From: Candidatus Micrarchaeota archaeon UBA95 | GTDB taxonomy: Archaea; Micrarchaeota; Micrarchaeia; Norongarragalinales; Norongarragalinaceae | NCBI GenBank assembly: GCA_002499405.1 | Contig: DALH01000018.1 | Coordinates: 1-39,013 of the forward strand | Direction: 5' to 3' | Length of the DNA stretch: 39,013 nt | Part shown: piece by piece, positions 1 to 39,013 of the stretch | Layout of the letters: every line of letters starts with the position of its first letter | Position numbering within the stretch: position 1 is the first letter of the stretch | Notes under the pieces: generated by a model | Told to the model about the DNA's origin: nothing | Databases searched by the model: none | The model's input: only the letters and a program-made list of their open reading frames with translations | Translations under genes and position numbers: made by a program

Positions 1-654
1 TCCTTTTTCGGTGAACTTGATTCCAGAAAAATGGCAGTGCAGGTTTTTGAGGCCCTTCTCTCCCACGCCCTCGCTTATGCGCTTCAAGACCGCGTCAAAA
101 TCCTTTTCGTCCTTCAAGCAACCGTTTCCGCGCGCGTGCAGGTGCGCGAAGTCAACGCAAAACCACACGTTTCCGCCCACCGAGTCAAGGAGTTCGTCCA
201 GCGAGCCCAGTTGCGAAGGCTTGCCCGTGGTCTCCGGCGCGAGCTTGACGTCCGTGTATTGCTTGGCGCGCCTGGACAGGTCCGCCAACTCCAAGCAATA
301 TTCCTTGAACGCTTCCTTTGGCTCCCGACCCCCGTAAAACGCTGGGTGGAAAACGCAGTAACCGCCTCCTGCCGCCTCCAACGACTCACACGCCTTGAGT
401 ATGCGCTGCTTGCTTGCCTCGCGCTTCTGCTTCTCCTTGGACAACAAGTTAACGTAATACGGGGCATGGCAGGAAAGCACGATGCCGTAATCCTTGGCGG
501 CTTCACCAACCAAGCGCGCCTTCTCGGGTTTGAGGTTCACGGAGTGCACGAATTCGAGTTCCATGGCGCCCAACCCGAGGTCGTGCACGCATTTCACGCC
601 TTCAATTGAATCCCCGCCGCATTGAATCGGTATGCCCGCCGTCCCGAAAATCAT
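1..654 (-). CDS. nfo: Endonuclease IV family AP endonuclease (xylose-isomerase-like TIM barrel); C-terminal end cut by window edge
   Basis: Not in the ORF track because there is no stop inside the window. Manual minus-strand translation from ATG 654..652 gives MIFGTAGIPIQ...CHAPYYVNL...CVFHPAFY...LAPETTGK...FCVDFAHLHARG...LHCHFSGIKF, which matches conserved Nfo metal-ligand blocks. ATGA overlap with the stop of the upstream GTPase gene. Confidence 0.75.
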   Translation of the reverse strand, partial: MIFGTAGIPIQCGGDSIEGVKCVHDLGLGAMELEFVHSVNLKPEKARLVGEAAKDYGIVLSCHAPYYVNLLSKEKQKREASKQRILKACESLEAAGGGYCVFHPAFYGGREPKEAFKEYCLELADLSRRAKQYTDVKLAPETTGKPSQLGSLDELLDSVGGNVWFCVDFAHLHARGNGCLKDEKDFDAVLKRISEGVGEKGLKNLHCHFSGIKFTEKG

Positions 655-1817
655 TTCTTCACCGCCACGATTTTCACGACGTCGCCGTCCTTTAACGCGT
701 GCTCCCTACCGAGCCGCATGTGCGTGCGGCAATCCACCGCATAAAGAAAGCCGTGGGCCAAATCCGTGTGAACCCTTGCTGCAAGGTCCGGAGCGGTTGC
801 GCCTTCGTCCAAGAGCACGGCGTCCGGAAGCACGCGGCCGAAATTGTCCGCGAAATGCTTTTCGTCTTCAACCGGGAAAACAGTGATTTTTTTGAGGACG
901 CCGAACACGACCGCCTTCAACAACTCACGGGTTCCTGTAGAACCGTAGGCGTCCAAGACGCGTTCCTTGATGGAGTGCAGGGCGCCGGCGAGTTGCTGGG
1001 GCACGCCGTTGTTCACGACGAGGGACGCGCCGTCGTATTCCACGAGGCCTTTGTCGCGGGCGCGCTGCAAGGCGAGTTCCGAGTCCGCCGAACACGGTAC
1101 GACGCGCAACCCGGGGAACGCGGTTTTAAGCCGTTCAATGTTTTCCCTGGCGTGCGGCGAGTCGCACTTGTTCGCCGCTATTACCACGGGCTTCGCTTTT
1201 TCGCGGAGCTTGCGCGCCAATTCAAGGCATTGGGCCGGAGTCCACTCCAAGGGCTTCTCCCAATACGTGAGTTCGTTCAAGGATTCCTTCAGCATTTGCT
1301 CGGTCACGCGGAGGCCCGACAAGGATTGCGCGAAGTCCGCGAAGCCCGTCCTCGCCTTTGAAACGTTTTTCTCCAGAACGCCGAGAAACCAGTAATCCAA
1401 CTCGCTCAACACCATTGAAACGTCTTCCACGGAGTCGTGCGAGCCGGGCGCGCACGAATTGCCCTCGTTGTCCGTGGAACCCGATGCATCAACAACGCAA
1501 ACCAGGGCGTCCGCCGAATTCAAGTCATTCAGGAACTGGTTCCCGCGGCCGCGACCCTCGTGCGCGCCCTCCACGAGTCCCGCGACGTCGGTCACGTTCA
1601 CGGGCACGCCGCGCACGCCGCCAGCGCATTCCCCGGCGCGCGGCTTGCAGTCAACGCCGAGTTCCCGGCAAGCGCATTTCACGGGAACGAAGGCAACTCC
1701 GGCATTGGGGTTGATGGTGGTAAAGGGGTAATTGGCCACTTCGGCGGAGCCGTGGGTGAACGCGTTGAAGAGCGTGCTCTTGCCCGTGCTCGGCTTTCCC
1801 ACCAACCCGATGAGCAT
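651..1817 (-). CDS. Obg-superfamily (YchF/DRG-like) GTP-binding protein with C-terminal TGS domain
   Basis: 388-aa ORF. P-loop GKPSTGKST, G2 region NYPFTT, C-terminal TGS-like LKDGDVVKIV. Confidence 0.9.
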   Translation of the reverse strand: MLIGLVGKPSTGKSTLFNAFTHGSAEVANYPFTTINPNAGVAFVPVKCACRELGVDCKPRAGECAGGVRGVPVNVTDVAGLVEGAHEGRGRGNQFLNDLNSADALVCVVDASGSTDNEGNSCAPGSHDSVEDVSMVLSELDYWFLGVLEKNVSKARTGFADFAQSLSGLRVTEQMLKESLNELTYWEKPLEWTPAQCLELARKLREKAKPVVIAANKCDSPHARENIERLKTAFPGLRVVPCSADSELALQRARDKGLVEYDGASLVVNNGVPQQLAGALHSIKERVLDAYGSTGTRELLKAVVFGVLKKITVFPVEDEKHFADNFGRVLPDAVLLDEGATAPDLAARVHTDLAHGFLYAVDCRTHMRLGREHALKDGDVVKIVAVKK

Positions 1818-1853
1818 AACAAAATTTATTGTAGTCAGGCATTAATAGTGGTT

Positions 1854-2966
1854 ATGGACTTGGCCGCAAAATACGCACCGAAGGGCTTGGACGAGGTCAT
1901 AGGCAACTCAACGGCAGTAGAAGAAGTGCGCCGCTGGGCCTTGGACTGGCAACGCAGAAAAAAAAGGGACCCGCTGCTATTTGTGGGCGCCAGCGGGGTG
2001 GGCAAGACGTGCACCGCCCGCGCAGTGGCGAACGAGATGGGTTGGCCCGTGGTGGAAACAACCAGGGATAACGCCGAGAAATTCGCTAAAACCGTTTCCT
2101 CCACGAACACCTTGTTCGGAGGAAAGGTGCTGGTGCTGGTCGACGCCGCTGACGAGGAATTCACTCCCGCGAACTTGAAGGCATTCGCGGAAGCCATCAG
2201 GGAAGCGCGCCAACCCGTGATATTCACCAGCAGGAAGCCGTGGACGCGGGGCATCGCCGCGCTGACCCCCGTAACGAAAAAGATTTCGTTCAGGGCGGTC
2301 AACTGGTTGAGCGTCCGCAAACTATTGAAGGAAATTGCGGAAAAGAAGGGAATCAAGGCGGACGTGGAATCCATTGCCCGGAAAAGCGGAGGCGACGTGA
2401 GAGCGGCGCTAAACGACTTGGCTTCGGGTTCGGTCGGCGAACGCCTGCAAAACAAGGACATTTTCTCGGCAATAATCAAACTGTTCAAAACGTCTTCCTT
2501 CAAGGAGGCGGTGGAGAGCGCGGATGCGGTGGACGAAAACCTGGACTTGTTCCTGTTATGGCTCGAAGAAAACATTCCAAGGGAGTACGAGGACGTCGAG
2601 GAAATTGCAAAAGCATTCGACGCGTTGTCGCGCGCCGACGTGCACCGGGGGCGCATAATCAGGCGGCAAAACTGGAAATTGTTGAAGTACGTGCGCTCGG
2701 TTGGGCTCGGCGGGGTCGCGCTGGCTAAAAAAGGAAAGTACCGGAAGTTCCCGCGCTACGCTTTTCCGGGAATACTGCGAAAACTCTCCGCGTCCAAAAA
2801 GAAGCGGGCCGTCATGAAGTCGCTGTCAAGAAAAATCGGCGAAAAACTCCATTGTTCGAGCGCCCGTGCAAAACAAGACCTGTGGGTCTGGGCGCGCTTC
2901 AAGGAATCCGTGGATTACTTCGGGCTGGACGACGAAGAGGAAAAACTACTCTCGGAGTTTGACTAG
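1854..2966 (+). CDS. rfcL: Replication factor C large subunit (short form)
   Basis: In-frame ATG at 1854 inside ORF 1437..2966; the upstream part is antisense to the GTPase gene. MDLAAKYAPKGLDEVIGN...LLFVGASGVGKT (Walker A), VLVLVDAADE (Walker B-like); layout typical of archaeal RfcL. Confidence 0.8.
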   Translation: MDLAAKYAPKGLDEVIGNSTAVEEVRRWALDWQRRKKRDPLLFVGASGVGKTCTARAVANEMGWPVVETTRDNAEKFAKTVSSTNTLFGGKVLVLVDAADEEFTPANLKAFAEAIREARQPVIFTSRKPWTRGIAALTPVTKKISFRAVNWLSVRKLLKEIAEKKGIKADVESIARKSGGDVRAALNDLASGSVGERLQNKDIFSAIIKLFKTSSFKEAVESADAVDENLDLFLLWLEENIPREYEDVEEIAKAFDALSRADVHRGRIIRRQNWKLLKYVRSVGLGGVALAKKGKYRKFPRYAFPGILRKLSASKKKRAVMKSLSRKIGEKLHCSSARAKQDLWVWARFKESVDYFGLDDEEEKLLSEFD

Positions 2967-3656
2967 CTTGAAGGCGACGACGACAAGGAACAACAGGACC
3001 AGGAAAAGCGCGTACGAATTCGTGGCGTCCAAATACAGTTGTGAAAAGAATTCGGTCACCTCCTGGCTCAAGGGCTGCTCGCGCTCAAACGAGACCTCCC
3101 ACTTGCCGGATATTGGCCCCGACCACGACAACCCGTTGTAAGACGTTTTCTGCACTCCGGGCTCGGGGCGCACCTCAACGTTGACCGCATCCTCCGGAAA
3201 AATCATGTCTATGGTCATTGAATTGCCCAAGGAAAACTCGCCGGTTTTGCCGGGCGCCAGGTTCAAGCGCGATGCATCCAATTCATAACGCGTGGTGCGG
3301 ACCCCCATCTGGCGGGCGGAGAAAAAGCCTTGCGCGTCGTACTCAAGCGAAATGGACGCCGCAGAAGAACCCACCGAATACTCGCGTGCCGCGATTATGT
3401 TGAGGTTGCTCAGCGGCCCCAGGAAGTGGTACCGCACGTTGCCGCTGAACTTCTGCCAATCCCCGAGCGCGCTCTCGCCCTGCGACAAAAGGTAGTCGAA
3501 GGCACGCATCTCCCCCTCGGAGTCCAAGTAAAAAACGGTTTTCTCGATTACGTGTGCGTCGCCGTCGACCGTGACGCGCACCAACGCGGAAAAAGAGCGG
3601 TCGGTGTAAGCGGACGCAAACAACGCCGCAAACAATAGGAAGGCCCCGGTTCGCAT
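2946..3656 (-). CDS. Hypothetical secreted protein with C-terminal membrane anchor
   Basis: 236-aa ORF. N-terminal signal-like MRTGAFLLFAALFASA and C-terminal hydrophobic helix ALFLVLLFLVVVAF followed by KLVKLRE. 21-nt convergent overlap with rfcL. Confidence 0.65.
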   Translation of the reverse strand: MRTGAFLLFAALFASAYTDRSFSALVRVTVDGDAHVIEKTVFYLDSEGEMRAFDYLLSQGESALGDWQKFSGNVRYHFLGPLSNLNIIAAREYSVGSSAASISLEYDAQGFFSARQMGVRTTRYELDASRLNLAPGKTGEFSLGNSMTIDMIFPEDAVNVEVRPEPGVQKTSYNGLSWSGPISGKWEVSFEREQPLSQEVTEFFSQLYLDATNSYALFLVLLFLVVVAFKLVKLRE

Positions 3657-3690
3657 GCGTTTATTACTGTCCGCCTTTTTTTATAACCAT
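3657..3690. promoter_or_regulatory. Divergent intergenic region with two opposed TATA-like boxes
   Basis: TTTATTA (3660..3666) lies 25 nt upstream of ATG 3691 on the plus strand. TTATAAAAAAA (3686..3676, minus strand) lies about 20-30 nt upstream of ATG 3656. This spacing fits leaderless archaeal promoters. Confidence 0.35.
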
Positions 3691-4215
3691 ATGAAGGGAT
3701 TCGCGGCCCTCGCCTTGACCGCGGCGCTTTTGGCCGCCCTCGTTGCCGGCGCCGCCAGCGCACGCAATTCAAGCGAGCGCGCACGCGAATACTCGCGCGT
3801 AATGCTCTCCCTCCAAAAACTCAAGGCAATTCAAGGCGACGTGCGGGAAACCTTCCGCCAGGTAATGGAGAGCGCGGAAGGCGAAACCATCCAGGAAAGG
3901 GTTTTGGACGTTGCGCGAAAACTTGCGCTCGCCGAACAACACCTGGAAGAAAAATACCGCGAAAACGGATTGGACGTGGGTTTCGGCGCCTGCAAAGACG
4001 AAAACATCATTGATTTCTCGTCCAACGGAGAGGACTGGGATGACCGAACCGTGCCCCTGGCCGCATCAATCCTGTATTGGGAGGATGAAATCATTGTTTC
4101 ATCCAAGGGGCGCTCCCTCGTAAAAAAAGCGCCCGTGATTCCCTTGCCGTGCCTCAAGGGATTCGCGCGGTCCGGAAACGCGGAGTACGGGTTTGACTTG
4201 AATGAATTCAATTGA
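3691..4215 (+). CDS. Hypothetical protein with N-terminal class III (pilin-like) or Sec signal peptide
   Basis: Internal ATG of ORF 3655..4215. MKG-FAALALTAALLAALVAGAAS: a short charged N-terminus, Gly, then a hydrophobic helix. Confidence 0.55.
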   Translation: MKGFAALALTAALLAALVAGAASARNSSERAREYSRVMLSLQKLKAIQGDVRETFRQVMESAEGETIQERVLDVARKLALAEQHLEEKYRENGLDVGFGACKDENIIDFSSNGEDWDDRTVPLAASILYWEDEIIVSSKGRSLVKKAPVIPLPCLKGFARSGNAEYGFDLNEFN

Positions 4216-4480
4216 AGCACTGTTGGCGTTAAGCGCCTACCTCGCGTTCGTAGCCGTAATCGCTTCGGTTGCAAGCATCCAAACCGAGCCATCAACGCAA
4301 GCCGAACTGCGGATGGCGTGCGCCGTTCTTGATTACGCGGCCACCATGAACGGGGTTTCATTTGAGTTGCCCGAAAACAATTTCACTGCTTCCGAAGGCG
4401 CCCTTTACCTGGAAGGGGAAAACCGGGAATGCCTGCACGCGGTGAACTTGAAAAAAGGGCTGGTGGTAAGCGATGGCTAA
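4202..4480 (+). CDS. Small pilin-like protein (SxE N-terminal motif plus hydrophobic helix)
   Basis: 92 aa. MNSIEALLALSAYLAFVAVIASVA. An in-frame TGA directly upstream fixes the start. 14-nt overlap with the preceding gene. Confidence 0.55.
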   Translation: MNSIEALLALSAYLAFVAVIASVASIQTEPSTQAELRMACAVLDYAATMNGVSFELPENNFTASEGALYLEGENRECLHAVNLKKGLVVSDG

Positions 4481-4718
4481 AGGAATCGCATACTCGCTGG
4501 ATGCGGCAATGGCGGCTGCACTCATCTTGTTCCTGTTGTTGACCGCCCACTCCTTTGCCTCAATCCAGCAGGACCGCCTGGACGCGTCCGAGGACTCTTC
4601 TTCCCGCGCCGCCCAAGCAATTACTTATTCCGAGAACCTCGTTGACGGCGGGGGACAGTCCTGCGTCACGCGGCTAACCAACGGAGTTGAAAAAACGTTT
4701 TGCGGGCCAAAGGATTGA
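4473..4718 (+). CDS. Small type IV pilin-like protein, class III signal peptide
   Basis: 81 aa. MAKG-IAYSLDAAMAAALILFLLL (KG cleavage-type motif, SxD, hydrophobic helix). 8-nt overlap with the previous gene. Confidence 0.6.
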   Translation: MAKGIAYSLDAAMAAALILFLLLTAHSFASIQQDRLDASEDSSSRAAQAITYSENLVDGGGQSCVTRLTNGVEKTFCGPKD

Positions 4719-4996
4719 TTTTGTCGCTGGAAGCCGCGCTGGCCGCAACCATCGTGTTGTCCGCGGCGGGGCTGGCAACGCAAGGCATTGAAAACCCGTT
4801 TTACAAGAACGCGGCTTTCGCGTTAGCCGACGACTCCGCCCAAGCAGAATTGGACGGCTTTCACGCGCCCCCGGAAGTCGGGGGTTACTGCATTTCCGAA
4901 ACCCCTTGCAACGCCAACTGCGTCAAGGCAACGCGCACGCAATTCAACGGCGAAGCATTTGAAGACGAGGAGTTAATCGTCTGCTGGAACGAGTAA
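4700..4996 (+). CDS. Small type IV pilin-like protein, class III signal peptide
   Basis: 98 aa with a TTG start. MRAKG-LILSLEAALAATIVLSAAGLA (KG then SxE motif and hydrophobic helix). Confidence 0.6.
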   Translation: MRAKGLILSLEAALAATIVLSAAGLATQGIENPFYKNAAFALADDSAQAELDGFHAPPEVGGYCISETPCNANCVKATRTQFNGEAFEDEELIVCWNE

Positions 4997-5356
4997 AATC
5001 CTCTGCGAGTCAATGAAAACCCCGAACTCCTTGCCGCGCGCGGGTTGCACGGAGAACGGGCCGACGTCACGCGAAAAATTGTTGCCCCGCGAAAAGTTGC
5101 AGTGGAGTTCGCCGTCAAAGTAAATGGTTGCGTTCACGGGCGCCGACAAGTTGAACGAAAAGGACGAGCCGGGAAGGAGCCGCGCATCCCTTGCCTTGGA
5201 AGCCAGGACGTCGCAAAACGCCTGTTCGCGAACCGCAAGCGAGGCCGCCGTTGAAAAAGCGGATATCCGCGAGTAATAAGGCGCCAGCGCCGCAAAAAAA
5301 GCAATTAACGCAGCCACCACTATCAACGCTTCAATGCTGGACTGCGCGCGCCTCAA
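4973..5356 (-). CDS. Type IV pilin-like protein, class III signal peptide (QxSxE motif)
   Basis: 127 aa. MRRAQ-SSIEALIVVAALIAFFAAL matches the archaeal class III signal motif QXSXEXXXL. Confidence 0.65.
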   Translation of the reverse strand: MRRAQSSIEALIVVAALIAFFAALAPYYSRISAFSTAASLAVREQAFCDVLASKARDARLLPGSSFSFNLSAPVNATIYFDGELHCNFSRGNNFSRDVGPFSVQPARGKEFGVFIDSQRILLVPADD

Positions 5357-5430
5357 TCAATTCACCAAAGTAAACAATCCATGAAAGGAATCAACCAACA
5401 ACGCGTAGCCAAGGCGGTTGTTTGGTTTCA

Positions 5431-5610
5431 TTATTTGATGTCGGCTATTTCGTCGAATGCCTTATCCGTTGACTTTTCCAATGCCTTCTTGCCTTTTTCG
5501 GCCGTGTTCTGCAACTGCGAGATGAACACGACCGCCACCGCAATCAAGGCGGCGGCAACTATGATCATTTCGATGCTTACCTGCGCTTCCTCGTCACTCC
5601 AAAAACCCAT
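5431..5610 (-). CDS. Small archaeal pilin candidate (59 aa), class III signal peptide
   Basis: Internal ATG 5610 of ORF 5431..5721; the longer form would overlap the M50 gene. MGFWSDEEAQ-VSIEMIIVAAALIAVAVVFI carries a QxSxE motif plus a hydrophobic helix. Confidence 0.65.
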   Translation of the reverse strand: MGFWSDEEAQVSIEMIIVAAALIAVAVVFISQLQNTAEKGKKALEKSTDKAFDEIADIK

Positions 5611-5654
5611 TCGCCGCACACCCAACAAGGGGAAGGGTTTCCCCGTTTTTAAAA

Positions 5655-6222
5655 CTAGAAGAGGAGCAGGAAGCCGAGGAAAAAGGCCGCAAATCCCGCG
5701 ACCCACACGCCTTGATTCCAAGCCGCGATTTTGGCTCCGTCAAAAGGGTGAATCGGGATCATGTTGAACCCGCCCAGCAACAAATTGATGTAAGCCCCCA
5801 GGGCCGCGAATTCTGAGGCTGCCCCCCCGAAGTAGAGCGCAAGGAAGAACAACGCGAGCAGGAAATTCATGGCGGGGCCCGCCAAGGCGATTTTCCCGTT
5901 TTGCTCGTTCGTCACGCGGCCGAATATGTACACCGCGCCGGGCGCGGCGAACACGAAAGAGCCTCGAGTCAGAAACGCCATTGCAACCGCGAGAAACAGC
6001 CCCGTGGTCCACGCGCGGTATTCGGCGTGCACCCCGAAGTGCAGGGCGGCGTACTTGTGCCCCAACTCGTGGAGTATGAAGGCGCTTCCGACGCTCAACA
6101 AAATCAGGATGAAGTATTCAAAGCTGAACAGGTTGTCGTTCTTGAAGAGCGAGAACGCAAGGGAAATAGTTGCAACTGAAACGATTATGTGCGTTGCCTC
6201 AACCGAACTGATGTTGAACCAC

Positions 6223-6242
<20 letters not shown>
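5655..6242 (-). CDS. Site-2 protease family (peptidase M50) membrane metalloprotease
   Basis: 195 aa, polytopic. HELGH zinc motif and FNMIPIHPFDG (NxxPxxxxDG) motif. Confidence 0.85.
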
Positions 6243-8813
<2,571 letters not shown>

Positions 8814-9530
8814 TTAAATGATTTGCGAGTCGCCCGGAAGCACGCGCTCAAGCTCTGTTACGGACACGCCCGGCCATTCCACGTGCAGTTTCTTGGATGC
8901 AACCGCCTTTGAAGAGGGCCCGGGCTCCGCGAGTTTGCCCGCGCCCGGAAAGCGCTCGGGCACTGCGCTCACCTCGCTGCCTTGCTTGAGGAGCTTGAGT
9001 TTTAGGGGCACGTTGCGGAACCACTTGCGCTCCCCGTAAATCATGAACGCCCCCTTTCCCACGAATTCGCCGGGGGAATACTTGCTCACCTGCTCTTTGG
9101 GAACGCAGTACGCGTCTGCCACGAGCAGCCCCCCCTTCCAGGCGCGGCTGTAAATGCAAGCCCACTGCGCGGCTTCCCCTAGGTCTTGTTCGGCTGCACT
9201 CCTCCCGTTCTTCAGGATTGTTGCGGGCGCGCCGTGCACGTCCGCGTGAAAGAACAAGTCCTCGCCCGTCAAGTGTTTTGCCACTAGCAACTCGTTTTGT
9301 TTCGCGTCCCTGCCCGCGACGCAGAGCAGGCCGTTGCTCGTGTGAAACCAGTGGAATTCCTCAAACCACTTTGCCTTTTTGGGTTGTTTCCTGCTCTTGG
9401 CTTTCTTCTTCAGCCCCTTGTTGAGAGAGGCGCGCGCTCCCGCCGCCTTCCTCTCGAATTTCTTGGCTTTCTCAAAGTAATCCGATGCGTTCTGGTGCGC
9501 CGTTTTTTGCGGGTCCAACAACAAGTCCAT
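8814..9530 (-). CDS. Stand-alone NFACT-R (DUF814) domain protein, related to the C-terminal half of RqcH/NEMF
   Basis: 238 aa. KWFEEFHWFHTSNGLLCVAGRDAKQNELLVAKHL...DLFFHADVHGAP...AAQWACIYSRAW matches the NFACT-R core. No NFACT-N domain; the start lies 1 nt after the topA stop. Confidence 0.75.
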   Translation of the reverse strand: MDLLLDPQKTAHQNASDYFEKAKKFERKAAGARASLNKGLKKKAKSRKQPKKAKWFEEFHWFHTSNGLLCVAGRDAKQNELLVAKHLTGEDLFFHADVHGAPATILKNGRSAAEQDLGEAAQWACIYSRAWKGGLLVADAYCVPKEQVSKYSPGEFVGKGAFMIYGERKWFRNVPLKLKLLKQGSEVSAVPERFPGAGKLAEPGPSSKAVASKKLHVEWPGVSVTELERVLPGDSQII

Positions 9531-9531
9531 G

Positions 9532-11595
9532 TTATTCCTTGGGCGGGCGCGCTTCTTTTTTGTTTCCCCAGTTGGCTTTCGTGAGGCATTGCGGGTCCAG
9601 GCACATGACGAAGGGCCTGCGTCCTTTGCGTATCACTTTGACTATGGGGGTCCCGCATTTTTCGCATACCTGGTCAAGGGATTGAATCAAGGCGTTCTTG
9701 GGCAGGGGGTATGTTTGCTTGCAGTCGGGGTAATTGTTGCAGCCAACGAACAACCCGAAACGCGACTTTCGCAGTATCAAGTCGCCGCCGCACTTGCACT
9801 CGCCGAGCTTGTTTTGTTCGCGGCGCGTTTCCTTCAAGGCCGACAACAGGTTTTTACCTATTTTTTCCTCGCTTTCCTTGAACTTCCTCAAAATTTTGTC
9901 TAGGTCTTTCCTGCCGTGCTCCACTACTTTGTCGGGGTCGGCCTTGCCCTCGGAAATCTGTTCCACTTCGGCCTCGATTTCGCGAGTGAGTTTTACGCTT
10001 GCAATCTCGTCGCAGTAAGAGTGGAGGGTGCGGTAAACGCTTAACCCGAGCTCGGTTACTTGAATGCTTTTACTCCCCGTCAGGTATCCGCGGTTGAACA
10101 GGGTTTCAAGGATTTGGCTGCGGGTCGCCTTGGTTCCGAGCCCCTTCTTCTCGAGTTCGCGCACTGTTGACGCGGCGGTGAAACGCTTCGGGGGTTGCGT
10201 TTCCTTCTCGATTAGTTCGGGCCCCTTTACGCGTAGAACTTGGCCGTCCTTGTAATCCGGCAAAAGGGTTTCCTTGATTGAAGCATACCCCCCGAAGAAT
10301 TCAAGCCACCCTTTTTTGAGGACGGTGGAGCCATTCGCCAAATAATTTTCTTTACCGAGGCGTAGAATTACGGACAACGATTCCTTGACGAGGGAGTCGG
10401 CGAAGCACGCGAGGAAGCGCTTCACCACTAGGTCATACAACTTGGATTCAACCGTCCTCAAGGCACCTGGCTTTTCGCCCGTCGGAAATATGGCGGGGTG
10501 CGCTGGGTCGTCCTTCTTGCCTTGCGACGGGGCAAATTTCTTGGATTCAATTAGCTTCCTCGCCAGCACGGAATACGACGGGTTCTCCGCCAGTTTCCGA
10601 ATCACCTCATCCAAACCGAGTTCAACGGAAAGCTTTTGCGAGGAAGTGCGCGGGTAGGAAATCAAGGCGGCCTCGTAAAGCGATTGCGCGATTTTAAGGG
10701 TTCGCGCCGGCGAGAAACCGAAGCAGCGGTAGGCATCGGTTTGAAGCGTGGTCAAGTCGTAGGGGTGCGGCGGCGCCTGCCTCACCTTCTTCCGCGTCAC
10801 CCCGGTTATCCTTCCCTCGCCAGCGCTTTTTTCAAGCGCCTCATCCGCCTCCGCCTTGTCGAAAAACCGTTCTTTTTCGTGGACGAATTCCGCGTCGCCG
10901 TCCCAGGCGAACAACTGCCAGAACGGCTCGGGCTTGAATGAAGCGATTTCCAGTTCGCGTTTTGCGAGGATGCTTAGGGCGGGGCCCTGCACGCGCCCAA
11001 CGCTCAATACCTTGAACGCGCCCGCCGAGCGCACGGCCTGCATGAGAGCGCGCGACAAATTGATGCCGTAAAGCCAATCCAGTTTATGGCGCGCCTCGCC
11101 CGCCAACGCGTTATTCAAATCCATTTCCCGCAACTGCTTGAAGGCGCGCCCCAATTCCGCGGGGGTAAGCAGCGAGAACTTCATTCTCTTCAACGGCTTG
11201 CCGGGTGCCAGGAAGCGCGCCACGTTCCAGCCGATGAGCGAGCCCTCAATGTCGTAGTCGCACGCCACTATCACGGAATCGCTTTTCTTGGCGAGTTCTG
11301 CGAGCGCCGTCAAATATTTTTTCGTGAAAGCCGAGCCGTCGCTGACTTCGCAGGACGGCACCCACTCTATTTCGTAGATCGGGTAACCCGAACCAGTGCC
11401 TTTTTGCTTCAAGCCATACAGGTGCCCCACGGCGGGGGCAACAAAATATTCGCCGACCGTGAAATGCTTCACGCCGCGCCCTGACGCCTTGGAAGGGACG
11501 CCAAGTTCCCTTGCCACGGCTGCCGCGGTTTTTGCCGCAACGCTCGGCTTCTCGCAAACGATTAACGTGGCCACGGGACAACGCAGGCAAGGCAA
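9532..11595 (-). CDS. topA: DNA topoisomerase I (type IA)
   Basis: 687 aa. TOPRIM N-terminus LIVCEKPSVA, active-site block LISYPRTSSQ, C-terminal zinc ribbons (CKCGG...CNNYPDC, CEKCG). Confidence 0.95.
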   Translation of the reverse strand: MPCLRCPVATLIVCEKPSVAAKTAAAVARELGVPSKASGRGVKHFTVGEYFVAPAVGHLYGLKQKGTGSGYPIYEIEWVPSCEVSDGSAFTKKYLTALAELAKKSDSVIVACDYDIEGSLIGWNVARFLAPGKPLKRMKFSLLTPAELGRAFKQLREMDLNNALAGEARHKLDWLYGINLSRALMQAVRSAGAFKVLSVGRVQGPALSILAKRELEIASFKPEPFWQLFAWDGDAEFVHEKERFFDKAEADEALEKSAGEGRITGVTRKKVRQAPPHPYDLTTLQTDAYRCFGFSPARTLKIAQSLYEAALISYPRTSSQKLSVELGLDEVIRKLAENPSYSVLARKLIESKKFAPSQGKKDDPAHPAIFPTGEKPGALRTVESKLYDLVVKRFLACFADSLVKESLSVILRLGKENYLANGSTVLKKGWLEFFGGYASIKETLLPDYKDGQVLRVKGPELIEKETQPPKRFTAASTVRELEKKGLGTKATRSQILETLFNRGYLTGSKSIQVTELGLSVYRTLHSYCDEIASVKLTREIEAEVEQISEGKADPDKVVEHGRKDLDKILRKFKESEEKIGKNLLSALKETRREQNKLGECKCGGDLILRKSRFGLFVGCNNYPDCKQTYPLPKNALIQSLDQVCEKCGTPIVKVIRKGRRPFVMCLDPQCLTKANWGNKKEARPPKE

Positions 11596-11627
11596 GCATA
11601 TAAATCTTATCCAGAGAATCGTCTTTC

Positions 11628-12284
11628 ATGAAGCGGGTTCCAACCGGCGTGCTCGGCTTGGACGAACTGATGGGGGGCGGCCTGCCCGAAAACAGCGTCA
11701 CCCTATTGGTCGGCGCAACCGGAACCGGCAAAACCGTTTTCGCAACCCAGTTCGCTTTCGAGGGCGCGCTTCGCGGCGAAAAAACAATTTTCGCGGGTTT
11801 CAACGAGTCCGCCCAAGAATTAAGGGAATCCGCGAACTCTTTCGGCTTCAACCCGACGCCCCTGGAAAAAAAAGGAAAACTGTTGTTGTTCGATTGCTCG
11901 GCGGCGCGCGCCGGCGCCTACCCCGAAGGCAAGGGCTTGAAGCCGCACGAGGAAGCCGAAAGCGCGATAATGCGGGAGTGCACTGCATTCAAGGCCCGCC
12001 AGCTCGTGATTGATTCCTTCACGCCGCTGGCGGGGGAACGACTACGCGAACAATTCCACAGCCTTTCAAGAAGAATGAAGTTAGCCGACTTAACCGTCCT
12101 CGTGGTCGCCGAACCGGATTGCGCCCCGGTTCACGAGGCGGACAACGTCATTTTTTTGGGGTGCGAAGACAAGCCCTGCCTGCGGATTTTGAAGTTGCGG
12201 GGTTCCTTGCACAGCACTCGAAGGCACCCTTACGCGATAACCTCTTCCGGGTTCGCAGTTCAACGCGCCGACTTCCAGTTCTAG
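11628..12284 (+). CDS. KaiC-like / RecA-superfamily single-domain ATPase
   Basis: 218 aa. GVLGLDELMGGGLPENSVTLLVGATGTGKT (Walker A) and C-terminal LKLRGSLHSTRRHPYAITSSG typical of archaeal KaiC-domain proteins. Confidence 0.85.
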   Translation: MKRVPTGVLGLDELMGGGLPENSVTLLVGATGTGKTVFATQFAFEGALRGEKTIFAGFNESAQELRESANSFGFNPTPLEKKGKLLLFDCSAARAGAYPEGKGLKPHEEAESAIMRECTAFKARQLVIDSFTPLAGERLREQFHSLSRRMKLADLTVLVVAEPDCAPVHEADNVIFLGCEDKPCLRILKLRGSLHSTRRHPYAITSSGFAVQRADFQF

Positions 12285-12648
12285 TTTCGTAGTCGCGTAT
12301 TGCGGCGTGCAGTGCCTGGTCCGCGAGGTTGGAGCAATGCATTTTTATCGGGGGCAGCCCGTTCAACGCCTCAGCTACGTCTTTCTTGGACAATCCGGCG
12401 GCTTCCTCCAGCGTCTTGCCCAAAGCGAGCCCGCAAATCATGTCCGTGGTGGCGATGGCCGAAGCGCAGCCGAACGTCTTGAACCGCAGGTCCTTGATCC
12501 GGTTGTTTTCAACCTTCAAGTAAATCGTGAGAAGGTCCCCGCACACCGGGTTTCCCGCGGTGCCCACGCCGTCCGCGTCCTCCAACTCGCCCGCATACCT
12601 CGGGTTCTCAAAGTGTTCAATCATTTTTTTCGAATACTTCAAACTCAT
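12148..12648 (-). CDS. iscU: Fe-S cluster scaffold IscU/NifU-like, with about 40-aa basic C-terminal extension
   Basis: Conserved Cys blocks NPVCGD, FGCASAIA and MHCSNLA. The ORF continues 137 nt antisense into the 3' end of the KaiC-like gene before reaching a stop. Confidence 0.85.
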   Translation of the reverse strand: MSLKYSKKMIEHFENPRYAGELEDADGVGTAGNPVCGDLLTIYLKVENNRIKDLRFKTFGCASAIATTDMICGLALGKTLEEAAGLSKKDVAEALNGLPPIKMHCSNLADQALHAAIRDYETRTGSRRVELRTRKRLSRKGAFECCARNPATSKSAGRACLRTPKK

Positions 12649-13829
12649 TTGCTTACACCCGTCAAAGTCCGGTACGCAGACGCGTTTTCCGCGTTCAACG
12701 AACTTATTTTCCTCAAGGCGGCTATTGTTTTCGGCAGGACCGAAACAACGTAATCCACTTCCTTCTCAGTAGTGAACTTGCTCAACGTCAGCCTCAACGA
12801 GCCGTGCGCCTTCACGTGCGACAAACCCATTGCGAGCAATACGTGGGACGGTTCCAGGGACTGGCTTGAACAAGCGCTCCCGGTGGAGGCAGCCACGCCG
12901 CGCGCGTCAAGGCGCAACACTAGTGCCTCTCCTTCCACGAAGTCGAACCCCAAGTGCGCGTTGTTCGGCAACCGCTTCTTTGCGTGGCCGTTCAACCACG
13001 AGTCCGGTATTTCAAGCGCGCGGCGAATGAGTTTGTCCCTCAAGCGAGTCATCTTCCTCGCATTTCCCTTCAAATACTTTTGCGAAAGAAAAACCGCCTC
13101 GCCGAAACCCACTATGCCTGGAACGTTTTCCGTGCCTGCGCGCTTCCCGAACTCGTGCAAACCTCCCGTGATTAAGGGGGACAAGGGAACGCCTTCGCGC
13201 ACGAAGAGCGCGCCCACGCCCTTGGGCCCGTGAATCTTGTGAGAGGAAACTGTTATCAGGTCGGCGTGCTTCGCGGACACGGGAATCTTTCCAAAGGACT
13301 GGACCGCGTCCGTGTGGAAGAGCGCTCCGGCGTCCCGGCAGATTCCCGCGATTTCTTGCAACGGTTGAACGGTGCCAACTTCGTTGTTCGCATGCATCAC
13401 CGAGACGAGCGCCGTCCGCTTGGACACCGCTTTTTCCAGCTCCCCAAAATCAATCATTCCGTCGCCGTCAACGCCCACGCGCTTCACCTTGACGCCGGCG
13501 CGCTCCAGCGCCTCCGCAGTGCGCAGGACCGCGGGGTGCTCTATTTCGCTGACCACCAGCTCGCTCCGCTTTGTTGACGCGGCGAGAACCCCCCGCAATG
13601 CCAGGTTGTCTGCTTCGCTGCCGCTCCCCGTGAAAACGATTTCGCGCGGGCCTGCCGACAACGCCTTCGCAATTGTTTCGCGCGCCTCATCCACCGCTTC
13701 TTCCGCCTCCCTCCCGAAAGCGTGCAGAGAGGAGGGGTTGCCGTACTTCCCCAAATAATATGGAAGCATTTTTTTGACCGCGCGGGGGTCGGTCATTGTA
13801 GTGGCGGCGTTGTCCAGGTAAACCCTCAT
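12645..13829 (-). CDS. iscS: Cysteine desulfurase (IscS/NifS class)
   Basis: Internal ATG 13829 of ORF 12645..14084 gives MRVYLDNAATT. PLP-lysine block SSHKIHGPKG and active-site loop STGSACSS. ATGA overlaps with the upstream PadR stop and the downstream iscU start. Confidence 0.93.
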   Translation of the reverse strand: MRVYLDNAATTMTDPRAVKKMLPYYLGKYGNPSSLHAFGREAEEAVDEARETIAKALSAGPREIVFTGSGSEADNLALRGVLAASTKRSELVVSEIEHPAVLRTAEALERAGVKVKRVGVDGDGMIDFGELEKAVSKRTALVSVMHANNEVGTVQPLQEIAGICRDAGALFHTDAVQSFGKIPVSAKHADLITVSSHKIHGPKGVGALFVREGVPLSPLITGGLHEFGKRAGTENVPGIVGFGEAVFLSQKYLKGNARKMTRLRDKLIRRALEIPDSWLNGHAKKRLPNNAHLGFDFVEGEALVLRLDARGVAASTGSACSSQSLEPSHVLLAMGLSHVKAHGSLRLTLSKFTTEKEVDYVVSVLPKTIAALRKISSLNAENASAYRTLTGVSK

Positions 13830-14179
13830 TTTCCGCACCCGCAAAGGGAACACTTGTAATCCGTTATCACGCCGGCAAACGTTTTCAGGAACTCCAAACA
13901 GTTTCGCTTCAACTCGCGTTTCCCCAGCGCCGTGACAACGTAAAATTTTTTGCCGCGCGTTCCCTTTCCGGAAACGCGGATGAGTTCCCTGCGCATCAGG
14001 CCCGCAAGCACGGGATAAAGCACGCCTTGCGTGATGCTCGTCTTCTTCAATGCGTTGAGTTCCTTCATCAACTCGTAGCCGCACGACTTTTTCTTGGATA
14101 AGAGCCAGAGGACCTGAAGCTGGAGCAAACCCAAATCAACGTTTCGCCCGACCGACATGTAGGTATTGCGACACGTCAC
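13826..14179 (-). CDS. PadR-family winged-helix transcriptional regulator with C-terminal Cys cluster
   Basis: 117 aa. LQLQVLWLLSKKKSCGYELMKEL...GVLYPVLAGLMRRELI; C-terminal CSLCGCGK. First gene of the padR-iscS-iscU operon. Confidence 0.8.
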   Translation of the reverse strand: MTCRNTYMSVGRNVDLGLLQLQVLWLLSKKKSCGYELMKELNALKKTSITQGVLYPVLAGLMRRELIRVSGKGTRGKKFYVVTALGKRELKRNCLEFLKTFAGVITDYKCSLCGCGK

Positions 14180-14201
14180 CTATTTAACGTTTCGGGTTTA
14201 A

Positions 14202-14272
14202 AGCAGGGCGGGGGAGTCGAACCCCCTTATCTCGCTCTGCAGGCGAGCACGTGGCCGTTCCGTCAGCCCTGC
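14202..14272 (-). tRNA. tRNA-Cys (GCA)
   Basis: Manual fold: acceptor GCAGGGC/GCCCTGC, anticodon stem CTCGC/GCGAG with loop CTGCAGA (anticodon GCA), T arm GGGGG-TTCGACT-CCCCC, discriminator U73. No encoded CCA. Confidence 0.85.
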
Positions 14273-14276
14273 GGCG

Positions 14277-15065
14277 CTAAACGTTTTGGTCTGGTTTATT
14301 GAAAAAGTTTCGCACCCGGACGCGCAACGAATTGAATTCCAGGAGGCCCCGATAAACCGCGTCCTTCTTGAAGGCGAGCAGGTATGCGGCTGCGAACAAC
14401 GCACCATAGGCGTGGACGAATAAATCCGTGTGCGTTGCGTGCTCGCGTTCCTGTCCCTCCGCCACCACGCGCACCTTTTCCTCTGTTTTCTCCAGGCCTT
14501 GGCGGGCCGCTTCGGCTTCCTCGGTCAGACCCGCGTTCTCAAACGCGGTTATTTGCTCCTTCAACGCGCTGGTCTCGCTTGCAAAGCTTTCCGCCTGCTG
14601 CTGATTCATAGCGGTCACCAACGGGAAAATCGCGGCGTAGGTTATGAGCGGCGCGGCAATCAAAAGGGGAATCGCCCGGGAAGGGTTGAGCATCATCGCC
14701 GCCGCCATCACGCCACTCAGCCCCGCGCTGGCTCCAATGAGAAAGGAGGATGGATTTATCAATGAAAACATTGCGCTGGCGAAAAAGCCCGAGAACAAAA
14801 AGAGCGAGATGGTGTCAAGCCACGACAGGGACTGCTCCAACAGGAAGATAAAGAGCAACAAAGGCAGCAGGTTGCCCAACAAATGGTATGCCCCAACGTG
14901 ATAAAACATGTGGGAGAACAGCGCTCCGGCTTGGTTGAAAGAGAATGCATTTTCGGAGATGACTTCGTTGGGGAGGTAAAGCGTCCCTTGGGACTGAAAG
15001 AAGTAGGGGGCGAGTATTGCCGCCGCCAAGACGAGGGTTGCAATCGGGAAACGCATGAAGAACAA
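14277..15065 (-). CDS. Rhomboid family intramembrane serine protease
   Basis: 262 aa, polytopic. HVGAYHLLGN (HxxxN) and GASAGLSG (GxSxG catalytic Ser) motifs; C-terminal coiled-coil-like extension. Confidence 0.85.
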   Translation of the reverse strand: MFFMRFPIATLVLAAAILAPYFFQSQGTLYLPNEVISENAFSFNQAGALFSHMFYHVGAYHLLGNLLPLLLFIFLLEQSLSWLDTISLFLFSGFFASAMFSLINPSSFLIGASAGLSGVMAAAMMLNPSRAIPLLIAAPLITYAAIFPLVTAMNQQQAESFASETSALKEQITAFENAGLTEEAEAARQGLEKTEEKVRVVAEGQEREHATHTDLFVHAYGALFAAAYLLAFKKDAVYRGLLEFNSLRVRVRNFFNKPDQNV

Positions 15066-15247
15066 ACGGCGTAAAACAATTTATACGGTTAAGTATTGGG
15101 AGCAGAGATGAAAGAGAATTAGGCCGGCTCTTTGGGAGCCAGCAAGGCGACCATTTCAACCCACCTATACAGAATACGCATTAAGGAATCCCTGCAAGTA
15201 AATAAAAGGATTACGAACTACCAGAACCGAGTAATTCCGCTTTTAAG

Positions 15248-15434
15248 CGGGCCCAGAGGGACGGTCGCAACCTTTCTTTTTTCATCAATGCCTAGCAAAC
15301 GCTTCCGCGTTTGCAGGCACGCGAACCACAACGGTTCGCCGTGTTTTTTCTTTCACGAAAGAAAAAAGATTGTTTCGAACCCTCGACACCTCGGTTAAGA
15401 GCCGAGTGCTCTGACCAGGCTGAGCTATGGGCCC
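15248..15434 (-). tRNA. tRNA-Lys (CUU) interrupted by a 112-nt intron in the T-loop (between positions 59 and 60)
   Basis: 5' exon (15434..15374): GGGCCCA TA GCTC AGCCTGGTCA GAGC A CTCGG CTCTTAA CCGAG GTGTC GAGGG TTCGAA. 3' exon (15261..15248): T CCCTC TGGGCCC G. The 3' exon completes the T stem (GAGGG/CCCTC) and a perfect 7-bp acceptor stem. No T-stem complement lies directly after the T-loop. Confidence 0.85.
15262..15373 (-). other. tRNA-Lys intron (non-canonical position), highly structured
   Basis: Three hairpins on the minus strand: TTTTTTCTTTC-GT-GAAAGAAAAAA, GCGAACC-GTTGT-GGTTCGC, and GCAAACGC-GGAA-GCGTTTGC. The boundary is ambiguous by 1 nt (59/60 versus 60/61). Confidence 0.75.
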
Positions 15435-15471
15435 GCGGAAGGTTTTTGGACTTGCGTGATTTAAGATTGTT

Positions 15472-15987
15472 ATGGTTGTAGCCGTTGCGCGGTTGGGCCA
15501 CCGCTCCAAGCGCGACAAGAGGTTGAGTACGCATTGCGCATTGATTGCGCGCGCCTTTGGAGCCGAGCGAATGGTTTACTTCGGTGAAAAGGACGCCGTA
15601 TTGGAGGCCAGCGTTCGGGGCGTTGTTTCGCGTTGGGGCGGCTCGTTTGAAATCGAGCACGGCAACTCGTGGAAACGCCTCTTCAACGAAGAAAAAAAAC
15701 GGGGAACAAAAATAGTTCACCTGACCATGTACGGCTTGCCCTACAAGCGCGTGTTGCAATCGGTCAAGGGGAAGCGCCTGCTCGTGGTCATCGGTTCCAA
15801 AAAGGTTCCACGCGGGATTTACGGGGAAGCGAACTACAACTGTTCAATCACCAACCAACCGCACTCCGAAGCCGGGGCGCTCGCCGTGTTTCTGGAAGGC
15901 CTGGGTTTGCAGTCGCGCTTCAGGGGGGCGAAATTGAGGTTGAAACCCTCTGCAAGAGGCAAACGTTTCACGACTAAATATAAATAG
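15472..15987 (+). CDS. trm56: tRNA (cytidine56-2'-O)-methyltransferase aTrm56 (SPOUT)
   Basis: 171 aa. VARLGHRSKRDKRLSTHCALIARAFGA...VSRWGGSFEIE...IVHLTMYG is typical of the archaeal Trm56 family. Confidence 0.85.
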   Translation: MVVAVARLGHRSKRDKRLSTHCALIARAFGAERMVYFGEKDAVLEASVRGVVSRWGGSFEIEHGNSWKRLFNEEKKRGTKIVHLTMYGLPYKRVLQSVKGKRLLVVIGSKKVPRGIYGEANYNCSITNQPHSEAGALAVFLEGLGLQSRFRGAKLRLKPSARGKRFTTKYK

Positions 15988-16003
15988 TTATCTGACCAGA
16001 ATA

Positions 16004-16540
16004 ATGTTCATGCCGGAAGGTAAGTCGTTGAGGGGGCTCTATTCTTTTGTCAGCGAGCGCACTGGCGGCGATGGTTTGAAGGTCTTGAAGGCCCTCGGCG
16101 ACGGCGCGACCGATGACGTCATAGAGCAAAAAACCAGTTTCAAGGTTTCCAACATCCGGCACTTGTTGAACGTGTTGCACGAAAACGGCATCGTGAACTA
16201 CACGCGCGAGAAAAACATGCAGACGGGCTGGTTCACGTACACGTGGTATTTCGACGTGGATCGGACAACTCAAAACCTGTTGCGCGCGAAGCGAAGGCAA
16301 CTCGCGGGCCTGAAGGTCCGCCTCACCAAAGAGGAGACAAAGGATTTTTATCAGTGCAACAAGAAATGCCGGCCGCACGGTTTCGAGGAGGCGTTCGACA
16401 ACAGCTTCAAATGTTTGGAGTGCGGCTGCAGGTTGAAGCCGGAAAAGGACTCACACAAGGAAAAACGCTTAAACGAATTAAACGAGCAAATCAACTCTTT
16501 GCAACAACTGCTCGGCAACTTTGAGTCGAACGAGTTATAA
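16004..16540 (+). CDS. tfe: Transcription factor E (TFE alpha, TFIIE-alpha homologue)
   Basis: 178 aa. N-terminal winged helix (DDVIEQKTSFKVSNIRHLLNVLHENGIV), zinc ribbon CNKKC...CLECGC, C-terminal coiled coil. Confidence 0.85.
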   Translation: MFMPEGKSLRGLYSFVSERTGGDGLKVLKALGDGATDDVIEQKTSFKVSNIRHLLNVLHENGIVNYTREKNMQTGWFTYTWYFDVDRTTQNLLRAKRRQLAGLKVRLTKEETKDFYQCNKKCRPHGFEEAFDNSFKCLECGCRLKPEKDSHKEKRLNELNEQINSLQQLLGNFESNEL

Positions 16541-16569
16541 ACGCGAAAACGCAAATTCTTCCTGTTTTT

Positions 16570-16644
16570 AGCGGGGTAGGGTAGCCAGGAGTGCCCGCTG
16601 GGCTCATAACCCGGAGATCGGAGGTTCAAATCCTCTCCCCGCTA
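16570..16644 (+). tRNA. Initiator tRNA-Met (CAU)
   Basis: AGCGGGG TA GGGT AGCCAGGAGT GCCC G CTGGG CTCATAA CCCGG AGATC GGAGG TTCAAAT CCTCT CCCCGCT A. A1:U72 pair and three G:C pairs at the base of the anticodon stem are archaeal initiator features. Confidence 0.92.
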
Positions 16645-16974
16645 TTTGTAGGGGCTGTGGCTCCTCTTGTAAGAATAGTGCCCGTATTTGGGCTTCTCCG
16701 GTTCGGCTGGTTCTTCTTCCTCCTCTACGGACGTCGAAGACGAGACCAGAATGATTTTTTCGGCGGCTTTAACGCTCTTGTAGAGAATCGTTTTCTCGCG
16801 GAAGATTTTTCGCGCCTCATCCTTGCTCGTAGCCCTGATGGGTTCCAATGTCAAGCGAACGACCTCGCCTTTCTGCAGATCTATGATGACATCGTAGACC
16901 TTGCCCAACTGGTCCGCGGAATCCGTGTAAATGTCCATGCCTATGAGCTGTGAAACCTTCAACAATTCAATCAA
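16642..16974 (-). CDS. PRC-barrel domain protein with acidic C-terminal tail
   Basis: 110 aa. LIGMDIYTDSADQLGKVYDVIIDLQKGEVV is PRC-barrel-like; SVEEEEEPAEPEKP tail. 3-nt overlap with the tRNA 3' end. Confidence 0.7.
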   Translation of the reverse strand: MIELLKVSQLIGMDIYTDSADQLGKVYDVIIDLQKGEVVRLTLEPIRATSKDEARKIFREKTILYKSVKAAEKIILVSSSTSVEEEEEPAEPEKPKYGHYSYKRSHSPYK

Positions 16975-17009
16975 CCTCTACTAAACCATTGAAACCGTAA
17001 TTAAATACT

Positions 17010-17411
17010 TTATGCAACGCGTATTAACAACCGTTTTCTCGACTCGTTGAGCACGTGACCATAATCCCTGTAATGCGACACCGCGGTCAGGAACAGGGGG
17101 TAGCCGCCCGGCGTCGTGCGCGGCGAAGACCAAACCTTCAAGTGAATTGAGCGCTTTTCGCCGGGTTCAAGGACTCCTAGACGGGTTTCCTTCTGGTTGG
17201 ATAAAAGGTTGGATTCAAAACCCAGCTTTTTTGAAGTGAACGCAACCAGGGACGTGAGCATGGGCTGATCGCTGTTGTTCGTCAAATAAACCGACAACAA
17301 AAGGTAGTCGTTCTTGTACGGCCTCAAACTCAATGGGTGCACCGAATAGTCAATTGAGTAATTGGATTGCGCTAGAACCGGTTTCTTGCCAAACAAATCA
17401 AACAACGCCAT
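17010..17411 (-). CDS. Hypothetical protein
   Basis: 133-aa ORF with protein-like composition and no competing ORF. No motif recognised. Confidence 0.55.
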   Translation of the reverse strand: MALFDLFGKKPVLAQSNYSIDYSVHPLSLRPYKNDYLLLSVYLTNNSDQPMLTSLVAFTSKKLGFESNLLSNQKETRLGVLEPGEKRSIHLKVWSSPRTTPGGYPLFLTAVSHYRDYGHVLNESRKRLLIRVA

Positions 17412-17514
17412 TTTACGCTAGAAAGAGTCCCACGCAAAATAAAAGCGTTCCCAAATCACTGACCCCCCTCACTTCTACTATTCACTATTCGGCACGATCG
17501 GGTTTTGGACGGGT

Positions 17515-18048
17515 TTAGGGCCGGGTTTGATTTTGAAAAGAACCAGAGTAGGCGGCGCCCCCGGTTGCCCCCATGAAAACGAGTTGACAAATCCTGGTTC
17601 CAGGAACCAACTCCAATTCGTTCGGCGAAGCATTGAATATTTCCAATACCTGGTGGTTGTTTGAACCCGGTTGAACCAGTCCAGAACTCACGTGAACAAA
17701 CAATCCGCTTCTTGCGAAGCGACTCCTTCCCTCTATAAAAGCGCACAAGGAATCAGTCAACTTCAATTGTTCTAAGGTTACTCCCAACACTAGTTGCCCG
17801 GGTTTTAATGGAAGAGCTTCCCCGCACTCTAACTTCCTAGTATGGTAGTATTCTTTTGAATAAGAGAATTCGTCATCCAAACGCGTTTTTCTATTTGTTT
17901 TTCTGTAAACCCTGAACTCGTTTCCCAAGCGGAAGTCAATTGAACAAGGACCAACCAACGACTCATCAAAAGGAGTTATTATTATCTCCTTGTTCTGAAT
18001 TGCTTCAAGCAAAGCCGCCCTAGACAAAATCATGAATTCATTACGCAA
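17515..18048 (-). CDS. dcd: dCTP deaminase / dUTPase-fold protein
   Basis: 177 aa. IITPFDESLVGPCSIDFRLGNEFRVY...GLFVHVSSGLVQPGS is typical of Dcd. The gene is visibly AT-richer than its neighbours. Confidence 0.88.
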   Translation of the reverse strand: MRNEFMILSRAALLEAIQNKEIIITPFDESLVGPCSIDFRLGNEFRVYRKTNRKTRLDDEFSYSKEYYHTRKLECGEALPLKPGQLVLGVTLEQLKLTDSLCAFIEGRSRFARSGLFVHVSSGLVQPGSNNHQVLEIFNASPNELELVPGTRICQLVFMGATGGAAYSGSFQNQTRP

Positions 18049-18138
18049 ACGTTTATTTTATTTGTCGCGTATTCAAATGAATGCGCAAACTGGAGCAGCG
18101 CACGCGAGAATAGTGGAAGTGAAGGGGGAGTCCATTGA

Positions 18139-19353
18139 ATGATTGGACGTGTTTTTGCAAGGGAGTTGCTTGACTCGCGTGGAAACCCGACCGTGGAATG
18201 TGAGCTGCAAACCAACAAAGGGGTTTTCCGTGCGATGGTACCCAGCGGCGCTTCCACCGGAACGCACGAAGCACTTGAACTCCGCGACGGCGGAAACCGC
18301 TATCACGGCCAGGGAGTGCAAAAAGCGGTGAAAAACGTCAACGACGTCCTCGCGCCCCTCGTCCTGGGAAAAGAGCCTCGTCAAGCCCTCGACCAAAAAC
18401 TATTGCAAGCCGACGGCACGCCCAATAAGCGCAGACTAGGCGCAAATGCAATCCTCTCAATCAGCATGGCAATCTCGCGCGCTGCCGCGGCAGACCAGGA
18501 AAAAACCCTGTACGAATACGTTTCCCGATTGTCTGGGCGAAAGCCCTCGATGCCGGCAATAGCTGCGAACGTCGTCAACGGCGGCATGCACGCCGGCAAC
18601 GCCCTAAAGATACAGGAATACCTGATTATTCCCAAGGGCGCGTCTTCGTTTACGGACGGGGCGCGCATGGTTTCAGAGACGTACCACGAGCTCAAAAAAA
18701 TTTTGAAGGAAAAATACGGCCCCGAAGCAATCAATGTTGGAGACGAAGGAGGTTTTGCGCCACCCCTGTCCGACAACTGCGAACCCTTTGAACTCATCAG
18801 CCAGGCGATTGAGGAGTGCGGCTACGCCAAAAAAATATTTTTCGGGCTGGACGCGGCAGCAACAAACTTTTATGAAAAAAACAAGTACGTTCTTGACAAG
18901 GAGTATTCGGGGCGGGAACTCGTAGACTACTACCTGGGCCTAGCCAAAACATACCCTATCCTGTGGGTAGAGGACCCGTTTGCAGAAGACGATTTTGAAT
19001 CATTCGCCGCCCTCACCTCAAAAGCCAAGTTCGCGGTGGTGGGAGACGACCTGGTCGTAACCAACCCCAAACGCATCAAGACCGCCATTCAAAAAAAGGC
19101 GTGCAACTGCCTCCTCGTGAAGTTGAATCAAATCGGCACGGTAAGCGAGGCGATTAATGCCGTGAAAACCGCGCGTTCGGCCGGCTGGACCACAATGGTC
19201 TCGCATCGTTCGGGGGAGACGGAGGACGCGTTTCTGGCGGACTTCGCGGTAGGCGTGGGCAGCGAATACGTGAAAATAGGTGCGCCCGCGCGCAGCGACC
19301 GCACCGCAAAATACAACCAGTTGATGCGCTTGGAGGAGCAACTCACCGCCTAG
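18139..19353 (+). CDS. eno: Enolase
   Basis: 404 aa. ARELLDSRGNPTVECEL, GASTGTHEA, VGDDLVVTNP, SHRSGETED blocks. Confidence 0.97.
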   Translation: MIGRVFARELLDSRGNPTVECELQTNKGVFRAMVPSGASTGTHEALELRDGGNRYHGQGVQKAVKNVNDVLAPLVLGKEPRQALDQKLLQADGTPNKRRLGANAILSISMAISRAAAADQEKTLYEYVSRLSGRKPSMPAIAANVVNGGMHAGNALKIQEYLIIPKGASSFTDGARMVSETYHELKKILKEKYGPEAINVGDEGGFAPPLSDNCEPFELISQAIEECGYAKKIFFGLDAAATNFYEKNKYVLDKEYSGRELVDYYLGLAKTYPILWVEDPFAEDDFESFAALTSKAKFAVVGDDLVVTNPKRIKTAIQKKACNCLLVKLNQIGTVSEAINAVKTARSAGWTTMVSHRSGETEDAFLADFAVGVGSEYVKIGAPARSDRTAKYNQLMRLEEQLTA

Positions 19354-20560
19354 ACAACGCGCGCGGCAGCAAGTCGAATTGCCGGATTGTCGGACCCTTT
19401 TTGCACAACTCCTCGCCAAACGTTTTTCCGCCGGGTTTCCCGGGCCTTCCGTCAAACAACAGGTATGGAATCGGGTCGACCGTGTGCGCCTTCTTCCTGC
19501 ACGACGTGCAATGGTCCGCCCCCACGACTATCATGGTTTTTTCGTCCAAGCCGATGCCCTCCAAAAACGCGTCCACGCGCTCGATTTCGCGGACCTTGGC
19601 GTGCACGTCGCCGTCGTGCCCCGGCAAATCGGTTGTCTTGAAGTGAACGAAAACGAAGTTTTTTCTCTTTAACGCGCGCTTCACGGGCCGGGCCTTCAAC
19701 ATCACCTCTTTGAAGGAGTCCCCAACGTCTTCGGGAACGAATTCAATAGGGATTCCCAGCAGCCGGCACACCCCCGTGTTCACGGCGATGCCCGTAACCG
19801 CCACGGGCTTGACCCCAAACCGTCTGGAGAAGGGTTTAAGTTTTGGAATTTTGTTGCCGAAGCCGCGCGGAAGCAAAACGTTCGCCGCCGGCTTGCCTTT
19901 TTTCTTGCGCTCCTTGTTAACGGGATGGCCGGACAAAACCCCGAAACTTTTTTGCACGAATTCGTTGACGAGGCGCGCCGTCCTCCTTGCAGAGGGCTTC
20001 TTCGGCTTGGCCTCCCCAACCATTACTCCGGTTTGCTGCGGGTCTGGGCTGGTTATTTCGGGCGAGTAACGCCCCTTCTTGAATACGAGGATGCCGCGGT
20101 GCGTGGTCGTGGCCTTGAACTCGAAGGGGACCCCGAATTTCATGGAATTGATTGCCCGTTCCAGGGCAGTGGTGTCCTGAATTCTTCCCGCGCGCCTGTC
20201 AACGACGACGCCTTCTCCGTTTATCGTCGCGAAATTGCAGCGCATGGCCAGGTCGCCGTTCTTGACACATATTTTTTCGCCTATTGCTTCAATAATGCCT
20301 CGGCCATGCGGGAAACTGCGCACATCGTAACCGAGAAACGAGAATGTCATTGCGGAAGCGTCGCTTATGGGGACAATTGAACCCAAGCCCACGGGATTCA
20401 AGAAACCGCACTCGCTTTTGTCCAGCAACGAGTCCAAGAACGGAGTGTTCGCGTATTCCAGGGGAGTCTTCCCGCCCAATTCGCGGTATTCGTCTTTTTC
20501 GCCGTATCCGTCAAGCAAGCAGTAAAGGATTTTCCTCAAAAACAACCCACCGGCAGTCAT
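19343..20560 (-). CDS. apgM: 2,3-bisphosphoglycerate-independent phosphoglycerate mutase, archaeal type
   Basis: 405 aa. LDGYGEK...TPLEYANTPFLDSL...HFKTTDLPGHDGD...VVGADHCT. 11-nt convergent overlap with eno. Confidence 0.9.
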   Translation of the reverse strand: MTAGGLFLRKILYCLLDGYGEKDEYRELGGKTPLEYANTPFLDSLLDKSECGFLNPVGLGSIVPISDASAMTFSFLGYDVRSFPHGRGIIEAIGEKICVKNGDLAMRCNFATINGEGVVVDRRAGRIQDTTALERAINSMKFGVPFEFKATTTHRGILVFKKGRYSPEITSPDPQQTGVMVGEAKPKKPSARRTARLVNEFVQKSFGVLSGHPVNKERKKKGKPAANVLLPRGFGNKIPKLKPFSRRFGVKPVAVTGIAVNTGVCRLLGIPIEFVPEDVGDSFKEVMLKARPVKRALKRKNFVFVHFKTTDLPGHDGDVHAKVREIERVDAFLEGIGLDEKTMIVVGADHCTSCRKKAHTVDPIPYLLFDGRPGKPGGKTFGEELCKKGPTIRQFDLLPRALSRR

Positions 20561-20603
20561 TACGTTGCTCGGTTATTTATATGATGCACGCCAAAATCAG
20601 TTC

Positions 20604-20903
20604 ATGAAGTGCACATGTCAGTCTTGTTTCTACGAGTTCAACAGCGACGACCCGCTAGAACCGTGCCCCAACTGTCATTCCCACGACGTGAAACGCACGA
20701 AGGGCAAGGTAATCGAGAAAAGCATTAAAAAAGAGGTCTCAAAAAGCACCAAGTCCTCGTGGAAGGAATTCCACTCAAGCGGGTCATCCAACGAGTGCCC
20801 CAACTGCGGTGGTTCCGAGTTCACGCGCGACTTCAAGCACAAGGAAAAGGTTTGCAAAAAATGCGGCCACATACTGGCCTTGCCGAGGAACACTAAATGT
20901 TGA
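20604..20903 (+). CDS. Double zinc-ribbon protein (hypothetical)
   Basis: Internal ATG of ORF 20565..20903. CQSC...CPNC and CPNC...CKKC pairs separated by a Lys/Ser-rich linker. Confidence 0.55.
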   Translation: MKCTCQSCFYEFNSDDPLEPCPNCHSHDVKRTKGKVIEKSIKKEVSKSTKSSWKEFHSSGSSNECPNCGGSEFTRDFKHKEKVCKKCGHILALPRNTKC

Positions 20904-21064
20904 AGCAGGTGAATACGTTCCTTTACGCAATCTGGGCGCTCATAACCACCCTCGCCGGCCAGTTGATTGTCTTGCTCTTTGACGCCCCTCAGTTCGCCCT
21001 CGCCCTGGAATACCAGGTTTACGTCGGCCTAGTGCTCGTAGGCCTATTCATACTTTTTCCTTGA
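20897..21064 (+). CDS. Small membrane protein (55 aa, two hydrophobic helices), hypothetical
   Basis: Below the ORF-track cutoff; manual translation gives MLKQVNTFLYAIWALITTLAGQLIVLLFDAPQFALALEYQVYVGLVLVGLFILFP. Its ATG overlaps the end of the zinc-ribbon gene. Confidence 0.4.
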   Translation: MLKQVNTFLYAIWALITTLAGQLIVLLFDAPQFALALEYQVYVGLVLVGLFILFP

Positions 21065-21590
21065 GGCCCGCCCACCACGGCCCCTTCAAGGCCTTGAATT
21101 CAGCCAGCAATTTCTTGGCGGACTCGGTCTTCAACGCTTTTTCAACGCGTTGCATCCAGTCCCCCGCGAGCCGGTAACCCGTTGACTCGTATTCCAACGC
21201 CTGCAACGCGCACTCCAAGTAATCCGCGTCCTTCAACACCGCGCGCTCTTTTTCGTTCAATTCAGTCAATCGCGTTTTTTTGGGCAAGGCACCCCACTGA
21301 TCTTTTTCGGCGCGCGCCTCAGTTTCCACCTTGTTCTTGAAGTAGTTGGAGGCCACTTTGTGCAGGTCGCCGGTCCGCGTCTCGGGCGCATCGTGAAACA
21401 CGGCGTGCGTGCACAGCTTTTCCGCGTCCAAGCCCTCTTCCCTTGCAAGAAAGTAGGCCACGGCCGCGGCGCGCCACGAATGCTCTGCAACGCTCTCCGG
21501 GTCCTTGACGCCGGCGTACCACCAGCCCGTGCGCTTGCTCAACTTCAAGACGCCCAACTCGGACAAAAATCGTGCAACTTTCTTCTTCAT
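21048..21590 (-). CDS. HD-domain phosphohydrolase (YfbR-like)
   Basis: Internal ATG 21590 of ORF 21048..21683 avoids overlap with the upstream gene. ESVAEHSWRAA...AVFHDAPETRTGD HD motif. Confidence 0.8.
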   Translation of the reverse strand: MKKKVARFLSELGVLKLSKRTGWWYAGVKDPESVAEHSWRAAAVAYFLAREEGLDAEKLCTHAVFHDAPETRTGDLHKVASNYFKNKVETEARAEKDQWGALPKKTRLTELNEKERAVLKDADYLECALQALEYESTGYRLAGDWMQRVEKALKTESAKKLLAEFKALKGPWWAGLKEKV

Positions 21591-21642
21591 CTCAACACCG
21601 ATAACGGCATCGCGACCAGAAATAAGAAGGTTGCCTTGCGCA

Positions 21643-22308
21643 TCACTTCGTCGTGCGTTTTTTCGGCCATTCAGCAGGTTCAACCTCTCGTGTCCCCCGG
21701 TTTTTGAAGATGCCTTTCAGGTGTTTCCTTGTCCCAAACTTTTTTTCACTGGTTTCCAGAACCAAACACTCTTCAACCATGCCTTTAAACAATTCCCTTG
21801 CATCCGCCAACGAAAAATAATGATACCACGCGTTGTTGCCCCGCCGGAACGTGTCCTCCTCAACGCGGGCGCCCTTGCCGTAACGGAGGTCACCCACCGC
21901 GAAGTCCCGGAACAAGAGGCGGCCGCCCGTTTTCAAGACGCGTCGCGCCTCGGCGACCGCTTTTTTCCGTTCGGCTTCGGACAGGTGGCTGAACACGTGG
22001 CGGGCAACAACGAAGTCAAAGAACCCGTCTTGGAACGGGAGCGAACAGCAATCACAGCAAACTATTTCCGCGTTCGGGCGTTGCTTTCGTGCCAGGGCGC
22101 AGGCGTTCTCGGAAACGTCAATTGCATATAATTCGTCCGCGGAAATGCTTTTCAAGCCCTTGCCGTTCCCGCAACCCAGTTCCAGCACGCGACCGCCCAG
22201 TTCAAGGCGTTCAGCGGGTCCGACCCACAACGCGCCCTGCCTCCCGTACTCTTTTTCCCAAGCGTAGTGGTGCGGCTTGTTCCTCGGGATGTGCGTGTTG
22301 GGATACAC
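21643..22308 (-). CDS. Class I SAM-dependent methyltransferase
   Basis: 221 aa. Motif I VLELGCGNGKGL, post-I DVSENA, FDFVVARHVFSHL. Confidence 0.85.
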   Translation of the reverse strand: MYPNTHIPRNKPHHYAWEKEYGRQGALWVGPAERLELGGRVLELGCGNGKGLKSISADELYAIDVSENACALARKQRPNAEIVCCDCCSLPFQDGFFDFVVARHVFSHLSEAERKKAVAEARRVLKTGGRLLFRDFAVGDLRYGKGARVEEDTFRRGNNAWYHYFSLADARELFKGMVEECLVLETSEKKFGTRKHLKGIFKNRGTREVEPAEWPKKRTTK

Positions 22309-22343
22309 GAACCCTTTTTTATTTTAGTCGTTGAAATGCCTTC

Positions 22344-22853
22344 GTGTTTCAAACCCTTTACCTTCCCGAAGCAATGCGCAAGGAGTTGAAGAAGCCGTTC
22401 GGACGGCTCGTCAAAAAACCGCCGAAGACCCTGAAAAAGGAGTTCGTGGTATGCGTGGGCGACGAGTCGTGCCGCGCCCTCTTGAATGCGGGCTTCACGC
22501 CGGAGCTGCAGGTGTTTGATTGCAAGACCAAACGCGCCAAAGCCGAGCCCCTGCCGCCTTCAAAACTCTCGGAACGCGTTTGCAGCAACCCGGCCGGCTC
22601 CATCACCGCCGAGTCGTGGAATGCTTTGAAACGCGCTTTTTCAAGGCCCTCCCGCGTGCGTGTGAACGGCGAAGAAGACCTGCTTGTTTTGCCCTGCGTT
22701 TTGCTGGCGCCGGCCGGCGCCGTCGTGGTTTACGGCCAACCCGGCGAGGGCCTCGTGCTCGTGCGCGCCTCGAAACAGCGAAAGGGCTTCGTTCGTCGCC
22801 TCCTGAAATGCTTTTCAACAACGCCTCCAACGCCTTCCTCAACGCTGGAGTGA
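22344..22853 (+). CDS. GTP-dependent dephospho-CoA kinase (DUF359 family)
   Basis: 169 aa. LPEAMRKELKKPFGRL...VCVGDES...VNGEEDLLVLPCVLLAP...VVYGQPGEGLVLV matches the archaeal DUF359/DPCK pattern. Confidence 0.78.
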   Translation: MFQTLYLPEAMRKELKKPFGRLVKKPPKTLKKEFVVCVGDESCRALLNAGFTPELQVFDCKTKRAKAEPLPPSKLSERVCSNPAGSITAESWNALKRAFSRPSRVRVNGEEDLLVLPCVLLAPAGAVVVYGQPGEGLVLVRASKQRKGFVRRLLKCFSTTPPTPSSTLE

Positions 22854-23331
22854 CTTTTTCTCCTTGCAAAAACGTTTCCACTTGTTTGGGAGTCAATGAC
22901 TTGAAGCGCGCCACCTCGCAATTGGGCTTCAACTCTTTTTCAGTGATTCCAGTGAAAACAAAGCAGTCCTGATTCTCCTTGTAAGGGTTGTGCCTTGATT
23001 TCTCGCGAACCCTTTTGAACGGCGTCAACGCCGCGCGCACGCCTGCTTCCTCCATCAACTCGCGTTCAGCCGCTTTTTCAACGCGCTCGCCTTTCACGAC
23101 GTGGCCGCTCGCCGTGAAGTCCCACCACAACGGCCAAGTCTCCTTGAGTGCGCTTCTTTGTTGCAGGATGATGCGCCCGTTCTTGAACAACAGCACGCAA
23201 GCAACCCTGTGCCTCAAGCCCTTCAGGTGTGCTTCAAGTTTGTCTGCCCAGCCAACCACGTTTCCCTCGCAATCAATAATTGGGAGGGTCTCCAATTCAC
23301 AACACCGGGGCGGGTAAAACGAGCGAGGCAA
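22603..23331 (-). CDS. NUDIX hydrolase (IDI-1-like fold) with about 65-aa Arg-rich C-terminal extension
   Basis: Perfect Nudix box GHVVKGERVEKAAERELMEEAGV. The ORF runs 251 nt antisense into the DUF359 gene before a stop. An alternative TTG start at 23295 would remove the overlap with the upstream gene. Confidence 0.8.
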   Translation of the reverse strand: MPRSFYPPRCCELETLPIIDCEGNVVGWADKLEAHLKGLRHRVACVLLFKNGRIILQQRSALKETWPLWWDFTASGHVVKGERVEKAAERELMEEAGVRAALTPFKRVREKSRHNPYKENQDCFVFTGITEKELKPNCEVARFKSLTPKQVETFLQGEKVTPALRKALEALLKSISGGDERSPFAVSRRARARGPRRVGRKPRRRRPAPAKRRAKQAGLLRRSHARGRALKKRVSKHSTTRR

Positions 23332-23557
23332 CTATCACCAACAAGAAGAAGGCCAAGCCGTCGTCCAGGTCCTGCCACATTATTGGGATTGCGAGGGCAA
23401 CGCCCGCAAGCCACAAAGGAGTCGCCCCCACGCTGATCAAGTAGTAAGCGTAAATCATTCCAAGCAAAAAGAAGAACAACAAGACAGAAACGGTTTTCCT
23501 GAGGAGAAAGGAGAAAACGCTTTTCGCGGTGCTGAAAATCTTGTGGCCGAAACCCAT
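23297..23557 (-). CDS. Small polytopic membrane protein (hypothetical)
   Basis: 86 aa with three hydrophobic helices (VLLFFFLLGMIYAYYLI, LWLAGVALAIPIMW, AFFLLVIVASLVL). Confidence 0.55.
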   Translation of the reverse strand: MGFGHKIFSTAKSVFSFLLRKTVSVLLFFFLLGMIYAYYLISVGATPLWLAGVALAIPIMWQDLDDGLAFFLLVIVASLVLPAPVL

Positions 23558-23610
23558 ACTGTTTTAATGCGCGTCCCTGTTTTTATTTTGGTAGCGTCGT
23601 GAGGCGAGCG

Positions 23611-23895
23611 ATGAAAATTACAAGAAAACTCGGAGTTGCTATTCCCGTTGCAGCGGCGCTGGCCCTCGGGGGTTTTCACGCCCCACCCAAATACGAGGCG
23701 CCCGCGGAACGACCGCCAATAGTAGAGTTTCAACGGGTTAGACCCGAAAACCGCTTGATTCTTTTGCGAACCCTGCGCGAAGCAGAAGCAAGGCGCTTGC
23801 CTATCAGAGAAGAGCCGCACACGCCCCACAAAAAATTTAAAATAGAGTTTGAACTTCCTAAAGCAGTTCTTAAGGGTCCAAAGGTTAAACGCTAA
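23611..23895 (+). CDS. Small secreted/basic hypothetical protein
   Basis: Internal ATG of ORF 23599..23895. MKITRKLGVAIPVAAALALGGFHA is signal-like. Weak support. Confidence 0.4.
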   Translation: MKITRKLGVAIPVAAALALGGFHAPPKYEAPAERPPIVEFQRVRPENRLILLRTLREAEARRLPIREEPHTPHKKFKIEFELPKAVLKGPKVKR

Positions 23896-24383
23896 TCAAC
23901 GCCCTTCCTGCGCTTGACGCGCCACGTCTCAACCAGCGAACTCCACTCGCTGCCAGCGTGTTGCATTGCCTCGCCAAAACGCTTGCTCAACTTCAACACC
24001 ATGCGGTGCCTCTTGTCTCTTCCCTCTTGCCCCGAGGGATTGACGCGCTCGCGCGCCAGCAAACCAAGACGAATCATCTTGGGAATCACGAGGTTCCGCA
24101 GCGTTGAGTTGGGCACGCCGTTCTCCTGCGCCCAGACCGCAAGTTCGTCCCCGTTAACACTCTCCTTGTCTGACAGGAATGAAACCAGTTTCAACGCAAT
24201 TGAATACTGCGCTTCCTGCAAATCCGGAGGAAAAACAAGTTTCAAAACGTCCTCTTTCTCCCAGCGCGCGCTCCAAGGCATTGGCGGGTTGTTGTAATCC
24301 AAGAGCAGGGCTCTGCGGCTCGAAATACCGCGTGACGCAGGCCCTTCGCCCTTTTCCTTAACCATCACGAGTTCAAACGCCAA
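23892..24383 (-). CDS. Hypothetical winged-helix DNA-binding protein bordering the AT-rich island
   Basis: 163 aa. HTH-like GVPNSTLRNLVIPKMIRLGLLARER followed by a wing-like basic segment. Confidence 0.55.
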   Translation of the reverse strand: MAFELVMVKEKGEGPASRGISSRRALLLDYNNPPMPWSARWEKEDVLKLVFPPDLQEAQYSIALKLVSFLSDKESVNGDELAVWAQENGVPNSTLRNLVIPKMIRLGLLARERVNPSGQEGRDKRHRMVLKLSKRFGEAMQHAGSEWSSLVETWRVKRRKGVD

Positions 24384-24410
24384 GCCGATATAATAGCGTT
24401 ATGAGGGAAC

Positions 24411-24430
24411 GCTTCCATTGTTTCCACTGA
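24411..24430 (-). repeat. ORB-like element (tandem TGGAA[A/G]C)
   Basis: Minus strand reads TCAGTGGAAACAATGGAAGC. It resembles the archaeal origin recognition box core TCCAGTGGAAAC with one base missing. Confidence 0.35.
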
Positions 24431-24431
24431 A

Positions 24432-24451
24432 TTTTTGGCGGTATAGCGCCG
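24432..24451 (+). repeat. 20-bp direct repeat, copy 1 (TTTTTGGCGGTATAGCGCCG)
   Basis: 19/20 identical to 25870..25889. Contains a small hairpin GGCG-GTATAG-CGCC preceded by T5. Confidence 0.7.
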
Positions 24452-24626
24452 AACTGGCGAGCTTTGTTCGGAAAAAGAGTTTTCGTGTTAAAACAATCCG
24501 TCAACAACAACCTTTTGTGGCTGCCCAGCTTCAAACAAGGAATTTATGAGGTTATTTGCTGGTTTGAGTTGCTTTGCCTATAATGCGGCTTTTTGGTTTG
24601 GTTGGTTTTTCGCTTAAACTAAAAAG

Positions 24627-24642
24627 AGTGGGCAGGTTTTTG
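24627..24642 (-). repeat. Inverted copy of the AAAACCTGCCCACTY iteron
   Basis: The plus strand gagtgggcaggttttt is the reverse complement of AAAAACCTGCCCACTC. Confidence 0.5.
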
Positions 24643-24780
24643 CGTCAAGCAAAAAATTTGCAAAATTTTTTTCAGTTGAGCTCCGTTATTCCATTAAACA
24701 CCGTATTGGTGTTTTGAATATGCGTTTTTTGACTGGTTTGGCGTTGCATTTTTCATGCGTTTACCGCGTTTTTTCAAAAG

Positions 24781-24830
24781 TACAAACATACTAAATTATA
24801 TTGTTATGTTGTTTTTATTTTGAGGGTTTT
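24781..24830. other. Most AT-rich stretch of the island (candidate DNA unwinding element)
   Basis: tacaaacatactaaattatattgttatgttgtttttattttgagggtttt. It lies between oppositely oriented ORB-like elements at 24411..24430 (minus) and 24831..24841 (plus). Confidence 0.3.
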
Positions 24831-24841
24831 TTAGTGGAAGC
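24831..24841 (+). repeat. ORB-like element (TTAGTGGAAGC)
   Basis: Shares AGTGGAAGC with the tandem element at 24411..24430 but in the opposite orientation. Confidence 0.3.
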
Positions 24842-25031
24842 ACGTCAAAATGATGTAACTGATGCCTGTTCTAACCGCGTTTTGCATTATTTTAGGCAAT
24901 TTGGGGTGTTCGCCCCTGCCCGAGCCGCCCCTTTTTATTATTCAATACTATTTTAACATAACGTTTCCTTGTCTGTGCTCGTGGTCGGGTTCGTTGCGTT
25001 GCCATTATCTTGGTGGTTCGTTTTCTATGTT

Positions 25032-25364
25032 TTATTGTTTTGTTATTGGTTTGAATGTTAGTTTGTGGGCTATTTCTGCAGCGTGTGCAAATACCTCTTC
25101 GTCTGTATAGTGATTGTCCAGAACATGCAATAGCAGGTTGTTTGCAACTTCTTTTCTTTGATTATAATCCGTTTTTTTTCCTAAATTCAGCTCTCCTGCC
25201 TTGATTTTGAGGGCAACATATTTGATTAGGGCTCGTTCTTGATCTCTTGAAAGCGCTTTTTCCGGCTCTACAACCCATTTTTTAACTATTCTGGCACTTG
25301 AAAACAAGTCCTTTTGGCTTATTTCTTGTCCTTCTTCTGCTTCAGGTACGAGTCGGTACGGCAT
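25032..25364 (-). CDS. Orphan hypothetical protein inside the AT-rich island
   Basis: 110 aa, Lys/Glu-rich (MPYRLVPEAEEGQEISQKDLF...). AT-rich codon usage unlike the neighbours. GGTGA SD-like sequence 4 nt upstream of the ATG, and a TATA-like CATTAAATT further upstream. Confidence 0.55.
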   Translation of the reverse strand: MPYRLVPEAEEGQEISQKDLFSSARIVKKWVVEPEKALSRDQERALIKYVALKIKAGELNLGKKTDYNQRKEVANNLLLHVLDNHYTDEEVFAHAAEIAHKLTFKPITKQ

Positions 25365-25422
25365 TATTTCACCACTAAAACCAGGAAAAACACGAATTTA
25401 ATGTTTTTCCTGCCTAGTTTTT

Positions 25423-25446
25423 ACTGGAACAACGGGTTTCCACTAG
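25423..25446. repeat. Imperfect dyad ACTGGAAC-AACGG-GTTTCCACTAG (ORB-like)
   Basis: The minus strand reads CTAGTGGAAACCCGTTGTTCCAGT. CTAGTGGAAAC differs by one base from the ORB core CCAGTGGAAAC. A related copy TTTTAGTGGTGAAA lies at 25367..25380 (minus). Confidence 0.35.
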
Positions 25447-25476
25447 ATTTTTTTTGAAGAAACTCTTGAAAACGCT

Positions 25477-25745
25477 AAAACCTGCCCATTCCTGAATCTT
25501 TTTCACCTTGTTTCACGCTTTTTTTGTGCGGACCGACTTCAAATTCACGCAAACGAGCCGAAAACACGGTTTTTTCGTGGAACCTGCCCGGGTCGGCCCC
25601 AAAATTTTTGAATTCCCAAAATTCTGGTAGTGTAAAAACGAAAATCATTCAAAAAATGCCGTTTTTTGAAAAACCTGCCCACTTCTTCATTTTTGAGTTG
25701 TTTTTGTGCAATATTTTGTTTGCATTTGATTTTCCTGCCCACTCC
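25477..25745 (+). repeat. Four direct copies of a CCTGCCC[A/G] iteron in AT-rich context
   Basis: aaaaCCTGCCCAttcc (25481), ggaaCCTGCCCGggtc (25583), aaaaaCCTGCCCActtc (25674), tttCCTGCCCActcc (25734). Spacings are 102, 91 and 60 nt. A degenerate copy ttttCCTGCCtag lies near 25409. Confidence 0.55.
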
Positions 25746-25869
25746 TCAAACGAAAAGTTTAAAAAGAACGCCCGAAAGTGTCGAAGTTAAAACGCGGAAT
25801 TTTAAGGTTTTAACCGTGTTTTAATTGAGTTTTTTGTTTTGGTTTTGCCCGCCCTTTTCAAGGCACGCG

Positions 25870-25889
25870 TTTTTGGCGGTATAACGCCG
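25870..25889 (+). repeat. 20-bp direct repeat, copy 2 (TTTTTGGCGGTATAACGCCG)
   Basis: 19/20 identical to 24432..24451 and 1438 bp downstream of it. Hairpin GGCGG-TATAACG-CCGCC. Confidence 0.7.
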
Positions 25890-25899
25890 CCCGCCCGTT

Positions 25900-26160
25900 T
25901 CATTTTTGGTCGCGGAAAACGATTGCGTGTTGCGGCGGTCGAAGTTGATGGATTCGTTGGCGAGCGTGCAACTTAGGCCTGGGGGAGAGGCGGGGGGTTG
26001 AGTTGTTGAGGTGCATGAGCTGGTTGAAAGCAGGAGCTGGCTGTACCTCGCGGCGGGCCTCGCGCGCCCGCGTTTGAAGTCGCTGCGTTTTCAGGTGATA
26101 GAGTTCAGCGCCGCGGTGGGAAGTTGCAGCGCGGTGAGGGGAAATACCCATCTTCTTCAA
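25900..26160 (-). CDS. Hypothetical small basic protein, last ORF of the Ub-E2 transcription unit (weak)
   Basis: 86-aa ORF, Arg/His/Gln-rich, on the same strand and 20 nt downstream of the 33-aa ORF. The composition could also be non-coding GC-rich DNA. Confidence 0.3.
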   Translation of the reverse strand: MKKMGISPHRAATSHRGAELYHLKTQRLQTRAREARREVQPAPAFNQLMHLNNSTPRLSPRPKLHARQRIHQLRPPQHAIVFRDQK

Positions 26161-26179
26161 GATGCGCAGAGGTCTGCGG

Positions 26180-26281
26180 CTAGCATTCGTGTTTTTCCAC
26201 GAACTCGAATTCCTTTTCAGAGGGAGGTGTGCGCTCTTCTTTCACGGGTTCTTTTATGCTGACGATTCGCGGGCGCTTCAT
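26180..26281 (-). CDS. Small ORF (33 aa) translationally coupled to the E2 gene (weak)
   Basis: MKRPRIVSIKEPVKEERTPPSEKEFEFVEKHEC. Its ATG overlaps the E2 stop as ATGA (GGGTTATGAAG). Confidence 0.3.
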   Translation of the reverse strand: MKRPRIVSIKEPVKEERTPPSEKEFEFVEKHEC

Positions 26282-26736
26282 AACCCACTCACGATGCGCG
26301 GCTTTCCGGGTTCGGGTTTGTTGCCTTGGTTTTCGTAGTATGCGGCGGCCTCCTTGTTCAACGGGTCCGAGGGGTTCGGGTTTTTTAGCAGGTATTGCAG
26401 GGCGTTGACGACGTTGGTTATTGTTTGGTTTTCCGCCCAGTCGTTCACGAGTTGGATGCATACCTTGCCGTCTTCTTCGCGTATGTTGGGGTGGAATATC
26501 GGGGTGAGCCACGTGATTTCAACGCCGCCGGGGTAGGGATAGTTGCGGTTCAACTCTATTTTGACGGCGTGCTTGTTTTTTTCGAGTACGTGGTCGCCTT
26601 CGCGGTAGAGGCCCGGGCCGTTCAAGCTCAGCACGTATTCCGTGTAATCCGAGTTTACCTCGAATTTGGTTCCAGAGTTCCGCATTTGCTGGTATTCGTT
26701 TTCGAGGCGGCGCTTCCAGATCTGCGGGGGGAGCAT
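26278..26736 (-). CDS. Ubiquitin-conjugating enzyme E2 (UBC fold)
   Basis: 152 aa. YPYPGGVEITWLTPIFHPNIREEDGKVCIQLVNDW: HPN motif followed by the catalytic Cys and conserved Trp, then the PNPSDPLN loop. The ATG directly abuts the stop of the Ub-like gene. Confidence 0.9.
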   Translation of the reverse strand: MLPPQIWKRRLENEYQQMRNSGTKFEVNSDYTEYVLSLNGPGLYREGDHVLEKNKHAVKIELNRNYPYPGGVEITWLTPIFHPNIREEDGKVCIQLVNDWAENQTITNVVNALQYLLKNPNPSDPLNKEAAAYYENQGNKPEPGKPRIVSGL

Positions 26737-26979
26737 TCAGCCACCCGTAGGGTCGGGAATCAACAACAGTTCTTGGTTCTCCTTGATTTCGGCTTCTTCC
26801 AGAGTCATGTCGGGGTTTAGTATTTTGTTTTCCTTGGTTGCCAGAACGAAGCGGTCCTTCAAGTGAAGGTTTTCGGCGAGTACTTCCAGCACCGAGGAAA
26901 CCGAGTAGTCCCCTTCAACCGCCAGTATGATTTCCTTTCCAGACGTGGTTTGGGTTACCTTGATGTTGAATTCGCTCAT
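26737..26979 (-). CDS. Ubiquitin-like beta-grasp protein ending in Gly-Gly
   Basis: 80 aa. MSEFNIKVTQTTSGKEIILAVEG...ELLLIPDPTGG then stop. Size, alternating beta-strand pattern and the C-terminal GG are typical of Ub/Ubl modifiers. Confidence 0.85.
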   Translation of the reverse strand: MSEFNIKVTQTTSGKEIILAVEGDYSVSSVLEVLAENLHLKDRFVLATKENKILNPDMTLEEAEIKENQELLLIPDPTGG

Positions 26980-27015
26980 ACGTTTTTTAAGGTCAAGAGA
27001 TTAATATTCCTTGTT
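26980..27015. promoter_or_regulatory. 36-nt divergent promoter region of the Ub-E2 and JAMM-RING units
   Basis: TTTTTTAA (26983..26990) is 26-33 nt upstream of ATG 27016. AATATTAAT (27008..27000, minus strand) is 21-29 nt upstream of ATG 26979. These are crossed leaderless-type TATA boxes. Confidence 0.4.
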
Positions 27016-27702
27016 ATGGCCGACGACGAAATGCAGGAAATTCGGGGCAAGAAAGAGCCGCGGCCGCCGGTCGGAACCAACGTTGAAGAAGACGGGGAAA
27101 GGGTTTCACAGGAGGAGTCGGTCGAGGAAATGAAACCAGTTCAGGCGCCAGTACAGGAATTCCCGCCCAAAAAAAGTCGGGAAGCGCGGTCGGAGCAGGA
27201 GTTGGAGGCAAGCGACTTCTCGGATTTGCCGGGCAAAGACGTTTCAGGCGCAAAGCCGACCCGGGACGAACAGTTGCCTTCGCCGCCCAAGCCGCCGGCG
27301 CAGGAAGCGCTGCAGGAAAAATCATCCGAAGAAAAAATCGCGGAAATTGAGGAATCGCCCGCCGAGGAAACCGGAGAACCCTCCGAGGAAGATGAGTCCC
27401 TGCAGGAAGTGAAGCCGCCGGATGAATTAAAGGAGTTGCGGGAATCCGAACAGGAAGCGCAGGAGTTGTTGGAGGATGACTCCAAGCCGCGTTATATGCG
27501 GTTTCACGAGCGGGCGCGGCAAAGCACTTTTCCGGGGAGCGCCGAGCAGGCGAAAAAAGACATCACGCCGGTTTCAAGCGAGCCGCAAATAACCACGGAA
27601 CAACGCGTTAACCAGGCAATAGAGTTGCACAAGGCGCAACAAAAGGAAGGATTATTCTCCAAGTTGTTGAGTCCCATAAAACGCAAGCTCGGGTTCACGT
27701 GA
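27016..27702 (+). CDS. Acidic Glu/Pro/Ser/Lys-rich, probably intrinsically disordered protein (hypothetical)
   Basis: First ATG after the divergent promoter, within ORF 26863..27702; 228 aa. Low-complexity acidic sequence (EESVEEMKP..., EEKIAEIEESPAEETGEPSEEDESLQE) with a short basic amphipathic C-terminus (LFSKLLSPIKRKLGFT). The stop overlaps the JAMM start (TGATG). Confidence 0.7.
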   Translation: MADDEMQEIRGKKEPRPPVGTNVEEDGERVSQEESVEEMKPVQAPVQEFPPKKSREARSEQELEASDFSDLPGKDVSGAKPTRDEQLPSPPKPPAQEALQEKSSEEKIAEIEESPAEETGEPSEEDESLQEVKPPDELKELRESEQEAQELLEDDSKPRYMRFHERARQSTFPGSAEQAKKDITPVSSEPQITTEQRVNQAIELHKAQQKEGLFSKLLSPIKRKLGFT

Positions 27703-28139
27703 TGTACTCCGCCTACTTTTTTCAAGCCGCCTTGGAGGAGGCGCGCAGGCATTTCCTTGCAGCCGCCGAAAAAGGCGTGGAAGCAATCGGGTTGTTTGCG
27801 GGCCGGGTTTATAGTTTTCAAGGCAGGGATTACCTGGTTGCCGAGGAGTACGTGACCGAGGAAAATGATTCCTCGGCTTTGCACACGCGTTTCGCGCGCG
27901 AAGCGTTCAAGGGGCTGGCCAAGAAGTATTCGGGAAAACCGTTCGTTGTATGGGCGCACTCGCACCCGAATTACGGGTGCTTCATGTCTTCGCAGGACTT
28001 GGCGGCGCACAACTCGTTCTTCAACGAGCCGTACCACCTCGCGCTGGTGGTGGACCCGGTGCGCGGAGAGGAAAAACTGTTTAAGGTTGAAGGAGAAGAA
28101 TTTTATCCGGTGCCGTACGCGGTGGTGAAAAAGAAGTGA
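27702..28139 (+). CDS. JAB1/MPN/JAMM metalloprotease (Rpn11-like deubiquitinase candidate)
   Basis: 145 aa (ATG 27702; a GTG at 27699 is also possible). Upstream Glu (VAEEYV) and an exact JAMM motif HSHPNYGCFMSSQD (HxHx7Sx2D). Confidence 0.88.
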   Translation: MYSAYFFQAALEEARRHFLAAAEKGVEAIGLFAGRVYSFQGRDYLVAEEYVTEENDSSALHTRFAREAFKGLAKKYSGKPFVVWAHSHPNYGCFMSSQDLAAHNSFFNEPYHLALVVDPVRGEEKLFKVEGEEFYPVPYAVVKKK

Positions 28140-28825
28140 GTGCCGGGAAGCGTTTTACTTTGACGAAGTTCGACAAGGATTTGCTGGGTTACCTGTCGGA
28201 CGGTCCATCGTCGCGCCGCGAGTTGTTGGCGAAGACGCGAGTCGCTGAATCCGAGTTCGACAAGCGCATCAAGAAGTTGAAAGCGAAGAAGTACGTCGTC
28301 CTGGACGGAGATGGGATTGCCTTGGGCGTTGGGGGCTACAACAAGTCGAGGCAACTGGACGCGGCGGCCAGGCGCAAGGAGACCAAAAAAGAACGGGTAA
28401 TGGTTTCCTTGCCGGAAGCAAAACCCGCGCCAAAACAGGAGCCGAAAACAGAGCCGGTTAAACCCGAACGCGTCGAGGCGCCGGCGAACGCAATCGACTT
28501 GGCGGAAATCCTGAAGCAGGCAAGCGAACGCATGCGCGAACAAAAAGGCGTTCAACAAAAATCAATTGAAAAGGAGCCATGGCCGCCGAAGCGCGTGCAA
28601 CCAAAGGAGTCGTGCGAGTTGTGCAAAGGCGAATTCTTCTTGTCCGTTAAGGGGGGTCACCCGAAGTACGGGCACTGTTTTTGCGGGGCTGCTTACCACA
28701 AGGACTGTTACGAGGCCGTGATGGGGGGCGACAAGCACTGCGTGAGGTGCGGCAGGAAACTGGAACTCTACCTTGACAAGGAGAGCGAGGAAGCCGTGCA
28801 TTCTATTCGGGACGTCTTCGACTGA
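28136..28825 (+). CDS. Winged-helix plus C-terminal C4HC3 RING-type zinc-finger protein (E3 candidate)
   Basis: 229 aa; the GTG start overlaps the JAMM stop (GTGA). N-terminal wHTH-like DLLGYLSDGPSSRRELLAKTRVAESEFDKRIKKLKAKKYVVL, a Lys/Pro/Glu-rich linker, and a C-terminal C-x2-C-x17-C-x-C-x4-H-x2-C-x10-C-x2-C pattern. Confidence 0.8.
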   Translation: MSAGKRFTLTKFDKDLLGYLSDGPSSRRELLAKTRVAESEFDKRIKKLKAKKYVVLDGDGIALGVGGYNKSRQLDAAARRKETKKERVMVSLPEAKPAPKQEPKTEPVKPERVEAPANAIDLAEILKQASERMREQKGVQQKSIEKEPWPPKRVQPKESCELCKGEFFLSVKGGHPKYGHCFCGAAYHKDCYEAVMGGDKHCVRCGRKLELYLDKESEEAVHSIRDVFD

Positions 28826-29441
28826 AAGTCATTTCCTCGATTCGCTTAAATCGTTTTTCATTGGTTTTCTTGCTTTTTGCCAGCCATTCGATTAGCTGAA
28901 TCGCTTTTTTCTTGTGTGCGTCCGCTCCTACCTGGTTTACCCGCCCCCAACTCGTTTCCGTTACGCTGGTCACTCCCTTTCTTATTTTTCCCCTATACCT
29001 ACTGCTGCCAATAAGTGGTTTTAGTTTTCTGTTTAGCTCTGTTCCGGTTGGTTTAAGTTGGTCTATGACGCCGCTTACGCCCAAGTTTGTAGCGGTTGCT
29101 ACTGAGATTCCCGCGGGGACGCTCCAAAAACCGAGTTTTCGCCATAGCGTTGCCGCGATTGCTCCGCTTCCGCCAATCAGCGCCCCACCCTCGATTTTTG
29201 CCCTGCGGCTCGTATGACCCCGTTTTGCAACTTCAATTGAATCGTTGATTTCTTTGATTAGCTCCCCGATTTCGTAGTGTTGGGCCGGAGTGCGGTTGGC
29301 GGGATGCGTTTGCAGGGCGATTTCGTGTTTTTTTAATGTCTCCAATATGTCTTTTTCCGCGTTCAGGATTTTTTGCGTGTGTTCAAACGCGTATCGGTTT
29401 GCGGTTATTCTTCTTTTTTTGTTTCCCTCTCCAATCGGCAT
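28803..29441 (-). CDS. Hypothetical glycine-zipper membrane-associated protein co-transcribed with E1
   Basis: 212 aa. Helical N-terminus, central GGALIGGSGAIAATLW...GISVATATNLGVSGVI hydrophobic Gly-rich hairpin, basic C-terminus. AGGGG SD-like sequence 8 nt upstream and 11 nt after the E1 stop. Visibly AT-richer than the flanks. Confidence 0.65.
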   Translation of the reverse strand: MPIGEGNKKRRITANRYAFEHTQKILNAEKDILETLKKHEIALQTHPANRTPAQHYEIGELIKEINDSIEVAKRGHTSRRAKIEGGALIGGSGAIAATLWRKLGFWSVPAGISVATATNLGVSGVIDQLKPTGTELNRKLKPLIGSSRYRGKIRKGVTSVTETSWGRVNQVGADAHKKKAIQLIEWLAKSKKTNEKRFKRIEEMTFSRRRPE

Positions 29442-29452
29442 TTATTTTCCCC

Positions 29453-30199
29453 TTAATGCACGGGGCAGTTCGCCCTTTTTGGAACGTCGTAAACGATTGT
29501 TTCCTGTTTCAAGCCGTCAAAGAAAACGTATTTTCCTTCAAGGCAGTCGCGGCCGTGAACCATTTTCACGAACTCGTTGGCCTGCATCGCGGCAATGATT
29601 GACGTCGTGGTGGCGAGCGCCGGCATCTTTGGGTCCAAGAAGTCAAGGACTTCGCCCACGCACGAATATTTTTTCCACATCTTCTTGTAATCCGCCTTGC
29701 TCATGGTGCATTCCAGGCACGAGGAAGGCGAGCGCACGACCTGCACCTTGCCGTGGAAGCCCGTAGTCCCTCCGTCAATGAGCGGAACGCGGCCGTAGCA
29801 GTAAGCGTTCAAGTGGAGGCGCGCGGCCTGGTTATCCAAGCCCGAGAAAGCGTAATCAAACCGGTCGTAAAACCAGTCGTCAAGGAATTCCAGGCGCTTG
29901 ACCACGGCCTTGATGCGTGCGTTCTCGTCCATGACGCGCGCTTTTTCCGCGAGCACTTCCGCCTTGAGTTTTCCAACGTCCGAGGAGTTGAAGAACACGC
30001 AGCGGTTGAGGTTCGCCTCGATTATGGAATCGTAGTCCACGAGCGTCAAGTCGCGAACCCCTTTTTGGACGAGCAACTTGATTAATTCGTTTCCGAGCGC
30101 GCCCGCTCCAACCACGAGACACCGCGCTTTGGATACCGCGTCCTGGTCCCATCCGTTGATGCGTTTCTGCCTGTCGAAGCGGTCGTCGTCCGCGCGCAT
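29453..30199 (-). CDS. Ubiquitin-activating E1-like enzyme (minimal ThiF/MoeB-type adenylation domain)
   Basis: 248 aa from ATG 30199 (the track's TTG at 30205 is less likely). RFDRQKRINGW...CLVVGAGALGNE (GxGxxG), VDYDSIIEANLNRCVFF, GLDNQAARLHLN, PLIDGGTTGFHGKVQVV, CLEC motif. Confidence 0.88.
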   Translation of the reverse strand: MRADDDRFDRQKRINGWDQDAVSKARCLVVGAGALGNELIKLLVQKGVRDLTLVDYDSIIEANLNRCVFFNSSDVGKLKAEVLAEKARVMDENARIKAVVKRLEFLDDWFYDRFDYAFSGLDNQAARLHLNAYCYGRVPLIDGGTTGFHGKVQVVRSPSSCLECTMSKADYKKMWKKYSCVGEVLDFLDPKMPALATTTSIIAAMQANEFVKMVHGRDCLEGKYVFFDGLKQETIVYDVPKRANCPVH

Positions 30200-30205
30200 A
30201 ATCAA

Positions 30206-30226
30206 TTTAACGGCTTACCCGTTAAA
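30206..30226. promoter_or_regulatory. Perfect 8-bp inverted repeat TTTAACGG-CTTAC-CCGTTAAA in the E1/dtdA divergent intergenic region
   Basis: It occupies most of the 34-nt spacer between ATG 30199 (minus) and ATG 30234 (plus). Each arm carries a TTTAA TATA-like core. Confidence 0.45.
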
Positions 30227-30233
30227 GTTCGTT

Positions 30234-31007
30234 ATGGCCGTAATCGCTTACTCGGTTCGAGACCCAGCCGGAAGAAAAATGGCGGAGGCGTTCAAGTCAA
30301 GCGGCTTCAAGGAGCGGGACTCGTTTCACGGCATGCCTTGTTGGGAGCGGGGCGAAGTGCTCCTGATTGAGTCCGAACAGGAAACAATAGGTTTTTCCAC
30401 GCGATTTGAAACCGATTTGTTGTTGTTTGCTTCAAAGCATTCCAGCGCTGCCGCCAAACCGTGCCTCACCGCACACTTTACGGGCAACTGGGGCCCCGCT
30501 CAACACGGCGGAAGGGAACGCGAACTGTGTTCGGCGCACCCTTCCGCGTTGAAGGCGGCTTTTGAATTTTTGCGCGCGAACCCGTTGGAAGGGTTTCCCG
30601 CGATTATGGAAGCAACCCACCACGGCCCAACCGCGTTGCCTTGCCGGGTCTTGTTCGTTGAAGTAGGCAGTTCCGAAAAAGAGTGGGAACACGAGGCGGC
30701 GTGTGAAACCGTGGCGCGCGCCTGCTGGGAGGCGTGCAGTGCGCCGAAGGCGGAAGAGTGCGTTCTTGGAATCGGGGGAGGGCATTATTGTTCCAAGTTC
30801 TCGGAGTTGGAAAAAGAAAACGCGTTTTCGCACGTTTGCCCGAAGTACGCGCTCGGGTTTCTGGACGCGGAAATGCTGGAACAGGCAATTCAAAAGGCGG
30901 GTGCGCCGGTCAAAAAAGCGTTCGTGGACAAGAAGGGTTGCGGCGCGCACAAGGCAAGGGTAATTAATTTGCTTGAGGAGGCAGGCCTTGATTACGAGAA
31001 GGTTTAG
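30234..31007 (+). CDS. dtdA: D-aminoacyl-tRNA deacylase, archaeal type (DtdA)
   Basis: Internal ATG of ORF 30078..31007; 257 aa. MAVIAYSVRDPAG..., HFTGNWG, MEATHHGPT and FVEVGSSEKEW blocks. Confidence 0.82.
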   Translation: MAVIAYSVRDPAGRKMAEAFKSSGFKERDSFHGMPCWERGEVLLIESEQETIGFSTRFETDLLLFASKHSSAAAKPCLTAHFTGNWGPAQHGGRERELCSAHPSALKAAFEFLRANPLEGFPAIMEATHHGPTALPCRVLFVEVGSSEKEWEHEAACETVARACWEACSAPKAEECVLGIGGGHYCSKFSELEKENAFSHVCPKYALGFLDAEMLEQAIQKAGAPVKKAFVDKKGCGAHKARVINLLEEAGLDYEKV

Positions 31008-32212
31008 AACTCGAACAACTTTTTCTGCCGTAGAATATTGCTCTTGGATGCGTAAGCGCGCCACGGGTTTTTGAGTCGGGTTGCGGCATCCGCCAAGGCC
31101 TTGGAAAGGGAATAGAATTCGTTGGGTTTGTTCCTGAAGGCGGCGCGCACGTTTTCGCGCACCTGCCACACGCCGACGGGCACGCGGTAGCCGTCGTAAA
31201 TCTCGCGGACCACGATGACGCGCGCCTGGACGTTTCGTTGTGCCAGCGCCTCGGCAACCGCGAAGCGCGCCGCGTAATACCCGCCACCCTCGCTTTGCGC
31301 GTAATCCTTTCGGCCTTGGAACGGCTCGTATTCGTAGGCGATGCTTGACTGGTTTTCGCTCCAAAAACTGCCCTTGGACCACGCCTCGAATTGTTCGTAC
31401 TCCCAGTTGCCCGGCAGTAAAATGATTTCAAACCTGTTGAACAAGTACTCGTTGGAATAAACCTGGTAGCAGTCGATTGTCTGGCTTTCACGGATTTTGT
31501 TGAGGTGTTCATTGGCGAGCATGGTGTCGGTAGCCGTGATTCCCCAACGCGTTGGCACGAGGCGCCGGTCTTCATGTTTTCCGAGCGCGCCCGCGGTCAA
31601 CAGTTTTTGGAGGTAATAATACTCGAATCCCTTTTCCAGCAGGGCGGTCAAGGCGTCCCTGGCCGTCCACCCCTCTTCAATTGCCTCGTCCACCGCTCCC
31701 GGAATGCAAGCGTTTCCCTGCACCTCTATGTTGCGCGCTTGCGCCGAGGGCCCGCTGGGCTGGCTCACGTCAAAAAATCTTACCTCGTTGCGGGGCACGT
31801 GTTCAAATGTTATAGCCACGTCCAGGGGCTTGGTGCTCATGGCCGCCTCCAGCAGGTCGCGGGAGAGCCGTTTTTTCACGCTTTGTTTTTGGTAGCCGCG
31901 CGCCATGACTGCGGCGCTTGAAACGATTTCGTCCAATGGCTTGCCATACCATTGAGAGGCGTCGGTTGAAGCACCCTCCAGACTCACGCTCGGACCAACA
32001 TTAACGCGGGGATAACCATTCCAGCCGACGAAGACGTTGGGAACGCTTTCGCCGACTACCTCCCTGCGCAGGCGTCCCGCCAGCGCCTGCCTGGCGTTGA
32101 ATCGTTCCAGAAGCGGGCATTTTTTTACTCCGCACATCAGCCGCCCCTTGCAAACCGTGCACGAGACCACGAATTGTTTTAAGCAAAGAAAAATAAATTC
32201 TTTTCCATTCAT
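31004..32212 (-). CDS. Archaeal Nre-family (DUF650/DUF651) putative DNA repair protein
   Basis: 402 aa. N-terminal CTVCKGRLMCGVKKCPLL cysteine motif and overall length/layout resemble Nre_N plus Nre_C proteins. Confidence 0.6.
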   Translation of the reverse strand: MNGKEFIFLCLKQFVVSCTVCKGRLMCGVKKCPLLERFNARQALAGRLRREVVGESVPNVFVGWNGYPRVNVGPSVSLEGASTDASQWYGKPLDEIVSSAAVMARGYQKQSVKKRLSRDLLEAAMSTKPLDVAITFEHVPRNEVRFFDVSQPSGPSAQARNIEVQGNACIPGAVDEAIEEGWTARDALTALLEKGFEYYYLQKLLTAGALGKHEDRRLVPTRWGITATDTMLANEHLNKIRESQTIDCYQVYSNEYLFNRFEIILLPGNWEYEQFEAWSKGSFWSENQSSIAYEYEPFQGRKDYAQSEGGGYYAARFAVAEALAQRNVQARVIVVREIYDGYRVPVGVWQVRENVRAAFRNKPNEFYSLSKALADAATRLKNPWRAYASKSNILRQKKLFEF

Positions 32213-32358
32213 ATGTCTCTTATATGTACTTTATTTCTCCCTCATAAGTCTTTTATAAAGTTCGAGCGGTCTTTTATCTGTCTTGTAATATGCACTTCCA
32301 GTATTGCATAACTCTTTTATATCTTTTCTTCTTTTGTTTTTGAGTGGGTTGAAATATC

Positions 32359-33489
32359 ATGCAGGTCTTTGAGGCGAGGCAACGGCTCTTATCCGAACTG
32401 GGTTGGAAGGAGAACCCCTTTGTGAAGGATTTACGCTTAGGGGACAGGACGTCTTTTTTGAAGTATTACTTGCCGATGGAGGGGGAAAAGATTCTGGAGC
32501 GGCTTGCCTTTGACGCGAAGGCGTGCCTCCTCGTCGGTCCGAAGGGCGTTGGAAAGACGTCGGCGCTTTATTTCGTTGAATATTCGTTGCCCGACGACTT
32601 CGAGTCGTTCATGTTCAAGGAGCCGCCGAAAACCCTGGAAGAACTGCACGAGCATTTGTTCGGCGTGGAGCGCGGCTTTTTGGACGCGTTGCTGGGGCGC
32701 CCGCCGAAAAAGATTTCGCGGGAGAAACTCGTCGGGAAGTTGAAGGCAAAAAAGAAGAAAGTGGTCCTCTTCATTGACGAAGCGCATTTGGAGGACAACC
32801 GCAACATGTACATGGAGTTCAAGTACTTGTTGGACGACGTGCCCAACCTGCGCCTCGTGGTTTCCGCATTGGGCCGCGAAAAGTTTCCGGACTCGCTGAT
32901 TCAACTAATCGGCGAGCCCAACATATTTCAGCGTAAAAAGTTTTCGGCGGAGGAGATGCGGCGCATAATATTGCATCGCATTCGGGCGGTCGGAGGGATG
33001 GGCTTCAAGCCGTTCCCGGACGCGTTCCTGGACGAGGTTTTGACCGAGCAAAATCTTTTGTCGCCGCGCTACGTTTTCGACGAATTGAATTCTTTTCTTG
33101 CGTCCCTGGCAATGGGAAAAAGCGAATGGAGGGCGGCTTCGGAGTATTCGGATAATCCGATAGTGCAAAGCGTCATCAAACGCGACCGCATAACCAAGGG
33201 CAACGTTTCGTGGTGGAACCAGTTGAGCCCCTCCCAAAAACAGATTTTGGAGTTGTTGCTGGAGTCCGAGGCATTGACTTTGAGCGAGATTCGGAAGGGC
33301 ACGGGCCTGTCCCAGAACACGGCGTTCAACGCGTTGTATCAGTTGAGGGGGAGCGACAAGGCCGAGAAGAAGCGCAAGCCCTCGGTTCCTTTTCCCCTTG
33401 TTTCGGTCAATGGGAGAAAGGTTGGAGGGCGCAAGCGCAACGAGTACTCCGTGAATGAGAAGATTCGCAATCTTTTCACCATGCATTGA
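32359..33489 (+). CDS. AAA+ ATPase with C-terminal winged helix, distant Orc1/Cdc6-like
   Basis: 376 aa. Walker A LLVGPKGVGKTS, Walker B VVLFIDEAHL, sensor-like RLVVSA, C-terminal wHTH LSPSQKQILELLLESEALTLSEIRKGTGLSQNTAFNALYQL. Confidence 0.7.
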   Translation: MQVFEARQRLLSELGWKENPFVKDLRLGDRTSFLKYYLPMEGEKILERLAFDAKACLLVGPKGVGKTSALYFVEYSLPDDFESFMFKEPPKTLEELHEHLFGVERGFLDALLGRPPKKISREKLVGKLKAKKKKVVLFIDEAHLEDNRNMYMEFKYLLDDVPNLRLVVSALGREKFPDSLIQLIGEPNIFQRKKFSAEEMRRIILHRIRAVGGMGFKPFPDAFLDEVLTEQNLLSPRYVFDELNSFLASLAMGKSEWRAASEYSDNPIVQSVIKRDRITKGNVSWWNQLSPSQKQILELLLESEALTLSEIRKGTGLSQNTAFNALYQLRGSDKAEKKRKPSVPFPLVSVNGRKVGGRKRNEYSVNEKIRNLFTMH

Positions 33490-33503
33490 GAGGTGGGTTA
33501 AAA

Positions 33504-33632
33504 ATGACTGTGAAAGAGTTTTTGGAGGAGCTGGCGGAATCGCGCACGGCTTACAAGGTGTCGTGTTGCAATGACCGAGTGCTCATAAGCACGGATTCGG
33601 TGCACCAGGGCCTCGTGGGGGGATGCGTATGA
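33504..33632 (+). CDS. Small ORF (42 aa) between the AAA+ gene and the histone gene (hypothetical)
   Basis: MTVKEFLEELAESRTAYKVSCCNDRVLISTDSVHQGLVGGCV. GAGGTG SD-like sequence 8 nt upstream. Its stop overlaps histone ATG 33629 as ATGA. Confidence 0.35.
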   Translation: MTVKEFLEELAESRTAYKVSCCNDRVLISTDSVHQGLVGGCV

Positions 33633-33841
33633 AGCGAGCCTTCCAATTGTTCGACGTAGACGCCCTCTTCCGGGCCACGGGCGCGCAACGCGTTGCCGAG
33701 TCCGCGAGCGAGAAGCTCGCCGAGGTTTTGGAGGAGTCGGCCGAAGATTTGATTTTCCGGGCGAAGATTTACTCGCGTCACGCGGGGCGCAGCGAGGTCA
33801 CCCGTGACGACGTGTTGCTGGCGGCGTCAGACATTTCGTAA
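33629..33841 (+). CDS. Archaeal histone (histone fold, HMf-like)
   Basis: 70 aa (or 72 from ATG 33623). FRATGAQRVAESASEKLAEVLEESAEDLIFRAKIYSRHAGRSEVTRDDVLLA matches the archaeal histone consensus (GA.RVs..A...L...LE......A...A.HAGRKTV...D). Confidence 0.85.
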   Translation: MKRAFQLFDVDALFRATGAQRVAESASEKLAEVLEESAEDLIFRAKIYSRHAGRSEVTRDDVLLAASDIS

Positions 33842-33844
33842 CCC

Positions 33845-33892
33845 AATTGAAACGCTTGACTCCGCTTTGGGCTCCGTCTTCGCATTTCAATT
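33845..33892. repeat. Inverted repeat AATTGAAACGC ... GCATTTCAATT between convergent genes
   Basis: 10 of 11 positions complementary with a 26-nt loop, in the 62-nt gap between the histone and recJ-like 3' ends. Possible bidirectional terminator structure. Confidence 0.3.
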
Positions 33893-33903
33893 CTGTTAAC
33901 GGG

Positions 33904-35154
33904 TTATTTTCTTGCGTTCGGAACGCGTAACTGCAGTTGTATTTCAATTACTTCCCTTGTTTTTTTGAGGAAGGATTGCGCCCCTCCTCTGGGGAAGCTG
34001 GCGCCGGCGGCTATGTTGTGGCCGCCCCCGCTTCCCCCGGCAGCTTTTCCGGCCTTGCGCATAACTTCGCCGAGGTTCAAACCATTTTCCACGAGTTCGA
34101 GGGTGCCGCGCGCCGAAACCTTCACTTCGTTGGTTCCCGCGAATGCAATCAACGGCTTTTTTTTCACGAGTTTTTCGGCTATGATGCCGGCCTGCGCGGG
34201 CTCCACTTTTCCGCGTCCGTCATAGAAGTCGAAGCAGCCCAAATCAACGCTTTCGGCTTCCCGGAGCACGGCGGCGAGTTTTCTGGTTTGTTCCGCCAGT
34301 ATTTTTCTGGCGTCAACAAGGGATTCGCCGCCCCTGATTGCGGCTTGAATACCTTTTCTTGCTTCTCCGGCCCGGCCGCACGCGTCAAGCAGGGTACCGA
34401 GTTCGTGGGCGTCCCTGGTTTCCTCGCGGTCGGGTTGGTTCGGGAAAACGTAGGCGTTTCCGAAAAAGTTTTTTCCGATTTTCTTTTTCAGGTATGCATC
34501 TAGGCGCATCCTTTCTTTTGCGGGTATTTCGTAGTAGTGCGCTTTTGGGTTGAACCCGTTTTTTTCGAGTTCGCCGGGTTCAATCATTCCCTTCAACATT
34601 TTTGCGACGTTTTCGGTTATCCTGCCGTGAAGGGTAAGCCCCGGCGTGATGATTACTTCGCCGCGTTTGATGCACTCCTCAAGCATGACCTTGTTGAATC
34701 CGGTGAACGGCTCCTGCTTGTCCCCTATTGCCCCGGTTATGCCGAGTCGCCCCAGGTCCTTGCCCGTGTGCTTGAAACAGTGGTACGCCGTGGAGGCGCC
34801 GCAGGCGTCGAAGGTGCCGTCGAAACCGTAGTCGTGGACGTTTGCCTGTTTTCCGCCCTTTTTTTGCGGTGGGTGATGGTCCAGGAAGAAGGCGTTGTCC
34901 ACTTTTTCCTCAAGGTATTCGCGTTGGCCGGACCCGATGTCAACGAAAGCAACGCAGTCGTGTTTCACGGCGTTTATTTTTTTCACGATTTGTTCGTCCA
35001 CTTTTATCGCGGAAATCGTTTTTCGGGTTTCAACGGCGTTGCAGGTGAGGGCGGCGGCGCTCAAGCCGTCGCAGTCGTAGTGGTGAACCACGAGCACGTC
35101 TTCGAACCCGAGTATTTCGTCGCCTACTTCCCTGCACTTTTCCGGAAAACCCAC
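33904..35154 (-). CDS. DHH/DHHA1 phosphoesterase, archaeal RecJ/Cdc45 (GAN)-like
   Basis: 416 aa. Motif I VVHHYDCDGLSAA, motif III FFLDHHPP, DHHA1 GGGHNIAAGA. Confidence 0.85.
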   Translation of the reverse strand: MGFPEKCREVGDEILGFEDVLVVHHYDCDGLSAAALTCNAVETRKTISAIKVDEQIVKKINAVKHDCVAFVDIGSGQREYLEEKVDNAFFLDHHPPQKKGGKQANVHDYGFDGTFDACGASTAYHCFKHTGKDLGRLGITGAIGDKQEPFTGFNKVMLEECIKRGEVIITPGLTLHGRITENVAKMLKGMIEPGELEKNGFNPKAHYYEIPAKERMRLDAYLKKKIGKNFFGNAYVFPNQPDREETRDAHELGTLLDACGRAGEARKGIQAAIRGGESLVDARKILAEQTRKLAAVLREAESVDLGCFDFYDGRGKVEPAQAGIIAEKLVKKKPLIAFAGTNEVKVSARGTLELVENGLNLGEVMRKAGKAAGGSGGGHNIAAGASFPRGGAQSFLKKTREVIEIQLQLRVPNARK

Positions 35155-35195
35155 GTTTTGTTGTTGTGTGCCGAATTAAAAGAGGGTTTCGCCTA

Positions 35196-35468
35196 ATGCT
35201 TAATCGCATGTCGCGGATTTCAAAGAAGACTTTTGAACGCATTGCTTCGGACGTGGTGTCCGTGCTCTACTCGCGGTACCCGGTTCCGCTTACCACGCGG
35301 GCGATTGCCAGGGAAGTTGCGAGGGATAACGAGTTCATCAAAAGCGTCCTGACCTTCCTTGAGTCCAAGAAACTAGTTGTAAGCGTGAAAAAGGATTGCG
35401 GGCGCTGGATGAAGTGGAAGATTTCTAGGGCTGCAAAAAGCAGGATGGACGCTTCGAGGCCTTACTAA
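35196..35468 (+). CDS. Small winged-helix protein (hypothetical)
   Basis: ATG 35196 within ORF 35166..35468, with AGAGGG 9-12 nt upstream. PLTTRAIAREVARDNEFIKSVLTFLESKKLV is wHTH-like. Confidence 0.55.
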   Translation: MLNRMSRISKKTFERIASDVVSVLYSRYPVPLTTRAIAREVARDNEFIKSVLTFLESKKLVVSVKKDCGRWMKWKISRAAKSRMDASRPY

Positions 35469-35501
35469 CCTTTATTTATTAAGTTGCGGGAATCCTTCCT
35501 T

Positions 35502-36137
35502 ATGGCTGATTCGGACCCCGAATGCGGGGGTTTGACGTGCAAGGCGTGTTCTCCGCAGAAGCAGGCGTGCGCCGAAGACCGGCTTCTGGCAGCTTTTTAC
35601 CGCAAGATAATAGACCGGTACGAGGAACAGATCAGCTTCGGCGAGGAGAAGAGCGTCATAGAGTTGAAGAAACTCGTTGCGCCCTCAAAGGAAGTGGAGG
35701 AAGTAGCCAACTCGCTTTCAACGGCGTCCCCGGTTGAAGGCGCTTTCCCGGCCTTTGCTTCGCGCTGCCTTGAATTCCTGAAAGGCATAACGTTGCTTTC
35801 GTCCGGCCTCAAGTTTTCTTTTTGGTTGACTCCTTCGGAGACCTTGGAGTTGCGTGCCGGCGATTCAATGGACAAGGCAATCCTCCTGTGCTCTTTGTTG
35901 CTGGCAAAAGGGAGTTCCACGGCAGTTGTCCGCGTGGTTGAGCTGGATGACGGCGTGAAGCACGCCCTGGTATGCTTTTTGCACGGGGGTGCGGCATACG
36001 TCTTTGACGCGGCTCACTCCAAGTCGTGGTCGGGGCCATCCGTGGAAGAGGTTTTGTCGGAGGCGTGCGTGGACGGGAAGATGGTCGTGCGAAGCCTCTA
36101 CGAATTCAATTCCGAGTCGTATTCCTCCCTCCAGTAA
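35502..36137 (+). CDS. Transglutaminase-like fold protein with Ser in place of the nucleophile Cys (putative)
   Basis: ATG 35502 lies about 25 nt downstream of TTTATTTATTAAG. LRAGDSMDKAILLCSLLLAKGSSTAVV...KHALVCF...VFDAAH aligns with the G-x-C-x-D-F-A ... H ... D core of transglutaminase-like cysteine peptidases. N-terminal CGGLTCKAC cysteine cluster. Confidence 0.5.
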   Translation: MADSDPECGGLTCKACSPQKQACAEDRLLAAFYRKIIDRYEEQISFGEEKSVIELKKLVAPSKEVEEVANSLSTASPVEGAFPAFASRCLEFLKGITLLSSGLKFSFWLTPSETLELRAGDSMDKAILLCSLLLAKGSSTAVVRVVELDDGVKHALVCFLHGGAAYVFDAAHSKSWSGPSVEEVLSEACVDGKMVVRSLYEFNSESYSSLQ

Positions 36138-36191
36138 TCCAATTGTTTTAATACCCGGGGCTGGCTAATTAATTTCCTCGGTGTTTTTCCA

Positions 36192-36374
36192 ATGGCCGTC
36201 AAGGTAAATCATTCAAAGTGTATTGGGTGCGCGGGCTGCGTGGGCGTATGCCCGGTCCTCGCTTTGACTCTTGAAGAAAACAAGTTGTCGTGCGACGCCT
36301 CCAAATGCATTGACTGCGGCGCCTGCATCAAAATCTGCCCGTTCGGTGCGCTGTCAAAAGGGGATTCCAAATGA
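36192..36374 (+). CDS. 2x[4Fe-4S] ferredoxin
   Basis: 60 aa. CIGCAGCVGVCP and CIDCGACIKICP motifs. Confidence 0.92.
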   Translation: MAVKVNHSKCIGCAGCVGVCPVLALTLEENKLSCDASKCIDCGACIKICPFGALSKGDSK

Positions 36375-37552
36375 GAACGGATTTTGATGCAATAGTTGTC
36401 GGGGGCGGCCCCGCGGGAACGAGTTTCGCGAGGAAGGCGGCCGAAGGAGGCATGAACGTTCTGGTCATCGAGAAAAAAAAGGACTTCGGGGTCCCAGTGC
36501 GTTGCGGCGAAGGGTTCAGCGAGCGCTGGAATCAGGTCCTTGAAATGAACGTTTCGGACGCGGACTTGGGCGCGCGCATGAAGGGCGCTGCAGTGTTCGC
36601 CCCGAATGGAAAAAAAATAGTTTTGGTTAACGACCAGACCACGGGATACGTTTTGGAACGCAAGATGTTTGACAAGCGCCTGGCCTTGGAGGCGGGGCGC
36701 GCCGGCGCAACGCTTCTCCCCAAGTCGCTGGCAATCGGCCTCGTAAAAGAAGGCAATAAAACCACGGGGCTCAGGGCGCTCCACGAAGGGGTTGAAAAGG
36801 TTTTCAAGGCGCCCCTCATCGTTTCCGCCGAAGGCATGGAGGCGAAAATCGCGCGCGAGGCGGGTTTTGACTGCAAGTACGACCCTTACGACGTTGATGC
36901 GTGCGTGGAGTACGAGATGGTGGGCGTGAAATGCGAGCCGTTGATAGCGTTATGGTTCGGCAACGAGATAGCGCCCCGCGGCTACGCGTGGGTTTTCCCG
37001 AAGGGCGTCGATTACGCCAACGTTGGAATAGGCGTGGGCGGTTCCACGGGCGCCGATCCGAAGAAGCTCCTCGACGACTTCATTGGGAACCACCCCGAAT
37101 TCTTCGGGGATGCAACCGTGGTGGAAGTCAAGGGCGGCGTCATAAGCGTGGGCGCGCCAATCAAGAAGATGACTTCGGACGGGTTCATGGTCATAGGGAC
37201 GGCCGCCCACCAGGTGGACCCGATTCACGGCGGCGGCATAGGCCTGGCAATTGAGGCGGGTCTGATAGCTGCAAAGCACGCGTTGAAGGCATTTGAATCC
37301 GGGGATTATTCGGATGCCGCGTTGTCGGGTTATGAAAAGGAGTGGCGCGGGCTGGAGGAAGAAAAGCTGGGGAAGCGCTTGAAGTTGCGCCACGTAATAG
37401 AAAAGTTGTCGGACGATGACTTCAATCACGTGTTCAATGAGACGCGGTCCAAGGACTTGGACGAGGTTTTGAACGGCCACTTCCAGGGGCTTGCCGCGCG
37501 AATAGTTTTGAAGAGACCGTCACTGTTAAAAGTTTTGAAGGTGTTGATATAA
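36371..37552 (+). CDS. Geranylgeranyl reductase family flavoprotein (archaeal lipid saturation)
   Basis: 393 aa. FAD fingerprint DAIVVGGGPAGTSFA, RCGEG motif, GYAWVFPKG block. ATGA overlap with the ferredoxin stop. Confidence 0.9.
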   Translation: MRTDFDAIVVGGGPAGTSFARKAAEGGMNVLVIEKKKDFGVPVRCGEGFSERWNQVLEMNVSDADLGARMKGAAVFAPNGKKIVLVNDQTTGYVLERKMFDKRLALEAGRAGATLLPKSLAIGLVKEGNKTTGLRALHEGVEKVFKAPLIVSAEGMEAKIAREAGFDCKYDPYDVDACVEYEMVGVKCEPLIALWFGNEIAPRGYAWVFPKGVDYANVGIGVGGSTGADPKKLLDDFIGNHPEFFGDATVVEVKGGVISVGAPIKKMTSDGFMVIGTAAHQVDPIHGGGIGLAIEAGLIAAKHALKAFESGDYSDAALSGYEKEWRGLEEEKLGKRLKLRHVIEKLSDDDFNHVFNETRSKDLDEVLNGHFQGLAARIVLKRPSLLKVLKVLI

Positions 37553-37554
37553 GC

Positions 37555-37728
37555 ATGGCAACTGAATTGACGAAGTACGAAACCGCAAGAATAGTTGGAG
37601 CGCGCGCCCTGCAGTTGGCGATGGGCGCGCCGCCTTTGATTGAGTTGCCGGAGGGCACGGTTGACCCCGTGAAACTCGCGAAACTGGAGTTTGAGAAGAA
37701 GGTAATTCCCCTTCAAGTCGCCAAATAA
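37555..37728 (+). CDS. rpoK: DNA-directed RNA polymerase subunit K (Rpo6)
   Basis: Below the ORF-track cutoff; manual translation gives MATELTKYETARIVGARALQLAMGAPPLIELPEGTVDPVKLAKLEFEKKVIPLQVAK (57 aa), matching the RpoK/Rpb6 core. Starts 2 nt after the GGR stop. Confidence 0.9.
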   Translation: MATELTKYETARIVGARALQLAMGAPPLIELPEGTVDPVKLAKLEFEKKVIPLQVAK

Positions 37729-37729
37729 C

Positions 37730-38962
37730 TTATTCGTATCTTAGGGCGTCGACGGGTTTCATTGAAGCCGCCTGTTTTGCCGGCAGGACGCCGGAGACGC
37801 TGCCGATTATGAATGAGAACAGGAGCGCGCCGACCACGAGTTCCAGTGAAAACGACGCTTTCAGGAGTTCGGTGCCGAGGGCTTGTTCCGCCACGATTTC
37901 CGTGATTTTTCCGAGGCCCATGCCGAGCAGGACGCCGATGCCGCCGCCTACCACTCCCAGGAGGCCTGATTCTATCAGGAATATTGAGAGGATGTCGTTG
38001 TTGGAGGCACCTATTGCTTTCATGATTCCGATTTGCTTGGTCCTTTCAAGGACGGACGTGTACATAGTGTTCATTATGCCCACGCCGCCGACGAGGAGCG
38101 AGATGGCTGCGATTCCAACGAGCATCGCCTGCACCACGGCGAGCATTGAATTAAAGGTGTCAACCAACTGTTCGGACGTGAGCACGGAAAACGTTTCTTC
38201 GCCTTCCTCTTCGTGCCGGGTCTTCCTCAGTTTTTCCTCTATGCGTTCGGCTACCTCCGACGGATTCGAGCCGGGCGTGACTTGGGCGTAAATCATTGAC
38301 ACGGTTTCGGGTTCGTCAAACAGTTTTCGCCCTGCATCCAGCGTGATGTATACCGAGGAGTCCTCTTTGCGGTTGCCCATGCTTTCAAGTATGCCGACGA
38401 CCTGGAATTCCTTGTTCGAGATGGTGATTTTTGACCCGGTTCGCAAGTCCTTCTCGAACAACCCGTCGGCGGCATAACTGCCAATAAGCACCTTGTCGTC
38501 GTCCCCATCCCCGAGTTTGCGTCCTTGCGCCAGGTTTACTTGTTCCATGTCCTCGAATATTTTTTGGGTGCTGCCGGTGGGAATTGCTATGACGAACGAA
38601 ACCTTTTTTTCGGAGCGGTATTCAACGCCCGCGCGTTTGTAGAGCAGGCCGTCCACGAGTTTGACTCCCCGCACTTTCTCAAGGTTTTTCACGTCCTTCT
38701 CGGTCAGCGAGATGTCGCTCAGTCCTCCCATGGAGGACATCATATCGCCCATTCCACCGGCGCCCGCCATAATGGTTATTTTGTCGCTCCCCATTTTCTC
38801 GAATTCGCCGACAACCGCTTTTTGCAGGCCGTCGCCGATGCTTATCAAGCCCACTACCGCTGCTATGCCGATGAATATGCCTACCATGGTGAGCAGGGAG
38901 CGGGTGCGGCGGTGCGCGAGGTTGCCGATGGCTATGCGGAAGTAATCCGTTAACTGGGTCAC
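37730..38962 (-). CDS. ABC transporter permease, MacB/FtsX family
   Basis: 410 aa with a GTG start. N-terminal TM (LLTMVGIFIGIAAVVGLI), large extracytoplasmic MacB-like domain, C-terminal FtsX three-helix bundle. Confidence 0.9.
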   Translation of the reverse strand: MTQLTDYFRIAIGNLAHRRTRSLLTMVGIFIGIAAVVGLISIGDGLQKAVVGEFEKMGSDKITIMAGAGGMGDMMSSMGGLSDISLTEKDVKNLEKVRGVKLVDGLLYKRAGVEYRSEKKVSFVIAIPTGSTQKIFEDMEQVNLAQGRKLGDGDDDKVLIGSYAADGLFEKDLRTGSKITISNKEFQVVGILESMGNRKEDSSVYITLDAGRKLFDEPETVSMIYAQVTPGSNPSEVAERIEEKLRKTRHEEEGEETFSVLTSEQLVDTFNSMLAVVQAMLVGIAAISLLVGGVGIMNTMYTSVLERTKQIGIMKAIGASNNDILSIFLIESGLLGVVGGGIGVLLGMGLGKITEIVAEQALGTELLKASFSLELVVGALLFSFIIGSVSGVLPAKQAASMKPVDALRYE

Positions 38963-39013
38963 TTCTTTTTGAACCTCTTGTGCAGCCAGTAAGCCGCGTA
39001 ACCAACTATAAGG
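38959..39013 (-). CDS. 3' end of an upstream gene (partial), hydrophobic C-terminus
   Basis: Manual translation gives ...LIVGYAAYWLHKRFKKK then a stop. The TGA overlaps the permease GTG start (GTGA). The 5' part lies outside the window. Confidence 0.4.
   Translation of the reverse strand, partial: LIVGYAAYWLHKRFKKK

Follow-up and report, generated by a model that had tools for sequence, protein, structure and literature searches.

A probable tRNA-Lys(CUU) gene with a 112-nt T-loop intron at position 59/60 in a Micrarchaeota archaeon

Archaeal tRNA introns have been reviewed as 11–129 nt long, with medians of 12–25 nt, and position 59/60 is among their listed insertion sites (PMC4090602). The non-canonical introns of Thermoproteales and other Crenarchaeota (Sugahara 2008; Fujishima 2010; reviewed in PMC4090602), the positions of which include 59/60, are spliced by protein via bulge-helix-bulge motifs or relaxed variants of them and have been linked to broad-specificity endonucleases; their hosts have (αβ)2 enzymes, often several introns per gene, and signs of intron transposition between tRNAs. 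DPANN lineages have ε2, (αβ)2 or loop-bearing α4 endonucleases, which have been associated with disrupted tRNA genes (PMC5829648). The closest described case is Candidatus Micrarchaeum acidiphilum ARMAN-2. Its pre-tRNA-Cys(GCA) is interrupted at 59/60 by an intron of 13 nt; the motif is relaxed, and cleavage of this intron by the three-unit ε2 endonuclease was obtained in vitro (PMC3239211). Its tRNA-Pro(GGG) carries one intron at 53/54 and another at 59/60 (Fujishima et al. 2011, PMC3239211).

The window examined here, by which the whole stretch of 39,013 nt of DNA is meant, carries on its minus strand (15434→15248) a tRNA-Lys(CUU) gene in which an insert of 112 nt separates a 5′ exon of 61 nt from a 3′ exon of 14 nt. 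The original prediction, in which the strand was unstated, had described a tRNA-Lys(CUU) with a 112-nt insert at 59/60, and the sequence features of such a gene are all present at 15248–15434. Based on the exon geometry, the bulge-helix-bulge-like fold, the orthologues with and without insert, and the covariation over 33 genes, we regard the insert as a 59/60 intron and consider it very probable that the locus, intron included, is a functional tRNA-Lys(CUU) gene; its host is a Micrarchaeota (DPANN) archaeon. It shares with the ARMAN-2 59/60 introns the phylum-level lineage, the insertion point in the T-loop and a relaxed motif with the T stem as outer helix, but differs from them in the tRNA concerned, in its length (112 nt vs 13 nt), in its 11-bp inner helix and three internal hairpins, and in that its splicing is predicted from sequence. 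Like the crenarchaeal introns it would be protein-spliced via a bulge-helix-bulge or relaxed variant, but it is a single intron for which no paralogous copy was detected and its host is a DPANN archaeon. Where the original prediction pointed mainly to Thermoproteales, the apt precedent is instead the DPANN/Micrarchaeota one, the ARMAN-2 59/60 intron cleaved in vitro (PMC3239211). The intron had rightly been called unusually long, 112 nt being near the top of the reviewed range of 11–129 nt (PMC4090602). As T-loop introns at 59/60 in DPANN archaea were already known, the window intron is a new and unusually long, otherwise ordinary case.

The 5′ exon (15374..15434, minus strand; tRNA positions 1–59) reads GGGCCCA-TA-GCTC-AGCCTGGTCA-GAGC-A-CTCGG-CTCTTAA-CCGAG-GTGTC-GAGGG-TTCGAA from 15434 to 15374 in DNA letters and GGGCCCA UA GCUC AGCCUGGUCA GAGC A CUCGG CUCUUAA CCGAG GUGUC GAGGG UUCGAA as RNA, and comprises the acceptor 5′ strand, the D arm, the anticodon arm (loop CUCUUAA), the variable loop, the T-stem 5′ strand GAGGG and the T-loop part UUCGAA. 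The 3′ exon (15248..15261, minus strand) reads T-CCCTC-TGGGCCC-G from 15261 to 15248 (RNA U CCCUC UGGGCCC G) and supplies U60, the T-stem 3′ strand CCCUC, the acceptor 3′ strand UGGGCCC and the discriminator G; CCA is absent from the gene-encoded 3′ end. Between tRNA positions 59 and 60 lies the 112-nt intron (15262..15373, minus strand), delimited by the sequence, by orthologue comparison and by the junction alignment. ARAGORN run on the window did not call the unspliced gene, its only calls being tRNA-Cys (14202–14272, minus) and tRNA-Met (16569–16645, plus), and the Rfam tRNA model matched the unspliced gene at 15428–15367 with 29.5 bits, over model positions 7–64 only and with the T stem broken. 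When the exons were joined in silico, ARAGORN returned tRNA-Lys(ctt) of 75 nt with perfect acceptor, D, anticodon and T stems, that is, removal of the insert restores a canonical cloverleaf as in a protein-spliced intron. The restoration of the T-loop, the T stem and the 7-bp acceptor by the distal 3′ exon, as originally described, was thereby confirmed, and the 12-nt 3′ strand CCCTCTGGGCCC occurs only once in the 39-kb window at up to one mismatch (0.22 occurrences expected, both strands), this sole copy lying on the same strand as its partner and 112 nt downstream of it.

Upstream of the gene a TATA-like box CTTAAAT (15459..15465, minus strand; −31 to −25 from tRNA position 1) is conserved in L004, L007 and L073 and is presumed from its sequence to be the archaeal promoter of the tRNA-Lys gene. 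In L002 and L003, variants at least 99.5% identical to the window, a patch of about 20 nt is replaced relative to window positions ~15435–15455, immediately 5′ of the tRNA and before aTrm56. The neighbours of the tRNA-Lys gene in the window are archaeal (Cdc48, TFIIE-alpha, aTrm56, Nre), and the aTrm56 protein encoded there maps to contig MNVI01000026.1 of NCBI assembly GCA_001871605.1, a Micrarchaeota MAG. Open reading frames overlapping the tRNA-Lys gene (e.g., 15292–15759, minus, 155 aa) were without Pfam match and were regarded as spurious.

The splice junctions were analysed using the geometry rule of a 4-bp helix between two 3-nt bulges (PMC4090602), with the cut placed after the second bulge base as inferred from the canonical 37/38 geometry. 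Under this rule a 59/60 intron requires U54–G57 to be paired with intron bases −6 to −3, the 5′ bulge to be A58, A59 and intron base 1, and the 3′ bulge to be intron bases −2 and −1 together with U60. In the window the 5′ strand of the central helix H (T-loop U54 U55 C56 G57; 15376..15379, minus strand) and the 5′ bulge (A58 A59 / intron A1, cut after A59; 15375–15373, minus strand) were assigned by hand from the geometry and checked by alignment and constrained fold, while the 3′ strand CGAC (intron bases −6 to −3; 15264..15267, minus strand) and the 3′ splice site (C G / U60; 15263–15261, minus strand) were taken from the junction alignment and the constrained fold. Three of the four central pairs are formed (G57–C, C56–G and U55–A), the fourth being a U54·C mismatch; most relatives have CGAA at intron bases −6 to −3, which gives all four pairs. 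The outer helix is the T stem (5 bp), and the inner helix h′ is formed by CAAUCUUUUUU (intron bases 2–12; 15362..15372, minus strand; inverted repeat I1), which makes 11 contiguous pairs with the AAAAGAAAGGUUG region (intron bases −17 to −7; 15268..15278, minus strand; from fold and junction alignment).

A strict hBHBh′ motif has two 3-nt bulges with a 4-bp helix between them and a helix of 2 bp or more on either side. The junction motif of the window departs from this: its 5′ bulge is a regular one of 3 nt, whereas the U54·C mismatch in the central helix places the 3′ splice site in a 1×4 internal loop instead of a clean 3-nt bulge. It does belong to the relaxed hBH / HBh′ class, in which two helices flank each splice site, the helices here being the T stem (5 bp), the central helix (3 bp) and the inner helix (11 bp). 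The motif-constrained cloverleaf folds at −82.9 kcal/mol, the best cloverleaf at −84.0 kcal/mol and the unconstrained minimum at −85.5 kcal/mol, and RNAfold slightly favours pairing of C56–G57 with the last two intron bases. Since the constrained fold is within 1.1 kcal/mol of the best cloverleaf and the helix contains a mismatch, the motif is considered accessible, and relaxed rather than strict. A bulge-helix-bulge-like motif at the junctions, on which the original prediction had let its case depend, is thus present at 59/60 in relaxed form, and the accompanying claim that an endonuclease able to cut relaxed motifs is required is plausible because the central helix has three of four pairs and the 3′ site lies in the 1×4 loop. 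No splicing endonuclease was detected in the window by Pfam search of 40 of its open reading frames, nor did tblastn with the EndA of M. jannaschii match the window or any of the loci. The ARMAN-2 ε2 query, most of which was rebuilt from PDB 4fz2 alignments, had more than 1400 relatives, of which the best 120 were all about 368–406 aa long, and those among them that were named by source were mostly labelled Micrarchaeota; no relative was linked to the genome of the window.

The tRNA-Lys gene lies between a rhomboid gene and aTrm56, and the order rhomboid, tRNA-Lys, then divergent aTrm56 and TFIIE-alpha is kept in relatives; both the closest aTrm56 relatives and the genome records with the same locus are labelled Micrarchaeota. 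Syntenic relatives have inserts of different length at exactly the phosphodiester of the window: 109 nt after TTCGAA in L007 (aTrm56 84% identical to that of the window), 79 nt after TTCGAA in L004 / L043 (77%), and 34 nt with a perfect 4-bp central helix in L009 / L045 (58%). The orthologues in L008 (aTrm56 73% identical) and L073 (77%) have no insert and encode exactly the T-loop predicted for the spliced product, TTCGAAT. The intron of L002, L003 and L058 is identical to that of the window, which is uninformative because all three are at least 99.5% identical to it throughout. One further candidate relative sought through Trm56, P0009, was not syntenic.

Both intron-less orthologues (L008:403–796, minus; L073:1–173, minus) have intron-like sequence right after the tRNA 3′ end. 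The L073 sequence runs E2-CT-GAACC...GTTCATCCCC and matches the L007/L004 intron at its start and in its 3′ part, and that of L008 runs E2-CTCACG-TTTTTTCTTTC.AAAAAGAAAAAAC and matches the intron hairpin of the window (z = 8.2 relative to shuffles). From these sequences it would seem that the 3′ exon, together with a few trailer bases, was copied to the 5′ splice site and that the old intron was left stranded downstream; the trailing sequence may be a footprint of intron loss.

For the wider comparison a family was assembled from the syntenic loci and from matches to the exon pattern in one genome-collection scan and one metagenome scan. It comprises 33 distinct tRNA-Lys(CUU) genes with an insert of 20–164 nt at 59/60; a few shorter inserts (11–14 nt) turned up as well and were not included in the pair count. 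Its members come from Micrarchaeota (the window, L004, L007, L009, L013, L027 and L028; 24–112 nt), Aenigmatarchaeota (L014, L022 and L023; 35–80 nt), Woesearchaeota (L040 and L046; 76–91 nt), Methanomassiliicoccales / Thermoplasmata (13 loci; 20–23 nt, with a perfect 3-4-3 motif), a Methanosarcinales MAG (L054; 30 nt), and unclassified archaea and metagenome contigs (L015, L032, L035, L036, L055, L059, L060 and L061; up to 164 nt). Two inserts, those of L035 (135 nt) and L060 (164 nt), are longer than the reviewed range of 11–129 nt. Pairs were counted on a fixed-register alignment of the junctions of the 33 genes, in which 99.4% of the pairs of the T stem, 93.9% of those of the central helix and, in strict register, 67% of those of the inner helix are formed; since the search pattern prescribed the exon side of the central helix, only its intron side was free to vary. 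Double-sided (compensatory) changes occur at all six pairs of the inner helix h′ that were tested. The covariation score is 0.265, compared with 0.128 ± 0.015 for shuffled alignments (0/500 shuffles reach 0.265), and every pairing measure drops when the partners are slid by 1–3 columns. Position and junction helices are thus conserved in orthologues while the intron sequence varies.

The Methanomassiliicoccales/Thermoplasmata loci, all from MAGs (L016, L019, L021, L024, L030, L034, L039, L041, L042, L047, L050, L052 and L056), share with the window the tRNA, the position and the pairing of UUCG with intron CGAA, but their introns of 20–23 nt have a perfect 3-4-3 motif and a single hairpin of 5–6 bp, whereas the intron of the window has five times that length and a mismatched central helix. 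An older generalisation confines the introns of Euryarchaeota to 37/38, and these 59/60 introns run against it; our literature search returned no description of a tRNA-Lys(CUU) 59/60 intron in Methanomassiliicoccales. In eight DPANN tRNA-Lys(CUU) loci (L020, L022, L023, L027, L028, L035, L046 and L061) no acceptor 5′ strand is present at the usual spacing ahead of the anticodon arm, which suggests extra introns in the 5′ half of these genes, and the 112-nt T-loop intron of L028 is internally duplicated.

The window intron as a whole folds as a rod (−48.1 kcal/mol; z = −6.2 relative to shuffles), in which the 11-bp inner helix is extended by 6 further pairs and followed by an A-rich loop and two hairpins. 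The three hairpins of 11, 7 and 8 bp that had been read from the sequence were recovered by an inverted-repeat search, with arms of 11, 8 and 7 nt that are each 100% complementary. These are a local 11-bp hairpin UUUUUUCUUUC/GAAAGAAAAAA (15344..15367, minus strand; inverted repeat I3), which contains a T6 run and for which the minimum-energy fold shows alternative pairing, an internal 7-bp hairpin GCGAACC/GGUUCGC (15321..15339, minus strand; inverted repeat I7), and an internal hairpin with an 8-bp core GCAAACGC/GCGUUUGC that is lengthened by CCU/AGG to about 14 bp (15289..15320, minus strand; inverted repeat I4 and fold). The pyrimidine tract has two pairing options, with the adjacent purine tract (the 11-bp hairpin) or with the distal purine tract (extending h′ and the rod), and both options are also found in L007 and L004. 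The module order of rod, A-rich tract and two hairpins is common to the window and L007, with compensatory changes in the hairpins: the L007 counterpart of the 7-bp hairpin is GCGAAAC/GUUUCGC (C–G to A–U), and the hairpin collinear with that at 15289..15320 is CCCGCGAAAC/GUUUCGCUGGG, the extension being CCU/AGG in the window and CCC/GGG in L007.

One reading, which we consider unlikely, is that the expanded rod-shaped intron is kept for a reason, either as a stable circular RNA with a role of its own or as a cis lock of U55–G57 that acts as a maturation checkpoint. Under the cis lock, T-loop modification, including Cm56 formation by aTrm56, would wait for splicing. If the intron is kept for either reason, selection for it would have left its mark in the collinear compensatory hairpins of the window and L007, as well as in the recurrence of this tRNA-Lys(CUU) T-loop intron among DPANN phyla and in Methanomassiliicoccales. 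Taken by itself, the idea that the intron hosts an independent functional RNA, freed by splicing and perhaps persisting as a stable circle in the manner of the tRNA-Trp intron with its C/D guide, is quite improbable. The stability of the fold, the collinear modules with their compensatory substitutions, a length far above the usual 12–25 nt, and a 5′-proximal pyrimidine/purine hairpin that recurs among long introns of several DPANN phyla speak for it. Against it, the interior is the least conserved and fastest-evolving part of the locus (60% and 54% identity). In the comparison with L007, the closest orthologue, the intron reaches 60% identity, against at least 90% in the flanks (97% and 100% for the exons, 90% for the 40 nt upstream), and the 3′ exon of the window is unchanged in L004 and L007. 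Some orthologues, moreover, have an intron of 34 nt or none, the sequence is single-copy within the window and the loci then collected, and Rfam scans of 15050–15480 (E-value up to 10) and of the whole window (E-value up to 1) matched only tRNA, the snoRNA models giving noise only on the intron (E = 6).

The tRNA-Trp intron of Haloferax and other Euryarchaeota is likewise long (65–105 nt), structured and released by the endonuclease that would also act on the window intron; its position, however, is 37/38, and it carries C, D′, C′ and D boxes together with guides against its own exons. A box C/D guide RNA of this type was rejected, as the 112 nt of the window intron contain one UGAUGA with no CUGA D box, no second box pair and no conserved boxes, the UGAUGA being missing from L007 and L004. 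The independent function originally suggested for the intron is therefore unsupported. A self-splicing group I or group II intron was also rejected, with Rfam giving no match at E-values up to 10 and 112 nt being too short, as was a repeated or mobile (MITE-like) element: a blastn-short search with three introns detected no further copies in the window or in the loci then collected, and the junctions show no direct repeat.

A dead gene, in which the tRNA-Lys would be disrupted by an inserted element and remain unspliced while another gene supplies tRNA-Lys(CUU), is very unlikely. The imperfect motif and the T6 run within the insert could be read in this way, and, the tRNA search spanning the 39-kb window, a second tRNA-Lys(CUU) gene is possible elsewhere in the genome. 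Yet the two exons are undamaged and complement each other perfectly, in contrast to the fast-diverging insert; across 33 genes the insert has kept its position and, with covariation, its junction helices; relatives retain the promoter-like box; and the insert is not a repeated element. DPANN genomes are also small and their tRNAs are normally single-copy, which counts against the dead-gene reading as well. That the intron is real but lies one position off has next to no likelihood, for although three junctions leave a 7-nt T-loop by sequence alone (the alternatives being UUCGAGU or UUCGAAA), only 59/60 combines a 3-nt bulge with a central helix and an uninterrupted inner helix, the registers 58/59 and 60/61 being rejected because the central helix fails to form in either (0–1 central pairs, by hand), and 59/60 fits all relatives, many with a perfect 3-4-3 motif, with position 60 being U in the intron-less orthologues.

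For a functional intron-containing tRNA-Lys(CUU) gene, maturation can be proposed as follows. The gene would be transcribed from the TATA-like promoter about 28 nt upstream and the tRNA body would fold within the precursor, where U55–G57 of the T-loop would pair with intron bases −4 to −6 and intron bases 2–12 with −7 to −17, creating the relaxed bulge-helix-bulge with the T stem as outer helix. An archaeal splicing endonuclease, presumably encoded in this genome and of the ε2 three-unit type or another broad-specificity form, would cut after A59 and before U60, and an RtcB-type ligase would join the exons at the predicted junction UUCGAA/UCCCUC (i.e., ...GGGUUCGAA/UCCCUC...) into a 75-nt tRNA with the T-loop UUCGAAU, to which CCA would be added afterwards. 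The 112-nt rod-shaped intron would be released, probably as a circle with an only putative role. T6 runs are readable as terminators by archaeal RNA polymerase, and the run inside the intron could cause some premature termination.

The tRNA-Lys intron implies no new type of biology. Standard tRNA finders miss the gene, so that the genome would seem to be without tRNA-Lys(CUU), and incomplete tRNA sets are often reported for DPANN genomes because finders miss intron-split genes. The comparative series, which covers several DPANN phyla and Methanomassiliicoccales with inserts of 11 to 164 nt and includes two intron-less relatives keeping intron-like sequence just past the gene, may be useful for the study of tRNA intron gain and loss.

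Several neighbouring elements were recorded along with the tRNA-Lys gene. The divergent aTrm56 gene (15472–15987, plus) starts 37 nt from the tRNA-Lys 5′ end, and its product makes Cm56 in the T-loop. As C56 is paired in the splice motif, Cm56 would presumably be formed after splicing; the adjacency of the two genes is also found in intron-less relatives and may therefore be a coincidence. Just 3′ of the tRNA lies a 7-bp hairpin GAAUUAC...GUAGUUC (15215–15237, minus), which is kept by covariation (GCGCUAC/GUAGUGC in L004, GAAUUAC/GUGGUUC in L008) and could serve 3′ processing or termination. A 67-nt element (15116–15182, minus), located between a TATA-like CCTTTTATTT (15200–15209) and the start of the rhomboid gene, has hardly changed in any of the syntenic relatives, even at an aTrm56 identity of 58%; it had no Rfam match and was folded by RNAalifold into three hairpins, the third with compensatory changes, and may represent either a small RNA of unknown kind or a structured 5′ leader. 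Farther away in the window, at 26278–26979 (minus) and 29453–30205 (minus), there is a eukaryote-like ubiquitin cassette, made up of a ubiquitin-like protein of 80 aa with GG at its end, an E2 (Pfam UQ_con, E = 1e-20) and, close by, a ThiF/E1-like protein.

Follow-up and report, generated by a model that had tools for sequence, protein, structure and literature searches.

Does a strongly AT-rich, almost gene-free island in a Micrarchaeota genome mark the place where the chromosome begins to replicate? The DNA analyzed here, a stretch of 39,013 nt from a Micrarchaeota (DPANN) genome that is referred to below as the window, contains such an island at positions 24384–25899. To our knowledge, replication origins have hardly been studied in DPANN archaea, and no description of a Micrarchaeota origin was found in the literature searched. 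A preliminary description of the island offered three readings, namely a chromosomal replication origin, a degraded integrated plasmid or virus, and a cluster of small non-coding RNA (ncRNA) genes, and proposed strand skew and related genomes as checks. The first reading was supported and the other two were not. Based on the architecture of the island, its conserved layout, a strand-skew switch, and an Orc1/Cdc6-like neighborhood, we consider it rather likely that the island is a chromosomal replication origin, or one of several, with iterons of a non-ORB type.

Composition and repeat architecture of the island

The GC content of the island was 0.394 versus 0.552 across the remaining window, making it the lowest-GC 1.5-kb stretch of the window (the next lowest outside it was 0.469). 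Runs of five or more T occurred at 17.2 per kb within the island versus 3.2 per kb elsewhere in the window, and its + strand contained 572 T versus 346 A. Both the AT-richness amid GC-rich surroundings and the abundance of T runs had been pointed out in the preliminary description, as had the near lack of coding capacity, and all three were borne out; the only sizeable ORF encodes 110 amino acids on the − strand (25032–25364, at the center of the module described below). Positions 24771–24850 formed the second least stable 80-mer in the entire window, and the part of the island with the highest AT content and the lowest stability, a candidate unwinding region, was located at 24650–24850, between convergent iterons. 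In terms of both GC content and stability, therefore, the island provides the AT-rich, easily melted non-coding DNA that is expected of an origin.

The repeats reported in the island are real, with counts far above the chance expectation. The sequence GCGBTATACCGCC occurred at only two sites in the window, one at each border of the island (0.08 expected), and each site lies within one copy of a 20-nt direct repeat, the two copies being 1438 bp apart. The distal border palindrome, P1 (25870–25889), has the core GCGTTATACCGCC at 25875–25887, and the proximal one, P2 (24432–24451), has the core GCGCTATACCGCC at 24437–24449, approximately 66 nt before the annotated start of the adjacent winged-helix (wHTH) gene. 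Between the palindromes, five direct iterons (T[A/G]GGCAGG followed by WWWW) on the − strand form an array at 25406–25741 that points toward the center (25731–25741, 25671–25681, a degenerate copy at 25581–25591, 25478–25488, and 25406–25416). Opposite the array is a single inverted iteron on the + strand (24629–24639). All five window matches to TRGGCAGKWWW were in the island, with 0.34 expected. Thus, opposed repeats, five direct and one inverted, flank the candidate unwinding region, and the AT-rich center between the facing iterons is approximately 0.8 kb in the window and 0.8–1.5 kb among species.

The island also contains elements resembling the ORB boxes of classical archaeal origins. 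All three window matches to the ORB-like sequence TTYAGTGGAAAC with at most one mismatch were within the island. A dyad on the − strand, TGGAAAC-N5-GTTCCA, which includes the ORB-like word AGTGGAAAC (25425–25447), was invariant in the close relatives L012, L014, and L048, and among the species compared, the dyad and the ORB-like words were found in these three only. An inverted repeat around TTAAATT (25382–25412, − strand), which is probably the TATA/promoter region of the 110-amino-acid gene, has been kept as a palindrome in L012 and L014 through changes in both arms. A conserved non-coding block at 24816–24990 (77–83% identity in L012, L014, and L048) contains an inverted ORB-like word on the + strand (24830–24841) and a variant iteron (24915–24931). 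The putative promoter region of the wHTH gene (24388–24431, − strand) includes an ORB-like word (24420–24431), a 27-nt invariant block, TGGAAGCGTTCCCTCATAACGCTATTA, and a TATA-like box. A classical ORB origin, first suggested by the TTCAGTGGAAAC words, was rejected when these words proved to be conserved only in L012, L014, and L048. Because the more distantly related species with the module lack the ORB-like words (TTYAGTGGAAAC was absent from L010, L020, L023, L026, and L042), these words are not the defining elements, and the conserved iteron itself has no ORB core (TTCC...GAA).

Conserved non-coding blocks such as 24816–24990, together with the TATA-like elements, are also what a cluster of small ncRNA genes might present, although we regard this reading as hardly credible. 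Rfam gave no match in the island at the gathering threshold and only chance-level matches at E ≤ 10, and there was no tRNA. The consensus folds of block 24816–24990, the best-conserved one, were weak (−15 to −16 kcal/mol per 175 nt), with no excess folding and essentially no covariation on either strand among four related sequences. Moreover, this block could be detected only within the close clade, whereas the short DNA motifs extend to species further away.

Conservation of the module and its flanking genes

A module of the same kind was located upstream of the equivalent winged-helix gene in at least eight further Micrarchaeota species, whose wHTH proteins shared 52–86% identity. The order was the same everywhere: palindrome, direct iterons, center, inverted iteron, palindrome, wHTH gene. 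It was complete in L012/L014, L010, L020, L023, L026, and L042 and partial in L030 and L016. The direct iteron array, in the same orientation as in the window, was present in eight other species; the inverted iteron occurred at the matching relative position in L012, L014, L010, L020, L023, L026, and L042; and L012, L014, L020, L023, L026, L042, and L030 had a counterpart of P1 at the corresponding border. P2 was 65–123 nt upstream of the wHTH gene in six species. Across species, the border palindromes are two sequences of 12–13 bp (GCGkTATACCGCC), and the iterons follow the consensus rAAT[A/G]GGCAG[G/T]WWWW, with 3–6 direct copies opposite 1–3 inverted ones. Both border palindromes have been kept as palindromes in every module-bearing species, with the copies differing within genomes, and the non-coding DNA separating the motifs has diverged between species. 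The comparison with related genomes thus revealed a mostly non-coding module with a preserved repeat layout, and these sequence comparisons show that many species have inherited it vertically at a single syntenic position. The module was not located in L017- and L050-type genomes, and the low-GC relative L021 has an AT-rich island at the equivalent place, with matching genes and different repeats.

This distribution bears directly on the possibility that the island is a degraded integrated plasmid or virus, in which the iterons and AT-rich DNA would be relics of a replicon and the 20-nt repeats att scars. Its AT-rich composition, the iterons, the orphan gene, and the 20-nt direct repeats 1438 bp apart all fit this idea; however, the module occupies the same slot between the Lhr and wHTH genes even in species whose wHTH proteins are only 52% identical, and no match was obtained to plasmids, phages, PHROGs, or viral contigs. 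As had been noted previously, integrase, transposase, and Rep domains are absent from the approximately 38 window ORFs scanned. With its position fixed across species and neither Rep or integrase genes nor similarity to mobile elements, a plasmid or viral origin of the island is highly improbable. The 20-nt repeats were likewise rejected as att sites, given that many species have the conserved palindrome at both borders.

On the proximal side, the island is bordered, as previously described, by the wHTH gene (23892–24383, − strand), the transcription of which leads away from the island and the product of which was a winged-helix protein in the predicted structure model. The coding sequence of the gene probably begins with the ATG at 24364–24366. 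The fold matches of the model were regulators of the PadR/Lrs14/MarR/TFE type (E ≥ 0.007). The protein was considered as an Orc or Cdt1/WhiP-like initiator and rejected as such; its fold is PadR/Lrs14/MarR-like, and PDB sequence and profile searches were empty. The other border was said to be a ubiquitin-E2 unit. The E2 gene is indeed present at 26278–26736, but a remnant of an Lhr-type helicase gene intervenes: the GC-rich region 25900–26277 matched the inside of the Lhr genes of L012 and L014 by blastn, and 25927–26136 (+ strand) aligned with Lhr residues 189–251 at 51% identity by tblastn, with an in-frame stop. An ncRNA at 25900–26277 was rejected (fold z-scores, 0.03 and −0.9), the region being an Lhr pseudogene. 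In relatives, the Lhr gene flanks the module, and the Lhr and wHTH genes are both transcribed outward from it.

The 110-amino-acid ORF is a real gene, as indicated by its dN/dS of 0.24 against the L048 copy. Its product had only one homolog among 5.8 billion clustered proteins and no Pfam, NCBIfam, or PHROG match, and gave no BLASTP alignment with the positional counterpart in L012 or with the RHH-like family. Small RHH-like proteins of that family are encoded at the center of the module in most module-bearing species, the window, L012, and L014 being exceptions.

These genes raise the question of whether the island is solely a transcriptional control region with no role in replication, in which the repeats would be operators for the wHTH protein, as a repressor, and for the RHH-like protein, and the targets would be the small central genes and the wHTH gene itself. 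P2 and the 27-nt invariant block are within the wHTH promoter, the wHTH fold is typical of regulators, a small RHH-like gene is central in most module species, and the L021 island combines matching genes with different repeats. Nevertheless, this explanation is unlikely, if worth weighing, since it leaves unexplained the strand-adjusted sign change of GC3 and AT3 skew at the island in several species (see below). Furthermore, iterons have been retained in the window, L012, and L014, none of which has an RHH-like gene, and five or six sites over 350 bp facing another 0.8–1.5 kb away would be an odd simple operator. The roles of control region and origin are mutually compatible.

Strand asymmetry and the Orc1/Cdc6-like gene

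Strand asymmetry was evaluated by a gene-level regression of the GC skew at third codon positions on gene strand and side, covering 20–39 kb per genome. The cumulative GC skew of the window reached its minimum at approximately 24–24.5 kb, and the best breakpoint of the third-position skew was the island (t = 6.8, permutation p ≤ 2e−4). In an independent species (L042+L049, 37.7 kb), the best breakpoint was at the island edge (t = 7.6), with negative values for almost every ORF to its left and positive values for most ORFs to its right, whichever strand they were on. Across the module-bearing loci, the sign of the GC3 skew switch was identical in 10/10 (mean effect, 0.104); for ten testable loci with no module, the mean effect was −0.02. 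The AT3 skew shifted in the opposite direction to the GC3 skew at the island, indicating that G+T-rich strands diverge from it, which is the classical polarity of an origin. The skew check thus turned out in favor of the origin reading, with a switch in strand composition exactly at the island. A classical skew pattern has also been reported for Forterrea, a DPANN relative, with an origin adjoining cdc6 (PMC5905446). Gene orientation bias near the island was inconsistent across species and supports neither side.

The skew also supplies points against the origin reading. The effect was weak in some module loci (approximately 0 in L020 and L028, t = 1.3 in L012, and t of approximately 1.9 in the merged L010 region), the equivalent locus of L021 showed a sharp switch of opposite polarity, and L017/L050-type genomes, which lack a located module, had no switch within 20–28 kb of the wHTH or Orc1-like gene. 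Skew switches mark replication termini as well as origins, and the island might accordingly be a different replication landmark, such as a terminus, a dimer-resolution region, or a fork-barrier region. The L021 locus has the terminus-type polarity, and the winged-helix-plus-long-helix fold of the wHTH protein resembles bacterial RTP weakly and generically (ranks 9, 30, and 45). Such a landmark is very unlikely, however, because the polarity is of the origin type in the window and in 10/10 module-bearing loci, no Xer, integrase, or recombinase domain was found among the scanned ORFs, and an Orc1/Cdc6-like gene is 6–13 kb away.

This gene (32359–33489, + strand) encodes a divergent AAA+/winged-helix protein of 376 amino acids, a candidate initiator, with GPKGVGKTS and DEAH motifs (Walker A and B) and a C-terminal winged helix. 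The best PDB fold match of its AF2 model (pLDDT 89) was the Cdc6/Orc1 structure 2qby_B (E-value, 2e−9), and the top five included human Cdc6, fly Cdc6, and 2v1u_A; STAND/NLR ATPases also gave good fold scores. In the predicted model, the protein therefore has the AAA+ domain, winged helix, and overall fold of the Orc1/Cdc6 family. It did not match the Pfam Cdc6_C or NCBIfam Orc1/Cdc6 models, giving only weak AAA_22 and HTH matches, and PDB sequence and profile searches retrieved no Orc1. The protein is conserved across Micrarchaeota. The gene was 6.5 kb from the module in the window and 12–13 kb in relatives, on the same side, its distance being placeable in the window, the L010/L011 genome, and the L042 genome; the synteny of loci ending at Nre or E1 agrees with this placement. 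Genes for RecJ/GAN, Nre, Lhr, topoisomerase IA, and an RFC-like protein are all within the 39 kb of the window. The Nre/Orc1-like intergenic region (32212–32359) is AT-rich and contains the least stable DNA in the window; as it had neither repeats nor a skew change, it was rejected as an origin. The preliminary description mentioned neither the arrangement of palindromes and iterons, nor the Lhr remnant, nor the presence of an Orc1/Cdc6-like gene 6.5 kb from the island.

A candidate origin compared with known systems

If the island is an origin, an initiator would bind the convergent iterons with a defined polarity and melt the least stable DNA at approximately 24650–24850, where MCM would be loaded; forks might then depart bidirectionally. 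Among possible initiators, the divergent Orc1/Cdc6-like ATPase, whose gene is at a distance of 6.5 kb, would be the most likely. A dimeric DNA-binding protein probably has its operators in the border palindromes; the obvious candidate is the PadR/Lrs14-like winged-helix protein encoded next to the island, and the small genes beside and within the module would thereby have their expression coupled to the origin. Several features of the locus itself stand against the origin reading. Its conserved repeats are of a different type from ORB and mini-ORB boxes. Most characterized archaeal origins are next to orc1/cdc6, whereas the immediate neighbors of the module are the wHTH gene and the Lhr remnant. 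The module is also large, 1.45 kb in the window and up to 2.7 kb elsewhere, and contains small genes.

If the module is an origin, its signature (the border palindromes GCGKTATACCGC and convergent GGCAG iterons, TRGGCAGKWWW) would locate and orient Micrarchaeota genomes and provide a reference point for peak-to-trough estimates of growth rates in metagenomes. The iterons and the very divergent Orc1/Cdc6-like protein would form a concrete pair for in vitro work, and recognition elements could then drift fully from the ORB consensus while the logic of convergent repeats is kept.

Plasmid origins of the iteron type have Rep-bound direct repeats next to an AT-rich region. The module resembles them in its irregularly spaced arrays of 15-nt iterons beside AT-rich DNA, and the small RHH-like gene within it in most species is reminiscent of RHH-controlled plasmid copy-number and partition loci. 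Unlike these plasmid loci, the module is chromosomal, vertically inherited, and syntenic, with no Rep, ParA, or similarity to plasmids or viruses.

The archaeal oriC regions of Pyrococcus, Sulfolobus (oriC1/oriC2), and Aeropyrum have ORB/mini-ORB boxes bound by Orc1/Cdc6 (PMC1904270). Like them, the module is an AT-rich intergenic region in which opposed initiator-type repeats flank a candidate unwinding region, with a skew switch and with Orc1/Cdc6-type and other replication/repair genes close by. It differs from them in that its repeats are GGCAG iterons rather than the TTCC...GAA core, the ORB-like words being clade-specific, and in that its orc1-like gene is 6–13 kb away and too divergent for Pfam/NCBIfam models. 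Its two bounding palindromes and small genes are further differences.

The winged-helix initiator WhiP specifies oriC3 of Sulfolobus (PMC3607249), which, like the module, is beside a winged-helix gene rather than orc1/cdc6. The wHTH protein of the module differs in its predicted fold, which appears PadR/Lrs14/MarR-like and not that of Cdt1/WhiP or the Orc winged helix. A further conceivable reading is an origin recognized by a system other than Orc1-ORB, in which the iterons and palindromes would be read by the wHTH protein and, in most species, the RHH-like protein. These proteins would serve to initiate or license replication specifically at this origin, leaving the divergent Orc1-like ATPase a downstream role at most; the arrangement would be like that of WhiP at oriC3, but with unrelated proteins, and we judge it quite unlikely. 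As a known system, oriC3 provides the precedent for origin-specific recognition elements in archaeal origins.

Composition and repeats of the AT-rich island

The island at 24384–25899 belongs to a Micrarchaeota (DPANN) archaeon recovered in groundwater metagenome assemblies. An identical copy of the winged-helix (wHTH) protein encoded beside it occurs on contigs of GCA_001871605.1 and of three sister assemblies, and homologues of the genes adjoining the island carry the name Candidatus Micrarchaeota. As the preliminary description held, the island is AT-rich (GC 0.394, versus 0.552 elsewhere), and no other 1.5-kb stretch of the window has a GC content as low; its T-run density is five times that elsewhere in the window, and its only substantial ORF lies at 25032–25364 on the minus strand (110 aa). 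The proposed borders were correct on one side, where the wHTH gene (23892–24383, minus strand) adjoins the island; direct contact with the E2 gene on the other side was not found, since a GC-rich stretch of 380 bp (25900–26277) lies in between. This stretch contains what is left of a gene for an Lhr-type DEAD/DEAH helicase (25927–26136, plus strand), a pseudogene fragment of about 70 codons that includes the DExH box and matched Lhr residues 189–251 with 51% identity and an in-frame stop (tblastn). An intact Lhr gene (870–940 aa) is found between E2 and the corresponding region in relatives, so the window lineage has lost all but this stub of the gene by deletion. Beyond the stub are the genes for E2 and then for a ubiquitin-like protein, a JAMM protein, and E1. 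This ubiquitin-like cassette (26278–30205; the ubiquitin-like protein has 80 aa) also holds conserved unannotated genes, including one for a Cys-rich 229-aa protein. Among loci fetched from related Micrarchaeota (L-numbers), it is syntenic in L010, L012, L016, L028, L030, L039, L042, and L051, and it is always positioned between the Orc1-like/Nre genes and Lhr.

Several repeat families had been noted in the island, and three stand out. The near-palindrome GCG[C/T]TATACCGCC, which is the core of a 20-nt "direct repeat" of the island, occurs at exactly two sites in 39 kb (expected 0.08), namely the two borders of the island (24437–24449 and 25875–25887). An iteron that consists of T[A/G]GGCAGG and a tail of four A/T has five matches in the window (expected 0.34), all within the island. 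An array of four copies plus one degenerate copy lies between 25406 and 25741 on the minus strand and a single copy at 24629–24639 on the plus strand; therefore, the array and the single copy point towards each other, with about 770 bp between them. Words resembling the classical origin recognition box (ORB) of archaea (TTYAGTGGAAAC, at most one mismatch) have three matches in the window, only in the island. Between the convergent iterons are the 110-aa gene, a conserved non-coding block (24816–24990), and the part of the island with the lowest DNA stability (24771–24850); among all 80-mers of the window, only one is less stable. A cluster of non-coding RNA genes, one of three readings offered in the preliminary description, received no support from Rfam or from alignment folding and is extremely unlikely.

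Conservation of the module among Micrarchaeota

The wHTH protein has 38 homologues, and every named one is from Micrarchaeota. We compared the gene surroundings of eight proteins homologous to the wHTH, Orc1-like, or 110-aa protein, together with 31 species-representative loci. In the close relatives L012/L013, L014, and L048, the island could be aligned in patches of 70–95% identity separated by diverged sequence, and the conserved patches were the palindromes, iterons, and ORB-like words. When the locus was checked in distant species, whose wHTH proteins are 52–68% identical, the same layout (hereafter, the module) was found at one syntenic site: a palindrome, 3–6 direct iterons, a centre of 0.8–1.5 kb, 1–3 inverted iterons, and a palindrome, with the wHTH gene usually about 70–120 nt past the second palindrome. 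The layout was complete in L010, L020, L023, L026, and L042 and partial in L030 and L016, and the pooled iteron copies gave the consensus rAAT[A/G]GGCAG[G/T]WWWW. The ORB-like words were not conserved in these distant species and were therefore not treated as defining elements.

The conserved gene order is RecJ/GAN, histone, AAA+ protein, Nre, D-aminoacyl-tRNA deacylase, E1 ... JAMM, Ub, E2, Lhr, module, and wHTH, with Lhr and wHTH both pointing away from the module. Vertical inheritance at a single position, in which short motifs are kept while the sequence between them varies freely, marks a functional DNA element and not a decaying insert. A degraded mobile element, the second of the readings offered, is likewise contradicted by the fixed synteny; its presumed "att" copies are the conserved palindromes, and neither a Rep or integrase gene among the scanned ORFs nor anything resembling plasmids, phages, or viral contigs was found, making this reading very improbable. 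L006 has an AT-rich insert of another kind (15558–16606, about 1 kb; GC 0.39 in a 0.59 genome), between the dCTP deaminase gene and an HTH gene. It carries two small ORFs that are paralogues, and the leaders of about 30 nt in front of them are almost the same; iterons and palindromes are absent.

Strand asymmetry around the module

Profiling of GC skew, proposed earlier as a check, placed the cumulative minimum of the window at about 24–24.5 kb. Because coding strands are themselves skewed, the per-ORF GC skew at third codon positions (GC3, top strand) was regressed on gene strand as well as on breakpoint side. The island was the best of all possible breakpoints in the window (t = 6.8, permutation p ≤ 2e−4), and GC3 skew was positive in genes to its right and negative in those to its left, whichever strand they occupied. 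In an independent species (L042 and L049, joined into 37.7 kb), nearly all ORFs were negative left of the module and most were positive on the right, with the best breakpoint at the module edge (t = 7.6). The sign was the same in 10 of 10 module-bearing loci (mean effect 0.104; t ≥ 2 in six), versus a mean of −0.02 in ten testable module-less loci. The effect was weak in some cases: about 0 in L020 and L028, t = 1.3 in L012, and t of about 1.9 in the L010/L046 region (35 kb), where the maximum was still at the module. AT3 skew shifted in the opposite direction to GC3 skew; therefore, the G+T-rich strands diverge from the module, which is the classical polarity of an origin. The same skew pattern is reported for another DPANN archaeon, sampled at the same type of site, in which the skew-predicted origin adjoins cdc6 (PMC5905446; see also PMC7111523). 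A terminus or other replication landmark is contradicted both by this polarity and by the Orc1-like neighbour, and is improbable.

The low-GC relative L021 showed a sharp switch of opposite polarity (GC3 t = −3.8, AT3 t = +9.1). Its AT-rich island (8782–9968; JBDRBT010000002.1) lies upstream of ribbon-helix-helix (RHH)-like and wHTH genes and has different repeats, with four copies of the 22-bp palindrome TAGTTCATAGTTTTATGAACTA; L031, a relative of L021, also showed the reversed sign, on the wHTH side. In genomes of the L017 and L050/L051 types, the wHTH gene is directly behind the RLI gene, and neither module nor skew switch was found within 20–28 kb. The whole Lhr-to-RecJ block of L050/L051 (ERZ24794679 NODE_1, 279966–307967) is inverted relative to wHTH, one end of the rearrangement being the position held by the module elsewhere. 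Such genomes may have their origin at another site; alternatively, the module may not occur in every lineage.

Proteins of the module and its neighbourhood

On the basis of its dN/dS (0.24 versus L048), the 110-aa ORF is a real gene; its product has one homologue, and no family match was found. An unrelated ORF of about 95 aa occupies its place in L012 and L014. Most other species encode in the module centre a small conserved protein (about 60–100 aa; N-terminal MTKLIRV..TY..L..AG.LQ....VSLD.AI..LL; L010 8661–8906, L020 8991–9170, L026 6728–7009, L042 6777–7040, L030 9108–9323, and others), which had only a non-significant antitoxin match in Pfam and whose residue pattern suggests an RHH-like fold. 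In the window and L012/L014, unrelated orphan ORFs stand in place of the RHH-like gene; thus, the module centre is a slot for small, fast-evolving genes, the products of which are probably DNA-binding. The predicted model of the wHTH protein (pLDDT 82) resembles winged helices of the PadR, Lrs14/AbfR, MarR, and TFE types, with a long C-terminal helix, and the model comparison gave no likeness to Orc or Cdt1/WhiP. Its mechanically called TTG start at 24383 is probably wrong, with the ATG at 24364–24366 in its place; the position corresponding to MVKEKGEG is where several homologues begin, the closest among them. A TATA-like box about 25–30 nt upstream suggests a leaderless mRNA.

A purely regulatory region would account for the promoter-proximal motifs and regulator-like neighbours. 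However, it leaves the skew switch unexplained, and the iterons persist where the RHH-like gene is missing; we consider it unlikely as the sole role, and regulation may well coexist with origin function.

The 376-aa protein encoded at 32359–33489 (plus strand) is annotated only as "ATP-binding protein"; it has only weak AAA_22 and HTH matches, is missed by curated Orc1/Cdc6 models, and had no Orc1 match in PDB sequence searches. Over its full length, the best match of its AlphaFold model (pLDDT 89) was Cdc6/Orc1 (2qby_B, E-value 2e−9); Cdc6 of human and Drosophila, Aeropyrum ORC1 (2v1u_A), and subunits of human ORC came next, and STAND/NLR ATPases also scored well. Walker A and B motifs are present, as is a winged helix at the C-terminus, and the protein is kept at 45–83% identity throughout Micrarchaeota. 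In every module-bearing genome where its gene could be placed, it is found towards Lhr, at a distance of 6–13 kb from the module. We call the protein Orc1/Cdc6-like by predicted fold only, and it may be a divergent initiator of the phylum. Replication and repair genes of the neighbourhood include RecJ/GAN, Nre, Lhr, topoisomerase IA, and RFC-like genes. Within the window, such genes are concentrated: RFC large-subunit-like (1437–2966), topoisomerase IA (9532–11595), KaiC/RadA-like ATPase (11628–12284), RecJ/GAN (33904–35154), and Nre (31004–32212). The window also has a borderline Rfam tRNA match at 15367–15428 on the minus strand (29.5 bits, threshold 29; model positions 7–64), not called by ARAGORN, which may represent part of a tRNA or a tRNA of unusual form.

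Among the readings offered in the preliminary description, a chromosomal replication origin is the best explanation of the island and probably the correct one, because of its architecture (convergent repeats plus an AT-rich centre), its preservation at a single syntenic site down to distant species, the origin-type switch in strand composition centred on the module in several species, and the nearby Orc1-like gene, which lies among many genes for replication and repair. By analogy with characterised archaeal origins (PMC1904270, PMC3607249), we infer that the Orc1-like protein would bind the iterons, the DNA would melt at 24650–24850, and MCM would be loaded at the module, while the wHTH protein would use the border palindromes as operators. 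The literature searched yielded no account of a Micrarchaeota origin. Compared with known archaeal origins, the candidate keeps the logic of convergent repeats, but its iterons are non-ORB, palindromes frame it, its very divergent Orc1/Cdc6-like gene lies apart from it, and it hosts genes for small, probably DNA-binding proteins.

What the first reader, a model, noticed from the sequence alone, without database searches (positions are those of the whole stretch)
26734..26979. Ubiquitin-like ORF terminates exactly at Gly-Gly, and its stop codon directly abuts the E2 start codon
The minus strand reads GGT GGC TGA ATG CTC. The modifier is therefore made in mature form with a free C-terminal GG and needs no C-terminal processing. 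The E2 ATG follows the TGA with zero spacer, which implies translational coupling of modifier and E2. The JAMM protease is then more likely a deconjugating enzyme than a precursor-processing enzyme in this system.
Basis: seen in the sequence. Interest (0 to 1): 0.6.

Follow-up and report, generated by a model that had tools for sequence, protein, structure and literature searches.

The report
Ready-made ubiquitin-like gene abutting its E2
A tiny groundwater archaeon (Micrarchaeota) encodes a ubiquitin-like tag that is made ready to use, ending in Gly-Gly, with its stop codon directly against the start of its E2 enzyme gene.

Summary
On the minus strand an 80-aa beta-grasp ORF (26979..26737) ends ...PDPTGG-TGA, and the ATG of a 152-aa UBC-type E2 follows with no spacer. 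Nine other assemblies and contigs from four further sequencing runs show the same junction, so it is not a sequencing error.

PDPTGG is present in all 120 homologue clusters. 93 of these end exactly at GG, and 27 carry unconserved tails of 1-27 residues. The modifier was found in 47 of 48 sampled genomes of the window's own order (named Norongarragalinales in the record titles of related contigs) and in 0 of 353 genomes from other orders of the phylum.

The zero spacer is not conserved. It occurs in this genus and once more independently; other relatives have 15-88 nt spacers, often with Shine-Dalgarno motifs. It is also the fourth commonest junction type in this genome.

An intact JAMM is kept beside tail-less modifiers in 22 distinct loci, which supports a deconjugating role here. 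However, tailed orthologues and two natural Ubl::E2 fusion proteins in homologous JAB-E1 operons suggest the protease family also cuts after GG.

Translational coupling is plausible but untested. The Thr-Gly-Gly codons form an SD-like GGGUGG.

The scan had already noted this cassette, on this window and on another Micrarchaeota genome. Verdict: new member of a known kind, moderate interest.

The parts
26737..26979 (-). Ubiquitin-like modifier gene, 80 aa, ending ...LLLIPDPTGG followed by TGA (26739-26737). It is encoded in mature form.
   Evidence: ORF; weak Pfam ubiquitin-family hits. AF2 pLDDT 84 with beta-beta-alpha-beta-beta order. Foldseek top hits are ubiquitin, SUMO and NEDD8 at TM 0.80-0.86, and CsUb 6fj7 at TM 0.83; the family profile aligns residues 9-74 to ubiquitin 5-70, so GG79-80 corresponds to ubiquitin GG75-76.
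26740..26745 (-). Gly-Gly codons GGT GGC, the C-terminal di-glycine that E1 would adenylate.
   Evidence: The motif is invariant in 120/120 homologue clusters and in all loci examined.
26734..26739 (-). Junction TGA|ATG: the Ubl stop is directly followed by the E2 start. There is no spacer, so both genes are in the same frame.
   Evidence: The junction is identical in 9 other assemblies and in contigs of 4 further runs. It is also present in the sister species (L001/L019) and, independently, in L040.
26741..26748 (-). SD-like ACGGGUGG made by the Thr-Gly-Gly codons. It lies 4 nt upstream of the E2 AUG and is a possible ribosome-binding site for E2.
   Evidence: the genome's 16S rRNA ends ...GAUCACCUCCA; the predicted duplex is -7.3 kcal/mol, and GGTG motifs peak at -12..-9 upstream of long ORFs in this genome. 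This is an inference and has not been tested.
26278..26736 (-). UBC-type E2 gene, 152 aa, with HPN...C active-site signature (FHPNIREEDGKVCIQL).
   Evidence: UQ_con 73.9 bits; best solved relatives are eukaryotic E2s (UBE2H, 2e-14). N-termini of orthologues agree with this ATG.
26980..27015 (.). 36-nt AT-rich divergent intergenic region between the Ubl gene (-) and the acidic-protein/JAMM/RING unit (+). It has TATA-like tracts about 21-33 nt upstream of each ATG and no SD for Ubl, so both transcripts are probably leaderless.
   Evidence: sequence; the Ubl upstream duplex with the anti-SD is only -0.7 kcal/mol. The promoter assignment is an inference.
27016..27702 (+). 228-aa acidic, low-complexity protein, first gene of the divergent unit. 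Its stop overlaps the JAMM ATG by 1 nt.
   Evidence: gene calls; no Pfam family.
27702..28139 (+). JAMM/MPN+ metalloprotease, 145 aa, with motif HSHPNYGCFMSSQD (HxHx7Sx2D).
   Evidence: Prok-JAB 9.5e-5 and JAB 1.3e-4, both just under the Pfam cut-offs; best solved relatives are CSN5 and Rpn11 (about 1e-5) and CsRpn11 (2.7e-3); present in 58/61 genomes of the order; motif intact in 31/31 fetched loci.
28136..28825 (+). 229-aa protein with an N-terminal winged-helix-like region and a C-terminal Cys/His RING-like finger. It is the candidate E3. Its start overlaps the JAMM stop by 4 nt.
   Evidence: sequence CELCKG...HCFCGAAYHKDC...HCVRCGRK; only a weak MarR_2 hit. The E3 role is an inference.
28803..29441 (-). 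212-aa protein of unknown family, 11 nt downstream of E1 on the same strand.
29453..30205 (-). Minimal E1-like adenylating enzyme (ThiF fold). It is 250 aa from the TTG, or 248 aa from the ATG at 30199 as called in other assemblies.
   Evidence: ThiF 2.8e-46; best solved relatives are the active adenylation domain of eukaryotic Uba1 (1.7e-26), ahead of MoeB/ThiF (1e-15); it is the only ThiF-family hit over the cut-off in the genome.

Best explanation
The flagged stretch is the Ubl-E2 gene pair of a eukaryote-type ubiquitylation cassette. The cassette holds Ubl, a minimal E1, a UBC E2, a RING-like protein and a JAMM protease. The host is a DPANN archaeon (Micrarchaeota; record titles of related contigs name the order Norongarragalinales).

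The 80-aa beta-grasp modifier is translated directly in its active form, ending in Gly-Gly. It can therefore be adenylated by the E1 and passed to the E2 cysteine without any proteolytic maturation. The fold and the terminus are shown here; the chemistry is inferred from the families.

Ubl and E2 share one transcript, probably leaderless for Ubl. E2 is translated either by ribosomes that terminate at UGA and restart at the adjacent AUG, or by fresh initiation. Either route would be helped by an SD-like GGGUGG that the Thr-Gly-Gly codons themselves provide. This step is inferred.

The zero spacer is a recent compaction in this genus of an ancestral 30-50 nt spacer that carried an SD.

Because this organism has no precursor to trim, its conserved, active-site-intact JAMM must work mainly on conjugates, that is, as a deconjugase. 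Tailed orthologues and Ubl::E2 fusions in homologous operons suggest the enzyme family can also cut peptide bonds after GG, so the JAMM is best seen as a bifunctional enzyme used here in one mode.
For: Junction and stop:
- Sequence.
- The same junction in 9 assemblies and in 4 independent runs.

Modifier identity:
- AF2 beta-grasp model, pLDDT 84.
- Foldseek top hits are ubiquitin, SUMO, NEDD8 and CsUb at TM 0.80-0.86.
- The family profile aligns to ubiquitin so that the two GG termini coincide.

GG conservation:
- PDPTGG in 120/120 clusters, of which 93 end at GG.
- 26 of 29 species loci end at GG.
- Found in 47/48 genomes of the order and 0/353 genomes outside it.

Enzymes:
- UQ_con 1.3e-20 and ThiF 2.8e-46; JAMM motif HxHx7Sx2D.
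- Solved relatives are eukaryotic E1, E2, CSN5 and Rpn11.

JAMM retained without a precursor:
- 58/61 genomes of the order, and 22/22 high-quality ones.
- Motif intact in 31/31 fetched loci (27 distinct), 22 of the distinct loci with a tail-less Ubl.

Processing capacity in the family:
- Tails of 1-27 aa in 27/120 clusters.
- At least 20 changes of tail state on a quick tree.
- Ubl::E2 fusions P0142 and P0146 sit in JAB-E1-fusion operons. Their E1 is 43% identical to the window's E1, their E2 part 40% and their Ubl part 33%.

Precedents:
- CsRpn11 both matures pro-CsUb and cleaves conjugates (PMC5654768, PMC6043591).
- BilC does the same (PMC10557695).
- The BubCD JAB domain cuts the BubAB Ubl-E2 fusion (PMC11601596).

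Coupling:
- The 16S 3' end is GAUCACCUCCA.
- The duplex with the E2 upstream region is -7.3 kcal/mol.
- Relatives' spacers often carry GGAGG or GAGGT.
- All four same-strand junctions of the cassette are tight: -4, -1, 0 and +11 nt.
Against: - There are no RNA or protein data for this organism, so co-transcription, coupling, conjugation and JAMM activity are all inferred.
- The zero spacer is not conserved (2 lineages), and the census suggests it is common in this genome (29 cases). Any coupling is therefore not a required feature of the system.
- SD use in this genome is modest: 37% of long-ORF starts reach -6 kcal/mol or better, against 21% of random sites. The GGGUGG may simply be a by-product of the Gly codons.
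- The JAMM scores just under both Pfam cut-offs.
- The E1 is a minimal 250-aa ThiF-fold protein without a recognisable catalytic-cysteine domain or UFD. E1-to-E2 transfer may therefore differ from the eukaryotic scheme.
- In Type I Bub the JAB domain seems to act mainly in processing, not deconjugation (PMC11601596), so JAB retention does not by itself prove deconjugase activity.
Confidence: 0.72

Rival explanations
1. The small protein is a sulfur carrier of the MoaD/ThiS/SAMP/Urm1 type. Its GG terminus would be thiocarboxylated by the ThiF-like enzyme, and it would not be a protein modifier.
For: The E1 is a minimal single-domain ThiF-fold enzyme of MoeB/ThiF size (MoeB and ThiF are matched at 1e-15). 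Sulfur carriers are also typically encoded with a free GG end. That last point is established knowledge, not tested here.
Against: - A canonical UBC E2 with HPN...C is the next gene.
- A RING-like protein and a JAMM lie in the same cassette.
- The E1 matches the eukaryotic Uba1 adenylation domain better than MoeB/ThiF (1.7e-26 against 1e-15).
- No ThiS/MoaD-family hit was found in the genome, which is 86% complete.
- The fold and the profile are closest to ubiquitin, SUMO and NEDD8.
Confidence: 0.05
2. The abutting stop and start is incidental genome compaction with no regulatory meaning. E2 would be translated independently, through its own internal initiation or even its own transcript, and the Ubl:E2 ratio would not be set by coupling.
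For: - Zero-spacer junctions are the fourth commonest class in this genome (29).
- Relatives work with 15-88 nt spacers or with an intervening gene.
- Some relatives' spacers are AT-rich and lack an SD (L003, L005), which is compatible with a separate promoter for E2.
- The genome is small and streamlined (764 kb in the assembly).
Against: - With no spacer, any E2 promoter would have to lie inside the Ubl ORF, and none is evident (though that scan covers bacterial-type sites only).
- Both independent zero-spacer lineages use GGT as the first Gly codon, which gives GGUGG. 15 of the other 19 listed loci use GGC. This is a weak hint of selection for an SD.
Confidence: 0.2
3. The JAMM is kept as a processing enzyme only, as proposed for the JAB domain of Type I Bub. 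In tail-less species it would be needed for some other linear substrate, and conjugate removal would be done by something else or not at all.
For: - In Type I Bub the JAB domain cuts the Ubl-E2 pre-protein and does not obviously reverse conjugation (PMC11601596).
- Tails and fusions exist in this protein family.
Against: - No linear substrate exists in this genome. There is one Ubl gene, it is tail-less, and no fused form was found.
- Even so, the active site is intact in 22 distinct tail-less loci.
- The nearest characterised archaeal enzyme, CsRpn11, cleaves conjugates (PMC6043591).
Confidence: 0.1
4. The stop codon is a sequencing or assembly error, and the true gene is a Ubl-E2 fusion or a tailed precursor.
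For: Natural Ubl::E2 fusions exist in homologous operons and are collinear with this junction.
Against: - The TGA|ATG junction is identical in 9 other assemblies from three archives.
- It is identical in contigs of 4 further runs from different studies, with no differences.
- The sister species has the same junction at 81% E2 identity.
Confidence: 0.01

Closest known systems
Caldiarchaeum subterraneum ubiquitin operon (CsUb, E1-like, E2-like, small RING finger protein, CsRpn11; PMC5654768, PMC6043591)
   Same: It is an archaeal cassette with a ubiquitin-fold modifier carrying a GG motif, a UBC E2, a ThiF-type E1, a RING-type protein and a JAMM encoded beside it on the opposite strand. The modelled fold matches CsUb at TM 0.83-0.85.
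   Different: - CsUb is made as an 87-aa precursor with a 9-residue tail (CGEPIRRAA) that CsRpn11 must remove. Here the gene stops right after GG.
- Sequence identity to CsUb is only about 22%.
- The E1 here is a minimal 250-aa protein. [quoted passage not shown]
- The candidate E3 here has a winged-helix N-terminus.
- The host is a DPANN archaeon, not Aigarchaeota or Asgard.
Haloferax volcanii SAMP1-3 / UbaA / HvJAMM1 sampylation (PMC4443979; that SAMP genes end at GG is from my own knowledge)
   Same: The modifiers are encoded with a free C-terminal GG and need no maturation, and a stand-alone JAMM acts as the deconjugase. This is the closest functional analogy for a 'mature modifier plus JAMM used as deconjugase' system.
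   Different: Sampylation has no E2 and no RING protein, and SAMPs also serve as sulfur carriers. Here a canonical UBC E2 is the next gene, and no ThiS/MoaD-family protein was detected.
Bacterial Type II BilABCD (PMC10557695)
   Same: Ubl, E2, JAB and E1 lie in one operon. The Ubl has a universally conserved Gly followed by 0-9 unconserved residues, and the JAB both pre-processes and deconjugates. The same pattern of variable tails is seen across this archaeal family.
   Different: It is a bacterial anti-phage system, and its E1 has inactive and active adenylation domains plus a CYS domain. Here the system is found in 47 of 48 sampled genomes of the order, which looks like vertical inheritance rather than a sporadic defence island.
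Bacterial Type I Bub: BubAB Ubl-E2 fusion cut by the JAB domain of BubCD (PMC11601596)
   Same: Ubl and E2 are collinear in the same order, and the JAB cuts right after the conserved Gly. The relatives P0142 and P0146 found here have this fused architecture, and the window's junction sits exactly at the equivalent point.
   Different: The Bub E2 and E1 lack catalytic cysteines (the E2 has a serine) and JAB is fused to E1. Here the E2 has the canonical HPN...C, the proteins are separate, and the window has a stop codon where Bub has a scissile peptide bond.

Membership tests
Ubiquitin-like protein modifiers (beta-grasp, conjugated through a C-terminal Gly) | Beta-grasp fold (beta-beta-alpha-beta-beta) | tested here: met
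   The AF2 model has pLDDT 84, with strands at 3-10, 16-22, 44-48 and 70-75 and a helix at 27-38. Foldseek top hits are ubiquitin, SUMO and NEDD8 at TM 0.80-0.86.
Ubiquitin-like protein modifiers (beta-grasp, conjugated through a C-terminal Gly) | Flexible C-terminal tail ending in conserved Gly-Gly, at or near the end of the translated protein | tested here: met
   The protein ends PDPTGG-stop. The motif is invariant in 120/120 clusters, and 93 of them end exactly there.
Ubiquitin-like protein modifiers (beta-grasp, conjugated through a C-terminal Gly) | Significant sequence match to the Pfam ubiquitin family | tested here: inconclusive
   The single sequence scores below the Pfam cut-offs (ubiquitin 14.1 bits against 25.4; UBL_UBAC1 20.8 against 27). 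The family profile hits single ubiquitin at 14-17 bits and is significant only on poly-ubiquitin chains.
Ubiquitin-like protein modifiers (beta-grasp, conjugated through a C-terminal Gly) | Covalent attachment to lysines of target proteins | not testable with these tools
   This needs mass spectrometry or in vitro reconstitution.
UBC-type E2 (Pfam UQ_con) | UBC fold match above the curated cut-off, and an HPN motif followed by the catalytic Cys | tested here: met
   UQ_con scores 73.9 bits against a cut-off of 27. The sequence reads FHPNIREEDGKVC.
E1-like adenylating enzymes (ThiF/MoeB/Uba superfamily) | ThiF-family Rossmann-type adenylation domain | tested here: met
   ThiF scores 158 bits. 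The best solved match is the Uba1 active adenylation domain at 1.7e-26.
E1-like adenylating enzymes (ThiF/MoeB/Uba superfamily) | Canonical eukaryotic E1 extras: a catalytic-cysteine domain and a ubiquitin-fold domain for E2 recruitment | tested here: not met
   The protein is only 250 aa and is covered end to end by the ThiF model (residues 19-249). There is no room for CYS or UFD domains. A loop cysteine (KKYSC) exists, but its role is unknown.
JAMM/MPN+ metalloproteases | Zinc-binding motif HxHx7Sx2D | tested here: met
   The window's own motif HSHPNYGCFMSSQD is read from the sequence. The motif is also intact in all 31 fetched related loci.
JAMM/MPN+ metalloproteases | Pfam JAB / Prok-JAB match above the curated cut-off | tested here: inconclusive
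   JAB scores 22.2 against 22.5 bits and Prok-JAB 22.7 against 25, both just under. PDB matches to CSN5 and Rpn11 are about 1e-5.
Archaeal eukaryote-like E1/E2/RING ubiquitylation operon (Caldiarchaeum type) | Clustered Ub-fold modifier, E1-like, UBC E2, RING-type protein and Rpn11-like JAMM | tested here: met
   All five lie within 26278-30205. The RING-like finger was judged from its Cys/His pattern only; no Pfam RING hit was obtained.
Archaeal eukaryote-like E1/E2/RING ubiquitylation operon (Caldiarchaeum type) | Modifier synthesised as a precursor that the JAMM must mature | tested here: not met
   The gene stops directly after GG. This is a property of the characterised C. subterraneum example rather than a strict requirement of the family.

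The most novel reading that the evidence does not exclude
The in-frame GG-UGA-AUG junction may be more than compaction. It may be a functional intermediate between separate genes and the Ubl::E2 fusion proteins seen in homologous operons. Occasional read-through of the UGA would give a Ubl-X-E2 polyprotein that the JAMM cuts after GG. The cell could then make modifier and E2 either separately or in a fixed 1:1 ratio, and the JAMM would keep a processing role even in a 'tail-less' species.
Probability: 0.04. Interest if true: 0.7.

Novelty: new member of a known kind. Interest (0 to 1): 0.4.

Why it matters
In the only biochemically characterised archaeal E1/E2/RING system (Caldiarchaeum), and in the bacterial Bil and Bub systems, the JAMM/JAB protease first has to mature the modifier. 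Its two roles, maturation and deconjugation, are therefore hard to separate.

This Micrarchaeota lineage offers a natural series within one protein family:
- Most species encode a ready-made GG-ended modifier.
- A minority carry short or long unconserved tails.
- Homologous operons elsewhere fuse the modifier to the E2.
- All of them have a JAMM or JAB next door.

That makes the system convenient for asking what the protease does when no precursor exists, and how stop-codon position drifts around a cleavable site. The system is also very small: an 80-aa Ubl, a 152-aa E2, a 250-aa E1 and a 145-aa JAMM.

In itself, a Ubl gene ending at GG next to its E2 is not surprising. SAMPs and Urm1 are also made in mature form, and tight gene junctions are ordinary in this genome.

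Tried and rejected
- RNA evidence: no RNA holder was listed among the public runs, so co-transcription could not be examined.
- Bacterial-type promoter and terminator scan of 26100-27100: counts were at shuffle level, and the scan is not informative for an archaeon.
- Search for fused forms among longer proteins with the word-index tool: only P0121 was found, a 151-aa protein with a 71-aa non-E2 tail on one contig. The Ubl::E2 fusions appeared only in the exhaustive profile search.
- A word-index search with fusion protein P0142 found only itself and P0132, so the size of the fusion family is unknown.
- Six-frame search of the own genome with Pfam JAB found nothing, not even the cassette's own JAMM. 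That search is too insensitive to say whether a second JAMM exists.
- The careful maximum-likelihood tree of the 80-aa modifier did not finish in the time limit. A quick tree was used instead. With 78 columns its branching is weak, so 'at least 20 changes' is a rough figure.
- Sequencing-error explanation: rejected.
- Alternative E2 start: the next in-frame ATG (Met18) would remove the first helix of the UBC fold, since the Pfam match starts at residue 11. Rejected.
- Literature: no paper in the searchable library links Micrarchaeota or Norongarragalinales to a ubiquitin system. The supplement of PMC5654768 does not name Micrarchaeota. The library is incomplete, so this is not proof that the system is undescribed.
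- Complex prediction was not used. The report does not rest on a binding claim that a pass would change.
Full report
**1. The observation**

Read on the minus strand, the window shows ...CCC GAC CCT ACG GGT GGC TGA ATG CTC CCC CCG.... The upstream ORF runs 26979..26737 and encodes 80 residues ending LLLIPDPTGG. Its TGA occupies 26739-26737. The next three bases, 26736-26734, are the ATG of a 152-residue ORF (26736..26278) that matches Pfam UQ_con at 1.3e-20 and carries FHPNIREEDGKVC.

The stop is not an error:
- The same 80-aa protein is on record in 52 blocks of the assembly collection.
- In the nine places fetched, from NCBI, JGI and ENA, the Ubl gene ends one base before the E2 gene.
- Contigs from four sequencing runs that are not marked as possible sources, each from a different study, bridge the junction without a single difference or gap.

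**2. What the two genes are**

The 80-aa protein alone gives only weak Pfam hits to ubiquitin-type families. Three further results identify it:
- An AlphaFold model built from 48 homologues is confident (pLDDT 84). It has the beta-beta-alpha-beta-beta order of a beta-grasp with a free C-terminal tail.
- Its best structural matches are ubiquitin, SUMO, NEDD8 and the Caldiarchaeum ubiquitin, at TM 0.80-0.86.
- A profile of the family aligns residues 9-74 to ubiquitin 5-70, so Gly79-Gly80 falls on ubiquitin Gly75-Gly76.

The surroundings complete a eukaryote-type cassette:
- A 250-aa ThiF-fold E1 (29453-30205, minus strand). Its nearest solved relatives are the active adenylation domains of eukaryotic Uba1 (1.7e-26), ahead of MoeB/ThiF (1e-15).
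- A 145-aa JAMM with HSHPNYGCFMSSQD (27702-28139, plus strand). Its nearest solved relatives are CSN5, Rpn11 and CsRpn11.
- A 229-aa protein with a C-terminal Cys/His RING-like finger (28136-28825, plus strand).
- Two proteins of no known family.

The genome is a 764-kb, 86%-complete assembly. Record titles of the related contigs assign them to Micrarchaeota, several to Candidatus Norongarragalinales. The genome holds only this one E1 over the Pfam cut-off, has no ThiS/MoaD-family hit, and has a 20S proteasome.

**3. Is the GG end conserved, and do orthologues carry extensions?**

The word-index search gave 141 relatives, of which the best 120 were listed. All 120 contain PDPTGG. 93 end exactly at GG, and 27 carry tails of 1 to 27 residues: S, T, N, KR, AK, AR, SA, HL, LF, VSA, ILSR and so on, plus a few long ones.

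The long tails are real. P0036 and P0038 have similar 27-28-residue tails, and the 25-residue tail of P0039 recurs in locus L031.

In one genome per species:
- The modifier was found in 47 of 48 sampled genomes of the window's order, across all ten of its sampled families, and in none of 353 genomes from other orders of the phylum with this query.
- Of 29 species loci, 26 end at GG and 3 have tails: KK, SA and a 26-residue tail.
- On a quick tree of 121 modifier cores, the tailed state changes at least 20 times. The alignment is short, so this figure is rough.

Tails are therefore sporadic, unconserved and short-lived. This is the pattern reported for BilA in bacterial Bil systems, which has a conserved Gly followed by up to nine unconserved residues (PMC10557695).

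**4. The zero spacer**

The E2 gene follows the modifier within 91 nt in 18 of the 29 species loci. In 9 it lies 134-1177 nt away, behind another gene. In 2 it was not in the fetched stretch.

A spacer of zero is found only in the window's genus (the sister species at 81% E2 identity, L001/L019) and, independently, in one genome of another family (L040...GGT GGT TGA ATG CCG...). The other close relatives have 15-88 nt spacers. Many of these contain GGAGG, GAGGT or GGTGA a few bases before the ATG. That fits a shared transcript with SD-led internal initiation as the older state, and loss of the spacer in this genus.

In this genome the junction type is not rare. A crude census counted stops that close a frame of at least 70 codons next to ATGs that open an ORF of at least 70 codons:

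| Junction | Count |
|---|---|
| 4-nt overlap | 117 |
| 1-nt overlap | 46 |
| 1-nt spacer | 39 |
| zero spacer | 29 |
| each other distance (background) | about 4-35, mostly 7-25 |

All four same-strand junctions inside the cassette are tight: -4, -1, 0 and +11 nt.

**5. How E2 is probably translated**

The 16S rRNA of this genome ends ...GAUCACCUCCA. The 22 nt before the E2 AUG can pair with it at -7.3 kcal/mol through GGGUGG, which is formed by the last base of the Thr codon and the two Gly codons, 4 nt before the AUG.

GGTG motifs peak 9-12 nt upstream of long ORFs in this genome. 37% of 425 long-ORF starts reach -6 kcal/mol or better, against 21% of random sites. SD use is therefore real but partial.

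The modifier gene itself has no SD (-0.7 kcal/mol). It sits 36 nt from a divergent gene, with AT-rich TATA-like tracts at the distance expected for leaderless transcripts. It is established knowledge for archaea such as Sulfolobus that first cistrons are often leaderless while internal cistrons use SD motifs.

Both zero-spacer lineages use GGT for the first Gly codon, which gives GGUGG. 15 of the other 19 listed loci use GGC. This is a hint only.

Termination-reinitiation at UGA-AUG and fresh SD-led initiation cannot be told apart from sequence. No RNA run was available.

**6. The JAMM question**

The comparative data support this for the organism:
- The JAMM was found in 58 of 61 sampled genomes of the order, and in all 22 high-quality ones. 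It usually lies within about 1 kb of the modifier on the other strand.
- Its HxHx7Sx2D motif is intact in all 31 fetched loci. These are 27 distinct loci, 22 of which have a tail-less modifier.

An enzyme kept intact where there is nothing to mature must have another substrate, and conjugates are the obvious one.

The same data also suggest that the enzyme family can process:
- Tailed orthologues need trimming.
- The exhaustive profile search found two natural fusion proteins, P0142 (255 aa) and P0146 (260 aa). In each, a homologous modifier ending PDPTGG or PDPIGG runs straight into a UBC E2 with HPN...C.
- They sit in operons JAB - ThiF E1 - Ubl::E2 (L054) and TPR-JAB - ThiF E1 - Ubl::E2 (L052; also seen in a second run, L053).
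- The L052 E1 is 43% identical to the window's E1 over its whole length, the P0142 E2 part is 40% identical and its modifier part 33%.

The fusions are collinear with the window. They have 7 residues between GG and the conserved W(K/Q)(K/R)RL of E2 helix 1. The window has stop-MLPPQI, 6 residues, in the same place.

Cleavage of such a fusion by a JAB has been shown for BubAB in bacterial Type I Bub (PMC11601596). Dual maturation and deconjugation has been shown for CsRpn11 (PMC5654768, PMC6043591) and for BilC (PMC10557695). So 'deconjugase rather than processing enzyme' is right for this genome. The enzyme is best described as bifunctional and used here in one mode.

**7. Comparison with known systems, and novelty**

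- The closest known system is the Caldiarchaeum operon. It has the same parts, but its modifier is a precursor with a nine-residue tail.
- The closest functional analogy for a ready-made GG modifier with a JAMM deconjugase is Haloferax sampylation, which lacks an E2 and an E3.
- The tail pattern matches Bil, and the fused relatives match the Bub Type I architecture.
- None of the papers found on Micrarchaeota or Norongarragalinales genomics mentions ubiquitin. The library is incomplete.
- The scan itself had already noted this cassette, on this window (e1-4449390) and on another Micrarchaeota genome (e1-2780334).

The specific finding is therefore a confirmed, tidy detail of a new member of a known kind. 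The mature terminus is conserved and meaningful. The abutting stop and start is a lineage-specific compaction.

**8. Scores**

- Interest: 0.4.
- The most novel reading not excluded is that occasional UGA read-through yields a JAMM-cleavable Ubl-E2 polyprotein. I put this at about 4%.

Noticed in passing
L052:1742-2509 (also L053:155-922) and L054:2586-3368: These are natural Ubl::E2 fusion proteins: P0142 (255 aa, ...IPDPTGG-TKYPEGSWKRRL...) and P0146 (260 aa, ...APDPIGG-AFYPKAIWQKRL...). Both have a canonical HPN...C E2 part and lie in operons JAB - ThiF E1 - Ubl::E2. They come from metagenome contigs of unknown organisms and are homologous to, and collinear with, the window's Ubl-stop-E2 pair.
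   Followed up: partly
L052:3-893: The JAB protease of the fusion operon carries an N-terminal TPR repeat region (TPR_1 9.4e-23, JAB 3.1e-12). This TPR-JAB architecture is not seen in the window's cassette.
   Followed up: no
protein P0132 (289 aa, ENA contig of 1188 nt): The protein has two tandem Ubl repeats, 72% identical to the Ubl part of P0142. The first ends PDPVGG and the second PDPARG. A hydrophobic, probably membrane-spanning C-terminal segment follows.
   Followed up: no
window 26980-27015: A 36-nt AT-rich divergent intergenic region lies between the Ubl gene and the acidic-protein/JAMM/RING unit. It has TATA-like tracts about 21-33 nt from each ATG and no SD, so both units are probably leaderless transcripts from back-to-back promoters.
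   Followed up: partly
window 27700-27704 and 28136-28139: The other junctions of the cassette are also tight. The acidic-protein stop overlaps the JAMM ATG by 1 nt (TGATG), and the JAMM stop overlaps the GTG start of the RING-like protein by 4 nt (GTGA).
   Followed up: yes
whole genome G000: The cassette's E1 is the only ThiF-family protein over the Pfam cut-off in the 86%-complete genome. No ThiS/MoaD-family protein was detected, and 20S proteasome subunits are present (C8:8942-9478 and C17:10-228).
   Followed up: partly
protein P0121 (151 aa, one NCBI contig of 5041 nt): This is a close Ubl homologue (73% identity) with a 71-residue extension after GG that is not an E2. It could be a fusion to a neighbouring gene or the result of a lost stop codon.
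   Followed up: no
G232:C43:4785-5228: The JAMM orthologue in one genome of the order has an in-frame TGA inside the match. It could be a pseudogene, a sequencing error or a recoding event.
   Followed up: no
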